DNA of 53,239 nucleotides from Nitrospirota bacterium. GTDB lineage: Bacteria > Nitrospirota > UBA9217. Where the stretch lies: contig DASPSR010000050.1 in NCBI GenBank assembly GCA_035623825.1, positions 1 to 53,239 on the forward strand, written 5' to 3'. The translations under genes were made by a program, and so were the position numbers. Shown in pieces: positions 1-53,239 of the stretch (positions are counted from its first letter, which is position 1; every line of letters starts with the position of its first letter). The notes beneath the pieces were generated by a model that ran no database searches, was not told the origin of the DNA, and saw nothing but the letters and a program-made list of their open reading frames with translations.

Positions 1-3000
1 CTCGGCGAGGCCGTCGAGCGACATGCGGATGCCGACCTTCCGAGAACATTGTGGACAGAGGGCGGGGACTCCGCCGTTCATACCGGACAGGGTGGGAATG
101 CCGAGCCCCGAAACGCGCAGGAAAAGACGGTGAAGACCGTGAAGCTTCAAAACCTCGTACCGCCCCTGCGCATCGGATCGGGAGAAACGGACATCCCGGA
201 ATCTTATGTCCAGCGCCTGAAGGAAATACTGTCCGGAATGCAGGGAAAGAACAACGTCCGCCTGCATCTGGTGGGCCATACGGACAATTCGCCGATGTTC
301 GGGGAAGAGAAGCAGAAGTACGGCGACAACACCGCGCTTTCCCGTGAACGGGCCGGTGCCGCCGCCCTGTATCTCCAGAAGGCCCTTGGCCTTCCCCCGG
401 ATTCCGTCACCTACGAGGGCGTTGGCGAATCAGGGCCCGCGGCAAGCAACGCCACCTTCCAGGGCAAGGCAGAGAACCGCCGTGTCGAGGTCGAGGTCTG
501 GTACGACGAGGCCCCTGACAAACTTGCTGATAACGGGGCGCCTGCTCCGGAACGAGTGGACCGCGTGAAGGTCTGCCGCGTCGAGACGTTGTGCAAGCTG
601 AGCTATAAGGAGGGTCATTCCAGACGGGCCAGGATAAGGAACATCGTGCCGCCGCTCCATATGGACGACGATACGGCGGCCATACCCGATGGCTTCATCT
701 CCAATGTGCGCCAGGTGCTCGAAAACCTGAGGACGAAGGAACACGTCGTCGTCAAATTCATAGGTCATACCGACGATCAGCCCCTCTCGGAGCGGAACGA
801 ACGGATCTACGGCGACCCTGTTTCATTGTCCAAGGCCAGGGCACGGCGCGCGGTGCTGGCTGTTAAGGACGCGCTCAAGCTCCCGTCGTCGGCGATCGAC
901 GTCGACGGCAAGGGCGCGGCTGGTCCCATCGGCTCGAACGACACCGCTAAGGGCCGGGCACTTAACCGGCGCATCGAGGTCGAATTCTGGTATGACGACG
1001 AACTGCAGGTCCTGCCGGACGAGCTGCGGCCATGCCCGGAACCGGCCGGAGCCGAGACGGTGACGCGCGTCTATGACGGTCCGTCCGGAAACATAAAGCC
1101 CATCCTGTTCGACCATGGTGAACCGGTGATCACTCCGGAGCAGTTAGAGCACATGCGTCTTAGCCTGGACGAGGTAAAGGACAAGCAGAGGGCGCGCCTC
1201 CGCTTCATCGGCTATACCAACGACGAACGCCTCGAACGACGCACCGCGATGGTGTACGGCGACGACATCGGTCTTTCCACCTCACGCGCGCGGCGCGCCA
1301 TGGACATCGCGGTGAACCGCCTCGGCCTTGCGCCTTCACAGGCCGAGTTCGAGGGCCATGGCTACGTGCAGTCGGACGATGTGGCCAGGACGGGCTTCGT
1401 CGAGTCGGATACGGCCAGGGTCGAGGTGCAGGTCGTTTACGACGAGATGATGGTCAACGACAACACCGACGGTCTGGACATAACGAAGATCACCCGCGAT
1501 GTCACCCCGAAGGACCCGCTTGCCTTGAACCTCATGCGCATAACCGTCGATGGCAAGCCCGTAGACGACCCGGACAAGGGCATCGCCGACATCGAGCGCT
1601 GCACCGACGTGGCACTCTCCAAGGCAAATGTGCAGTTCAAGTTCGACGACCTCTACTTGAAGCCCCGCTTGAACGTTACGGCCTGGCCCAATGCCATCCG
1701 CTACAAGACGGACCCGGACGCAGTACCTCCTGAGAACCTGATGCGGTTCCGCATGTACACGAACTATCAGGCTTTCATCACGAGGTCGGAGGTCCGCATC
1801 TTCGACAAGGACGAGTCCGTCGCCGGCACGCCGATCGCGGTCATCCCCATGGACAAGGACGGGCGTGCTTCGTGGCAGCCGACGTTCCCCGAATACAAGG
1901 CCACCGGGCGCGAGCTCAAGTATGTGCTCAGGGTCTACGACGCTCGAGGGCGCTTCGACGAGACCAAGCCGCTACCCATCTGGATAGTAGACCGGCTGTC
2001 CCCTGATATGCAGGGACGCGATGCCGAGAAGGAGCTCCAGGTCGGTTACGGCGAGAACCACCTCTCGGTCGACAACATCCCGAAGAAGGGCGGTACGATC
2101 AAGGTCTACGGGAGCTCGGTCCCGGCCGAACACGACGTCTTCGTCGCCGGCAGTCCTGTGCCGGTAGGGGACGGGGGAAAGTTCGTCACCGAGGAGATAC
2201 TGCCTTCCGGCACGCATACCGTCGAGGTGGCGATACTCGACAAGGCCGGCAACGGCGAGCTCTTCCTCCGCGACGTTGAGCTTAAAAAGAGCGACTGGTT
2301 CGCCGTCGGCATCGCCGACCTCACTGTTTCACGCGATTACACGACCGGGCCGGGTTCGTCTTTGTACAGCAGCACGACGGTGAATACCAACGGGATGAAC
2401 TATGACGGCCGGCTGGCCTTCTATGCAAAAGGAAAGTTCGGCGACGGCTGGGAGCTGACATCGAGCGCTGACACGGAGGAGGAGAAGTTAACGGACATGT
2501 TCAGGAATTTCACTGACAGGACGCCCAGCGCGCTTTTCAGGAGCATCGATTCCAAGTATTTCTACCCCACCTACGGAGATGACGGCAGCGTGGAGGAGGG
2601 GGCCCCGACCCTGGGCAAGTTCTACGTGAAGGTCAAGAAGGACGAGAGTTACGGCATGTGGGGCGACTTCAAGGTCAATTACGGCGACAACGATCTCGCC
2701 CGTATCGACCGCGGGCTCTACGGCGCGAACCTGCATTACCAGACGCCCGATACGACGAGCTTCGGCGAGAAGCGCTTCTTCCTGGACGGTTACTCAGCAC
2801 AGCCCGGCACGGTCGCGACGCGCGAGGAGTTCCTGGGCACCGGCGGTTCGCTCTATTACCTGCACCATCAGGGCGTCCTGACAGGCTCGGAGAGCGTCAT
2901 TATCGAGGTCCGCGACAAGGATTCGGGCACTGTGATCGCCGAGAAGAGCCTGACGCCCTCCCTCGATTACACCATCGACTACCTGCAGGGGCGCGTCTCC

Positions 3001-5085
3001 CTTCAGCAGCCCCTTTCTCCGACCGTGTCCGACAACATGCTGGTCAATTCCGGCACCGCCGCAGGCAACCGGATGTTTCTGGTCGTCCGCTACGAATACG
3101 TCCCGAGCGCGGGGGACACGAACAGCATGAGCCTGGGCGGACGGACGCATGTGTGGATTTCGGACTACGTGAAACTGGGCGTCACGGTGAACAAGGACGG
3201 CGGCAATGACAACCCGAACGAGCTCGAAGCCTTCGACGTCACCTTGCGGAAGAGCGCCCTTTCCTGGGTCAAGGTGGAGACGTCGAGGAGCAGCGGGCCC
3301 AGCCTGACCTCTCTAACCTCCACCGACGGCGGCATGACGGAAAATCCCACCTGCCCGAGCTTCAGCACGACCGCAAACGGCTTCCCCACGGGAAACCCGG
3401 CCTGCTCCTACTTCGGCAGTCCGGTACCCGTTTCCGCGGGAGCCTACCGGATAGACACCAGCCTGGGCTTTGCTGACGTCTTTGCCGGCGCGTCCGGCCA
3501 GTGGACGATGTACGTGCAGCGCCTGGGCGCCGGCTATTCGGCTCCCGGACTCGAGACTGCCACGGACACCATGCAGTACGGGGGCACATTCAAGGCGCCG
3601 ATCTCCAACAAGGTAGATGTGACCGCCAAGGGCGACAAGACGACCCGCGACCAGGGCCTGGACACGAGTTCTGCCGAGGTCGACCTTAATTATCATATGA
3701 CCGAACACTGGACCTTGAGCCCCGGTGTGCGGATCGACACGCGCCATGACGACTCGCCGGTCGTTCCGCCCACCCAGACGGAAGGCGACCGCACGGACGC
3801 CGCCCTGCGCGCGACGTATGATTCCAAGGAACGCTGGAGCGCGTACGGCTTCGCGCAGGACACCGTTGAGAGGACCGGAGACCGCGAGAACAACGGCCGC
3901 ATCGGTACGGGCGGCGAGTACCGCATCACCGACCGCATCAAATTGAACGGCGAGGTGTCGGACGGCGACTTGGGCGGGGCCGGCAAGTTCGGCATGGAGT
4001 ATCTCTACTCTGACCGCACCAACATGTACCTGAACTACGTGTACGACAACGAGACCCCCGACAACGGGATTCGCGCCGGCAACGCGAGCATCGTCTCCGG
4101 GTTCAAGACCCGCTACTCCGACAGCGCCAGCGTGTATGCAGAGGAAAAGTACACGTACGGCAATGTCCCGACCGGCCTCACCCATGCCGCGGGCGTCGAT
4201 CTCGCGCCCTTCGACCACTGGAACCTGGGCGTCAGCGTTGACTATGGGACGCTCCGCGACCCCATCACCGACGCAACCCTCGTGCGCCATGCCGCGGCAC
4301 TTCGCGTGGGCTACGGCAACAAAGGCCTCGTCTGGGCCAGCGTGTTCGAGTACCGCGTCGACAGGACCGAGGTCATAAACATGAACCCTGACAATACGTT
4401 GAGCGAGAGCACGGTCGACAGGGACAGCTGGCTCGTGAAGAACGATTTGAAGTACCAGATAGACGACTCGTCCCGCGTGATCGGGAAATTCAACCATGCC
4501 GAGAGCCGGAGCGCCGCTGCGTTCTTCGGCGGCGATTACACCGAGGCGATCATCGGTTACGGATACCGGCCTGTGACGAACGACCGCCTGAACACCCTGT
4601 TCAAATACACGTACTTCTACAACGTCCCGACCACCTCACAGGTCAGTGACACAATCACCTATACCTCGTCCGGCATGGTCACGAACATCGCCGCGAATTC
4701 CATCCAGAAGAGCCATATATTGTCACTGGATGCGACCTACGATCTTACACAAAAGTTCAGCATCGGCGGCAAGTACGCCTACCGACTCGGATGGGTCAGC
4801 GAGTCCCTTGAGAATCCCGTTTTCTTTGAGAGCCGGGCCATCCTCTACATTGTCCGCGCCGACTGGCGCTTCATCCATCTCTGGGATGCCATGGTCGAGG
4901 CGCGTCTCTTGGACCTGCCCGACGCGAACGACAAGAAAAGCGGCGTGCTCGCGGCCATATACCGGCAGGTGGGAGCCAACATCAAAGCGGGCGTCGGCTA
5001 CAACTTCAGCGATTTTTCGGACGACCTGACCCAGCTTAACTACAAGCACCAGGGTTTCTTCGTCAACGTCGTCGGCGAGTTTTAG
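1..5085 (+). CDS. Giant outer-membrane protein with multiple OmpA-like peptidoglycan-binding domains and a C-terminal beta-barrel (5'-partial)
   Basis: Frame is open from base 1, so the true start lies upstream. Three OmpA C-terminal-like units (GHTDN..LSRERA..NRRVEV; GHTDD..LSKARA..NRRIEV; degenerate GYTND..LSTSRA..ARVEV). Long amphipathic beta-strand region ending in a BAM-type C-terminal Phe (GFFVNVVGEF). Confidence 0.85.
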   Translation, partial: LGEAVERHADADLPRTLWTEGGDSAVHTGQGGNAEPRNAQEKTVKTVKLQNLVPPLRIGSGETDIPESYVQRLKEILSGMQGKNNVRLHLVGHTDNSPMFGEEKQKYGDNTALSRERAGAAALYLQKALGLPPDSVTYEGVGESGPAASNATFQGKAENRRVEVEVWYDEAPDKLADNGAPAPERVDRVKVCRVETLCKLSYKEGHSRRARIRNIVPPLHMDDDTAAIPDGFISNVRQVLENLRTKEHVVVKFIGHTDDQPLSERNERIYGDPVSLSKARARRAVLAVKDALKLPSSAIDVDGKGAAGPIGSNDTAKGRALNRRIEVEFWYDDELQVLPDELRPCPEPAGAETVTRVYDGPSGNIKPILFDHGEPVITPEQLEHMRLSLDEVKDKQRARLRFIGYTNDERLERRTAMVYGDDIGLSTSRARRAMDIAVNRLGLAPSQAEFEGHGYVQSDDVARTGFVESDTARVEVQVVYDEMMVNDNTDGLDITKITRDVTPKDPLALNLMRITVDGKPVDDPDKGIADIERCTDVALSKANVQFKFDDLYLKPRLNVTAWPNAIRYKTDPDAVPPENLMRFRMYTNYQAFITRSEVRIFDKDESVAGTPIAVIPMDKDGRASWQPTFPEYKATGRELKYVLRVYDARGRFDETKPLPIWIVDRLSPDMQGRDAEKELQVGYGENHLSVDNIPKKGGTIKVYGSSVPAEHDVFVAGSPVPVGDGGKFVTEEILPSGTHTVEVAILDKAGNGELFLRDVELKKSDWFAVGIADLTVSRDYTTGPGSSLYSSTTVNTNGMNYDGRLAFYAKGKFGDGWELTSSADTEEEKLTDMFRNFTDRTPSALFRSIDSKYFYPTYGDDGSVEEGAPTLGKFYVKVKKDESYGMWGDFKVNYGDNDLARIDRGLYGANLHYQTPDTTSFGEKRFFLDGYSAQPGTVATREEFLGTGGSLYYLHHQGVLTGSESVIIEVRDKDSGTVIAEKSLTPSLDYTIDYLQGRVSLQQPLSPTVSDNMLVNSGTAAGNRMFLVVRYEYVPSAGDTNSMSLGGRTHVWISDYVKLGVTVNKDGGNDNPNELEAFDVTLRKSALSWVKVETSRSSGPSLTSLTSTDGGMTENPTCPSFSTTANGFPTGNPACSYFGSPVPVSAGAYRIDTSLGFADVFAGASGQWTMYVQRLGAGYSAPGLETATDTMQYGGTFKAPISNKVDVTAKGDKTTRDQGLDTSSAEVDLNYHMTEHWTLSPGVRIDTRHDDSPVVPPTQTEGDRTDAALRATYDSKERWSAYGFAQDTVERTGDRENNGRIGTGGEYRITDRIKLNGEVSDGDLGGAGKFGMEYLYSDRTNMYLNYVYDNETPDNGIRAGNASIVSGFKTRYSDSASVYAEEKYTYGNVPTGLTHAAGVDLAPFDHWNLGVSVDYGTLRDPITDATLVRHAAALRVGYGNKGLVWASVFEYRVDRTEVINMNPDNTLSESTVDRDSWLVKNDLKYQIDDSSRVIGKFNHAESRSAAAFFGGDYTEAIIGYGYRPVTNDRLNTLFKYTYFYNVPTTSQVSDTITYTSSGMVTNIAANSIQKSHILSLDATYDLTQKFSIGGKYAYRLGWVSESLENPVFFESRAILYIVRADWRFIHLWDAMVEARLLDLPDANDKKSGVLAAIYRQVGANIKAGVGYNFSDFSDDLTQLNYKHQGFFVNVVGEF

Positions 5086-5168
5086 GGATTTTTAGATGTC
5101 CCGGGGCGGTGTCCCGGGCCGTCATGGAGCGATAGAAATATGAATTTCCGGGATGGGAGGATATAAAA

Positions 5169-5684
5169 ATGTTTTACCGGCTGACAGGCGTCGCGTTAAC
5201 GGTTGCAGTGCTGTGTTTCTTCTCCGCCGCATACGGAGCGGGCATCACCAAGGAAGAGTTAAAGGGCCAGGACGAGCAGGTCCAGGACATCAAAAGCGAC
5301 GTCCTATCGATATCCGCGGAGCTCGAAAAGCTCGAGGAGAAGCTTTTGTATCCGTCCAGCACGGAGGTCTCGGTATTCGTTTCCCTGGCGTCCGGCGAAA
5401 CCTTCCGTCTCGACTCGGTGGAGATCCAGATGGACGGAAACCCTGTCGCCCGGCATGTTTACAGCTTCAAGGAGCTCGAAGCCATGAGAAAGGGCGGGGT
5501 TCAGCGCATCTATACCGGCAATATCCGCTCCGGCGATCATGACCTATTCGTTTCCGTTGCCGGAAAAACCGGGGGAGGCTCCGATCTCCGTAAATCCGAA
5601 CTCTTCAAGATCAGCAAGGATGTCGCTCCCAGGATCGTCGAGATATCACTATCAGACAAAGGCATTACCGAGAGAAGCAGGTAA
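5169..5684 (+). CDS. Exported hypothetical protein (signal peptide, coiled coil, beta-sandwich) of the TPR/ExbBD cluster
   Basis: GGGAGG SD upstream of ATG; hydrophobic N-terminus ending AYG/A; stop is 3 nt before the next gene. Confidence 0.75.
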   Translation: MFYRLTGVALTVAVLCFFSAAYGAGITKEELKGQDEQVQDIKSDVLSISAELEKLEEKLLYPSSTEVSVFVSLASGETFRLDSVEIQMDGNPVARHVYSFKELEAMRKGGVQRIYTGNIRSGDHDLFVSVAGKTGGGSDLRKSELFKISKDVAPRIVEISLSDKGITERSR

Positions 5685-5687
5685 ACC

Positions 5688-7574
5688 ATGAAAAGACTGT
5701 TTGCCCCATTGATAATATTGATGTTCGCAGCGTCCGCATCGCCGGCAGAAAAGTCTGCCCCGAAGGACCTGAAGGACCTCTATTTCGGCGAGGCCCTTTA
5801 TCATGCTTATCAAGGGGAGTGGTTCGATGCCGTCTCCAGGCTCGACACAGAGTTGGCCCTTCATTACGGGGTCGATGAGCCCGAGCGGGACACCCTTCAT
5901 TACCATGTTAACCAGGCGGAGTTCGATGTGGGCGACTTTGAGCTCTACTACAGGATGCACCGGAAGGCCGGGCGCGCGATAAGAGCGGTCATCGAGGGGA
6001 ACGTCCCCGCGCCCGTCCGCAACGAGGCCATCTTCCGCCTCGCGCGCATCTATTTCCAAAAAGGACAGCCCAAGGACGCCCAGGAGGCCGTTGACCGCAT
6101 CAAGGGCGCCGTTCCCGAGAAGATCCGGAATGACCTGGCTTTCCTCAAGGCAGAGATCCTCATGGCCAATGGCCGTTTTGACGAGTCAGCCCGCATTTTT
6201 ACGGACATCCAGGACGCTCCGGGCTTTTTAGGATTCAGCTCTTACAATCTCGGAATCGCCCTTATGAGGGACGGGAAGGAGGCCGAGGGCCGGATCTCTC
6301 TCGGCCGCGCCGGCCAGATCAGGAGCGACGACGATGTCACTCTGGCGATCATGGACAAATCCAACCTTGTCCTCGGTGAAAAGCTCCTTTCAGAACAAAA
6401 ATTCACCGCTGCCAAGTATGTCCTGGACAGGGTGCGGCTCACTGGTCCCTTCTCGAACCGTGCGCTCCTCAGTTCAGGATGGGCCGACGCCTCCCTTGAC
6501 AATTATCAAAGCGCACTGGTGCCCTGGACGATACTTTCCGGGCGGGCCGCCACCGATCCTTCCGTAGAAGAGGCCATGCTCGCGGTCCCCTATGCCTATA
6601 TCAAGCTCGGCATCTACAGCAAGGCGGCTCTCCTCTACAGCCAGGCCCTCGAGTCGTTCGGCAGGGAGATCGAGAAACTTACCGCCTCGATAACGAGCAT
6701 TCAGGAAGGCAAATTCCTTAAAGCGCTCTTGCGGGAAGAGCTCAAGCAGGACCCTGACTGGGTCGTAAAGCTGCGAGAGCTTCCAGAGGCTCCCGAGACG
6801 TTCTACCTCATTGACCTCCTTGCTTCCCATGATTTCCAGGAATCGCTCAAGAATTACCTGGACCTCGAGGAGCTCCGCGTGAAGCTTTCCGCCTGGTCTG
6901 GCGACCTCATCGCCTTCAAGGACATCATCCAGAAGCGCAGGGCCTATTACCAGCCGCTCCTCCCGGAGATAGACCGGGAATTCCGCCGGCTCGACACTCT
7001 CATGCGGCTCAGGCTTTCACAACGCGACAGCATAGAAAAAAGGCTTCATGCCATGCTGACGGCGCCCCGTCCAGAACAGCTTGAAACCGCCGACGAGCGC
7101 GTCACGATAGATCGGCTGAACCAGATGGAACGGAAGCTTGCCGCCATGCCGGACGCATCCGGCGACGACCTTGCACGGATCAAGCGCCTGCGTGGCGTGC
7201 TTTACTGGAACATGTATACCGAGTACGACCACCGTTTGACCGAAGCTTTCAGGCATCTCCACGACCTGAACAGCGAAATCGACCGGATGAGAACGGAATA
7301 CTCCTCCTTTGTCCGCACCCGTCAGGCCGCCACGCAAAGCTACGAGGGATACGACGACGTCATCCGCGCTTTAAGCGAAAGGGCCGCTTCCGCGCGGAAG
7401 CACGTGGAGGAACTGATGTCCCGGCAGGGGAAGATCCTCGAGACCCTGGCCGTTACCGAACTCACCAGGAGGCGCGACCGTCTCGAAAAATTCCAGGTAG
7501 ACGCGCGATTTGCCATGGCGGACAGCTACGACCGCGCGAGGCGCGCCCAGGACAACAAGAGGGCCGAGCAATGA
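5688..7574 (+). CDS. Periplasmic tetratricopeptide-repeat protein (GltC-like)
   Basis: Signal peptide MKRLFAPLIILMFAASASPA; TPR-like helices (EAIFRLARIYFQKG, SSYNLGIALMRDG, EAMLAVPYAYIKLG); coiled-coil C-terminal half. Confidence 0.8.
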   Translation: MKRLFAPLIILMFAASASPAEKSAPKDLKDLYFGEALYHAYQGEWFDAVSRLDTELALHYGVDEPERDTLHYHVNQAEFDVGDFELYYRMHRKAGRAIRAVIEGNVPAPVRNEAIFRLARIYFQKGQPKDAQEAVDRIKGAVPEKIRNDLAFLKAEILMANGRFDESARIFTDIQDAPGFLGFSSYNLGIALMRDGKEAEGRISLGRAGQIRSDDDVTLAIMDKSNLVLGEKLLSEQKFTAAKYVLDRVRLTGPFSNRALLSSGWADASLDNYQSALVPWTILSGRAATDPSVEEAMLAVPYAYIKLGIYSKAALLYSQALESFGREIEKLTASITSIQEGKFLKALLREELKQDPDWVVKLRELPEAPETFYLIDLLASHDFQESLKNYLDLEELRVKLSAWSGDLIAFKDIIQKRRAYYQPLLPEIDREFRRLDTLMRLRLSQRDSIEKRLHAMLTAPRPEQLETADERVTIDRLNQMERKLAAMPDASGDDLARIKRLRGVLYWNMYTEYDHRLTEAFRHLHDLNSEIDRMRTEYSSFVRTRQAATQSYEGYDDVIRALSERAASARKHVEELMSRQGKILETLAVTELTRRRDRLEKFQVDARFAMADSYDRARRAQDNKRAEQ

Positions 7575-10500
7575 TGACAACAGACCGTATTCTGAGTGCT
7601 CTATTCGCTCTTTCGCTTCTCCTTTTCTCCTGCCAGACGCCCGGAGCAAAGGACACGTTGGCGGGTCTCCGCGGCGCGCATGTCGATATCAAGGAAGAGC
7701 GGATAGATGGCGGGCTCGACAAGGCCATGGAAGGTTACCGGCGTTTCCTCGAAGACACCCCGGGATCCTCCGCGCTCAAGCCCGAGGCCCTGCGCCGCCT
7801 CGCGGACCTGAAGATCGAAAAGGAATACGGGCTTCTTCCCGACGGCGCAGCAGCAAGGCGGCGGAATCCCGCCTCCGCACCTCATGCCCAGTCGGCAAAC
7901 TCCGCTGTTTCCGCACAACATGAATCGCAGGCCGATTTCGAGAAAAGGGCGGGGGCACTGGAGGGAGAGGGCGCGCCTGACTCATCGAACCTTGAACGCC
8001 CCGGCGCCCGCGAGGCCATCGCGCTCTATCAAAGACTTCTTACCGAGTATCCCCATTACGAGCACAATGACCAGGCGCTCTATCAGATGTCCCGGGCCTA
8101 CGAGGAACTGGGCCAGGCCGAGCTTGCCATGAAGGTCATGGAACGGATGGTGCGGGACTATCCCAAATGCCAGTACATGGACGAAGTGCAGTTCCGGCGC
8201 GCCGAATACTTCTTTACCCGGAAGCGCTACCTGGACGCCGAGGACGCATACCAGAGCGTCGTCCAAATAGGCGACAGATCGTACTTTTACCAGCTTGCCC
8301 TGTACAAGCTCGGATGGACATTCTACAAGCAGGAGCTTTACGATGAAGCGCTTGACAGGTACATAGCGCTCCTCGATTACAAGGTGAAGACGGGCTACGA
8401 CTTCGCACAGACCAAAGACAAGATGGAGAAAAAACGCATCGACGATACATTCAGGGTCATAAGCCTTTGCTTTTCCAATTTGGGAGGGCCCAAAACCGCC
8501 GCGGAATACTTCGCGAAACATGGCGCTAAAAGCTACGAGGACGGCATCTACAGCAATCTCGGGGAATTTTACTTCGACAAGCGCCGTTATGCCGACGCAG
8601 CCGCGACCTACAACGCCTTCGTGAGCCAAAATCCCTTCCACAGGAAAGCGCCCGATTTCCAGATGAGGGTGATAGACATCGATATCGCCGGAGGGTTCCC
8701 CAGCCTGGTCATCGACGCGAAAAAGGAGTTCTCCAGGACGTATGGGCTCAAAGCCCCGTACTGGAAGCATTATAAACCGGAAGACCGTCCGGAGGTCCTT
8801 TCCTGGCTCAAGACGAACCTCGCCGACCTGGCCAAGCATTACCACTCGCTGTACCAGAACAAAGAGGAGGCAAAGAACAAGGACAGGAACTTCGAGGAGG
8901 CCATGCACTGGTACAGGGAGTTCCTCGCCTCCTTCCCGAAGGACCAGGACTCACCGGCTGTCAATTATCTTTTGGCGGACCTCCTCATGGAGAACCGCGC
9001 ATTCGACCAGGCGGCAGTGGAGTACGAAAAGACATCCTATGACTACCCGAGCCATGAAAAATCCGCCCAGGCAGGCTACGCAGCCGTCTACGCCTACCGC
9101 CAAGAGCTGGCCGGCATCGCCCCGGAGCAAAAGGACCAGGTAAGGCGTAAGGCCGTAGCAAGCTCGCTCAAGTTCTCCGCGATCTATCCAGAGCACGAGA
9201 AGGCGGCCATCGTCCTCGGGGCCGCCGCGGATGACCTGTACGGAATGCGGGACTACGAGGAGGCTCTCGCCTCCGCGAGCAAGCTCATCCTTTCCTACCC
9301 CAAGGCTGATGCCGATGTCGTCAGGGGGGCCTATGTCGTGGTCGGCCACTCAACCTACGAGCTTCACCGCTACGGCGAAGCCGAGGCCGCCTATGCGAAG
9401 GTGCTTTCGCTCCTCCCGGCCGGAGATAAAAGCAGGGACGGCATAAGCGACAACCTCGCCGCCGCGATCTACAAGCAGGGCGAGCAGGCGAGCGCTGTCA
9501 AGGATTACCGGGCAGCTGCGGACAATTTCCTGCGTGTGGGGCGCATGGCACCCGCCTCCAAGATCAGGGTCAACGCAGAGTACGACGCCGCGGCCGCGCT
9601 GATCGAGATCAAGGACTGGAAAACGGCTGCATCCGTGCTCGCCGGGTTCCGCGAGAAATTCCCCGGGAGCGATCTCGCTCCAGAGGTGACCAGGAAGATC
9701 GCATACGTCTATCGTGAGGACGGAAAGCTCAGCCTCGCGGCCGGCGAATATGAACGCATCGAGGGAGAGTCAAAGGATGAAGACGTTCGGCGCGAGTCTC
9801 TCCTCACTGCGGCGGACCTATACGATAAGGCCGGCAACCGGGACCGCACGCTTTCGGCATACCGGCGCTATGTGGATCATTTCCCGCATCCGGCCGAACC
9901 CAACATGGAAGCGCGCGCCAAGATCGCCGAAATTTTGAAGAGGAACGATACGGGCGGCTATCTCGCCGAGCTCAAAGCGATGGTGGCCGTCGACGCGGGA
10001 GCCGGCGCCGAGCGTACGCCCCGTACGCGCTATCTGGCCGCTACCTCCGCATTGGTGCTGGCCGAGCAGACCTTCGGCCAGTTCCAAGCGATAAAGCTGG
10101 CAGAGCCGTTCAAGGCAAACCTCGAGAAGAAAAAGGAATTGATGAAGGTCGCAACCCAGGGGTTCACCAAGCTCCTGGATTACGAGGTCGGCCTTGTCAC
10201 CTCGGCCTCGACATTCTATCTAGCCGAGATCTACGCGGATTTCAGCCGTGACCTGAAAGAGTCCGAACGACCCAAGAACCTGAGCCCCCTGGAGCGGGAA
10301 GAATACGAACTCGCGATCGACGACCAGGCCTACCCATTCGAGGAGAAGGCCATCGCAACGCATAAGAGCAATCTCGACCTTATTTCTCGCGGCATTTACA
10401 ACGAGTGGATCGAAAAGAGCCTGCAGAAGCTTGCCAAAACCGTTCCCGCCCGCTACGACAAGACGGAAGAAGAGAGCGCAGTCATGACATCGCCGGACAC

Positions 10501-10741
10501 GTACCTCTTCGCGATCGAGCGTCAGGAGGAGCCTGCCCCCCTGGCGTCCAAAGGGGCGGTCGATGCCGATGAATCGAAGCTGGAACTATCGCCTTCGGGG
10601 ACCCAGGGATCTACCACGGCTGAGCCGAAGCCTGAAGCGAAACAGGCGGAGTCCAAAATAACCGTAAAGAACGTTCACCCGGTGGAAAGTGCGCAGCACA
10701 ACGCTGTCAAGGATGTACCGAACGATAAGTCTCCTGATTGA
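7571..10741 (+). CDS. Large TPR lipoprotein (GltD/AgmU-like)
   Basis: Lipobox LLLFSC; many TPR motifs (DQALYQMSRAYEELG, EVQFRRAEYFF, ALYKLGWTFYKQ); C-terminal YELAIDDQAYPFEEKAI..YNEWIEKS motif; ATGA overlap with the upstream gene. Confidence 0.8.
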   Translation: MMTTDRILSALFALSLLLFSCQTPGAKDTLAGLRGAHVDIKEERIDGGLDKAMEGYRRFLEDTPGSSALKPEALRRLADLKIEKEYGLLPDGAAARRRNPASAPHAQSANSAVSAQHESQADFEKRAGALEGEGAPDSSNLERPGAREAIALYQRLLTEYPHYEHNDQALYQMSRAYEELGQAELAMKVMERMVRDYPKCQYMDEVQFRRAEYFFTRKRYLDAEDAYQSVVQIGDRSYFYQLALYKLGWTFYKQELYDEALDRYIALLDYKVKTGYDFAQTKDKMEKKRIDDTFRVISLCFSNLGGPKTAAEYFAKHGAKSYEDGIYSNLGEFYFDKRRYADAAATYNAFVSQNPFHRKAPDFQMRVIDIDIAGGFPSLVIDAKKEFSRTYGLKAPYWKHYKPEDRPEVLSWLKTNLADLAKHYHSLYQNKEEAKNKDRNFEEAMHWYREFLASFPKDQDSPAVNYLLADLLMENRAFDQAAVEYEKTSYDYPSHEKSAQAGYAAVYAYRQELAGIAPEQKDQVRRKAVASSLKFSAIYPEHEKAAIVLGAAADDLYGMRDYEEALASASKLILSYPKADADVVRGAYVVVGHSTYELHRYGEAEAAYAKVLSLLPAGDKSRDGISDNLAAAIYKQGEQASAVKDYRAAADNFLRVGRMAPASKIRVNAEYDAAAALIEIKDWKTAASVLAGFREKFPGSDLAPEVTRKIAYVYREDGKLSLAAGEYERIEGESKDEDVRRESLLTAADLYDKAGNRDRTLSAYRRYVDHFPHPAEPNMEARAKIAEILKRNDTGGYLAELKAMVAVDAGAGAERTPRTRYLAATSALVLAEQTFGQFQAIKLAEPFKANLEKKKELMKVATQGFTKLLDYEVGLVTSASTFYLAEIYADFSRDLKESERPKNLSPLEREEYELAIDDQAYPFEEKAIATHKSNLDLISRGIYNEWIEKSLQKLAKTVPARYDKTEEESAVMTSPDTYLFAIERQEEPAPLASKGAVDADESKLELSPSGTQGSTTAEPKPEAKQAESKITVKNVHPVESAQHNAVKDVPNDKSPD

Positions 10742-10757
10742 TATCCAGGTTGACGGT

Positions 10758-11459
10758 ATGGAGAACAGTGCGATGAATGTCAGAAATGGATTTCTTGCAA
10801 GGATGTTCACATTCCAAGGCATATCCGGAACATTGTCTCTGGCCGTGATGACCATGGTCCTTGCCGGTTGCGCAGCCGGAGCGAAGGTAGAGCCTTTGCC
10901 CGTTGAAACAGCTCCTCTCAAGGGGCCATCAGTGGAAAGGCTCTCCGACGGACGGCAGGGATTCGTCATCCATGAAGACCCGGTCATGAGCGCAGAATCC
11001 CGCGAAGAATTCGACCACGCCGTCTCGCTCCTAAGCGGAGGGAAAAACGACAAGGCCATCGAGCTCTTCGCCAAGGTGATCGAGAAATCGCCGGGGGTCA
11101 CGGCCCCGCACATCGACATCGCGGTAGCCTACATGCGGGCCGGAAAGACGGGGCCCGCAGAAGAGCACTTGAAAGCCGCACTGGACCTTTTCCCCGGCCA
11201 TCCGGTCGCTAGCAATGAGTACGGGCTGCTTCTCCGCAGGGCCGGGCGTTTCAAAGAGTCCAGGGAAGTCTACCAAAAGTCGATCGCACGGTTCCCGGAA
11301 TACCTGCCGGTCCATAAGAATCTCGGCATCCTCTGCGACCTGTATATGAACGACCCGGAATGCGCCCTTCATGAGTTTGAGACCTATGCAGCCGGCGCGC
11401 CTGCGGACACGCAGGTCAAAACCTGGATCGCTGAACTTAAGATACGGCTCAAACGTTAG
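10758..11459 (+). CDS. TPR lipoprotein (GltE/AglT-like)
   Basis: Lipobox VLAGC; TPRs (PHIDIAVAYMRAG, ASNEYGLLLRRAG, VHKNLGILCDLY). Start uncertain (10758 or 10773). Confidence 0.75.
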   Translation: MENSAMNVRNGFLARMFTFQGISGTLSLAVMTMVLAGCAAGAKVEPLPVETAPLKGPSVERLSDGRQGFVIHEDPVMSAESREEFDHAVSLLSGGKNDKAIELFAKVIEKSPGVTAPHIDIAVAYMRAGKTGPAEEHLKAALDLFPGHPVASNEYGLLLRRAGRFKESREVYQKSIARFPEYLPVHKNLGILCDLYMNDPECALHEFETYAAGAPADTQVKTWIAELKIRLKR

Positions 11460-11478
11460 ATGAAAGGGAGGAGAGAAC

Positions 11479-11808
11479 ATGTATCGGAACGCGCTTCTTT
11501 GTCTTTTATTGCTTCTTCTGCCGGCGGGCCTTGCCGTTGCCGGAGACAACGCACCGACGGCCAAGGGCGCTTCGAAGCCCGTTTTGGATAAGAAGGAAGC
11601 GAAGACGGAAGGGGCCAAGGAGCTTTCCGGCATGTCCATCGTCGGGAACGACGAGGCCCCTAAGGCCCTCTACATAGTGCCATGGAAAGGCTCCGAGATA
11701 GGCAAAGGAACCGTTTTCGACATGGTGCTCGATGCTTCCGACACGCCCGTTGACCGCGACGTGTTCAAGCGTCAACTGGAGTTCTACGAACAAAGCACCA
11801 AGAAATGA
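11479..11808 (+). CDS. Small exported protein, GltF/CglF-like
   Basis: SD GGAGGAG; signal peptide; motif GMSIVGNDEAPKALYIVPWK, which I recognise from the small protein found between TPR and ExbB genes in such clusters. Confidence 0.7.
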   Translation: MYRNALLCLLLLLLPAGLAVAGDNAPTAKGASKPVLDKKEAKTEGAKELSGMSIVGNDEAPKALYIVPWKGSEIGKGTVFDMVLDASDTPVDRDVFKRQLEFYEQSTKK

Positions 11809-11844
11809 CATCGCTGTCAGAACAGCGAAAAAGGAGGAAGGACA

Positions 11845-12543
11845 ATGTTTATCGTAAGGTTTTTTCAGAAGGGCGGTTTGTTCATGTTCCCCATTTTGTT
11901 CGTGCTGCTGGTCGGCGTGGTCATCGCGATCGAGCGCTGGTTACACCTGAAGCGCGTCCGGGAGGCGAATGCCAAAACGTGGGACAGCATCTATCCCGCG
12001 CTGGAAACGGGTGAGTTCGAAAAGGCCCGGGAAATTGCCAACAAGGACAAATCATCCATGGCGCAGATGCTGGGCATGGGCCTGGCCAGGCAGGGCGCGG
12101 TCAGGCGCCGAGAGGACATAGAGATCGCCATGGAGGAGAGCATGATGGAGATAGTTCCCCAACTGGAGAAGCGCACGCCATACCTCGCGCTCTTGTCCAA
12201 CATCGCCACCCTCTTCGGCCTCCTGGGCACGATCATGGGCCTCATCATGGCCTTCGCCGCAGTGGCCACCGCAAGCCCTGCCGAAAAGGCGGCACTGCTT
12301 GCCGCCAGCATTTCAGAGGCGATGAACTGCACCGCCTTCGGCCTGATGTCAGCGATCCCGCTGCTCCTGCTCCATGCGAGGCTCACGACGACCACGGGCC
12401 AGATAGTTAACAGCCTGGAGATGGCATCGGTCAAGTCCTTGAACGCCATATCCAACTTCACCAAGCGCCAGTTCGAGAGGACCCCGTCCTTGCCGGGCGC
12501 CAATGTGACAGGAGCCGACCATGTTCAGACGATATCGAAATAA
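11845..12543 (+). CDS. MotA/TolQ/ExbB proton channel protein (AglR-like)
   Basis: Three TM segments; ATLFGLLGTIMGLI and ISEAMNCTAFGL motifs; SD AGGAGG. Confidence 0.92.
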   Translation: MFIVRFFQKGGLFMFPILFVLLVGVVIAIERWLHLKRVREANAKTWDSIYPALETGEFEKAREIANKDKSSMAQMLGMGLARQGAVRRREDIEIAMEESMMEIVPQLEKRTPYLALLSNIATLFGLLGTIMGLIMAFAAVATASPAEKAALLAASISEAMNCTAFGLMSAIPLLLLHARLTTTTGQIVNSLEMASVKSLNAISNFTKRQFERTPSLPGANVTGADHVQTISK

Positions 12544-13036
12544 GTTGAACACGGAAAAAAAATCGGATTTCGATACCGACATCATGCATTTGATCAACCT
12601 GACGCCGATGATGGACATCCTTACCGTTTTGGTGGTCTTTCTGCTCATCACCGCCGTCTTTATCAGCATAACGATCGAGGAGCTCTGCGTCCCGACAGTA
12701 GCCGGAGCGGAGGCACGTGCCTTGCCGAATTTCGCCATCGAGGTGATCGTCCGCAAGGCGGGACTTGAGATCTCCAACGGTTCGGCGGTTTCCGACAGGA
12801 TACCCAAGAAGGACGACAAGTATGATATTGGGGAGCTTTCCAAGACGCTCCTTCGTCTCAAAGCCCAGTACCCGGGAAAGCAGGACGCCTCGGTCCTGAT
12901 GGAGCCGGACATCAAGTACGACCACCTTATCGAGATCATGGACGCAGTACGAAGCACCGAAGTACTGCCTGAAGGTGGTGGAGAGGCCAGAAAGATCGAC
13001 CTCTTCCCGAAGATATCCATAGGAGACGCGCCATGA
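12521..13036 (+). CDS. ExbD/TolR family protein (AglQ-like)
   Basis: INLTPMMDILTVLVVFLL with the essential TM Asp; IKYDHLIEIMDAVR. Confidence 0.9.
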   Translation: MFRRYRNKLNTEKKSDFDTDIMHLINLTPMMDILTVLVVFLLITAVFISITIEELCVPTVAGAEARALPNFAIEVIVRKAGLEISNGSAVSDRIPKKDDKYDIGELSKTLLRLKAQYPGKQDASVLMEPDIKYDHLIEIMDAVRSTEVLPEGGGEARKIDLFPKISIGDAP

Positions 13037-13530
13037 AGGAAACAAGACGCATAAAACGGATGGAGCGGAACAACAGGAAGGGCGTGATCAGGGGACTCGG
13101 CATAAACCTCATCCCCATGATGGACGTCCTCACCGTCCTGGTGTTCTTCCTGCTTTTTCACTCGTTCAACAGCACCCTGCCCGACGCGCAGATTGCCCTT
13201 CCCGATTCCTCTGTCCCGACCAGGCCGAGGGAAACGGTTGCGATCGTGGTGAGCCCTGAATCGGTGTTGGTCCAGGGCGAAGCAGTCGTCAGCACCCAGA
13301 AACTCCTTGATAACGGCGTAGTTGTGGTCGAGGAACTTAGGGACCGGCTGGAGCAGATTGGTCACGGCATCATCGGTGCCGGTGCCAAGGCTGCCGCTGA
13401 CACCATGGAGGTCACGCTTCTTGCCGATAAGACGATACCGTTCAAGGTGCTTAAGAAAATAATGTCAACCTGCACGGCCTGCGGATACGGAAGGATCTCC
13501 CTTGCCGTGGCAGAAAAGGCGGGAAAATGA
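13033..13530 (+). CDS. ExbD/TolR family protein (AglS-like)
   Basis: INLIPMMDVLTVLVFFLL; ADKTIPFKVLKKIMSTC; ATGA overlaps on both sides. Confidence 0.9.
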   Translation: MKETRRIKRMERNNRKGVIRGLGINLIPMMDVLTVLVFFLLFHSFNSTLPDAQIALPDSSVPTRPRETVAIVVSPESVLVQGEAVVSTQKLLDNGVVVVEELRDRLEQIGHGIIGAGAKAAADTMEVTLLADKTIPFKVLKKIMSTCTACGYGRISLAVAEKAGK

Positions 13531-14915
13531 CTACAGCCATTTTAGAAGAGGAACTGACCCAGATTGACGTCCAGATAGAGAAGGCCGTCAAAAGGCGCGC
13601 CGCCTTGGAAGAGGAGCTTCGGGTCGTTGACGCCGAGCTGGAAACATTCGCCACCGAGAGGCAGCGGTTCGACGCGCTTAAGAAAGTACTCTCCGCTCTG
13701 GACAAGCTTGGTGAACTGAAGGCGGGCGACCTCTTTTGGGCAGGGCTCGCCGAACAGCAAAATGCGGATGTGCACATAAAGCGCGCGAAGAACCGGGTCG
13801 CGCTCTTCGAAGGCGATATAAGCGGGATCCTTGAAAAGAAGGCGACCCTCCAGGGCGAGATAAACCGGTGTCTTGACGAACTGGCTTACCTCCAGGAGGA
13901 AGTGCGAGACGCCTACGAGCGCGATGAACGGCGTGAGGAGGAATACTTCGTAGACCGCGAGATATCTCCCGTTCCCAATCACACGATGGCAATGCCGGGG
14001 GACAAGAATTCCGAGAGCGAACGGCGGTTCCGCAGGTCATTGCTTCTCGCATTGTTGTTCTATATCCTCTTCGGTGCCGTCATACGCCTCTGGGTGCTGC
14101 CGCCGCCGGAACGCCCCGTCGTGACCGAGGTGCCCGAACGTCTGGTCTCCATGCTCCGGAGAGAGCCGCCGAAGCCAGAGCGGGAGCCCGAACAGCGCAA
14201 AGAGGAAAGGAAGCCCGAAAAGAACCAGCAGAAGGTGCCGGAGAAACAGCATGAAGAACAGCCGAAGGTGGTCGCTTCGGAAACGGAGACCGCACGCAGT
14301 AAAGCGGAGAGCACAGGGGTCCTGGCATTCAAGGAATCCTTCAAGGGCATGCTGGACGAAGCTCCCGCCGCGCGTCTCGGAACCGAGGCGCGGATCAACA
14401 ACCAGGCGGTCGCGGCCGCAGGCCAGGCCCGTCCAAACCGGTCTCTTGTTGCCATGCAGTCGGCGGGCGGTTATAGCGGCGGCATCAGCAACTCCGGGAT
14501 CAGCCGCGATATCGGCAGCGGAAACGGCAGCCGCATCGGCGGCGTTGGCTTCAGCCGTGTGGAAAGCACCGTAGCCGGGCAGGCGGGAGAGTCGAGGCCG
14601 CTTTCCTCCGGGCCGGGACCGGGCCGTACCGATGAAGAGATCCAGATAGTGTTCGACAGATACAAGGCTGCGCTCTACCGGCTCTATAACGCGGAACTCA
14701 GGAAGGATCCGACCCTTCGCGGCAAGATGATCTTGAGGATCACCATCGAGCCGGGCGGTGAAGTCTCATCTTGCACCGTTCAGTCGAACGACCTCGCCTC
14801 GGAAGATCTGGTTTCACAGGTGGTCGAGCGTGTCAAGAAGTTCAACTTCGGGCCGAAGGAGAAAGTGTCCAGGATCACCATTCTGTACCCGATTGATTTC
14901 CTGCCTGCGGTTTAG
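13527..14915 (+). CDS. TonB-like energy transducer with AgmX/PglI-type C-terminal domain (GltG-like)
   Basis: Cytoplasmic coiled coil, single TM (SLLLALLFYILFGAVI), Pro/Glu/Lys-rich linker, Gly-rich region and TonB-C-like end (LYNAELRKDPTLRGKMILRITIEPGGEV..YPIDFLP). Confidence 0.85.
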   Translation: MTTAILEEELTQIDVQIEKAVKRRAALEEELRVVDAELETFATERQRFDALKKVLSALDKLGELKAGDLFWAGLAEQQNADVHIKRAKNRVALFEGDISGILEKKATLQGEINRCLDELAYLQEEVRDAYERDERREEEYFVDREISPVPNHTMAMPGDKNSESERRFRRSLLLALLFYILFGAVIRLWVLPPPERPVVTEVPERLVSMLRREPPKPEREPEQRKEERKPEKNQQKVPEKQHEEQPKVVASETETARSKAESTGVLAFKESFKGMLDEAPAARLGTEARINNQAVAAAGQARPNRSLVAMQSAGGYSGGISNSGISRDIGSGNGSRIGGVGFSRVESTVAGQAGESRPLSSGPGPGRTDEEIQIVFDRYKAALYRLYNAELRKDPTLRGKMILRITIEPGGEVSSCTVQSNDLASEDLVSQVVERVKKFNFGPKEKVSRITILYPIDFLPAV

Positions 14916-15113
14916 CGCAGGGAACTCGGGGCTGGTTGTGTAGGATTTCTGACTGATCGCGTCCGGCCGGCATTCGGTTGGAGCGAGAGGACCGTCGCCC
15001 GGTTTCACGGTCGCGAAAGGCCATTTATGCGAACGTATGTCTGGCATCGTTATGTTATGATCGATGGCTGCATTGCAATTCATCCTCGTCTTCCGGTCTC
15101 GGTCATTGCTTCC

Positions 15114-15572
15114 ATGGTTCAAAACCGCCGCGGGCTGTACTGGCTAGCGGTGTTTCTTGCAGTCTTGATTTTGTTGATACAGCCATGCGTGGCGGCGGAA
15201 TGTCCCGAGTTTGATCAATTCTTTAAAGAGATCGATCCAACTAAAAAAACATGGAATGATTTATATCGATTATTCACATCGTATTCGTCCACATGCGGCA
15301 ATCGGGCGTATGCAGAAGGTTACTCGGATTTCGTGGCACAATCGCTTGCACAATATTGGGATCGCTTCGACGAACTTGATTCATTGACCAAACGTGACCC
15401 AAATTTTAAGCATTTTGTGCTTAGACAAATTGACGGAACTGATAGCGAAAAGGATATAAAGATGATGTTGAATAATGCTCGAAAGCGTTGCCCGTCTGCT
15501 CAGTCCGCGCTATGCAAGGAAATAGAAAAGGCCGCTCTTTCAGCCCTCAAAGAACTTGAACAATACGAGTGA
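15114..15572 (+). CDS. Exported hypothetical protein with four Cys in the predicted mature part
   Basis: Signal-peptide-like N-terminus from ATG 15114; AYAEGYSD motif; AT-richer than the upstream operon. Confidence 0.6.
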   Translation: MVQNRRGLYWLAVFLAVLILLIQPCVAAECPEFDQFFKEIDPTKKTWNDLYRLFTSYSSTCGNRAYAEGYSDFVAQSLAQYWDRFDELDSLTKRDPNFKHFVLRQIDGTDSEKDIKMMLNNARKRCPSAQSALCKEIEKAALSALKELEQYE

Positions 15573-15615
15573 CAACAAGTATGTGCCGGGAATTTCATCC
15601 AGAAGAAGTGATTCT

Positions 15616-16338
15616 TTATTGCCGTTTGCTGCGATTTGCTCTCGATCTCAGATAGTGCGCGGCCCTCATCTTGCGGAACCAAAACTCTAATTTCCCCCGA
15701 TAGACCATTGCGAAGAGAATAAGCAGGATGCTGAAACCACTCAAGGTGAAGAGGGCTTCATACTGCCTGTTTCGGAAAAAAGAACCGCCAAGCGTCAACA
15801 GCGATACGCCAAGCAGGCGCCCGAGCGTTGACACGATCAAAAACGCGCCGTGTCCCATGTGGCCAAGTCCGAGGATATAGCAGAGATAGTCCTTGGGAAA
15901 ACCGGGAATGGTGAATAGAAGAAAGGCCAGGAAGAGCCCTTTGTGTTTCATGACATAGTCATACTTCCGGAGCGTTTCCGGACTGACGATGCGTTCGACC
16001 AGCGGGCGACCGACGATTTTGGAGAGCGAAAATGCGATCCATGAACCGAGAGAAAGGCCAATCGTAGAATAGACGATGCCCCAGAAAACGCCGAAGATCA
16101 CCCCTCCTGCAAAACCGGTCACTTCGCCCGGAATCGGCGCGAATACCACCTGAAGGGCTTGAAGGCCGACAAAGGTGTATGCTGCATAATCGCGGTGTTG
16201 ATCAATGAATCGAAGCAAGCTCTGCTTGTCCGTTAAAAGATCCACCCAACCGAAGTGATATAAAAGGAGCGTGATTGCGGCGAAAGCCAGGAGGAATACT
16301 GACAGGTTTTTAATCGTTTTGCGGTCCAGAGCGATCAT
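15616..16338 (-). CDS. TVP38/TMEM64 (VTT/DedA superfamily) membrane protein
   Basis: LQVVFAPIPGEVTGFAGGVIFG and FTIPGFPKDYLCYILGL motifs; multiple TMs. Confidence 0.9.
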   Translation of the reverse strand: MIALDRKTIKNLSVFLLAFAAITLLLYHFGWVDLLTDKQSLLRFIDQHRDYAAYTFVGLQALQVVFAPIPGEVTGFAGGVIFGVFWGIVYSTIGLSLGSWIAFSLSKIVGRPLVERIVSPETLRKYDYVMKHKGLFLAFLLFTIPGFPKDYLCYILGLGHMGHGAFLIVSTLGRLLGVSLLTLGGSFFRNRQYEALFTLSGFSILLILFAMVYRGKLEFWFRKMRAAHYLRSRANRSKRQ

Positions 16339-16726
16339 TAGGAATTATCATACCAGATTGCCGCGCCCGAGTATACCGGTCTAGGTGAGATAAACTGTGT
16401 AGGCATAGCCATTATTCGCTCATATCCGGTAGGTTGAAATGCTATATGGCAGAATTTAGAACAACGAGTACTCCGTATTTATTAGTGCAGCAAGGCAGCC
16501 CTCAATAGGAATGGTCCCCGTCCTGGCCGGTGAGAGTTCCCATTCTTTGCAACTATCAATCTCACGTCCGATATTTGATACCCCTCCCATCGGTAGCCTT
16601 TCGGCATAGCCGTTCAGCATCGTTGACAACTTCCTCAACAAGAATTATATTCGATTTAGGCCATTAAGCTTTATGGCAAGAGATAGTGGTCCTGCCACGC
16701 ACAGATGTGTAAATATGGATTGACTC

Positions 16727-18562
16727 ATGCTGAAGAAGATCCTTACATATGGCATGTGCATGGTCCTTCTTCTGGAAGGCCTCGCCTTCGCCGAAGAGTT
16801 TCGCTTCTCTCCCCGCACCAACAAGGCGAACCTGATCCGGTGGAGGAGCTGGGGCCATGAGATGTTCGACGAAGCGCAGAAAAAACACAAGCTTATCCTG
16901 CTGTCTCTCAGCGCTGTTTGGTGCCACTGGTGCCATATAATGGATGAGACCACATATTCTGATCCGGAGCTGATCGATTTCATCAACAACAACGTCATCC
17001 CGGTCAGGGTGGATGCCGACATGCGTCCCGATATCGACAGCCTGTATAACCAGGGAGGCTGGCCGAGCACGGTCATCCTGACGCCGGAAGGAGAGGTGAT
17101 CTCCGGAGGCAATTATCTCCCGCCCGAGGAGCTGATCGGCAGGCTCAAGAGGGCCTCGGACCTTTACGCCACAGACAGGGATAAAATAAGAAGGAGGGTC
17201 GAGCAGGCAGAGATGATGCGCGCCTTGCGGCGGCGGGAAAGCGCAGGCGCTCCGGGCCGAGAGGACATCGAGAACATCATTGGGATCCTGAGGGGTTCAT
17301 TTGATGCGAAGTATGGCGGCTTCGGGAGCGGCCAGAAGTTCCCGAGTCCCGAGACCCTGGAATTTCTTCTTTCCGTATACGCGAAAGGCCGGTACAGGGA
17401 TGTCGAGGGGATTATCACGACTACCCTTGATCGCATGGCAGATGGCCAGATCCACGACAAGACCGAAGGCGGTTTCTTCCGGTATGCCACGAAGCCCGAC
17501 TGGTCAGCGCCTCATTATGAGAAGATGCTCGACGTGAATGCCGGGCTGATCAAAAACTATGCAGAGGCGTACCAGGTGTTCGGGCGGAAGGAGTATTTGA
17601 GCGTTGTCCTGGGTAGCACGCAGTATGTGCAAAAAAATCTCTTCGACAAAAAAAGCGGCGCCTTCTACGGCAGCCAGGACGCCGACGAGTCCTATTATGA
17701 AGCGCTCGACCGAAAGGGGATGAAGGCCCCCGCAGTTGACACAACATCCTACTCGGACTCATCATCCCTCATGATCAGCGCACTGATTGCCACATACGGT
17801 GCGACAGCGGACAAGCAGTATCTCGACATGGCAATCAAGGGAATGGATTTCCTGTTAGCGAACCTGTATTCCGGCAATGACGGAATGTTCCATTATTATC
17901 GCGATGGAACGCATCATCTCAAGGGGCTTCTTTCAGACAATGCTCTGGCTGGGTCAGCTTTGCTCGATCTGTACAATGCGACGGGTGAAGAGCGTTATCT
18001 GAACGCCGCGAAAGCGAATGGTCAGTTTATCATCGGTCAATTCTACGATAAGGATAAGGAAAGGTTCCGCCCGTCTCTCGATACGTCGCTGAGTAAGCCC
18101 CTGACCGCGGGCATCCTATCGGACGTGAACGAGAACCTTGCCAATTTTCGGGCGATCCGTTTTTTGAGCAGGCTTGCATTTGTCGGTGAATTCAAGGGGC
18201 TGAAAGAGACCAGCGACGCTGCTGCTGCGGCTATTGCCGGTGAGTATCGGAGATTCACGACCCAGGCAGGTATCTATGGAACAGCCTTGCTCTGGTTCCT
18301 GGGAGACCCTGTCGTGATCACGGTTCTTGCTGAGAGAGAAGATGCCAGGAATTATCTGTCGGCGATCAATAGCGTCTATACCCCGGAAAAGGTGGTGAGG
18401 GTATTGTCGTTCTCGAGCGATGCGCAGGAAATAAAAGACCGGGGATATCCGTCGGCGGAGGCAGTCTATCTCTGTGTTGGCAAGAGGTGCTCGATGCCGA
18501 TCAATAAACCTGAAAACGTGACTTCTGGATTGAAACACTTTATGGATACATTGCATGATTAG
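16727..18562 (+). CDS. DUF255/YyaL (SSP411-like) thioredoxin-domain protein with signal peptide
   Basis: WCHWCHIMDETTY, GGWPST, GGFG..KFP, GGFFRYA and PHYEKML motifs. Confidence 0.9.
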   Translation: MLKKILTYGMCMVLLLEGLAFAEEFRFSPRTNKANLIRWRSWGHEMFDEAQKKHKLILLSLSAVWCHWCHIMDETTYSDPELIDFINNNVIPVRVDADMRPDIDSLYNQGGWPSTVILTPEGEVISGGNYLPPEELIGRLKRASDLYATDRDKIRRRVEQAEMMRALRRRESAGAPGREDIENIIGILRGSFDAKYGGFGSGQKFPSPETLEFLLSVYAKGRYRDVEGIITTTLDRMADGQIHDKTEGGFFRYATKPDWSAPHYEKMLDVNAGLIKNYAEAYQVFGRKEYLSVVLGSTQYVQKNLFDKKSGAFYGSQDADESYYEALDRKGMKAPAVDTTSYSDSSSLMISALIATYGATADKQYLDMAIKGMDFLLANLYSGNDGMFHYYRDGTHHLKGLLSDNALAGSALLDLYNATGEERYLNAAKANGQFIIGQFYDKDKERFRPSLDTSLSKPLTAGILSDVNENLANFRAIRFLSRLAFVGEFKGLKETSDAAAAAIAGEYRRFTTQAGIYGTALLWFLGDPVVITVLAEREDARNYLSAINSVYTPEKVVRVLSFSSDAQEIKDRGYPSAEAVYLCVGKRCSMPINKPENVTSGLKHFMDTLHD

Positions 18563-18686
18563 AGAGAAAGCAAACAGAGGATTAGTGCCTGTTTCATGAT
18601 ATATTTTAGGGCAGGGAAGTGCTTCCTGTAAGCAGACGCATATTAACGATCTGATATGTCTTGCTTTATTTAGCTGGAGGTGGGTG

Positions 18687-19601
18687 ATGGAACGAACTGA
18701 CGTCATAGGAAACGAGACCCTCATTGATTGCATAGTGATCGGGGCGGGACCCGGAGGTTTGCAGGCCTGCATACATCTCGGCCGCTACAACTTCCGCGTC
18801 GTACTGTTTCACACCCCGGGGGGGCGCACCGGCTACGCGAAACACATCGAGAACTACCTCGGCATCCCCGATGTGTCTGGCCCCGCGCTTCTGGAGACCG
18901 GCCTTGCCCAGGTAAAGCGCTTCGGCGTCACTATTGAGAACGCCAAGGTGGAGCGCGTGACGCACCGGAATGGGCAGTTCGATGTTCTGGCCGGAGGGAA
19001 GACCTACCGTTCCCGGTTCGTGATCGCCGCGTCCGGCGCCAAGGAGACCCTCGCCCCCTTCAAGAACCTCCACCGCTTCTTTGGCCACTCTTACTACACC
19101 TGCATGATCTGCGATGGCTACCGAACCACCGGCAAAAAATTGCTTGTAATCGACCGCACCGTGAACGGCGTGCGCTTGAGCGTCGGAATGAAGCGGATGT
19201 ACACAAATGACGTTACCTTCCTCGCCCACGGATTCACCCTCGCGCCGGTGTATAGGGCGCTGCTTGAGGAGGAGGGGATTGAGCTGGTGGAGGGGCGGCC
19301 GGAAGAGCTTCTCGGAGAAACCACTCTCGAGGGGGTCCGTTTGAGCGACGGCCGCGTGATTGACTGTGAGGCCATTTTGGGTTGGGGCGGCATCTCCCTG
19401 AACGACGAATACCTCGAGGGCCTTGACCTGGATCGTGATGCCGAGGGTTTCAAGATCATGACGAGGGGTTCGGGTGAGTCGAGCATCCCCGGTCTTTTCG
19501 TCCTGGGCGCTCTCCGACACGGCCACTCCCAGGCGATCATCTCGGCCGGCCAGGGTGCCGAGGCAGCAATAGAGATCAGCACAAGGATCGTCGAGATCTA
19601 G
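18687..19601 (+). CDS. Thioredoxin-reductase-like FAD-dependent disulfide oxidoreductase
   Basis: IVIGAGPGG FAD motif, IENYLG, active-site CMICDG; SD GGAGG. Confidence 0.88.
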   Translation: MERTDVIGNETLIDCIVIGAGPGGLQACIHLGRYNFRVVLFHTPGGRTGYAKHIENYLGIPDVSGPALLETGLAQVKRFGVTIENAKVERVTHRNGQFDVLAGGKTYRSRFVIAASGAKETLAPFKNLHRFFGHSYYTCMICDGYRTTGKKLLVIDRTVNGVRLSVGMKRMYTNDVTFLAHGFTLAPVYRALLEEEGIELVEGRPEELLGETTLEGVRLSDGRVIDCEAILGWGGISLNDEYLEGLDLDRDAEGFKIMTRGSGESSIPGLFVLGALRHGHSQAIISAGQGAEAAIEISTRIVEI

Positions 19602-19812
19602 AGAACTACAGTCTTGGTGGTTTTGAGCAATAGTAAAAATGCACTGCATCCCGACATTGAAGCTCTCATTTGGAGCAGCAGTGAATGCTTCATTCAGAAA
19701 TCCTCAATTCACATCCCGGAAATCATGTTGGAAGTCTTGATATGATCGGATGCAGTTCTTGCACTCGAATCAGTTTCTCGATTATCGAACTCTACCGTGC
19801 ATACGATATATC

Positions 19813-19841
19813 TTGACAGTGAGTGTGCGGGAATTTATCAT
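19813..19841 (+). promoter_or_regulatory. sigma70-type promoter TTGACA-N17-TATCAT
   Basis: Near-consensus hexamers with 17-nt spacer; the predicted start falls on ATG 19848. Confidence 0.7.
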
Positions 19842-19847
19842 GTTCCC

Positions 19848-20330
19848 ATGAGCATGAGCTCCCTGTCGAGACGGGACGCGACGGAAGCGGCCCGCACCGC
19901 CGTGAAATGCGGCCTTACTTTCCTGGCGGCCGCAAGTCTTCTGATTGTTTCCTGTTCTAAACCGCCTTCCTATCCCGCGCCGCAGAGGTCAGGCGCCGAT
20001 ATCGTCATAGAAACATCAAGCTTGGAACTCGAAGTACCGAAATTCTATACTTATCGCTTCCAGGGGAAAAATGTCAATTTTTTTGTGATCAAAATGCAGG
20101 ACACGATTCTTTCCTTTCTGGATGCCTGCGGAAGCTGCTATCCGTACAAGCAGGGATACCGCTGTGAAGGCAATGAGGTTATCTGCCGATACTGCAATAC
20201 AAGATTTCCTGTTGGCAAACTTGAAAAAGGCCTCGGGAACTGTTATCCAATCAGGATCGAGGGCAGGAGGGAGAACGGAAAGTACCTCATACCTGCAGCG
20301 ACATTGGAAAGTTCCGGTAACAAGTTCTGA
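19848..20330 (+). CDS. DUF2318 (FtrD-like) Fe-S-containing lipoprotein
   Basis: Lipobox LIVSC; FLDACGSC..GY..VICRYCNTRF..GNCYPI Cys pattern. Confidence 0.82.
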   Translation: MSMSSLSRRDATEAARTAVKCGLTFLAAASLLIVSCSKPPSYPAPQRSGADIVIETSSLELEVPKFYTYRFQGKNVNFFVIKMQDTILSFLDACGSCYPYKQGYRCEGNEVICRYCNTRFPVGKLEKGLGNCYPIRIEGRRENGKYLIPAATLESSGNKF

Positions 20331-20447
20331 GTATCTGGCGGTCCTGGATATTCTTTTACCACCCATACGGTGCAAAAGGTTAATTTGACAATGAGGGAAA
20401 TATCGATATTCGAAGTGTTGTCGCAAGGCTAAAACTGTAATTTTACG

Positions 20448-20476
20448 TTGACTTGATATTGTTTACTCTCTATTAT
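20448..20476 (+). promoter_or_regulatory. sigma70-type promoter TTGACT-N17-TATTAT heading the copper cluster
   Basis: Near-consensus hexamers, 17-nt spacer, directly upstream of ATG 20484. Confidence 0.65.
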
Positions 20477-20483
20477 AGAGGTT

Positions 20484-20765
20484 ATGAAAGTAAGGTCGGT
20501 CATCGTGCTTTTTGCCATTACTCTCGGCGTCCTTTCTCCTCTTTCCGTTCATCTGACAATTGCGCAGGGGCAGACGTCTATCGGTACCTTCGATGTCTGC
20601 CATGCGGGTGCTCCTGCCCTCTCAATAAGCAACGATATGCCGTGCGTAAATCAGCCGCTTTACCACCCGATCCTTCCATCGTGTGTGGAGAGTGCTGAAA
20701 TACTTGATCCCACGCTCAAGCCTCTCATTTCAATCTTTCAAAAAGAACATCCTCCGAAAATCTGA
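20484..20765 (+). CDS. Small DUF2946-like membrane/leader protein
   Basis: N-terminal hydrophobic helix, central DVCH and MPC ligands, C-terminal EHPPKI. Confidence 0.6.
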   Translation: MKVRSVIVLFAITLGVLSPLSVHLTIAQGQTSIGTFDVCHAGAPALSISNDMPCVNQPLYHPILPSCVESAEILDPTLKPLISIFQKEHPPKI

Positions 20766-20900
20766 CGTTCACGTCCAATAGAACTGATGAATCGCTTCGT
20801 TCGTCCGCTGCAGGGCGTGCGACAGTACGCGCATGAGCGGCACGTTACGTGGTCGATCTCACCCTCGACACTCGCACTGTTTCAAAATGAGGTGATAGGA

Positions 20901-21401
20901 ATGAATCTGGTGAAGTTTCTTGTCACTATGTTTCTTCTCGTGTTCATGCGGCCCGTTTTTACCCAGGCAGGTCAGGTCGGGAGCGTTGCACCGGGTTTCA
21001 GTCTCACAGATTTGAACGGCAAAGCAAGCACCCTCCAGCAGTTCAAGGGCAAGGTCGTGTTCCTCGATTTTTGGGCGCCCTGGTGCGACTCGTGCCGGGA
21101 AGAGCTTCCCGCGCTAGATGCACTGTATAAGAAATACAAAAACGATGGGCTTGAGATTATCGGCATCGATATGGACCCTTCCGAAAAGCTCGTACGTGAA
21201 TTTCTCCAAAAGGGCCCAATCACCTTCACCATCCTTATAGACAGGAAGGGCGCTATGAGAAGGGAATATCGCGTCCGAACCTTGCCGACGGCGTTTATCA
21301 TCGGGAAGGACGGGGTAATACGCTCTATGCACATGGGCTTCGGCAAGGAGTTTCTCCAGATATATGAAAAAGAAATTGTTGAGCTCTTGCAGCACCCTTA
21401 A
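20901..21401 (+). CDS. TlpA/ResA family thiol-disulfide oxidoreductase
   Basis: KGKVVFLDFWAPWCDSCREELP; LPTAFIIGKDGVI; SD GAGGTG before ATG 20901. Confidence 0.92.
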   Translation: MNLVKFLVTMFLLVFMRPVFTQAGQVGSVAPGFSLTDLNGKASTLQQFKGKVVFLDFWAPWCDSCREELPALDALYKKYKNDGLEIIGIDMDPSEKLVREFLQKGPITFTILIDRKGAMRREYRVRTLPTAFIIGKDGVIRSMHMGFGKEFLQIYEKEIVELLQHP

Positions 21402-21434
21402 ATCAGATTAGACGGATCGAAGAGGAGATTCCGC

Positions 21435-22496
21435 ATGAGAGTAAAAAAAGATTTCGCTCTGAGAACCATTCAAAATAAGATTTTTCGTCAATTATGCAAC
21501 ACATCAGCTGCGCTTGTTCTAGCTATAACCACGGTATTCCTGAATTCGGCAGATGTCATGGCCTGTGCTAGCTGCGGCTGCACATTGAGTTCCGATTGGG
21601 AAAACACACAGTTTTCCTACACACCGGGACTAAAGCTTGATCTTCGCTACGACTATATCAATCAGAATAAGCTCTGGAGCGGGTCGAAGTCGATTTCTCC
21701 CACTGCCGCGAGCCAGGTCATTGTCAACGGCAATCCGAACGAAGTGGAACAATATACCATAAACAATTACCTGACGCTCGGAATCGACTACAGCATGAGC
21801 CACGACTGGGGGGTAAATATACAAGTACCCTATATTGACCGGAAGCACAGCACGTTGGGAATGGGGTCGGATGGATTTACCCCGGTACCTGGCGGTGGAC
21901 AATATGAATCACACACCAAGAGTATCGGCGATGTCAAGGTAATCGGACGCTACCAGGGCTTTACGCCGCAGTGCAGCTTCGGCATTCTGTACGGGGTCAA
22001 GCTGCCGACCGGAAGCTATACCGAGACGGGATCATCGACGGACCCAACAGCGCCCGGTCCGGTACCGATTGACCGCGGCCTGCAGCCGGGAACCGGTACA
22101 ACCGATATCATCCTGGGAGCCTATTACTCCAATAGCATAGGTCAGGATTGGGATTACTTCGCCTCGGTACTCTATCAGAAAGCGCTGGACTATAAAGATC
22201 AGTACAAGCCCGGTGATGGCGTCAATCTCAACGCGGGTTTGCGTTATGCGGGCTTTTCCGTTTTTGCCCCCATAGTCCAGCTGAACTTCCGGGAAGTTCG
22301 ACACGATGAGGGCGACAACGCGGACCAGTACAATACCGGCGGGACACTCCTGTATTTCAGCCCGGGGATCACGGCTTCGATCAGCACGCACGTTTCAGTG
22401 TACGTCTTCGCTCAAGTGCCCATTTATCAGTACGTGGAAGGAGTGCAGCTTGTGCCGAGTTTCACCTCTACTGTAGGCGTACGCTATTCATTCTGA
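21435..22496 (+). CDS. Outer-membrane beta-barrel transporter (MetA-pathway-of-phenol-degradation-like) with N-terminal CASCGC motif
   Basis: Signal peptide then CASCGC; GVKLPTG and LQPGTGT motifs; C-terminal GVRYSF. Confidence 0.8.
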   Translation: MRVKKDFALRTIQNKIFRQLCNTSAALVLAITTVFLNSADVMACASCGCTLSSDWENTQFSYTPGLKLDLRYDYINQNKLWSGSKSISPTAASQVIVNGNPNEVEQYTINNYLTLGIDYSMSHDWGVNIQVPYIDRKHSTLGMGSDGFTPVPGGGQYESHTKSIGDVKVIGRYQGFTPQCSFGILYGVKLPTGSYTETGSSTDPTAPGPVPIDRGLQPGTGTTDIILGAYYSNSIGQDWDYFASVLYQKALDYKDQYKPGDGVNLNAGLRYAGFSVFAPIVQLNFREVRHDEGDNADQYNTGGTLLYFSPGITASISTHVSVYVFAQVPIYQYVEGVQLVPSFTSTVGVRYSF

Positions 22497-22715
22497 AGAT
22501 GTTCATGTCGGATTGTTGCAGACTAGGACAGGCTTAGAACATTGTCACCTTGCTTATTGCGATATGATGCGTGCTATACTTCATACTGACAGCAGATTAT
22601 TCCCGGGAAAGGAGGTGGAATTAAGCAGAAATCAAACATATTTTCTTACCAGGGTCACCGGTATTAAGACAGATGACAGATATTGCAACGATATGAAAGA
22701 AAATGAAAAGGAGAT

Positions 22716-23486
22716 ATGTCTATGAAAAACCAGAAGAGGCTTTTATATGCAGCGCTAACTTTTGCATTCTTGCTTTCCGCTGGACCATTTTGCAGCGCCC
22801 GCGCGGAAGAGATGACGCACGAACACGGAAGTGATGCTTCCATGCAGATGCACCATCTGCATGTCCTAATGAACCACGGTCTTGAGATGGTCGTAGAGGG
22901 CTCCAACATGGTCATGCTGGCCGATATGAAGATGGCTCCGTCGATGGATCCCATGACGGCAGAACACGGCCGTGCCATGATCAAAAGCGGCAGGGAGGTC
23001 ATTGAGCATGCCTTGAAAGGGCCCGAGATGCAAGCCATGCACAAGGCCGGCCACGGCGATGCGCCTCTCATGAAATATACCCACGAACTGGGTGAAGCGG
23101 AGTTATCGGTGGTGAATATGCTCGAAAAGATGGGTATGGAGGGCCCCATGTCGGACGATATGATGGCCATGCATCATATGCACATCATGATGAACCACGC
23201 CCTGGAGATGGCCGCGCAGGGATCTAACATGGTCATGCTCGGGCAGATGGGGATGGCTGGGGATATTGACAAGTATTCCATAGACCACGGGAAAATGATG
23301 CTTTCCGACGCTAAAGCGATGGTAAACGAGGTCATGGGAGGAAAGTCCATGACTGACATGCACCAGAAGGGTGTCACCGGAGGTAATGCAACGATGGCGG
23401 AAACACATAAGATTGGCGACGCGGCAAAGAAGGTCGTCGATCTCCTCGATACGATGGCTTCAGCAGGTGCAATGAAGATGAAGTAG
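22716..23486 (+). CDS. Periplasmic Met/His-rich, internally duplicated protein (putative copper-binding)
   Basis: Signal peptide ending ARA; two 107-aa repeats; about 40 Met and 18 His in about 226 mature residues (hand count); SD AAGGAG. Confidence 0.8.
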   Translation: MSMKNQKRLLYAALTFAFLLSAGPFCSARAEEMTHEHGSDASMQMHHLHVLMNHGLEMVVEGSNMVMLADMKMAPSMDPMTAEHGRAMIKSGREVIEHALKGPEMQAMHKAGHGDAPLMKYTHELGEAELSVVNMLEKMGMEGPMSDDMMAMHHMHIMMNHALEMAAQGSNMVMLGQMGMAGDIDKYSIDHGKMMLSDAKAMVNEVMGGKSMTDMHQKGVTGGNATMAETHKIGDAAKKVVDLLDTMASAGAMKMK

Positions 23487-23494
23487 ACTGTTGG

Positions 23495-23523
23495 GGGGCA
23501 GGGTTCAGCCCCTGCCCCTTTTT
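23495..23523 (+). terminator. Rho-independent terminator
   Basis: GGGGCAGGG-ttcagc-CCCTGCCCC perfect 9-bp stem followed by TTTTT. Confidence 0.8.
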
Positions 23524-23543
23524 GAGAAAACGTGGAGAAAAAA

Positions 23544-24479
23544 ATGAGCGACGATACGGTGAAACAAGTAGCTGGCAATGTATGGCGATTGCTTATTGCT
23601 CTTCTTGTTATGGCTATTGTCCCGGCTGTATCATTTGCCCATGGCGTCGCGGGGCAGCGGTTTTTCCCTACTACCTTTGCCGTTGACGACCCGTTCATTT
23701 CCGATGAGTTTTCCGTGCTTTATAATTCCTTTAAGATGAACGATTTGACGGGCGGGCCTCGGGTTCAAACCTCGTCTGTCGACGTCGGGTATTCAAAACG
23801 CATCTTACCTAATTTCGGGATAGAGCTCGATCAGGGATACGAGCGGAACCATACTGAAGGAGATGGGACGACAAGCGGTTTCGGCAATCTCGCCGTGAAT
23901 GTGAAATACCAGTTCTATACAAGCGCCGAGCATGAAACGATCCTTTCCTTTGGAGTTTCGGATACTATCGGCAAGACGGGGAACGGAAACGTGTCCGACC
24001 AGTTCTCGACGATCTCGCCGGCTTTCTTTTTCGGCAAAGGCTTAGGGGACCTGTTCGAGTCAACGAGTCTGCTGAGACCACTCGCCGTTACGGGAGTCAT
24101 CGGACCGAACTTTCCCGCGCCTTCGATTACGAATGGTGTGCGCAACCCAACGACGCTTACCTGGGCGTTCACGCTCCAGTACAGCCTGATGTACCTCCAG
24201 TCCGTTGTGAAGGACGTGGGGTTGGGTCAACCTTTCAACCGGATGGTCGCCGTGGTCGAATTCCCGATGGAAACCTGCCTCAACGCGGACTGTAAGAATC
24301 AGACGACCGGGACCGTCAATCCGGGATTAACGTGGATCGGGAAATTCACAGAGCTTGGCATTGCGGCGGAAATCCCCATGAACCCGCGATCGGGAGCGGG
24401 CACCGGGGTGTTTGTCCTTTTTCACCTCTTTATCGATGACCTGTTTCCGAACGGCATCGGGAAACCGATATTCCCGTGA
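23544..24479 (+). CDS. Putative outer-membrane beta-barrel of copC/copD operons (mature N-terminal His)
   Basis: Signal peptide ending SFA, then HGVAGQRFFPTTFAVDDPFISDE; amphipathic strands; overlaps copC. Confidence 0.75.
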   Translation: MSDDTVKQVAGNVWRLLIALLVMAIVPAVSFAHGVAGQRFFPTTFAVDDPFISDEFSVLYNSFKMNDLTGGPRVQTSSVDVGYSKRILPNFGIELDQGYERNHTEGDGTTSGFGNLAVNVKYQFYTSAEHETILSFGVSDTIGKTGNGNVSDQFSTISPAFFFGKGLGDLFESTSLLRPLAVTGVIGPNFPAPSITNGVRNPTTLTWAFTLQYSLMYLQSVVKDVGLGQPFNRMVAVVEFPMETCLNADCKNQTTGTVNPGLTWIGKFTELGIAAEIPMNPRSGAGTGVFVLFHLFIDDLFPNGIGKPIFP

Positions 24480-24865
24480 TGAACATTTCGCGATCATCTG
24501 ACGCCTGGAAAGCGGCTGTGCTCCTCATTCTGGTGTTTCTCTTCATCATGCCCGGCGTCGCCCGGGGCCATGCATACCCTGATCACGCAGAGCCGAAGGT
24601 GGGCGCTACTGTCACAACGCCCCCCGCGGTCGTACGCATCTGGTTCGATAGCGACCTGGAGCCGGTCTTTTCCTCGATCATGGTCCATGCTGCGAAGGAC
24701 GACGTGATGGTGGATAAACGCGACGGTCGCGTGGATAAGTCAGATCCCAAGCTTCTCGAGGTCAGTGTGCCCACATTGCCTCCCGGCGAATACATCGTCT
24801 ACTGGAATGTTGTAGCAAGGGATGGGCATCGGACCTCGGGTAACTACCGATTCAAGATTAAGTGA
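24476..24865 (+). CDS. copC: Copper resistance/uptake periplasmic protein CopC
   Basis: Mature N-terminus HAYPDHAEP; PGEYIVYWNVVARDGH motif. Confidence 0.93.
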   Translation: MMNISRSSDAWKAAVLLILVFLFIMPGVARGHAYPDHAEPKVGATVTTPPAVVRIWFDSDLEPVFSSIMVHAAKDDVMVDKRDGRVDKSDPKLLEVSVPTLPPGEYIVYWNVVARDGHRTSGNYRFKIK

Positions 24866-24884
24866 GAAAGGAGTTCGGCTGTCC

Positions 24885-25922
24885 ATGGACAACATTATCC
24901 ACAGCATGCCTCTTTGGGTCGAGCTCATCTCCTTGGCTTTCTTAACAGGAGTTCTTATCTTTTTTCTTTTGGTCCTTTCTGACACGGGACACCCTGATCC
25001 TGGCCTTCGAAATCGCCTGTGGCTCCTTTTTATTGTCGCCGTATCGATGGCTATAACGGTAAGCGCCATCGATTTCCTCCAACGCGTCGCGGAGATGAGC
25101 GGGGATACGGTCCTGTCCAGTTTCTCCTCGGTTCCTACTGCGCTGCTTAAAACGCACTCAGGCCGAGTCTGGCTCATCCGCATCGCATGTCTTGTTCTCA
25201 TGCTGGCGACAGGAATTATCCGAAAGGCTCGCGACACGCGTCTGGTCCTCATCGCCCTGTTCTGTCTCAACGCTATCATTGCCCTGACAGAGAGCGCTTC
25301 AGGGCATGCTTCTGACAAAGGGGATTTCAGCCTGGCCGAAATCATGGATTGGATCCATCTTCTCGGAGCACTGGTGTGGGCAGGCGGGATATTCATGCTT
25401 TCCTTTGTGATTTTTCCCCGCGTATCGAGCCTGGACGGCAAAGATTTCCACACCCTTGCGCGCCGGGCCGCGCGATTTTCGGCAATTGCAGGTATTGCGG
25501 TCCTTGCCGTCGTTTTAACGGCGCTTTACAACGCACTGGTCTATGTTGGCTCCGTCAATGCCCTGGTGCACACATCATATGGACTTACTATTTCGGCAAA
25601 AATGGCCATGCTTTTCCTGCTCCTTTTGCTCGCCGCCTATAACCGATATATAAGCGTACCCGCCCTCGTACAATCTGCGGGTCTCAATCCGGTCACGATT
25701 GGATTCATATCTCGGTTCGTAAAAAAGATTTCTTCACGCTTTTCGCTGAATAAGACAGGAGTCGATGCTTTCATATTCTTCAAACGCGCCGTCCGCTTCG
25801 AAGTGTTTCTGATGCTCGCTTTGTTGCTCTGCGCGGCCCTGCTGCGGCATGAGATCCCTGCGCGTCATGCCATGCACGGTGATCATCCCGGAGCTCCTCT
25901 GCATGAGCATATGCGTCATTGA
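24885..25922 (+). CDS. copD: Copper inner-membrane protein CopD
   Basis: SGHAS, DWIHLLGALVWAGG, RFSAIA and YG..ISAK motifs; His/Met-rich C-terminal tail; follows copC. Confidence 0.9.
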   Translation: MDNIIHSMPLWVELISLAFLTGVLIFFLLVLSDTGHPDPGLRNRLWLLFIVAVSMAITVSAIDFLQRVAEMSGDTVLSSFSSVPTALLKTHSGRVWLIRIACLVLMLATGIIRKARDTRLVLIALFCLNAIIALTESASGHASDKGDFSLAEIMDWIHLLGALVWAGGIFMLSFVIFPRVSSLDGKDFHTLARRAARFSAIAGIAVLAVVLTALYNALVYVGSVNALVHTSYGLTISAKMAMLFLLLLLAAYNRYISVPALVQSAGLNPVTIGFISRFVKKISSRFSLNKTGVDAFIFFKRAVRFEVFLMLALLLCAALLRHEIPARHAMHGDHPGAPLHEHMRH

Positions 25923-25962
25923 AACAGCGGACGATGGAGATGGGCGGCCAAACTAAAAATCC

Positions 25963-25991
25963 TTGACAGATTCGTCTTAATGGGATACTTT
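25963..25991 (+). promoter_or_regulatory. nikR promoter TTGACA-N17-TACTTT
   Basis: Consensus -35, 17-nt spacer, plausible -10. Confidence 0.55.
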
Positions 25992-26016
25992 CTCAAAAAT
26001 GCAATGGGGAGGCCTT

Positions 26017-26436
26017 ATGTCCGGCGTTTCACGTTTTGGCGTTTCCATCGATAGCCAGCTTGGGAAAAGGTTTGATGAGCATATCAAGCGCAAAGGCTAT
26101 TCCACCCGGTCCGAGGCCATTCGGGATATGATCCGGGATGTCCTTGTGGAGGAACAGTGGGAATCGGGCAAGCAGGAGACCGTGGGGACCATAACCATCG
26201 TCTATAATCATCACACCCGCGAACTGGATCACGCATTGACGGATATGCAGCACCAATCCTATCACCAGATCATATCAGCACTTCACGTACATCTAGACGC
26301 CCACAACTGCCTTGAAGTGCTGGTTGTCAGGGGCAAGAGCCCGGAGATTAAGAAGATTTCCGATCGTCTGATCGGCACTAAGGGCGTGAAACACGGCAAA
26401 TTGACTATGACAACCACCGGCAAAGAGTTAGAATAG
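26017..26436 (+). CDS. nikR: Nickel-responsive transcriptional regulator NikR
   Basis: Ribbon-helix-helix [16 protein letters not shown]; Ni site [16 protein letters not shown]; GVKHGKL. Confidence 0.96.
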
Positions 26437-26528
26437 AGCTGTTTTATTATCCTCCTCACATGTAATCAATTTCCAACGAATGCCCTCCTGAGTGATCGTC
26501 GCATTCATATTCATGCTCGACAAGCCGC

Positions 26529-26574
26529 TTGACAATTGCCATCACTTGTGTTACTTTTCTGTAAATAGTAGCAC
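26529..26574 (+). promoter_or_regulatory. exbB promoter (TTGACA-N17-TACTTT) overlapped by NikR operator GTGTTAC-N13-GTAGCAC (26548-26574)
   Basis: Inverted repeat with a 13-nt AT-rich spacer, matching the deltaproteobacterial (Geobacter-type) NikR site; covers the -10. Confidence 0.85.
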
Positions 26575-26706
26575 TTAATAGCACAATTATAAATTTCGTA
26601 GCTACTACCTCCTCAATGAGTCCCGGGTAAAAGTTGATCATCTCTGGTTAAAGACAGCCGGAACACGTTCCGGTCCAAAAATGCCGCAAAGGAGTGAGAA
26701 AATAAA

Positions 26707-27129
26707 ATGGAGTGGCTCAAAGTCACGATCGATTACGGTATCCTGGGATTAATGCTGCTTTTAAGTATTGTGGCAGTTGCAATTGCAATTGAGAGGCATC
26801 TTGTCTTCAAGAATCTAAAATTAGACAGTTTTCCCGATAAGAAAACCCTTGAACTGAAGCTTACCGAGAAGCTTCACCTCATCGCTACCATTGGAAGCAA
26901 TGCTCCCTACATTGGTTTGCTCGGCACGGTGCTTGGCATCATGCTGACTTTTTATACTATGGGAAAAGAGGGATTTATGGATACGGGGAAGATAATGGTT
27001 GGCCTAGCGCTCGCCCTGAAGGCCACCGCCGCCGGGCTTTTCGTTGCTATCCCCTCTGTAGCTCTTTACAATCTTCTCGTAAGAAGGGCTAAGGTTCTGA
27101 TTATGCTATGGGAGATAAAAAATGTTTGA
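26707..27129 (+). CDS. exbB: TonB-system energizer ExbB (short type)
   Basis: [21 protein letters not shown] and [15 protein letters not shown]. Confidence 0.93.
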
Positions 27130-27502
27130 GAAGGAGTTTGATTATATCAACGTTGTCCCGCTTGTTGACGTAATGCTGGTGCTTCTCACGATCGTGCTAA
27201 CGACGTCTACGTTCATCGCTACCGGGGCAATTCCGGTCGAGCTTCCACGGGCGGCAAAAAACCCATCGGAGATTCTAAAGACACTCTCCATAGAAATTGA
27301 CTCGAGAGGGGGGATATATCTCAACTCGCAGCCTGTTACGCTTGATGGTCTGAGGAATTCGTTGAAGTCGACTTCAAAAGAGACGCCTGTCCTCATCAGG
27401 GCGGACAGGAATATCCACCTTCAGGCGTTCGTGGACGTACTTGATATCGTTAAAAACCTTGAGTTCAAGCGGGCAAGCCTCCAGACAGAAGAAATCAAAT
27501 GA
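27122..27502 (+). CDS. exbD: Biopolymer transporter ExbD
   Basis: [18 protein letters not shown]; LIRADR..FVDVLD. Confidence 0.93.
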
Positions 27503-27503
27503 G

Positions 27504-28136
27504 ATGAAGTATCAACTTGCCGGATTACAAGTTTCTGTGCTTATTCATTTGGCAGCGTTCCTGCTGTTCTTCGGTGTCAGCCGAATGCTGTCTGTACAAA
27601 GTGCACCCATAACCATTGAGCTCGGGATGCTCTCCGGTTCGGCAGGTGCCGCAAGAAGCGAGGTCCGCGAAAAGAGTGAACCTCGAAATAAGAAAAAACA
27701 ATTCGTGAAACCGACGGTTCAACAGCAGGAAGCGCCATCTGAGACGACCGTGGCCGAGAAGCCGGCAGTGAAGCAGGAACAGGCATCCGCGCCAGAAGCT
27801 TCTGATGCGTCACAGAAGGCAGGCGAGTTTGGGTTCAACGATAACGCGGCCGAAGTGGTTGGTCCTATCTTCGATGTTGATTACCTTCATAACCCCAAGC
27901 CCCAATATCCGCCGATCGCCCGACGAATGAGGCTAGAAGGTACAGTCATAATTCATGTGCTGGTAAATTCGACCGGGAAGCCGGAAGTCGTAAGTCTTGG
28001 GAAGAGTTCAGGAGCGGCTGTGTTGGATCAGGCTGCACTCAATGCCGTGCAGAACTGGTCTTTCTTGCCAGCTCGTCAAGGCAATAAAACCGTACCGGCC
28101 TGGATCGACGTCCCTATACATTTTCATCTTATCTAA
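27504..28136 (+). CDS. tonB: Energy transducer TonB
   Basis: TM with SVLIH; PKPQYPPIARRMRLEGTV; SSG..LDQAALNAVQNW. Confidence 0.92.
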   Translation: MKYQLAGLQVSVLIHLAAFLLFFGVSRMLSVQSAPITIELGMLSGSAGAARSEVREKSEPRNKKKQFVKPTVQQQEAPSETTVAEKPAVKQEQASAPEASDASQKAGEFGFNDNAAEVVGPIFDVDYLHNPKPQYPPIARRMRLEGTVIIHVLVNSTGKPEVVSLGKSSGAAVLDQAALNAVQNWSFLPARQGNKTVPAWIDVPIHFHLI

Positions 28137-28225
28137 ATCGTTTTTTCGTATTGAAATACATTCATAGAACCGTTTGCCATGGATAATTCACCTTGGAGGA
28201 GGGCACCTCTCGAAGATAAGAGAGC

Positions 28226-28341
28226 GCTGGTTGTCAGGGGCAAAGCCGGGAGATTAAGAAGATTTCCGATCGGCTGATCGGCAATAAGGGAGTAAAACTC
28301 GGCAAACTGACTATTACAACCACGGCAAAGAGCTTGAATAG
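28226..28341 (+). pseudogene. nikR: Decayed duplicate of the nikR 3' end
   Basis: Aligns at nucleotide level to 26319-26436 including the stop, with frameshifting 1-nt deletions; no start. Confidence 0.88.
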
Positions 28342-28439
28342 GATTTTATTACATCGGTAACCGCCCTTTCGAATCATTTTCCCCAAACTCCACTCCGATA
28401 CCAATCACCGCTTGTTTTTTCTTTCCTGAAATAAACACC

Positions 28440-28517
28440 TTGACAGATTTTACTATATGTGCTACTAATATAAAAATCGTAACACTATAAACATACGTAA
28501 ATAAAAATCGTAACACT
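28440..28517 (+). promoter_or_regulatory. Promoter with tandem NikR operators (GTGCTAC-N13-GTAACAC at 28459-28485; weaker AACATAC-N13-GTAACAC at 28490-28516)
   Basis: TTGACA at 28440; 17-nt direct repeat ATAAAAATCGTAACACT at 28470 and 28501. Confidence 0.85.
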
Positions 28518-28689
28518 CGCTTTTTTTGTTGCTTTCTTAACCAAGGGTTGTGCTTAATACGGCCATTAAAACCTGTACGCCTGGATAAAGTTCGGAAACG
28601 AGTGAGACCCGTCGTGGGTTGGACCTGAATCCTGCCGAGTGCAACTGCAAGGCCCTTCTTTGAACAAAATGATCGCAAAGGAAATTATT

Positions 28690-28801
28690 GCCCGACGAAT
28701 GAAGGTAGAAGGTACACTCATAGTTCATGCGCTGGTAAATTCGACCGGAAAGCCGGAAGTCGTAAGTTGGGAAGAGTTGAGGAGCGGCTGTGTTGGATCA
28801 G
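28690..28801 (+). pseudogene. tonB: Decayed duplicate internal fragment of tonB
   Basis: Aligns to 27918-28031 with a 2-nt deletion (gtcttggg to gttggg). Confidence 0.88.
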
Positions 28802-28826
28802 CCTTTCACTTCGGAGGAGGGCCCGC

Positions 28827-30902
28827 TTGAAGGCAAGATGTGGAATGCCAAATACTATTGTTATAATTGTTATTTGCATAGTGGTTTTCTCAGAGATCCA
28901 AATACCGGTCGCCTTCGGTGGCGGAGTTCAGACCTTGGAAACGGTCGATGTGACGGACTCTGCCGAGAATCTCGTCGGGACGGCGGATTCTGCAACAGAG
29001 GGAACGGTCACGCCAAAACAGCTTGAAGATCGGCCAGTTCTGCGGACCGGTGAAATCCTCGAAGAGGTCCCGGGCCTGGTGATCAGCCAGCACAGCGGAG
29101 AAGGCAAGGCGAACCAGTACTATTTGCGCGGAATAAACTTGGATCACGGAACGGATTTTGCGGCTTCAGTGGCGGGCATACCGATCAATTTGCCCACCCA
29201 TGCGCATGGGCAAGGATATCTTGACTTGAACTTCTTGATGCCAGAACTCCTGAGTGGCATCCAATATCGAAAAGGGCCCTACTATGCCGATCAGGGAGAT
29301 TTTTCAGCTGCTGGCGCCGTTATCATGGATTACCGCAATGTTTTGGCACGGAACATCGCAGAGTTGACCGCAGGGAATAACGGCTATCGCAGGGCATTAG
29401 TGGCCGGCTCCCCGGCTCTGGCTGGGGGACACCTGCTTTACGGTTTTGAATATTACCATAATGATGGCCCATGGGTTTATCCTGACGATTATAAAAAATT
29501 CAACGGTGTGCTACGATACAGCCGAGGCGACGAGCAGAACGGGTATAGTATTACTGCGATGGGTTATAACGGTACCTGGAACGCGACTAATCAAGTCGCA
29601 AAGCGCGCAATTGACAATGGCTTGATTACACGTTTTGGCTCCCTCTCCCCAAGCGATGGAGGAGACACATACCGCTACAGCCTTTCCGTTGAGGGGCAGC
29701 ATACAACCGAGAATGCAGTTACTAGGGCGAATGCGTACGCGGTTTCCTATAACATGGATTTGTTCAACAATTTTACCTACGCTCTTGAAGATCAGGTCAA
29801 CGGCGACCAATTTAATCAGGCGGACAGTCGGATTATCTTGGGTCTCAATGCCAGTCAGGACTGGATGACGAAACTGGAAGGCCGCGATATGGTCAATACA
29901 GTCGGACTGCAAATCCGTAACGACGACATCAATCCGGTCGCGCTCTATCATACCGTCGACAGACAGACTATTTCCACGACACGGCAGGACCATGTAATCC
30001 AGACCAGCATCAGCATATACGCCCAGAACCGAGCCCAATGGTCGGAAAAGTTCCGGACTGTAGCCGGCATCCGAGAAGATGTCTTCCATTGGACCGTAAA
30101 CAGCGACAATCCCGCCAATTCAGGCACCGCAGATGCCTCGATTACCAGCCCTAAACTAAGCTTGATCTTCGGACCTTGGGAAAAGACGGAATATTATATC
30201 AATGCGGGTTACGGCTTCCACAGCAACGATGGACGAGGAGCGACGATGACTGTCGATCCAATAACTGGAGCTCCCGTTAGTAAGGTCACACCACTGGTGC
30301 GCGCCAAGGGAGTAGATATCGGAACGCGAACTGCGGTCATCCCGCATTTGCAGAGCGAACTCACATTCTGGGCATTAAATATAGATTCCGAGCTGATCTT
30401 TGACGGCGACCACGGCATAACGGAACCCACCTATGCAAGCCGCCGGTATGGTTTTGAATGGGCAAACTACTATACGCCGATCACCTGGTTTACCCTCGAT
30501 GCGGATTTGGCCTATTCCCATGCACGTTTTGTCGGAGACCCGATCGGCCCGTACATTCCCGGATCCCCCGAATGGGTCGCTTCAGCCGGCGCTTCCGTTG
30601 ACAATCTTTCAGGGTATCTTGCCAGCGTGCGTATCCGTTATTTTGGGTCCCGGCCGCTTTATGATGACAACAGCGTCCGTTCTGAGCCGTCCACGCTCGT
30701 GTATATGCGGGTAGGCTATCAATTTGCTAATGCTTGGCGCATCTTGCTTGATGTGTTCAATGTCTTTAACGCTCAAGTCAGTGATATCGATTATTACTAC
30801 GTTTCCAGGCTGCCGGGCGAGCCCCCGGCTGGCGTGGCGGACATTCATACCCATCCGGAGGATTCGCGCGAATTTCGCCTCACCCTGTCGATGACTTTTT
30901 AG
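28827..30902 (+). CDS. TonB-dependent receptor, probably for nickel
   Basis: TonB box ETVDVT; plug QHSGEGKANQYYLRG..DHGTD..HAHGQGY; C-terminal Phe; upstream NikR operators. Start TTG 28827 (SD GGAGG) or ATG 28845. Confidence 0.9.
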   Translation: MKARCGMPNTIVIIVICIVVFSEIQIPVAFGGGVQTLETVDVTDSAENLVGTADSATEGTVTPKQLEDRPVLRTGEILEEVPGLVISQHSGEGKANQYYLRGINLDHGTDFAASVAGIPINLPTHAHGQGYLDLNFLMPELLSGIQYRKGPYYADQGDFSAAGAVIMDYRNVLARNIAELTAGNNGYRRALVAGSPALAGGHLLYGFEYYHNDGPWVYPDDYKKFNGVLRYSRGDEQNGYSITAMGYNGTWNATNQVAKRAIDNGLITRFGSLSPSDGGDTYRYSLSVEGQHTTENAVTRANAYAVSYNMDLFNNFTYALEDQVNGDQFNQADSRIILGLNASQDWMTKLEGRDMVNTVGLQIRNDDINPVALYHTVDRQTISTTRQDHVIQTSISIYAQNRAQWSEKFRTVAGIREDVFHWTVNSDNPANSGTADASITSPKLSLIFGPWEKTEYYINAGYGFHSNDGRGATMTVDPITGAPVSKVTPLVRAKGVDIGTRTAVIPHLQSELTFWALNIDSELIFDGDHGITEPTYASRRYGFEWANYYTPITWFTLDADLAYSHARFVGDPIGPYIPGSPEWVASAGASVDNLSGYLASVRIRYFGSRPLYDDNSVRSEPSTLVYMRVGYQFANAWRILLDVFNVFNAQVSDIDYYYVSRLPGEPPAGVADIHTHPEDSREFRLTLSMTF

Positions 30903-30990
30903 ACGAGAAATGTTGTGCGGAAGCTGAGATGTTGAGACATGATTTCTCCTTGTACCCTGAAGATATATTTCCCCGATTGGAGAGTTATAG

Positions 30991-31893
30991 ATGAAAAATA
31001 ATCTCGTGGTGCAGTTCGTCGGAGCGATGGTATTGTTCGTATTGACAGCGTGCGGGGGCAGCAAGGAACCAACGTCGAGCGGCCTTTTTGGTGTTGTCTG
31101 GTCAGGGAATCAATTTGTCGGGGTGGGAAACAACGGGATTATCCGAACTTCTCCTGACGGAGTAACATGGACACCGCGGAATTCGGGAACGACAAAGTCC
31201 CTGCTCGGACTTGCTTGGTCCGGAACGCAGTTTATAGCGATAGGGAGCACTGGCGTTATTCTCGCCTCTCCTGATGGTGTGATCTGGACTATGCGAACCT
31301 CGGGCACTGCAAATAACCTCTACGGCGTTGCTTGGTCCGGGACGCAGTTCGTATCAGTTGGAGAGGCAGGCACCGTAATCACCTCGCCTGATGGAACAAA
31401 CTGGACAGCCCAGACCTCGGGCACTGCAAATAACCTCTACGGCATAACCTGGTCCGGGACGCAATTCGCGACAGTGGGGTTAAACGGCAGCATCCTTACT
31501 TCTCCTGATGGAGTAGTGTGGACACCGAGAACATCGGGTGTCACAGACCCTCTGGGTGGCATTATATTCGCAGGAACGCAGTTTGTGGCCGTCGGGAATG
31601 CCGGTGTCGTACTGACCTCGTCAGACGGCGTAACGTGGACATCACAGTCATCGGGCATCTCAAACGGCCTGAGCGGAATTGCCTGGTCGGGCTCACAATT
31701 TGTCGCTGTGGGGGACACGGGTTCCATCATTTCGTCCCCTGACGCAATAACATGGTCACCCCGTCCGGGGGATACGTCAAATTCTCTGTTTGGTGTTGCC
31801 TGGTCGGCATCCCAGTCCCAATTTGTGGCAGTGGGATGGAGCAACACAGTACTTACTTCTCCGGATGGAGTTACGTGGATAAAGCGTTCTTAG
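30991..31893 (+). CDS. Seven-bladed beta-propeller lipoprotein with Asp-box (BNR-like) repeats
   Basis: Lipobox LTAC; seven approximately 39-aa repeats containing TSPDGxxW. Confidence 0.85.
   Translation: MKNNLVVQFVGAMVLFVLTACGGSKEPTSSGLFGVVWSGNQFVGVGNNGIIRTSPDGVTWTPRNSGTTKSLLGLAWSGTQFIAIGSTGVILASPDGVIWTMRTSGTANNLYGVAWSGTQFVSVGEAGTVITSPDGTNWTAQTSGTANNLYGITWSGTQFATVGLNGSILTSPDGVVWTPRTSGVTDPLGGIIFAGTQFVAVGNAGVVLTSSDGVTWTSQSSGISNGLSGIAWSGSQFVAVGDTGSIISSPDAITWSPRPGDTSNSLFGVAWSASQSQFVAVGWSNTVLTSPDGVTWIKRS
31297..31443 (+). repeat. Identical 30-nt direct repeat between adjacent propeller blades
   Basis: ACCTCGGGCACTGCAAATAACCTCTACGGC at 31297-31326 and 31414-31443 (117-nt period). Confidence 0.9.
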
Positions 31894-32072
31894 CTATAAA
31901 GGATTTTTAGCTGAATCAAATTGGCGAAAAATAACGAATCTTTGAGGACGAAGCAATGGAAATATTTTTGCAGCAAGAATAATAGGGATACAGGTTTCAT
32001 TCCGAATTGATATTATGCCACCTGCTCGATGTATGTGTAGCTTCCATTTGGGATGTGGATGAGGTTTTTTTC

Positions 32073-32106
32073 TTGCCTACCGCTATTCCCTCTGATATAT
32101 TTCGGT
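32073..32106 (+). promoter_or_regulatory. modE promoter (TTGCCT-N17-TATATT) with overlapping ModE-box-like palindrome
   Basis: ACCGCTATTCC-N6-TATATTTCGGT (32079-32106) compared with the ModE consensus ATCGNTATATA-N6-TATATANCGAT. Confidence 0.55.
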
Positions 32107-32107
32107 C

Positions 32108-32485
32108 ATGCTGAACAGGAAAAAGAGCCATAAATCTGTGCACAATGTCTCAGACCGTACTGTCCGGGGACACATCTGGATCGACGGGCCGGAGGGCGTG
32201 TTCATCGGATGGGGCCGCGTCTCCCTGCTTGAAGAAATCCATAAGTATGGATCGATAACCAGAGCCGCAAAATCCTTGGGAATGGCTTACCGCCATGCGT
32301 GGGACCTTGTTGATTCCATGAATCATCAATCAAAGAAGCCTTTCGTTGAAGTTGTCGCAGGGGGCAAAGGCGGTGGTGGTGCACACGTAACTGAAGAAGG
32401 CAAGAAGGCCATCCGTCTTTTTCGCCAATTTGCTAAAGATTTCAAAGTATTTTTAGATCGCGAACAGAAAAAGCTGCGTTTCTGA
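32108..32485 (+). CDS. modE: ModE-family winged-helix regulator (N-terminal domain only)
   Basis: GRVSLLEEIHKYGSITRAAKSLGMAYRHAWDLVDSMN..GGKGGGGA; no TOBE domains. Confidence 0.88.
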   Translation: MLNRKKSHKSVHNVSDRTVRGHIWIDGPEGVFIGWGRVSLLEEIHKYGSITRAAKSLGMAYRHAWDLVDSMNHQSKKPFVEVVAGGKGGGGAHVTEEGKKAIRLFRQFAKDFKVFLDREQKKLRF

Positions 32486-32575
32486 CAATAGGGCGCTAGT
32501 TTCAGTGTTTCGGCGAAAATGCGCACCCACCCAAATGCAAAGTAACGACATATCTCCGGCACAAAAAGGAGCTAT

Positions 32576-32914
32576 ATGATGGAAAATAACGAACTGCACC
32601 TGCCTGAACTAGAGAAACTTAGCAAACTGATCTCTGCGCTTAGAGACTACGCGTTAAAGAGTGCACGCGATCAGTGGGCCAAAAATACCTCGATTGCATA
32701 TCTCGCACCCCGTCTGGACTCATGGGATACCTTCGTCTGGTTCGAACTCGCAAAGGACTGGGAGGTCGTCAATTATCTTCTCTCTGATACAACACGAGCC
32801 AGGAAATTAATGAGGAGCCTTCACTATTGCCTTCAGTGGTATGGGCAGAACGAAATTGATAGACTTCAGTGCATGAAATTCTCAATTGGAAAGCATAAGA
32901 ATAAAATACTATAA
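32576..32914 (+). CDS. Hypothetical protein
   Basis: SD AAGGAG, 112-aa ORF; no recognised motif. Confidence 0.5.
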   Translation: MMENNELHLPELEKLSKLISALRDYALKSARDQWAKNTSIAYLAPRLDSWDTFVWFELAKDWEVVNYLLSDTTRARKLMRSLHYCLQWYGQNEIDRLQCMKFSIGKHKNKIL

Positions 32915-33299
32915 ATTCCAACAAGTCTTGAAAGATATCCTATGGCTTCTATAACTGCTACAGATACGAGGCCAGCTGGTCTGCATAAAGCACAGAAACA
33001 GGGTGAAGAACCTTTCGCTTTAGGCATGATATAATTATTTAGGATGCTAGTTCATGTAATTGCTCGACAGAAGATATGCAGCCTTGGCCATCATCATGCA
33101 AGCGGGAGTTTGATTAAAATGTTCATCGGTTTGCTCTCATTCAGCGTCATGGTGGTCATAATTAGCGCTCAGATTGTGAAGAGACGCGATAAGGGTGCGG
33201 ATTGGCCACATATTTAGTCATCATTGCTCGGGAATCGTTTTGTTCGGTTTTTTGCCGTCGGAATGCGCACTATAGCGCTCAGCGTGGAGGAGGGACATC

Positions 33300-33506
33300 A
33301 TGAAACTAAGCACACGAAATCAAATCAAGGGCAAGGTCATTGAGATCGTAAAAGGTAATGTCGCGGCAAAAGTGAAGATCGATATTGGCGGTGGGAATAC
33401 GATCACTTCTACGATCACAGTAGAAGCCGTAAATGACCTCAAGCTGGAAAAGGGTGATGAGGTTATCGCCCTCATAAAAGCCAGCAGTGTGATGATCGGT
33501 AAGTAG
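33300..33506 (+). CDS. mop: Molbindin / TOBE-domain molybdate-tungstate-binding protein
   Basis: MKLSTRNQIKGKV..ITSTIT..ALIKASSVMI; SD GGAGGAGG. Confidence 0.93.
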   Translation: MKLSTRNQIKGKVIEIVKGNVAAKVKIDIGGGNTITSTITVEAVNDLKLEKGDEVIALIKASSVMIGK

Positions 33507-33792
33507 CCGGATGCCCGAACGATATCGATCGTAACAAATGCGAGGCAGCCCCCCGGAATTGTGCTTAGATATTGTTCGCTGTCTCTAGGGCGTGATTTCG
33601 ATTAAATCCCGGCAGTTTCCTACGGCCGGTAACTGGTGGCAATGGAGTTCAGGGGGGCAATATCGCTAGATACATGAAGCACGCACTTGTCCTTTCAACT
33701 AGTTAAAAGGAAATAATGGAGAAACATGGTGCCCCTTCATGAACTTCGAAAAAAGGACATCATCAGATATCTATTCTACGGAGGATACGAAG

Positions 33793-34623
33793 ATGGAATT
33801 GCATAAGAGAATGTTTACAGTATTCATTGCGGTTGTTATCTTGTCGTCGATTTGTGCCGTTTCTGTTTCGGCGGAGACGCGCATTCGCTGCGCGTCCACC
33901 ACGAGCACCCAGAACTCGGGATTGTTCGACTACATCCTGCCTATCTTCGAGAAGAAGACGGGGATCAAAGTGGACGTTGTTGCTGTGGGCACCGGCGCAG
34001 CGATCGAGATAGGAAAGAGGGGCGATGCGGACTTCGTTTTTGTCCATGCCAAGGAGCAGGAGCTGAAGGCAGTAGAAGAAGGCTTTTTCGTGAACCGGCA
34101 CGATGTGATGTATAACGACTTCATCATCATCGGGCCTGCGAATGACCCGGCAAAGATCAAGGGAATGAAATCGGCAGCCGATGCTTTCAAGCAAATCGCC
34201 GCGTCGGGCTCTTCTTTTGTTTCACGAGGCGATAAATCAGGCACCAATACGAAGGAGCTCTCCATCTGGAAGATGGCGGGAATAGAGCCAGCTGGCGAAA
34301 AATGGTATCTCGAAGTCGGACAAGGAATGGAAAAGACGCAGAGGATTGCCGACGAGAAGCGGGCCTATACACTTACGGACCGGGGAACGTGGCTTGCTAC
34401 CAGGGACAAGGACAAGTTGGAAATGATCATTGTCCTCGAAGGAGATGCCTCCTTGTTCAATCAGTACGGAGTGATGGCGGTGAATCCTGAAAAGCATAAG
34501 CATGTGAAATTCAAAGAGGCCATGGAATTTGTGAACTGGATCATATCCAGGGAAGGCCAGGACACGATCGCAAGTTTTAAGGACAAGAATGGAAACGCAC
34601 TGTTTATACCGAACGCTAAATAA
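33793..34623 (+). CDS. tupA: Tungstate ABC transporter substrate-binding protein TupA
   Basis: STTSTQNSGL, VGTGAA, FVHA, MYNDFIIIGP, FVSRGDKSGT, YTLTDRGTW and LFNQYGV motifs. Confidence 0.9.
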   Translation: MELHKRMFTVFIAVVILSSICAVSVSAETRIRCASTTSTQNSGLFDYILPIFEKKTGIKVDVVAVGTGAAIEIGKRGDADFVFVHAKEQELKAVEEGFFVNRHDVMYNDFIIIGPANDPAKIKGMKSAADAFKQIAASGSSFVSRGDKSGTNTKELSIWKMAGIEPAGEKWYLEVGQGMEKTQRIADEKRAYTLTDRGTWLATRDKDKLEMIIVLEGDASLFNQYGVMAVNPEKHKHVKFKEAMEFVNWIISREGQDTIASFKDKNGNALFIPNAK

Positions 34624-35129
34624 CCCAAAAGGATTTGCACGGATTGATCGTGTTGGGCATCACCATTATCCCCTTGTACTCGCCTCATGACAGTATGTGG
34701 CACAGCGGAACGATAGCAAGCATGTCAATAATACATGTCCTGAGCTGCCATGTTTATTCCAGAACTAATAAATGATTGACAGGATTTTCGAAGTTGAATA
34801 CACTATGTGCCGAAGTCGTTTGCCGTTTTTTCTATCAGCTGATATCGGCTCCTCTTAATTCTTGAATTTGCCGAAACTATCATGAGTATTCTGGAGACTG
34901 CCGGAGCAGAAGAGGCATTTGTCCCCACGTAAGTCTAATGCTGTTGCCTCTGAACGAAAGCGTTCCTATTGTAAAGGATACTATATAATTACAATATCCT
35001 ATGTTTGACGAAACACTTTTTACAAAAGCATACAACGTCGGATCTTGCCTAACAGACCTGCTTACCGTCCAGCCAATGCATGGGGCGAGTGTGAATGGCT
35101 GGGTTGATATTCCGCTAACGTTCGTGATC

Positions 35130-35630
35130 ATGATCTATTTTATGGCCATCACAATTACGGCAGCGAGTGTTGCATATTTTATGAAGAAGAAAAATCCCTT
35201 TGTCCAAGCTTTAAGAAAGTCCGTTCTCATTGCTTTCTTTTGCAGCGGGTTGCTTTATTTGGTTTATTCGGAACGGACGTGGTACGAGTGGCTCCGTCAC
35301 GATGTTGATGCCTATTCCGGAAAATCCACAGAGGAGAAAACATTTATAGATTTTGGTTCTATCTATGATTTCGCCTTGGCGGCACAAAAAGCATTGAAAG
35401 ATGGCGAATACACTCTCTATACTTCTAATAAATCTTTCAGCTTAATAGCCCAATACTATTTGCTGCCCAAGCGAAACAGGACCAATTCAAAAAACATTCT
35501 CGTTTTTTACGATACTGATGCCATCTATGACGACAGTACGAAGACATTCATAAAAGGCGATACGCGTGTTGAAAATGCCGAAATGATCTTTCGCTATGAT
35601 GCAGGTGCGTATATGTTGAGGATCAGATGA
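35130..35630 (+). CDS. Hypothetical membrane protein
   Basis: Two N-terminal TMs, YYLLPK motif; ATGA coupling to the downstream glycosyltransferase. Start uncertain (35001-35130). Confidence 0.6.
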   Translation: MIYFMAITITAASVAYFMKKKNPFVQALRKSVLIAFFCSGLLYLVYSERTWYEWLRHDVDAYSGKSTEEKTFIDFGSIYDFALAAQKALKDGEYTLYTSNKSFSLIAQYYLLPKRNRTNSKNILVFYDTDAIYDDSTKTFIKGDTRVENAEMIFRYDAGAYMLRIR

Positions 35631-37045
35631 TTACAGCGCTTGTTGCTTTAGTGATCCCGCTCATGCTGGGTTTTCTCATCGTGTCACTGCTGTTGCAGCA
35701 TGACACCACAAGCGGATTGGCTGAACGTTTCTGCTTGGCTTACCCGCTCGGCATGGGCATTGTGACAGTTCAGATGTTTCTCCTGGCCATCGTTCACGTT
35801 CCGTTAAAGCTCTGGTATGTTGCAGCGCCAATCATGATAGAAATTGCAGGCCTGTCCTTGTGGACAAGAAAGAGGAACGTCGTGCTCATCAAGGCGCCTT
35901 CGTTCGGGCTCCTCAGCGAGATATTTGGAGCGGGCAGCAATTGGATCAAAAAGGTCTCACTAGTCATCCTGACTGCTCTTGTCACCGTGAAAATAGCTTC
36001 CATCTTCATGGAAACATGCTTGAGGCCTATTTTTGCATGGGACTCATTCGCCAATTGGTCGGCAGGAGCTAAGGCGTTCTTCTATTCTCACGGCCTGCTC
36101 TTAGATGCTTCACCAGAGGATTTTTTCGGTAAGGGCTTGCTTAACAGGAACGCAAATTATCCTCCTCACAATCCGCTTCTGCAGGTCTGGATGAGCCTTT
36201 GGATCGAACATTTTGATGAAGTGTTTGTAAAATTATGGAGTCCCGTGTACCTTCTTTCCATGTCCGTTTATCTTTATGTGATCATGGCCCGTGAGACCTC
36301 ACGTCTAATTTCCCTGGCGATACTTGTGCTATTCTTGAGTTCCCCGCTCATGTCACTCCATTCTTTCGAGGTTTACAGCGATGTCCCGCTAAGCGTTTAT
36401 ATCCTCTTTGCCCTGATCATGTTCCTCTACAGTATGCGGGGGAAGGATGGGTATTGGGCGCTGATGGGTCTCTTCTCAGCGGAAGCACTGTTTACTAAAG
36501 ATGAGGCGCCTTTTTTTGTGCTTCCGCTTCTTCTGGCTGCCGCTGTTTTCTTATGGCAGAACAAAGGTCAAGGTATTACCCTTCGAAAATCGGCGATTCC
36601 CCTCTTCGCCAGCCTGTTTTTGGCTGTCCCCTGGTTCGTGTTCAAATTCACTCATAAGCTTGGGTTCGGCGCTGATTATGTGACAGTTGAACTTACCTTG
36701 CGTCCAGAGATGGTGTGGCAAGTCATATTGCTGATTGCATCTCTTGCGAATTTTAACGTATTTTTCCTTTTTATTCCCTTGCTTGCCATTCTAGCCGGCC
36801 GTCCAAAAAAGGAATTTATTTTATTAGGTGTGCCTGTTCTGTGTTATGCATCGTTTTTCATCACGGTTTATGCGCTGACGGTGTTTTTTTCTGGGAAATT
36901 GATGTTTGAAGCGGCTGTTTTCCGGAATATGCTGACGTATTATCCTAGCGTATGTTTTCTTACTTTCCTGTTGATAAAGACGATTATTCTGAGATGGGAC
37001 GGGGTCCAAACGGGTAGTATCAGTCCGAAGTATCTCTCGCCATAG
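35627..37045 (+). CDS. GT-C (ArnT/PMT-like, family 39) membrane glycosyltransferase
   Basis: Multi-TM; loop motifs WDSFANW..KA, NYPP, YSDVPL and TKDEA. Confidence 0.7.
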   Translation: MITALVALVIPLMLGFLIVSLLLQHDTTSGLAERFCLAYPLGMGIVTVQMFLLAIVHVPLKLWYVAAPIMIEIAGLSLWTRKRNVVLIKAPSFGLLSEIFGAGSNWIKKVSLVILTALVTVKIASIFMETCLRPIFAWDSFANWSAGAKAFFYSHGLLLDASPEDFFGKGLLNRNANYPPHNPLLQVWMSLWIEHFDEVFVKLWSPVYLLSMSVYLYVIMARETSRLISLAILVLFLSSPLMSLHSFEVYSDVPLSVYILFALIMFLYSMRGKDGYWALMGLFSAEALFTKDEAPFFVLPLLLAAAVFLWQNKGQGITLRKSAIPLFASLFLAVPWFVFKFTHKLGFGADYVTVELTLRPEMVWQVILLIASLANFNVFFLFIPLLAILAGRPKKEFILLGVPVLCYASFFITVYALTVFFSGKLMFEAAVFRNMLTYYPSVCFLTFLLIKTIILRWDGVQTGSISPKYLSP

Positions 37046-37082
37046 ACCCTGATTATATGTCGTATCTTAAAAGGAGGAGAAC

Positions 37083-37520
37083 ATGAAAATCGGTATCAGC
37101 CTGGTTGTGTTCTGTGTTGTTACACTGATGGGAGGAGTTGCAGTTGCCCAGCAGAAGGGGCCCGCCGAGGCCGCCGCGGAGAAGATTGTCCAGATCGTGG
37201 CGGATGGCTGCAAGGCCGAAATCGAGACTTACTGCAAGAACGTCACGGTCGGAGAGGGCCGCGTCTTGGCATGCCTCTACGCCTATGAGGACAAGCTTTC
37301 CGCTCGGTGTGAATACGCGCTCTATGATGCAGCTGCGCAGCTCCAGCGCGCAATTTCCACCCTGACTTATGTCGTGAACGAGTGCCAGTATGACCTGACG
37401 AAGTTCTGCTCCGTTATCAAGCCCGGCCAGGGGCGATTGCTCCAGTGCATTGACAAGAACGACGCGAAGATCAGCCAGCGGTGCAAACAGGCCTTGAAGG
37501 ACACGGGATTGAAGAAATAA
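37083..37520 (+). CDS. Secreted cysteine-rich repeat protein (Cys_rich_FGFR/GLG1-like)
   Basis: Signal peptide; two repeats CxxxxxxxCxxVxxGxGRxLxCL/I..C; SD AGGAGG. Confidence 0.85.
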   Translation: MKIGISLVVFCVVTLMGGVAVAQQKGPAEAAAEKIVQIVADGCKAEIETYCKNVTVGEGRVLACLYAYEDKLSARCEYALYDAAAQLQRAISTLTYVVNECQYDLTKFCSVIKPGQGRLLQCIDKNDAKISQRCKQALKDTGLKK

Positions 37521-37727
37521 GCGATCCATGAACGCCCGTCTCTGTCCCTCTCCAAGAGTAGGGGACGAAGATATGGCCAAAGCTGATGTGCATGGCGCTG
37601 ATCACAAAAAGGTTCTTTGATGTTGATAATGCAAATAGACAGGACTTTCTGATTGGCTGTCTTTTTCGAGAGGGGCGCGACGATATGTCCGCCGCGCCCC
37701 TTACCCAGGACATTAGCAAAGGGTTCT

Positions 37728-38213
37728 ATGCGATCTGTGCGACTGAAGATATGTTCTAGTATGAGCATGACACTCCCGTTGACGGCAGGTGCGCCTATCC
37801 TGGCGCTTGTTTTCCTGGCGCTGGTCGGAGGCTGCGCAAATCCCTTTCCGCAGGACCTGCTTGCTAAGGTCGAGAAGAATGTCACCTATCAGGAATTTCA
37901 GGATGCACCTGAGCAGTTTGATGGCAAACTCATGATGTTCGGTGGGGTGATCATCGAGACGAAGAATGCAGAGGACGGGGCCTGGATCATCGTCCTCGAG
38001 AAGCCGCTTGACAAGGAAGGCCGACCCGACTGGGCCGCTGAGAGCGGCGGACAGTTTCTGATAATAACAAAAGCATACCTTGATCTGGGTGCGTTCCGCC
38101 GGGGCCGCTCCATAACGGTGATTGGAGAATCCAAAGGATCAAAGTCGCTGCCACTCCTCGGAAGTGACTATTGGTATCCGCTCCTTGAAGCGCAGCAACT
38201 GCACCTTTGGTAG
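37728..38213 (+). CDS. Slp family outer-membrane lipoprotein
   Basis: Lipobox VGGC; FGGVII..PLD..GRP..SGGQF..GRSITVIG..YPLL..LHLW. Start uncertain. Confidence 0.82.
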   Translation: MRSVRLKICSSMSMTLPLTAGAPILALVFLALVGGCANPFPQDLLAKVEKNVTYQEFQDAPEQFDGKLMMFGGVIIETKNAEDGAWIIVLEKPLDKEGRPDWAAESGGQFLIITKAYLDLGAFRRGRSITVIGESKGSKSLPLLGSDYWYPLLEAQQLHLW

Positions 38214-38450
38214 AACGATACCCGTCGAATTCGCAAGCTTGTTTTTACACTTCCGACTTTATTATCACTTCCTGCATCCCAGTTTCGGCACTCCTTCTTG
38301 ATCTTTGCTATATTCTAATGGACCGGGGTGTTGCGGGGGGGTAAAAGCAATAAATGGACCCGCTCAGGAGCTATCCACTGGTTCTGATGCGAACCGCCGT
38401 TTGTTTAAGCGAGTCTTCCACAAGGGCTGTTCGGGAGGCCACGCAAAGCC

Positions 38451-39047
38451 ATGAAACTTAGTTTTATAGAGAGATGCATAGTCAACAACCCGATCCGCGC
38501 CGCGATTCAGAGACGCGTGGAAGGGCCGATGCTGCGAAAAATGGGAAGCCTGGAGCGTTATCCTCTCTGTCTTGAGATCGGCTGCGGCACGGGAATCGGT
38601 GCGCGGCTGATTGTTGATCAGTTTGGCGCAGAGAGAGTGGTAGCGACGGATATTGATCCCGAACAGATCAAACGGGCGGTACAATCTCACGAGCCGAAAT
38701 TCGCAGGCGCGATAGAATTCAGGGTAGCTGATGCCATGAATATGGACGAGCATGACGGGAAATTCGATGCGGTCTTCTCGTTTGGCGTCATTCACCATCT
38801 GGAAGATTGGAGGAAGGGGGTCAGCGAGGTATCGAGAGTTCTGAAAAGCGGAGGTGAATTTTTTTTCGAAGAACTGCTCCGTTCGCTCACGGGTAATATA
38901 CTTACGAAAATATTTACTCCTCATCCCGGAGGAGGAGAATTCGATTTTACCGAATTCAAGAAGGAACTGGGCAATTGCAATATTGATATAATTAAGGTAA
39001 GGAGCGTAGGGCAAATTGCTGTATTCGGCGTGGGGAAAAAGAGATGA
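38451..39047 (+). CDS. Class I SAM-dependent methyltransferase
   Basis: LEIGCGTG, FDAVFSFGVIHH, RVLKSGG. Confidence 0.9.
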   Translation: MKLSFIERCIVNNPIRAAIQRRVEGPMLRKMGSLERYPLCLEIGCGTGIGARLIVDQFGAERVVATDIDPEQIKRAVQSHEPKFAGAIEFRVADAMNMDEHDGKFDAVFSFGVIHHLEDWRKGVSEVSRVLKSGGEFFFEELLRSLTGNILTKIFTPHPGGGEFDFTEFKKELGNCNIDIIKVRSVGQIAVFGVGKKR

Positions 39048-39182
39048 AGGTCGTCGAGCATGCCGTGTGTATTCATAGTTAATGCAGGAAGCATCGTGGC
39101 GCATGAAAACTGGTCCTACTTGCTTCTCTCTAGTTTTTCTGGAAGAATCCTGAATACTGGAGCAGCCAAAGGAGGATTGAAT

Positions 39183-39335
39183 ATGCTGTGGACAATCGCT
39201 GTGGTACTGATAATTCTGTGGTTACTGGGATTTGTGAGTAATTACACGATGGGCGGATTTATCCACATATTGCTTGTAATTGCAATTGTAGTGGTCCTAA
39301 TCAGAGTCATTCAGGGGCGAAAAATTATAAAGTAG
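39183..39335 (+). CDS. lmo0937-family (DUF5670) small membrane protein
   Basis: MLWTIAVVLIILWLLG..GGFIHILLVIAIVVVLIRVIQGR; SD GGAGG. Confidence 0.9.
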   Translation: MLWTIAVVLIILWLLGFVSNYTMGGFIHILLVIAIVVVLIRVIQGRKIIK

Positions 39336-39484
39336 TCAATCTATGAGGGTCAGGCCGAAAGACCGGGAAAGAAGACATGATTGGAGCTCAAGAGACTTGA
39401 CGGGCTGAATAGGTTTTTGATACTCTCTAAATGGTTCCAGGCGATGGAGTCCGCCGGCTTTCGCATTCTGAGAGGAGGATAATC

Positions 39485-40087
39485 ATGAGAAATCTTCTCA
39501 TTGCGGCGCCTTTGCTGGTGCTAACTTCATGCGTAGTTAGTGATGGACACAATTTTGATTTCAGCAACGTTCCCAAGCTCGGCCTTCACCAAATGAAGGA
39601 CACAGAATACAATAATATTTTCGCGGAGCCTTGGAGAGAAGAGAAGACGACTACGGGCGATGCCAAATTTGACAACGTCAAATACTATTATGCGTCCGGA
39701 AATACATTTAGCGGCCGCGGTTCTGTACGGATTTTACTGTTAGAGTTCAAAGATGGACAGCTTAATGCCTATGATTATGCCAGTTCGTTTGATGAAGATA
39801 AGACACATATCGATTTGGCGGCTGTGAACAAGATCAAGATTGGAGTTTCTACAAAAGAAGATGTATTGATCGCACTGGGAAAACCTCACGGTAAAGCCCT
39901 CTGTCCCTCGGAGATTGCTATCTTTATGGATAAATGTGACAAGGCTATAGAGATATGGGGCTGGGGTGAATACGAAAAGAATTATACAAGGGTGAAGGAG
40001 AAACGTTCCAAGGTAACGGAAGTATTTGTGATGTTCGATAAAGAAGGCACAGTGAGGGACCTGAAGACCTATGTCATCACCAAATAG
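39485..40087 (+). CDS. Lipoprotein with SmpA/BamE-like domain(s)
   Basis: Lipobox LTSC; IKIGVSTKEDVLIALGKP..VMFDKEGTV; SD AGGAGG. Confidence 0.7.
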   Translation: MRNLLIAAPLLVLTSCVVSDGHNFDFSNVPKLGLHQMKDTEYNNIFAEPWREEKTTTGDAKFDNVKYYYASGNTFSGRGSVRILLLEFKDGQLNAYDYASSFDEDKTHIDLAAVNKIKIGVSTKEDVLIALGKPHGKALCPSEIAIFMDKCDKAIEIWGWGEYEKNYTRVKEKRSKVTEVFVMFDKEGTVRDLKTYVITK

Positions 40088-40258
40088 TCTATGGTGCGCG
40101 CTTTCTCTTTAAGTTTTCTTTTGTTACTGCCTCCCAGTAAAAATGCTCTCTCATCCGGATTTTCCAACAGACCCCGTCAACTTCGTTGACATCAGCCCCT
40201 AAATCAGGCATATATTCATGAAGGAATACGTGGTCCGCTTGCAGATTGAGGCCGTTAT

Positions 40259-43200
40259 ATGAAGGTAAGAACAAAGATACTGCATTGGGGCATAGGTGCG
40301 GCCGTAACCGCTTTTGTCCTTTTGCTGATCGCGTTTTTTCTCGCGACACCATTCATCAATTCCGCAACGATGAAGGCGAAAATCAAGACCCTCGTCTCAC
40401 AGCAAATAGGCGGGGAGGTGGAATTTCAGAGGATGGATCTGTCACTTTTCCCCAGCCCCCATGTGGTCATGTATCATCCCAGTTTTTCAATTCCTGCTGC
40501 GGTTTCCGGTACTCTTGAGTCCATACGCGTATATCCCCGCGTGTTTCCTCTTTTCCAGGGAAAGGTGCTCATTTCCAAGGTTCAGATCCAAGCGCCCGAT
40601 ATCAAGGTTATCCTCCCCGATGGGACAGGGAAAGAAAAACCAGAATCCGCCTCTCATGCAGACGTAAAGGAAACACTGAGGGAAGCTCTCGGATCACTGC
40701 AAACGATTGCACCCAACCTCGAATGCCAGATAGACAAAGGCGCATTCGTTCTTTCAAAAAAAAGCAATCCCGTTCTTTCTCTGCAGAACGCGAATGCGCG
40801 TTTTACCGTTTCACCGGGAAATATAGATATCGCGGTAAAGGCACATTCTGAACCCGGGGGACCTGTCTCCTTGAGCTTCGGGATTTCCTATGATGATGAC
40901 AGGGTAGAAGTTAAAGACCTTTACGGCACATTGGGACGTTCATCTGTTTCTGGCCTTTCAGCGCGACTTGATCTGGCGAAAACTCCTTTCATCGAAGTGC
41001 CCTCGGGAAAGGCAACTATTTCGCTTGATGAACTCTACCCGTTGCTTTCGTCAATTGAGGGCCAGGGCCCTCTTATCAGGGAGATAAGGTCCTTAAAAGG
41101 TGTTGTCAATGTTTCATCTATGAACTTTGCGGGACCGATATCACAGCCTACACGGGAGCGGATGCTGGTCACTGGTGACGTTGCAAACGTTATCGTGGAT
41201 TCGATATTGCTCCCAGTCCCCCTTACACTGGGCGGAAGGTTTTCCCTCGATAGGGATGGCATTGGCGTCAACGATCTGGCAGCCTCGGCGGGAAGATCTT
41301 CCGCCTCTGGTGTCTCGGCACGGTTCGCCTGGAGGAAAAACCAACGCATCGAGGTAAATGCGGGCAGGGCTGTGATTGCTCTCGACCAGGCCTATCAATG
41401 GCGTTCTTCGTTTCCAGGCTTGGAAAATCTGCTGAAAGACGTGACAGGGCTCAAAGGTACGGTAAAACTCTCGTCCATAAACATTGCCGTCCCACTTTCG
41501 GGACCCGGAACGTGGAAGTTGAGTGCAGCCGGCAGAGTAGACAACATTGTCATCGATTCACCGCTTCTTCCTTCGCCTCTATCGGCCACAGGAGGATTCA
41601 CCGCAGGGCGAGATGATCTGGAGATCGGCGGCTTGTCAGCCTCCCTCGGCGAGTCTTCAATTTCTGAAGTGTCAGCCCGTCTGGCCTGGAAGGCGCGTCC
41701 ATCTCTTGTGATCGGTTCCGGCAAGGCTGTAATCGCTCTCGGCGAAGTCTATCAATTGCGTTCCCAATATAGCGGTTTAAATGAAGCCCTGAAGGACTTA
41801 AAAGCGTTATCGGGCACGGTAAAGTTCTCTTCGATGCATGTTACGGTATCATTCCCTCCGGACGGGGCATTGCAGATAGCAGCGGCGGGCAGCATGGAGA
41901 ATATTAGTTTTGATTCGTCTCTTCTTCCTGGCCCGGGTGCTATCTCTCGAGGGAATTTCAACCTGGAGCCGGGAAAACTTTCTTTTGACGATGTACATGC
42001 CGCTATGCTGGATGCATCCATCACCTTGTCAGGTTCTCTCAAGGACCCCCTGAAAAGCATGGAAGCCGCTGACCTCTCGCTTAAGGGGACGGTGGGAAAA
42101 GAGAGTATGCAGTGGGCTTTTAAGACATTTACTTTACCGCCCAAACTCTTCGTGCGTGCTCCAGTGCTTCTTTCGGATATCCATCTGATATGGCAGAAAT
42201 CGGCCGAAATATCACTTTCGGGCACATTGACTGTTTCTGACGGCCCAACCATTTCACTTGACCTGTACCGGAGCCCCAAAGAACTCGCTGTCCGTAAGGC
42301 CATGATAAAAGATCAAGATACCGACGCAACACTTATGTTTAGACGGCAGGAGACATCCACAGAGCTTTCCTTTTCGGGGACTTTGTCAGAGACAACCCTG
42401 ACTAGAATATTTGTGAACCTGATATTTGGAAAGGGAAAGGTAGAGGGCAAATTGCGAGCGAACATCCCTGCCGACCGGCCCCTGAATTTCGCGGCAGAGG
42501 GCGTCATTGATGGGGATGACGTCGTTATCCCGTGGCACCTGGGGCCACCGTTGAAAGTAGACCGTTTTATGCTCCATGCCGACAAGGGCGTTCTCACCGT
42601 GGATTCGGCGTCGTTGACTTGGGGGAGTTCCAGCGGCACCCTGAAAGGGAACGCGAGAGCTTCGGAAGAAGGGTTTATTCTGGATATGGATCTTGATTCG
42701 GACGGTATCAACGTAAACGAAATAGAGCAAACTATCGCAACAACATCATCAGAGAATAAGGGCGAGGAGAAAAACAGCGACACCGCACTTCCCATAGGCG
42801 AGCAAGAGGAAAGGACGAGCATGCTCGCCATTCACGGGACCTTTCGGGTCAACTCTGCCTCCGTGATCTACGACCGGTATACATTCAAACCTGTGAAGGC
42901 TATCATCACCCTCGCTCCTGAAGGCATGGACGCTGCCATCACCGAGTCAACGGTGTGCGGCGTGGCCATCACCGGCATGTTTGCCACTTCCCATGGGAAC
43001 GTGCAGCTGACTTTCAAACCGAAAGCAGAACAACAACAATTAGGATCCGCCATTTCTTGCCTAGCGGGAGAGCGTGTCAAAACGACGGGAACATTCAATC
43101 TGAGCGCCGACATCGAAATGAGCGGCAAGAGCGAGACCCTGCTCTCCTCCCTCGAAGGAGGAATTGATTTTAAGGCAAAGGACGGGAAAATTTATTACGC

Positions 43201-43684
43201 CCCCGTACTGGCAAGGATATTCTCGCTTCTGAGCGTAACTGAAATTTTCCGGTTGAAGCCGCCTCAGCTGGGAGGAAACGGATTCCCCTATCATTCCATG
43301 GCTCTTCAAGGGAAACTGCATAAAGGCAAGTTCATGGTGGAAAAAGCATATATCGGCGGATCTTCCCTGCACATTATCGGTCAGGGAGATGTTGATATCG
43401 CCGGGAATAAGGCGGACCTTGTTGTACTTGTGTCGCCTTTTTCAGGCATAGACTCGTTCATAAGGCATATTCCACTTATCGGAAAACCTCTTAGCAAAGC
43501 TCTTGGCGGCACCGTCGTCTCCGTCCCTGTTAAGGTATCTGGTGATCTTGCCAATCCGAACGTCACCTTTCTGGCTCCTTCAGCAGTGGGGAAGAGGACC
43601 CTTGATCTCATGAAAAATATCGTGGAACTCCCCGTTGAGCTTATATCACCTATAATGCCCCCGGAGAAAAAAGGCACAAAATAA
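40259..43684 (+). CDS. AsmA-like (bridge-type lipid transfer) protein with three internal repeats
   Basis: N-terminal TM anchor, beta-rich body, AsmA-like C-terminus (GQGDVDI..IPLIG..VKVSGDLANPNV). Confidence 0.85.
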   Translation: MKVRTKILHWGIGAAVTAFVLLLIAFFLATPFINSATMKAKIKTLVSQQIGGEVEFQRMDLSLFPSPHVVMYHPSFSIPAAVSGTLESIRVYPRVFPLFQGKVLISKVQIQAPDIKVILPDGTGKEKPESASHADVKETLREALGSLQTIAPNLECQIDKGAFVLSKKSNPVLSLQNANARFTVSPGNIDIAVKAHSEPGGPVSLSFGISYDDDRVEVKDLYGTLGRSSVSGLSARLDLAKTPFIEVPSGKATISLDELYPLLSSIEGQGPLIREIRSLKGVVNVSSMNFAGPISQPTRERMLVTGDVANVIVDSILLPVPLTLGGRFSLDRDGIGVNDLAASAGRSSASGVSARFAWRKNQRIEVNAGRAVIALDQAYQWRSSFPGLENLLKDVTGLKGTVKLSSINIAVPLSGPGTWKLSAAGRVDNIVIDSPLLPSPLSATGGFTAGRDDLEIGGLSASLGESSISEVSARLAWKARPSLVIGSGKAVIALGEVYQLRSQYSGLNEALKDLKALSGTVKFSSMHVTVSFPPDGALQIAAAGSMENISFDSSLLPGPGAISRGNFNLEPGKLSFDDVHAAMLDASITLSGSLKDPLKSMEAADLSLKGTVGKESMQWAFKTFTLPPKLFVRAPVLLSDIHLIWQKSAEISLSGTLTVSDGPTISLDLYRSPKELAVRKAMIKDQDTDATLMFRRQETSTELSFSGTLSETTLTRIFVNLIFGKGKVEGKLRANIPADRPLNFAAEGVIDGDDVVIPWHLGPPLKVDRFMLHADKGVLTVDSASLTWGSSSGTLKGNARASEEGFILDMDLDSDGINVNEIEQTIATTSSENKGEEKNSDTALPIGEQEERTSMLAIHGTFRVNSASVIYDRYTFKPVKAIITLAPEGMDAAITESTVCGVAITGMFATSHGNVQLTFKPKAEQQQLGSAISCLAGERVKTTGTFNLSADIEMSGKSETLLSSLEGGIDFKAKDGKIYYAPVLARIFSLLSVTEIFRLKPPQLGGNGFPYHSMALQGKLHKGKFMVEKAYIGGSSLHIIGQGDVDIAGNKADLVVLVSPFSGIDSFIRHIPLIGKPLSKALGGTVVSVPVKVSGDLANPNVTFLAPSAVGKRTLDLMKNIVELPVELISPIMPPEKKGTK

Positions 43685-43832
43685 CATAAAAAGCATCATG
43701 GGCATTTTACCGATGAGTAAATCGGACACACGGTACCGCTGTAAGATACTTTGCCTAGCAGACTTTTGAGGCGCCTGGAAGGAAAGGCACAGTTTTATCT
43801 CCATCCTTCAATGTGGCGCTGATGAGAAAACG

Positions 43833-44981
43833 CTAAATCGGCCTTGCGGGAGTTTGAACGGGACGCGTCCTGATGAAGCTCTCCGTGGATTCCCTTCTCA
43901 GCTTATCCCGATGGTGTTCCAGCAGGATTCCCACGGTCTTCTGTGCAGCAGTGACGACGGGGACCCCCAGTATCATGCCCATGATGCCGAAGAGTTTCTC
44001 CCCCACGATTAACGTGATCACGAGGATCATGGGATGGAGGTGCACGCCTTTCCCGATCAGCAGCGGCTGTATAACGAGATCGTCCATAAGTTTTATGACG
44101 AGATACAGGGCAACCACATTCAATAAGGGATCAAAGCTGCGATACTGCATCAGCGCGACGAGGGATGATGCTGTGCATCCGACAACAGGGCCAAAATACG
44201 GGATAATATTTGCCACGCCGCTCAAGATGCCGAGCGCGATGGGAGAGTTGATCCCGATGAGCCAGAGCCCCGCCGAAGCGAGTGCTCCTACAGCAAAACA
44301 GTCAGCAGCGAGTCCGCGGAGATACTTTCCAACGAGTATATTGATCTCTTCAATTACGGAAATGATTGTTTCCACGTACGAAGGAGGAACCCAGCCCATC
44401 ATCCTTTTCATCATGCCCGGCCAGTCCTTAAGGAGAAAAAACACGAAGAAAGGGACGAGAATGAGCGCCATAATAAGTGGCGGTGCCTGCATGATGATCT
44501 CTGAAGCGTTGAGTGACCGTTCGAGAAATCCGTCTGGACCGAACACGATATCGACAAGTTTCATAATACTTGACTCAATGATAGGATATTTTTCTGCATT
44601 GCTTTGCGCGATTGACAGGAGAGCATCTTGTATTTGATGCGAGAACTCGGGAAGCTTTGCATAGAAATTCATGACATCCAGATTAATATTGGGTATGAAA
44701 ATAAGGTCTGCTGCGACTACGAATGCGGCGCTGAAAACAAAGAGCAGGATGACCGCCACGCTCCTCTTGATCCCGAGCCTTTCAATGGAAGCAATAACAG
44801 AATTGAGGATATATGCAATGACGGCTGCAGCTGTCAGCAATATGATGAGCTGCGTAACGCGGGAAACGATGACTGCCGCCACAGCGAGAGCCAGGATAAT
44901 AAGAACCCACCCCGGCATCTGATTACGGAGCTTTCGCAAATCGGTCAGCGAGGCGCCACCCTTATGTCTTTCATCAGTCAT
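43833..44981 (-). CDS. AI-2E family transporter
   Basis: AYILN.., KYLRG, NIIPYFGP, QPLLIGKGVHLHP and GMILGVP motifs. Confidence 0.92.
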   Translation of the reverse strand: MTDERHKGGASLTDLRKLRNQMPGWVLIILALAVAAVIVSRVTQLIILLTAAAVIAYILNSVIASIERLGIKRSVAVILLFVFSAAFVVAADLIFIPNINLDVMNFYAKLPEFSHQIQDALLSIAQSNAEKYPIIESSIMKLVDIVFGPDGFLERSLNASEIIMQAPPLIMALILVPFFVFFLLKDWPGMMKRMMGWVPPSYVETIISVIEEINILVGKYLRGLAADCFAVGALASAGLWLIGINSPIALGILSGVANIIPYFGPVVGCTASSLVALMQYRSFDPLLNVVALYLVIKLMDDLVIQPLLIGKGVHLHPMILVITLIVGEKLFGIMGMILGVPVVTAAQKTVGILLEHHRDKLRRESTESFIRTRPVQTPARPI

Positions 44982-45002
44982 GTCGTTATCTTGTTAGACG
45001 CT

Positions 45003-45485
45003 TCATTCGGGCTGGTTACGGTGTATGTAATCCGACAGAATCTCTGCGAGGTTTAGCAGAATTCCCGTAGAGATCGCATTATTGCGCCTGAGAAGATCGT
45101 CAAAGTACGATTTATACATGATCAAAAGGAGCGAATCCTGTTCAGCCACAGCAGTCGCAAAGCGTGAAGTTTGGCCTATGAGGGCGAGTTCGCCAAACTG
45201 GGAGCCCGGGCCTAAAACGTGCAGCGTCTTGTTCTCCGGATTCGACTCTTTGACTATTTTTACAGATCCCTCGAGGATCACATAGACCGCTTTCCCGATT
45301 TCTCCCTCGTGAAAGATAATATCTCCCGCTGTATATTTTTTTTCAACGAGGTCGATAAGCAGTTTTCTGAGCAACTTCTTGCCCATGCCCTTAAAGAGGG
45401 GACCTTTGCTGAGTGTTTGGAGATGGGATTCTCTCGTCGTGTCCAGCGTCCAAGTAAAGTATCTTCTCACTATTTGTGTGATCAT
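45003..45485 (-). CDS. Stand-alone cyclic-nucleotide-binding domain protein
   Basis: IFHEGEIG..YVILEGSV..FGELALI..RFATAVA; no HTH. Start uncertain. Confidence 0.85.
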   Translation of the reverse strand: MITQIVRRYFTWTLDTTRESHLQTLSKGPLFKGMGKKLLRKLLIDLVEKKYTAGDIIFHEGEIGKAVYVILEGSVKIVKESNPENKTLHVLGPGSQFGELALIGQTSRFATAVAEQDSLLLIMYKSYFDDLLRRNNAISTGILLNLAEILSDYIHRNQPE

Positions 45486-45738
45486 AGAGTAAAATTCTAC
45501 CGCAACTGAGGGGCTTCTGGCAATATTTATTATAAAAAACAAAGGGTAACCATGAATGATGCTTCTTAGTAACTTCACCCTCCGCAGCAGCGGTTCTGTA
45601 GGTGCGGCGCCGGATAATCCCGCCGCAAGCTGGTCAAACAGGCTTAGACTTTAGTATATCACAACCATCATCGTGGGCGTTAGATCATTCAGAGGAGTCT
45701 GATTTTTCTGTGATGGGTCAGGGCAAACAGTGGTGATC

Positions 45739-45794
45739 ACGCGAAGGCCAAAGAATAACGATTTCTTCTCGTAACCTTCGCCAAGCATTCCTTC
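45739..45794. repeat. Dispersed intergenic repeat, copy A
   Basis: 45/57 columns identical (hand alignment, one gap) to 51752-51808. Confidence 0.7.
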
Positions 45795-45918
45795 CCGCAA
45801 TCCGCTGCGATTGCATTATCCCGAAATTGCATGGTACAATTAGCAATAACCGGGCGGGCGTCGCGGACGATATATGGCTATTCAACTGAATTGATCCACC
45901 TCAAAAGGACCCAGATAT

Positions 45919-46338
45919 ATGTTTGAGCACCATTCAAAACCCGTGCTTCCTCGCGCTGCCTTTTTGAGGCGCCTTGTCCGCCATGGCTTTATGGCGCTCA
46001 CCATAGTCCTCGCATCTCTCGCGGCCGGCATTGCCGGCTATCACTATTTCGAAGGTCTGCCCTGGATGGACGCCTTCGTTAACGCCGCCATGATCCTGGG
46101 TGGCATGGGCCCGGTCAACGAACTACACACGACTGCAGGCAAGTTGTTTGCCGGCTGCTACGCACTATACTCGGGCATGGTTTTCCTCGTGGCTGCAGGT
46201 GTATTGTTTGCCCCGGTTGTACACCGGTTTTTACATCACTTTCACTTGGAGATATCCGCGGCCGATACAAAGCAGGATCTGCAGCGGCAGAAAGGCGACT
46301 TGCCCGCGAAAACACGCGCCCGATCGGGTAATGGATAA
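45919..46338 (+). CDS. Small 2-TM potassium-channel-like membrane protein
   Basis: TM-pore-TM layout (EGLPWMDAFVNAAMILGGMGP..TAGKLFAGCYAL); His-rich tail. Confidence 0.72.
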   Translation: MFEHHSKPVLPRAAFLRRLVRHGFMALTIVLASLAAGIAGYHYFEGLPWMDAFVNAAMILGGMGPVNELHTTAGKLFAGCYALYSGMVFLVAAGVLFAPVVHRFLHHFHLEISAADTKQDLQRQKGDLPAKTRARSGNG

Positions 46339-46366
46339 TGTTTAGCGTTAAAAAATAGTGTTTTCA

Positions 46367-48064
46367 TTATCTTTTAAATATCGGGAAATAGAGACTGAAT
46401 GTCGTTCCTGCCCCGACTTCGCTGACGACGCGGATGAATCCACCATGGTCATCTAGGACCTTTTTGGCAATGGAGAGACCCAGCCCCGTCCCTTTCAGAA
46501 ACACTTTGGTAGTAAAAAAGGGCTCAAAAATCTTGCTTAAATTATCCTCTTGGATTCCATGGCCCGTATCCCGTATCTTAAGCGTCGCATATGTTGAGTC
46601 TGACACATTTTCCCTATCCGTTATGACGGTAAGTGTGCCCCCCCTTGGCATTGCGTCAACCGCATTAGAGAGAAGATTTTCTATCGCCTGTAGAACTTGC
46701 ACGTCATTCCCGATTATGGACGGCGTATCGTGATAGTCCCTGTTAATAGTGATGGACTTTTCCTTACAGATGTCTTCATACATGGTTAATGCTTTCTCGA
46801 TTATTTGAGATAGGTCGCATTCTTCCCGCCGGCCGGCGTCTCGACGAGAGAATAGGAGAACGTTCTGCAGAACATTTTCCAATCTGACTGCTTCCGTGTA
46901 TATCAAACCGGCGTATTTCTTCTCTTTTGACCCTGTCTGAAGTGCGTCGAGCAGCCGATTTGCAAAACCACCGATGACCATTAGAGGGTTTTTGATTGTG
47001 TGGGAAACATTGGCTGTTATGCGTCCGAGCGCCGCAAGTTTTTCATTCTCGGCGAGCTGCTCCTGAAGCCGGGATTTCTCGGCTTCTGTCTGATGGCGGT
47101 TGATCAGGATCGCAAGTGAATTTGCGATCGCTGAAAGGAACTCTTCTTCCTCTTCAATGCGCTCGTGATCGTCCGGTATCGTGACATTGATCAATCCAAG
47201 GGGCCTTTCGCCAAACACAATGGGCACGCAATACCGGGTGGCAGATCCGACGGCAGTGGATTGAATATCATACGGTTCGTCAATACAACCGGTCCCAATT
47301 ATCGGGCAGGCCGGCACCTCATCGGAAGGAGCGCCTCTTTTCAGAGAAATCGACTTGCAGGAAATGGCCTCATCGGCGGAAAAACCATGCATGGCTGCCA
47401 GCAACAGCATATCAGTCTTCTGTTCGAGAAGATGAATGCTTGCACGCGTATGCATGGCAAAGCGGGGAATCGTGAGGATGAGATCAAGAACGGAATTGAT
47501 TTGCTCTTTGAGCGGCCCGGATTCCAAGGATATTTTTAGCACTGAACTGATGGCTTTTTGGACCTGGAGATTCAACTCCATCCTGTGCTCGACTCTTTTA
47601 TAGTCCGTAATGTCTTTAACCACAGCCATAGCGACCACATCATCATCGGTTCCCAGAAAGCTCAGGCTGATGTCAATGGGGAATTCCGTGCCGTCCTTTC
47701 TTAAGCCGAAAAGCTCGAGCCCGCTTCCCATTTGGCGGATGTGAGGGTCAGCGAAGAAGTTCGTCACGTTCATCCGGTGGTGAGCGCGAAAACGACGGGG
47801 TACGAGAATCTCCACATTTTCCCCTATCATCTCACTTTTGGACCACCCGAACAGATTCTCCATTCGGGCATTGGCATGAATAATAGTGCCTTCCCTGCTG
47901 ACGAGCACAAGACCGTTCGGCAGTGACTGAAGAAGTTGCTCATACTGCTGTGTAGACAGCTGCAGTCTATTAACGGCTGTTTCCCGTTCCTTGATATTTT
48001 CCGCCGTTTTATGCTGTCCTGAAGTAATACATTCGCTTGATGTACAGATTGCTGACATGGGCAT
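46367..48064 (-). CDS. Cytoplasmic PAS-GAF sensor histidine kinase
   Basis: PAS (GLRKDGTEFPIDISLS), GAF, H-box SHTIKNPL, N box NLLSNAVDA, DTGHGI, FEPFFTTK and GTGLGL. Confidence 0.92.
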   Translation of the reverse strand: MPMSAICTSSECITSGQHKTAENIKERETAVNRLQLSTQQYEQLLQSLPNGLVLVSREGTIIHANARMENLFGWSKSEMIGENVEILVPRRFRAHHRMNVTNFFADPHIRQMGSGLELFGLRKDGTEFPIDISLSFLGTDDDVVAMAVVKDITDYKRVEHRMELNLQVQKAISSVLKISLESGPLKEQINSVLDLILTIPRFAMHTRASIHLLEQKTDMLLLAAMHGFSADEAISCKSISLKRGAPSDEVPACPIIGTGCIDEPYDIQSTAVGSATRYCVPIVFGERPLGLINVTIPDDHERIEEEEEFLSAIANSLAILINRHQTEAEKSRLQEQLAENEKLAALGRITANVSHTIKNPLMVIGGFANRLLDALQTGSKEKKYAGLIYTEAVRLENVLQNVLLFSRRDAGRREECDLSQIIEKALTMYEDICKEKSITINRDYHDTPSIIGNDVQVLQAIENLLSNAVDAMPRGGTLTVITDRENVSDSTYATLKIRDTGHGIQEDNLSKIFEPFFTTKVFLKGTGLGLSIAKKVLDDHGGFIRVVSEVGAGTTFSLYFPIFKR

Positions 48065-48631
48065 GATTTCCCTTTTCACGTGCCGATCTACCTATAATAT
48101 AGCACCAATTATGTCCTGTTTCAGCATGATTGCGGGCCGCGATTGATCAGGTTCTTTAATGCAAGAAATGAAATGATGACGGAGGGCCGATTAGCTTGAC
48201 ACCGCTTTAATACAATATCTTGTAGCTCGCCACGGGTAAGCTAAATCAAGGAATAGCTTGAAAAACCACGGGTTTTTCAAATGATAACCGTCCTCCGCTT
48301 AGATGCGCTATCGGCTTGCTGCGGGGTGATCCATTGCAGCTGCTATTAGTGGAAATGAACTGTCGTTTCTTGAAGTTGTTAAAAGTTGCCGTCCCTTGAT
48401 TCACACCAATTTGTCAACTGGCAACTGTTAGCATCTCCTCATTAAATTTTCCGGTCGATATTTCCGGTCGATATTGTTGACATCAGCCAAGATAAGGCAT
48501 ATATTCGTGAAAAAGAATTTTGGCGCTTCATAAGTCTTTGGAGCAGGGTTGAGATTACGCTTTGTACGCGAAAAAACCTGCTTAAGGTAGAGTTTTTGCG
48601 GCTCAATACAATAGGCAAGTAGGAGGCAAAC

Positions 48632-49225
48632 ATGCGTGTTGTCGTAGTCGGAGCAACGGGAACCATTGGCCAAGCAATTGTGGCTGCACTCATGCGTGAT
48701 CACGAGGTATTGCCCGTCAGCCGGAACTCGAGAATTCGTGTGGATATCACCGACCCAGAATCCATCCGCACGATGTACAAGACGGTTGGCGCAATCGATG
48801 CGGTCATCAGTGCGGCTGGCGAGGCGCGCTTTGCGCCGCTGATGCAGCTAACCGATGCCGACTTTCAGTTCTCGCTGAATAACAAGCTCATGGGGCAGGT
48901 GAACCTGGTCCGTTTCGGCATGGAATCAATGCGCGATCGCGGCTCCTTCACGCTTACCAGCGGCACACTGGCACGATCCCCGATGAAAGGGAGCGGTGTG
49001 ATAAGCCTGGTGAACGCCGGGTTGGAGGGGTTCGTCCGCGCGGCCGCGCTGGAAGCGCCCCGCGGCATCCGGGTCAACATCGTCAGCCCATCATGGATAA
49101 CCGACACGCTTCGGGCGCTCGGCATGGACCCGTCACACGGCATCTCCCCCGAGACTGCTTCCAAGCTCTATGTGCAAAGCCTTGTCGGTAATCAGTCCGG
49201 TGTGGTCATCGAAGCGAAAGTTTGA
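48632..49225 (+). CDS. Short-chain dehydrogenase/reductase
   Basis: VVVGATGTIG, NKLMGQVNL, RVNIVSP; SD AGGAGG. Confidence 0.9.
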   Translation: MRVVVVGATGTIGQAIVAALMRDHEVLPVSRNSRIRVDITDPESIRTMYKTVGAIDAVISAAGEARFAPLMQLTDADFQFSLNNKLMGQVNLVRFGMESMRDRGSFTLTSGTLARSPMKGSGVISLVNAGLEGFVRAAALEAPRGIRVNIVSPSWITDTLRALGMDPSHGISPETASKLYVQSLVGNQSGVVIEAKV

Positions 49226-49447
49226 AAAACGAACACTACCTCTGAGGAGATGATGTAACAGCATGTAATCGCGATTCATGTACACCGCCGCTGGAGCGCG
49301 CGTTTCTTCCTGAAATTTTTTGCTTTTCCTAAGCCGGCTCAATGGTGCAAAGTCCAACCCGAATTGATGACTTAATGATTTCCGATCGGTCCTGGTCACA
49401 TTTGATGGAGGCTTGCAGGCTGTATCCACAAGTGAGGGAGATTTCGC

Positions 49448-50569
49448 ATGAAACGATCGCTTCTCTTTTCACCGTTCAAGATTAAAGGGCTTGCCCTAAA
49501 AAACCGTATCACAATGGCGCCGCTCTTTCTATCCTACGCAAATCCTGATGGGACGGCGAGCGAATTGATCATGGACTATTATCGGGAGATGGCGGCGTCA
49601 GGTGCGGCGATGATCGTAACTGAAAATGTTGCCATTGATCCCTCGGGTATGGGATCGCCCTATACTCTTCGGGCAGACAACGACCATGCGATAGCCGAAC
49701 TTGCAAAAATCGCGAAGGCTATTCATCAGGAAGGTGTGATCGCCATAAGCCAGCTAAATCACGCTGGCAGATACGCCCATGCTTCACAGCAGAGGCTTGC
49801 GCCCTCACCAGTAAAAACAGGCGGGGTAGTGCCGAAAGAGATGAACGCGGAAGAAATAGAAACGATCATCAAGTCATACGCGGAAGCCGCGGCGCGGGTT
49901 AAAGAGGCGGGATTTGACGGGGTCGAACTCCATGGAGGCACGGGGTACCTTCTCGTACAGTTCCTCTCCAGACGCACGAACCAGAGAAAGGACGATTACG
50001 GCGGTCCGCTCGAAAACAGAATGAGGTTTCCCCTGAGAGTAGTCGAAACGGTCATGAAAAGCGTGGGTGAGTATCCGGTGGGATACCGTTTCCTCGCCGA
50101 TGAGTGGCTGCCTGAGGGACTTCATACGGACGAAACTTCACTCTATGCGAAGGAGCTTGCAAAAAGAGGCGTTGCCTACCTCTCCGTCATGGCAGGGACG
50201 TACGATTCATTCTTCCTTCCCGCGTACAAGGAAAAAGAGAAAGAAGAGGCGTATATGGCCCATTTTGCCGGGAGAATCAAGGAGGCGGTACCCGAACTGC
50301 CCGTCATCGCTGCGGGACGCATTCAAACACCTGAAACGGCTGAAAAAGTTCTTGAAGAAGGCGCCGCCGACCTCATCGGCCTTGCGAGGGTACTCTTTGC
50401 CGACCCCTTGTGGCCCAAAAAGGCCGCCGGCAAGGATGACAAACCGATAGTCAAATGCTTGCCAACATGTAACCTTTGCATGGAGATGGTCATGAAGGGC
50501 AAGCCGGCCTTCTGCGCCCGCTGGGATAAGGGGAAAAGAGAGCAATTTCTCTCCATTCACGGAAAATAA
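49448..50569 (+). CDS. NADH:flavin oxidoreductase (Old Yellow Enzyme family) with C-terminal Cys cluster
   Basis: KNRITMAP, QLNHAGR, AGFDGVELHGGTGYL, RTNQRKDDYGG; C-terminal CxxxCxxC-x11-C. Confidence 0.92.
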   Translation: MKRSLLFSPFKIKGLALKNRITMAPLFLSYANPDGTASELIMDYYREMAASGAAMIVTENVAIDPSGMGSPYTLRADNDHAIAELAKIAKAIHQEGVIAISQLNHAGRYAHASQQRLAPSPVKTGGVVPKEMNAEEIETIIKSYAEAAARVKEAGFDGVELHGGTGYLLVQFLSRRTNQRKDDYGGPLENRMRFPLRVVETVMKSVGEYPVGYRFLADEWLPEGLHTDETSLYAKELAKRGVAYLSVMAGTYDSFFLPAYKEKEKEEAYMAHFAGRIKEAVPELPVIAAGRIQTPETAEKVLEEGAADLIGLARVLFADPLWPKKAAGKDDKPIVKCLPTCNLCMEMVMKGKPAFCARWDKGKREQFLSIHGK

Positions 50570-50984
50570 ATTCCCGTGCCGGCACACGAGAAACAAGATC
50601 AGGCAGCATGTTACAACCGGAACTCATAAGATATGCAATAAAGAGGAATCGCTATGTCACCCGCAAATAAGGGCGGTTGGAAGACATGCTCGAGAGGCCA
50701 CAAATATAGAGGGCGGGGTGGATGCCCGATCTGATGGAAAGGTCATAGCTCGGCCGGTGGCCGGAGGGTCAAAAAGGAGAAAATATCAAGACCAACGTTG
50801 CGCGCGTCAAAACGAATTGTTTAGAAGCATATTCACAGAATGGCCCGGCTGCTGCCTGACAAATGCTTGCCATGTGGCCATTGATCGAAATCTTGCTGAA
50901 TCAATCGACGGATTTACAATATCAGAATTAAAAGTTTCATGATAAATCGTTAGTTGATATTTTTGACATGAAAGGGGTCCTTGA

Positions 50985-51623
50985 ATGATAATCAAGTTCC
51001 TGAATATCGGTCTGCCGAAGAAGGAGATGTTTCACGGCAAAGAATTCATGACGGGCATGTGCAAAAAACCGGTTACAATCCCTCTCCCGCTGACGCATCT
51101 GGGATTTGAAGGAGATGGCGTGGGGGACCTGAAACATCACGGCGGAAGCGACAAGGCCGTTTGTGTTTACTCCATCGATCACTACGAGTACTGGGAAAAT
51201 ATGCTCGGGATACAAATGCCTGACGCCGCATTTGGCGAGAATTTTTCCGTGACGGATATGAATGAAGAGGGTGTCTGTATAGGCGACATGTATCGCTCGG
51301 GAACTGCATTGGTACAGGTAAGCCAGCCGCGTCAGCCCTGCTCGACGCTTGCAGCACGGTACGGCAGAGAGGATTTCGTGAAGCTTGTCGTGGATTCCGG
51401 CCGGACGGGCTTCTACGTGAGGGTGCTAGAGGAGGGAAGGGTCAAAGCAGGAGACGGCCTTTCCCTCGTTGAAAAGGACTCCCACCGCGTATCGATCGCC
51501 TTCGCAAATCGTATCTATCATCACGATCGGAAAAACCGCGAAGGTATCGAGAAAGTTCTAACCCTTCCCTCCCTTTCGGAATCCTGGAGAAAATCGTTTC
51601 AGGAATTAAAGGACCGGGCCTAG
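50985..51623 (+). CDS. MOSC domain protein (YiiM-like) with 3-alpha domain
   Basis: GDGVGDLKHHGGSDKAV, FGENF, VSQPRQPC, GRTGFYVRVLEEG. Confidence 0.92.
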   Translation: MIIKFLNIGLPKKEMFHGKEFMTGMCKKPVTIPLPLTHLGFEGDGVGDLKHHGGSDKAVCVYSIDHYEYWENMLGIQMPDAAFGENFSVTDMNEEGVCIGDMYRSGTALVQVSQPRQPCSTLAARYGREDFVKLVVDSGRTGFYVRVLEEGRVKAGDGLSLVEKDSHRVSIAFANRIYHHDRKNREGIEKVLTLPSLSESWRKSFQELKDRA

Positions 51624-51751
51624 CATGCCGCTTTGTCTGAGCGATACTGATCAAATCGCCATCTCGATCGTTCTCGATCCTTCTTCTCGCTGCCCGCTAT
51701 AGAGCCTGTGGATGGGCCTGTACGGCAACCGTACAGGTATCATCGATCATA

Positions 51752-51808
51752 ACGCGGATGCTGAACAATAACAATTTCTTCCCGTAACGTTTTGCCAGGC
51801 TTTCCTTC
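51752..51808. repeat. Dispersed intergenic repeat, copy B
   Basis: Similar to 45739-45794; preceded by perfect hairpin CCTGTACGG-caa-CCGTACAGG (51717-51737). Confidence 0.7.
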
Positions 51809-51937
51809 TGAACTGCGCAACAGCCGTCTCCTATGAAGATTTCATGTTTCATGTGGAAATCTTCATAGAGTTATGCCATAATAGCGACGTCGATGCGTAC
51901 AATCAACAGATTGAACTTCTGCTCTTAATAAGCGCCA

Positions 51938-53239
51938 ATGGACAAAAGAAAGCATAAGATACTGTTCGTCAACGATGGTCCTGATGATGCTCACTCGCTC
52001 CTGGAGAAGCTCAAGGAGGCGGGCGATGTTTTCGAACTAATTTACATCCAGGGGCCCGATCAAGACCTGGAGAGCCTCTTCAGCAGTGATTTCGATGTCT
52101 TTCTACTTGACCTCAGTAATGCCGATGGCCGCGGAGAGGATATCCTCAACAAACTCCAAAAGCATGTAACGACCACACCCACATTGGTCCTTACGAGCGC
52201 CGAGAATGAGTCCCTCGGATTACGTGCGCTTCAATTAGGAGCACTGGATTATCTGAGAAAAGACCGGACAGATGTCGATGCCTTGCTTCGTTTGTTGCGT
52301 CAGGGCGCAGAATACGGCAAGACCAAAAAAGCGCTCTTGGAGAGCGATGCAAGATACCGACTGCTCCTGGAATCGGTCACAGACTATGTGTACACCGTCC
52401 AGGTAGAGAATGGCCATCCCGTGGCAACATCGCATGGCCCTGGGTGCGTCGCGGTAACCGGATATACGCCTGAAGAATATTCTGCGAACCCGTTCCTCTG
52501 GTATTTGATGATCCATGAGGGAGACCGACAGGCTGTCATGGAACAGGCTGACTCTATTCTTTCGCGGAAAAACGCATATCCACTCGAACACCGCATAATT
52601 CACAAGGACGGCCGCGTGCTCTGGATAAAGAACACGCCGGTCCCCCGCATCGACCAACAGGGGAACCTCGTAGCATACGATGGCTTAGTCACAGACATCA
52701 CCGATCGCAAGCAGGCCGAAGCGAAACTCATCCATGATGCCTTCCATGACGCACTGACCGGCCTGCCGAACCGGGCCCTTTTCATGGACAGGCTCCAGCG
52801 TACTATCACCACATTTCAGCGCAGGACCGGCACTCCCAACTACGCGGTGCTCTTCTGCGACATAGACCGCTTCAAGGTGATCAATGACAGCCTCGGCCAC
52901 CCCATGGGTGATCAGCTCCTTCGCATCGTCGGGCGAAAGCTCATTGACTGCGTTCGCCCCGGCGACACCGTGGCGCGCCTGGGAGGAGACGAATTCGCAA
53001 TCCTTCTGGAGAACATAGGCGATCTCGCTCATGCTGAAGATGTTGCCGAACGGGTGAAAAGGACATTGTCAACCCCTATTATTGTCAAGGGAAATAACAT
53101 TTTTACATCTTTGAGCATCGGAATCGCGATAGGAACAGAGCGGTATGAACGGCCGGAGCAGGCCCTGCGCGACGCGGACATCGCAATGTACGAGGCAAAA
53201 AGCCGAGGGAACTCCTCCTATGAGATCTTCGATGCCAAG
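51938..53239 (+). CDS. REC-PAS-GGDEF diguanylate cyclase (3'-partial; may continue into an EAL domain)
   Basis: Absent from the ORF track because it has no stop. Read by hand: MDKRKHKILFVND..FLLDL..GALDYLRK; PAS EHRIIHKDG; HDALTGLPNR; RPGDTVARLGGDEF at about 52955-52996. Confidence 0.92.
   Translation, partial: MDKRKHKILFVNDGPDDAHSLLEKLKEAGDVFELIYIQGPDQDLESLFSSDFDVFLLDLSNADGRGEDILNKLQKHVTTTPTLVLTSAENESLGLRALQLGALDYLRKDRTDVDALLRLLRQGAEYGKTKKALLESDARYRLLLESVTDYVYTVQVENGHPVATSHGPGCVAVTGYTPEEYSANPFLWYLMIHEGDRQAVMEQADSILSRKNAYPLEHRIIHKDGRVLWIKNTPVPRIDQQGNLVAYDGLVTDITDRKQAEAKLIHDAFHDALTGLPNRALFMDRLQRTITTFQRRTGTPNYAVLFCDIDRFKVINDSLGHPMGDQLLRIVGRKLIDCVRPGDTVARLGGDEFAILLENIGDLAHAEDVAERVKRTLSTPIIVKGNNIFTSLSIGIAIGTERYERPEQALRDADIAMYEAKSRGNSSYEIFDAK

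Follow-up and report, generated by a model that had tools for sequence, protein, structure and literature searches.

A giant adhesin-barrel module encoded beside an Agl-Glt-type core in a Nitrospirota contig points to an adhesin export-and-anchoring route

The DNA analysed here, a stretch of 53,239 nucleotides from a Nitrospirota bacterium (assembly GCA_035623825.1, contig DASPSR010000050.1, positions 1 to 53,239; hereafter the window), starts inside a giant gene for a very large predicted outer-membrane barrel, and this gene is followed by an operon of the Agl-Glt core type. The motor core is already known and the adhesin-barrel module is the new part; together they point to an undescribed route of adhesin export and anchoring, and all the support is computational. 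Gene content, the fusion, the strand count, the docking in the lumen of a relative and the co-inheritance of the parts were computed directly. We consider it likely that the module, taken alone, exports and tethers an adhesin, and we regard the full explanation, in which this module and the Agl-Glt core form one mobile cassette, as evenly poised between right and wrong.

The giant ORF (1..5085, + strand) is open at its 5' end, and its 1694 visible amino acids probably represent the C-terminal half of an adhesin-barrel fusion. Three OmpA-C-like domains (130..1440; three stretches matching Pfam OmpA, E 1.6e-24) come first. Domains 1 and 2 retain the GHTD...LSxxRA residues, presumably those that bind peptidoglycan, and in domain 3 the Asp is replaced by Asn (motifs at residues 91, 254 and 403); these domains would hold the protein on the peptidoglycan. 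They are followed by beta-rich periplasmic domains (1483..2292; AlphaFold2 strands, model residues 50-267), which are also conserved in stand-alone barrels, and by the predicted barrel (2293..5082), which has Phe as its last residue and would be inserted by BAM. The AlphaFold2 model of the barrel (pLDDT 82, pTM 0.81) contains 40 strands that are amphipathic and alternate, are joined on one side by short turns, and close as one barrel; the number 40 is a DSSP count, read without inspection of the coordinates. Two features mark the outer side: the conserved YPTYGDD loop at residues 855-868 and a beta-domain inserted at residues ~938-1033. A two-barrel architecture was rejected in favour of a single barrel on two grounds: no linker is long anywhere, and the porin alignments bridge the first and last strand. 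The first-pass annotation of this DNA had proposed a large peptidoglycan-anchored barrel; the OmpA stretches and the C-terminal barrel agree with it, and the 40-strand size and the adhesin fusion had been missed.

Searched by sequence against the PDB, the barrel region gave no match at E 10, and neither sequence nor fold searches found a close solved relative. Judged by strand count and description, the barrel probably belongs to family 002 of Solan 2021 (PMC8346858), a predicted single 40-stranded barrel with long insertions, extra domains and 1,194 homologues, for which the accessible portion of that paper gives no function, partner or gene context. Docking of an adhesin would provide this family, predicted in 2021 without a function, with a cargo and a mechanism. 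Relatives are widespread (3088 clusters at 50% identity) and often mislabelled as TonB-dependent receptors, a label borne in RefSeq by 7 of 21 full-length plasmid matches. The label agrees with an import system in which the motor would power a giant receptor, with the DUF11 protein binding substrate for uptake, as do the exbB-exbD-tonB genes after one plasmid barrel and the uptake suggested for the Fibrobacter cluster (PMC6851124). However, the giant matches no plug or TonB-receptor Pfam family, whereas the true receptor in the window matches both; the lumen site is occupied, in the model described below, by the adhesin's own domain; and Ton genes are absent from the fetched flanks in 13 of 14 plasmid loci. 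We consider import very improbable.

The window starts at the fusion junction, and the adhesin part itself lies outside it. In the six closest loci (74-85% identity) a DUF11/isopeptide fibrillar adhesin makes up the upstream part of a fused giant ORF, and in twelve others the adhesin is a separate gene adjoining the barrel. Such an adhesin is present upstream in 18 of the 19 loci that reach far enough, which bears out the earlier expectation of a surface protein encoded upstream. The giant very probably constitutes the second half of a >3,300-aa adhesin-barrel fusion. A frameshift artefact was ruled out as the cause of the fusion, which occurs in six loci, with an identical layout in 19 of 20 long representatives. 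In the relatives, the upstream part contains DUF11 in 4-6 stretches, with TIGR04226 scores of 70-107 bits against a cut-off of 30. DUF11 builds isopeptide-stabilised adhesin stalks (PMC12617251), and the upstream protein of the relatives classifies as a DUF11/CLIPPER-type fibrillar adhesin with putative isopeptide bonds. Fused and separate adhesins have in common a conserved terminal CnaB-like domain. This CnaB cassette (64-91% identity among near relatives) stands ahead of the barrel in 18 of the 19 genome loci reaching upstream, in all 14 fetched plasmid loci and in 19 of the 20 representatives longer than 2000 aa, a distribution that indicates repeated fusion. When the adhesin cassette was modelled in isolation, its CnaB half was poor (pLDDT 44-63), and fold searches with this model gave middling scores (best Z 7.4; SdrD B 6.0; OmpA-like 5.1-6.0). 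The assignment of the adhesin's end as OmpA-like is weak (hhalign probability 31%, Z 5-6).

Complex prediction with the adhesin-barrel pair of a relative (L013) placed the CnaB-like domain inside the barrel lumen, with a score of 0.65 against 0.00 for the best of three controls. The mark applied to this score, which is attained by 116 of the 157 solved complexes and 2 of the 215 mismatched pairs, is roughly valid here, with our own alignments. At least 95% of the contacts agree between runs, and the partner has a pLDDT of at least 79. The YPTFGDD loop makes contact, as do inward-pointing residues, mostly charged and in alternation, on strands 1-3 and 32-40. Contact residues have a mean conservation of 0.74 vs 0.50, and 53 of the 72 are identical in the window barrel, vs 507 of 894 residues overall; lumen residues of the window barrel include D773, R804, K1591 and R1635. 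Our search for solved complexes resembling the pair found none. The model suggests that the adhesin is the barrel's partner and indicates anchoring at best; translocation and the export direction through the barrel would be further steps. The barrel might instead be a surface anchor only: the adhesin would leave the cell elsewhere, type II secretion being one example, and would plug its CnaB domain in from outside, as the type B CTD does on PorP. The model, with docking and no passage, agrees with this reading. Type II secretion genes lie near one locus (L029), and the adhesins of Vibrio and Ralstonia terminate at the CnaB domain, in line with an anchor. In the fusions, however, the CnaB domain, the OmpA domains and strand 1 succeed one another in one chain, an order that would force the chain through the pore, and 40 strands are far beyond what an anchor needs. 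An anchor-only role is, in our judgement, unlikely.

In the export-and-tether route that we propose, Sec would export a fibrillar adhesin of many DUF11/CLIPPER domains, isopeptide-locked after folding, and the folded domains would pass through the 40-stranded barrel. The final CnaB-like domain would dock in the lumen at the barrel seam, serving as both recognition signal and stopper, and the OmpA-like domains behind it would remain in the periplasm and grip the peptidoglycan, so that the stalk would span from the cell wall through the pore to the exterior. Adhesin and barrel may be two genes or one chain, very probably one chain in the window. Many DUF11 adhesins of Gram-negative bacteria lack an assigned export route, which such a module would supply.

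This proposal resembles known systems in part. T9SS, with SprA/Sov and the type B CTD-PorP pair, also uses a very large barrel for folded cargo, and has a C-terminal Ig-like signal with a proton motor and a TPR lipoprotein nearby, as here; SprA has 36 strands vs 40, and the motor family differs. Sequence searches gave no SprA match to the barrel. SprA was the top Foldseek row (TM 0.18), tied with other barrels, and its fold alignment (Z 12.9-14.4, rmsd 10.7-14.4) is a generic one, level with those of FimD and porins. A suspected likeness of the inserted beta-domain to SprA was also unsupported, sequence searches being empty and fold matches generic. In type V secretion the cargo gene lies beside its own barrel (two-partner Vb) or is fused to it (Vd), as here, and in LapA-type retained adhesins a periplasmic domain holds the cargo in the pore, as proposed here. 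In contrast to both, the window barrel is much larger and retention would be at the C-terminus; the giants gave no Pfam match to Omp85/POTRA, autotransporter, RTX or ABC components. The tandem DUF11 stalk is shared with the CLIPPER adhesins, which include one Acinetobacter example with an OmpA-like terminal anchor (PMC12617251). The CLIPPER paper names no export barrel, the words 'barrel' and 'secretion' having 0 occurrences (PMC12617251), and a literature search, with most subscription journals and bioRxiv supplements outside its scope, found no paper that connects the barrel with either DUF11 adhesins or the core.

All the genes named in the first-pass annotation are present on the + strand within 1..14915, with intergenic gaps of -23 to +83 nt, and the envelope operon it described is real; it had omitted a conserved gene for a 171-aa exported protein (5169..5684), which matches no Pfam or NCBIfam family and always lies directly 5' of the GltC-like gene. 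Next come a GltC-slot TPR protein (5688..7574; 628 aa, Sec-type signal), a GltD-slot TPR lipoprotein (7571..10741; 1056 aa, lipobox LFSC), both with TPR matches, and a GltE-slot TPR lipoprotein (10773..11459; ~228 aa, lipobox LAGC); signal peptides and lipoboxes were judged by eye. Starting this third TPR gene at ATG 10773 removes a -53 overlap, places a GGAG 9 nt upstream and agrees with the starts in two relatives (L005, L016). A 109-aa exported protein (11479..11808) occupies the slot of Luciano's 'additional gene', as seen by alignment and from the locus-tag gap at Gura_3074. The motor comprises an AglR-slot MotA/TolQ/ExbB proton-channel subunit (11845..12543; 232 aa, Pfam 5e-24) and ExbD-like subunits in the AglQ slot (12521..13036; 171 aa, Pfam 5e-14) and the AglS slot (13033..13530; 165 aa, Pfam 1e-15), and a GltG-slot transducer with a single TM (13527..14915; 462 aa) completes the operon. 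The nine genes from 5169 onward form a complete set in 15 of 28 fetched loci, most of the remaining loci ending at contig edges, so the operon is not a chance arrangement; the 28 loci were gathered by exact peptide patterns and are therefore near kin (50-88%). Promoter and terminator scans stayed at chance level.

Order and lengths (628/1056/~228/109/232/171/165/462 aa) match the Agl-Glt core cluster gltC-D-E-(extra gene)-aglR-Q-S-gltG of Luciano 2011 (PMC3169522), namely Gura_3077-3070, GM21_0438-0445 and Mpe_A1224-1231; the Geobacter uraniireducens proteins are of 629/1108/240/(untabulated gene)/211/166/166/484 aa. In that paper Gura_3077 (629 aa) is given as the MXAN_2541 homologue, and Gura_3076 and Gura_3075 have 1108 and 240 aa. 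Both ExbD-like subunits keep the TM Asp, within NLxPMMD, and both channel Thr positions of the AglR-slot subunit align with TolQ, its score being far below the TolQ/ExbB cut-offs. The GltG-slot protein consists of a ~170-aa cytoplasmic coiled-coil-like region, a TM (172-190) that in alignment is without the His motif of TonB/TolA, a Pro/Glu/Lys linker and a TonB-C-like domain. It ranks GltJ (5e-9) and GltG (1.2e-7, residues 215-455) ahead of TonB (8e-5) and TolA (6e-3). The earlier description of a TonB-C protein holds in that its C-terminal domain exceeds the AgmX/PglI cut-off (NF033768, 60.5 bits vs 40), and fails in that TonB_C stays at 21.9, under the Pfam cut-off of 24.6.

Profile searches, which the first-pass annotation had recommended, were partly informative: besides GltG, the GltE-slot protein matched the GltE model weakly (E 1.3e-4, 21 bits, cut-off 225), the GltC model was unmatched by the window protein (E 0.022 for its counterpart in L025), and no operon protein matched the GltD or GltF models in the NCBIfam search. 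The GltC-slot protein has 7100 relatives among 8000 scored. The 109-aa protein shows a conserved strand-like motif and a C-terminal helix-like motif and no family match; it is possibly the GltF counterpart. The proposed gltC/D/E/F-aglR/Q/S-gltG order stands for core order and sizes, with the GltF label lacking sequence support. The claim that the core is neither Tol-Pal nor TonB uptake is supported: TolQ (71.9 bits vs 221) and TolA (16 vs 59) stay below family cut-offs, and the operon contains no TolB or Pal gene. A control TonB system elsewhere in the window (26707-30902; TonB_C 84.5, plug and barrel matches) has 23-29% identity to the operon motor, over short stretches only. These sequence comparisons support an Agl-Glt-type core distinct from Tol-Pal, TonB uptake and the gliding machine.

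The Myxococcus Agl-Glt and Agl-Nfs machines have in common with the operon the AglRQS-like motor, the GltG-like transducer and the TPR proteins, and their modular payload idea is likewise applicable here (PMC3858216, PMC11761067). Motor, transducer, TPR scaffold, barrel and adhesin make up the parts list of both gliding systems, and the adhesin, bound to its barrel, might be carried over the cell by the motor in the way that CglB is by Agl-Glt and SprB by T9SS. Against such motility, the operon contains none of the gliding parts GltA/B/H (small barrels, replaced by one huge wall-anchored barrel), GltK/CglB or GltI/J; no FHA domain was matched in the GltG-slot protein (Pfam, NCBIfam); three OmpA domains should hold the barrel to the wall; and the core of non-gliding bacteria is insufficient for gliding and was left without a known function in the accessible part of Luciano 2011 (PMC3169522). 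We regard motility as extremely improbable. The core's function has since been guessed as secretion (10.1101/2020.07.22.216333), and the adhesin is a concrete payload candidate for a core that has lacked an assigned function since 2011. For the core of Geobacter and beta/gamma-proteobacteria, the accessible part of Luciano 2011 (PMC3169522) describes no 171-aa gene, barrel or adhesin upstream.

In our proposal, the proton motor (R, Q, S) would pull through the GltG-like protein on a scaffold of the TPR proteins D, E and C plus the 109- and 171-aa proteins. That the scaffold reaches the barrel, as Myxococcus GltC reaches GltA/B/H, and that energy drives, gates, tensions or releases the adhesin has, by this analogy, slightly less than an even chance. 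Across four phyla, 23 of 25 informative loci have the 171-aa gene sandwiched between the barrel gene and the GltC-like gene. The pairwise identities of these two flanking genes correlate (0.86-0.95), and both trees contain a 5-row group, an 8-row Nitrospirota group and an 8-row mixed-phylum group, a congruence also expected from plain co-transfer.

Barrel and core might instead be neighbours only, the adhesin-barrel pair being autonomous and the core carrying out a distinct envelope task with a different outer-membrane partner, both on a shared island. None of the 14 fetched plasmid loci with the pair carries the core, which indicates that the barrel does not need a motor nearby; full-length barrels lie on 21 plasmids, and no GltC-like or GltG-like match was found in 72,556 plasmids, searched apart from their host chromosomes. 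Conversely, L025 carries the core with unrelated upstream genes and no barrel, the core counts as a stand-alone cluster for both Luciano and Wartel, and the operon may be an acquired block, judging by its GC3 of 0.68-0.82 vs 0.45-0.77 (mostly <0.68) in 14 other genes of the window. A further locus, L011, has the barrel and the 171-aa gene without the core, adjoining a run of N. Against mere proximity, the gene order is preserved over four phyla down to 52% barrel identity, the barrel is 83 nt from the next gene, and the ORF list and Pfam reveal no outer-membrane barrel in the operon besides the giant. We give this alternative a minor but appreciable chance. Linkage and congruent trees favour joint function in the clade, short of proving contact, and coupling of the motor to the barrel is plausible, each of its steps being conditional. 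More tentatively still, the whole might be a new secretion system, in which the largest single-chain barrel (40 strands) exports pre-folded, isopeptide-locked adhesins (1,900-6,500 aa) via a C-terminal CnaB signal and is Agl-Glt-energised in this clade; driving or controlling adhesin export would then be the ancestral job of the gliding motor, convergent with T9SS.

The adhesin-barrel module is accessible to testing through the stand-alone copies that cultured Sinorhizobium, Sulfitobacter and Phyllobacterium carry on plasmids. In the ESM Atlas, the 171-aa protein and the barrel fall in unnamed clusters only, and relatives of the 171-aa protein are frequently mislabelled as AraC.

The plus strand of positions 1..14915 carries ten tightly spaced genes, beginning with a giant ORF (1..5085, open at its 5′ end) whose visible 1694 residues comprise three OmpA-like domains, beta-rich domains and a predicted C-terminal barrel. 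Family scans identified three TPR proteins, one MotA/TolQ/ExbB protein, two ExbD-like proteins that both contain the channel Asp, and a single-TM, GltG-like protein whose C-terminus exceeded the cut-off of the AgmX/PglI model (60.5 bits vs. 40) and did not reach that of Pfam TonB_C. The operon proposed in the first-pass annotation (TPR genes, a small exported protein, an ExbB-like protein, two ExbD-like proteins with the Asp, and a TonB-C-type protein) was confirmed. As a control, a canonical ExbB-ExbD-TonB-receptor set from another part of the window reached 84.5 bits with TonB_C and showed only distant likeness to the operon motor. The exported proteins of 171 and 109 aa had no match in the family scans; in the alignment of the latter, a strand-like motif is conserved and a helix-like motif lies at the C-terminus, by which it may parallel the modelled GltF (PMC11761067). 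Relatives of the 171-aa protein (5169-5684) are automatically named 'AraC family transcriptional regulator', although this protein carries a signal peptide and its family scan found nothing related to AraC. In the region 13527-14100, the GltG-like protein has a cytoplasmic, coiled-coil-like N-terminus of ~170 aa in place of FHA, and the TonB/TolA His motif is absent from the TM of 15 of 15 aligned copies. The closest relatives were Nitrospirota bins. Since GC (57-62%, vs. mostly 45-55% elsewhere in the window) and GC3 (0.68-0.82) are elevated, region 1-14915 is probably an acquired block.

A gltC-D-E-(extra gene)-aglR-Q-S-gltG cluster without assigned function has been described in Geobacter and beta/gamma-proteobacteria (PMC3169522). 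The sizes of the window proteins (628, 1056, ~228, 109, 232, 171, 165, and 462 aa) match those of the G. uraniireducens set (629, 1108, 240, untabulated, 211, 166, 166, and 484 aa; PMC3169522). Judged by gene order, size and the GltG-type domain, the operon would represent this core cluster of Luciano 2011; alphaproteobacteria are absent from Table S2 of that paper (PMC3169522). Among the TPR proteins, the one in the GltE position matched the Myxococcus GltE model weakly (E 1.3e-4), and the one in the GltC position did not match the GltC model. The core has been considered a stand-alone or possibly secretory machine (PMC3858216, 10.1101/2020.07.22.216333), a TonB-like pulling model has been presented (PMC5349195), and a Fibrobacter cluster is headed by an OmpA-family gene (PMC6851124); the accessible part of PMC12204202 does not mention Glt. 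Three relative loci (L007 at 20124, L015 at 20226, L020 at 15638) have a second aglR-like gene beginning directly after gltG, which suggests that this subgroup possesses two sets of motor genes. The GltD-like protein of another relative, L013 (12126-15875), has a LysM-type insertion near residues 925-977 that the window protein does not have.

Using the 171-aa protein as scan query, 242 pattern matches yielded 28 loci, all near kin given the pattern-based sampling. The barrel gene lies directly upstream of the 171-aa gene in 26 of them (one has no upstream DNA, and L025 has no barrel), and the GltC-like gene follows next in 25 (two end there, and L011 lacks it); among the 25 loci whose DNA extends to either side of it, 23 have both genes. 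In the relatives, tandem DUF11 and isopeptide-type domains occur upstream of the OmpA domains, which bears out the earlier expectation of a surface protein encoded upstream. Of the 19 loci reaching past the barrel gene start, 18 carry a conserved terminal cassette, formed by a CnaB/SdrD-B-like domain followed by a degenerate OmpA-like domain whose assignment is weak; the exception, L011, lies beside a run of N. In the six loci nearest the window (74-85% identity), adhesin and barrel form one ORF, which runs into the contig end every time and exceeds 3,186 aa in five; in twelve more distant loci they are two genes, some with frameshifts. Because comparison with these relatives places the window start at the fusion junction and the nearest six loci are fused, the giant ORF is very probably an adhesin-barrel fusion, and what is visible very probably half of a larger protein.

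An AlphaFold2 prediction for residues 495-1694, built from 68 sequences (pLDDT 82, pTM 0.81), places 40 amphipathic strands between residue 765 and the final Phe, as counted from DSSP alone; the turns are short on one side, and the opposite side has long loops, among them an inserted beta-domain. In fold comparisons, porins aligned across model residues 271 to 1200, indicating that the first and last strands meet. No sequence match to any solved protein was found, and the fold matches (SprA, FimD, porins, TonB receptors) were generic only. SprA, with 36 strands, has been called the largest known barrel (10.64898/2026.03.07.710327); the line in that source, valid only for 8-18 strands, extrapolates to a radius of roughly 38 Å here. 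From contact maps, Solan 2021 predicted a family of 40-strand barrels with 1,194 members, for which the available text gives no function (PMC8346858); the window barrel probably belongs to it.

One complex prediction, combining the L013 barrel (894 aa) with the CnaB domain (105 aa) of its adhesin, scored 0.65, and the best of three controls 0.00; the score mark, which 116 of 157 solved complexes attained against 2 of 215 mismatched pairs, is roughly valid with own alignments. At least 95% of the contacts were common to the runs, and the partner pLDDT was at least 79. The contacts line the lumen wall at the seam: strands 1-3 and 32-40 contribute alternating residues, most of them charged, and the YPTFGDD loop also takes part. 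Mean conservation of the contacts is 0.74 (0.50 for the rest), and 53 of the 72 are identical in the window barrel. The model supports, rather than demonstrates, binding of the CnaB domain in the barrel lumen. The C-terminal strand of the domain is predicted to touch strand 34 at the periplasmic end, which fits a chain continuing into the periplasmic OmpA-like domains.

The barrel family comprises 3088 clusters at E 0.001; among the 150 clusters listed, 20 exceeded 2000 aa, and the CnaB cassette preceded the barrel in 19 of these. Matches occurred in 26 plasmid records, 21 with a full-length barrel. In all 14 full-length copies fetched (six with 20 kb flanks and eight with 6 kb), the cassette is directly upstream of the barrel and core genes are absent from the fetched flanks; it mostly ends a protein of 1,858-6,517 aa and is once an IS-truncated remnant. 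Neither the GltC-like nor the GltG-like protein found a match in a search confined to 72,556 plasmids. On a Paracoccus plasmid (L038, 5123-5734), the adhesin is cut by IS elements and the terminal cassette alone precedes an intact barrel gene. In a Vibrio campbellii record (L033, 8362-24176), the CnaB domain ends the adhesin, with an OmpA-like lipoprotein encoded separately after the barrel. A remote variant on an Acinetobacter haemolyticus plasmid (L043, 3407-13476), a 2008-aa 'DUF11' protein among DUF11 and OmpA genes, matches the barrel in the first strands and the insert only, and may represent a 38-strand sister family.

DUF11 (CLIPPER) domains build the isopeptide-stabilised stalks of fibrillar adhesins (PMC12617251). 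Because such domains are locked after folding, their passage would need a wide pore, which a 40-stranded barrel offers. In the simplest reading, the folded stalk would be exported via the barrel, docking of the CnaB domain would end its passage, and the OmpA-like domains would stay inside, on the wall; if the stalk is outside, the domain order implies threading of fused chains through the pore. Two of the three window OmpA-like domains keep both residues associated with peptidoglycan binding. The locus would combine a known core with a system for adhesin export and tethering that is built on a 40-stranded barrel and is apparently undescribed; no description of the adhesin-barrel pair was found in the open-access literature, and the closed literature may hold one.

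The first-pass interpretation, an Agl-Glt-like machine coupled to the barrel, was partly supported: the known core stands, and direct motor-barrel coupling is a tentative proposal that falls slightly short of an even chance. In its favour, barrel-core adjacency is conserved, the operon has no second barrel, pairwise identities among the barrels track those among the core proteins (correlations of 0.86-0.95, with 14-16 loci each), and the barrel and GltC-like trees (16 rows) have three fully supported groups in common, one of them mixing Nitrospirota, Thermodesulfobacteriota, Gemmatimonadota and Pseudomonadota, where bins may be mis-assigned. However, co-transfer of barrel and core accounts for the tree agreement equally well, adhesin-barrel pairs stand alone on plasmids, L025 has the core and no barrel, and the loci sampled are near kin only. 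A gliding machine is unlikely because of the presumed wall anchoring of the barrel and the accessory genes missing from the operon.

Elsewhere in the window, the operon is followed by thioredoxin-domain YyaL-like, thioredoxin-reductase-like, FtrD-like and AhpC/TSA genes (16727-21401). The control set belongs to a probable metal-uptake locus (25999-30902), in which NikR precedes canonical exbB-exbD-tonB and a TonB-dependent receptor, with copC/copD-like genes before it (24476-25922). An AsmA/YhdP-family protein of 1141 aa, bearing no relation to the barrel finding, is encoded at 40259-43684.
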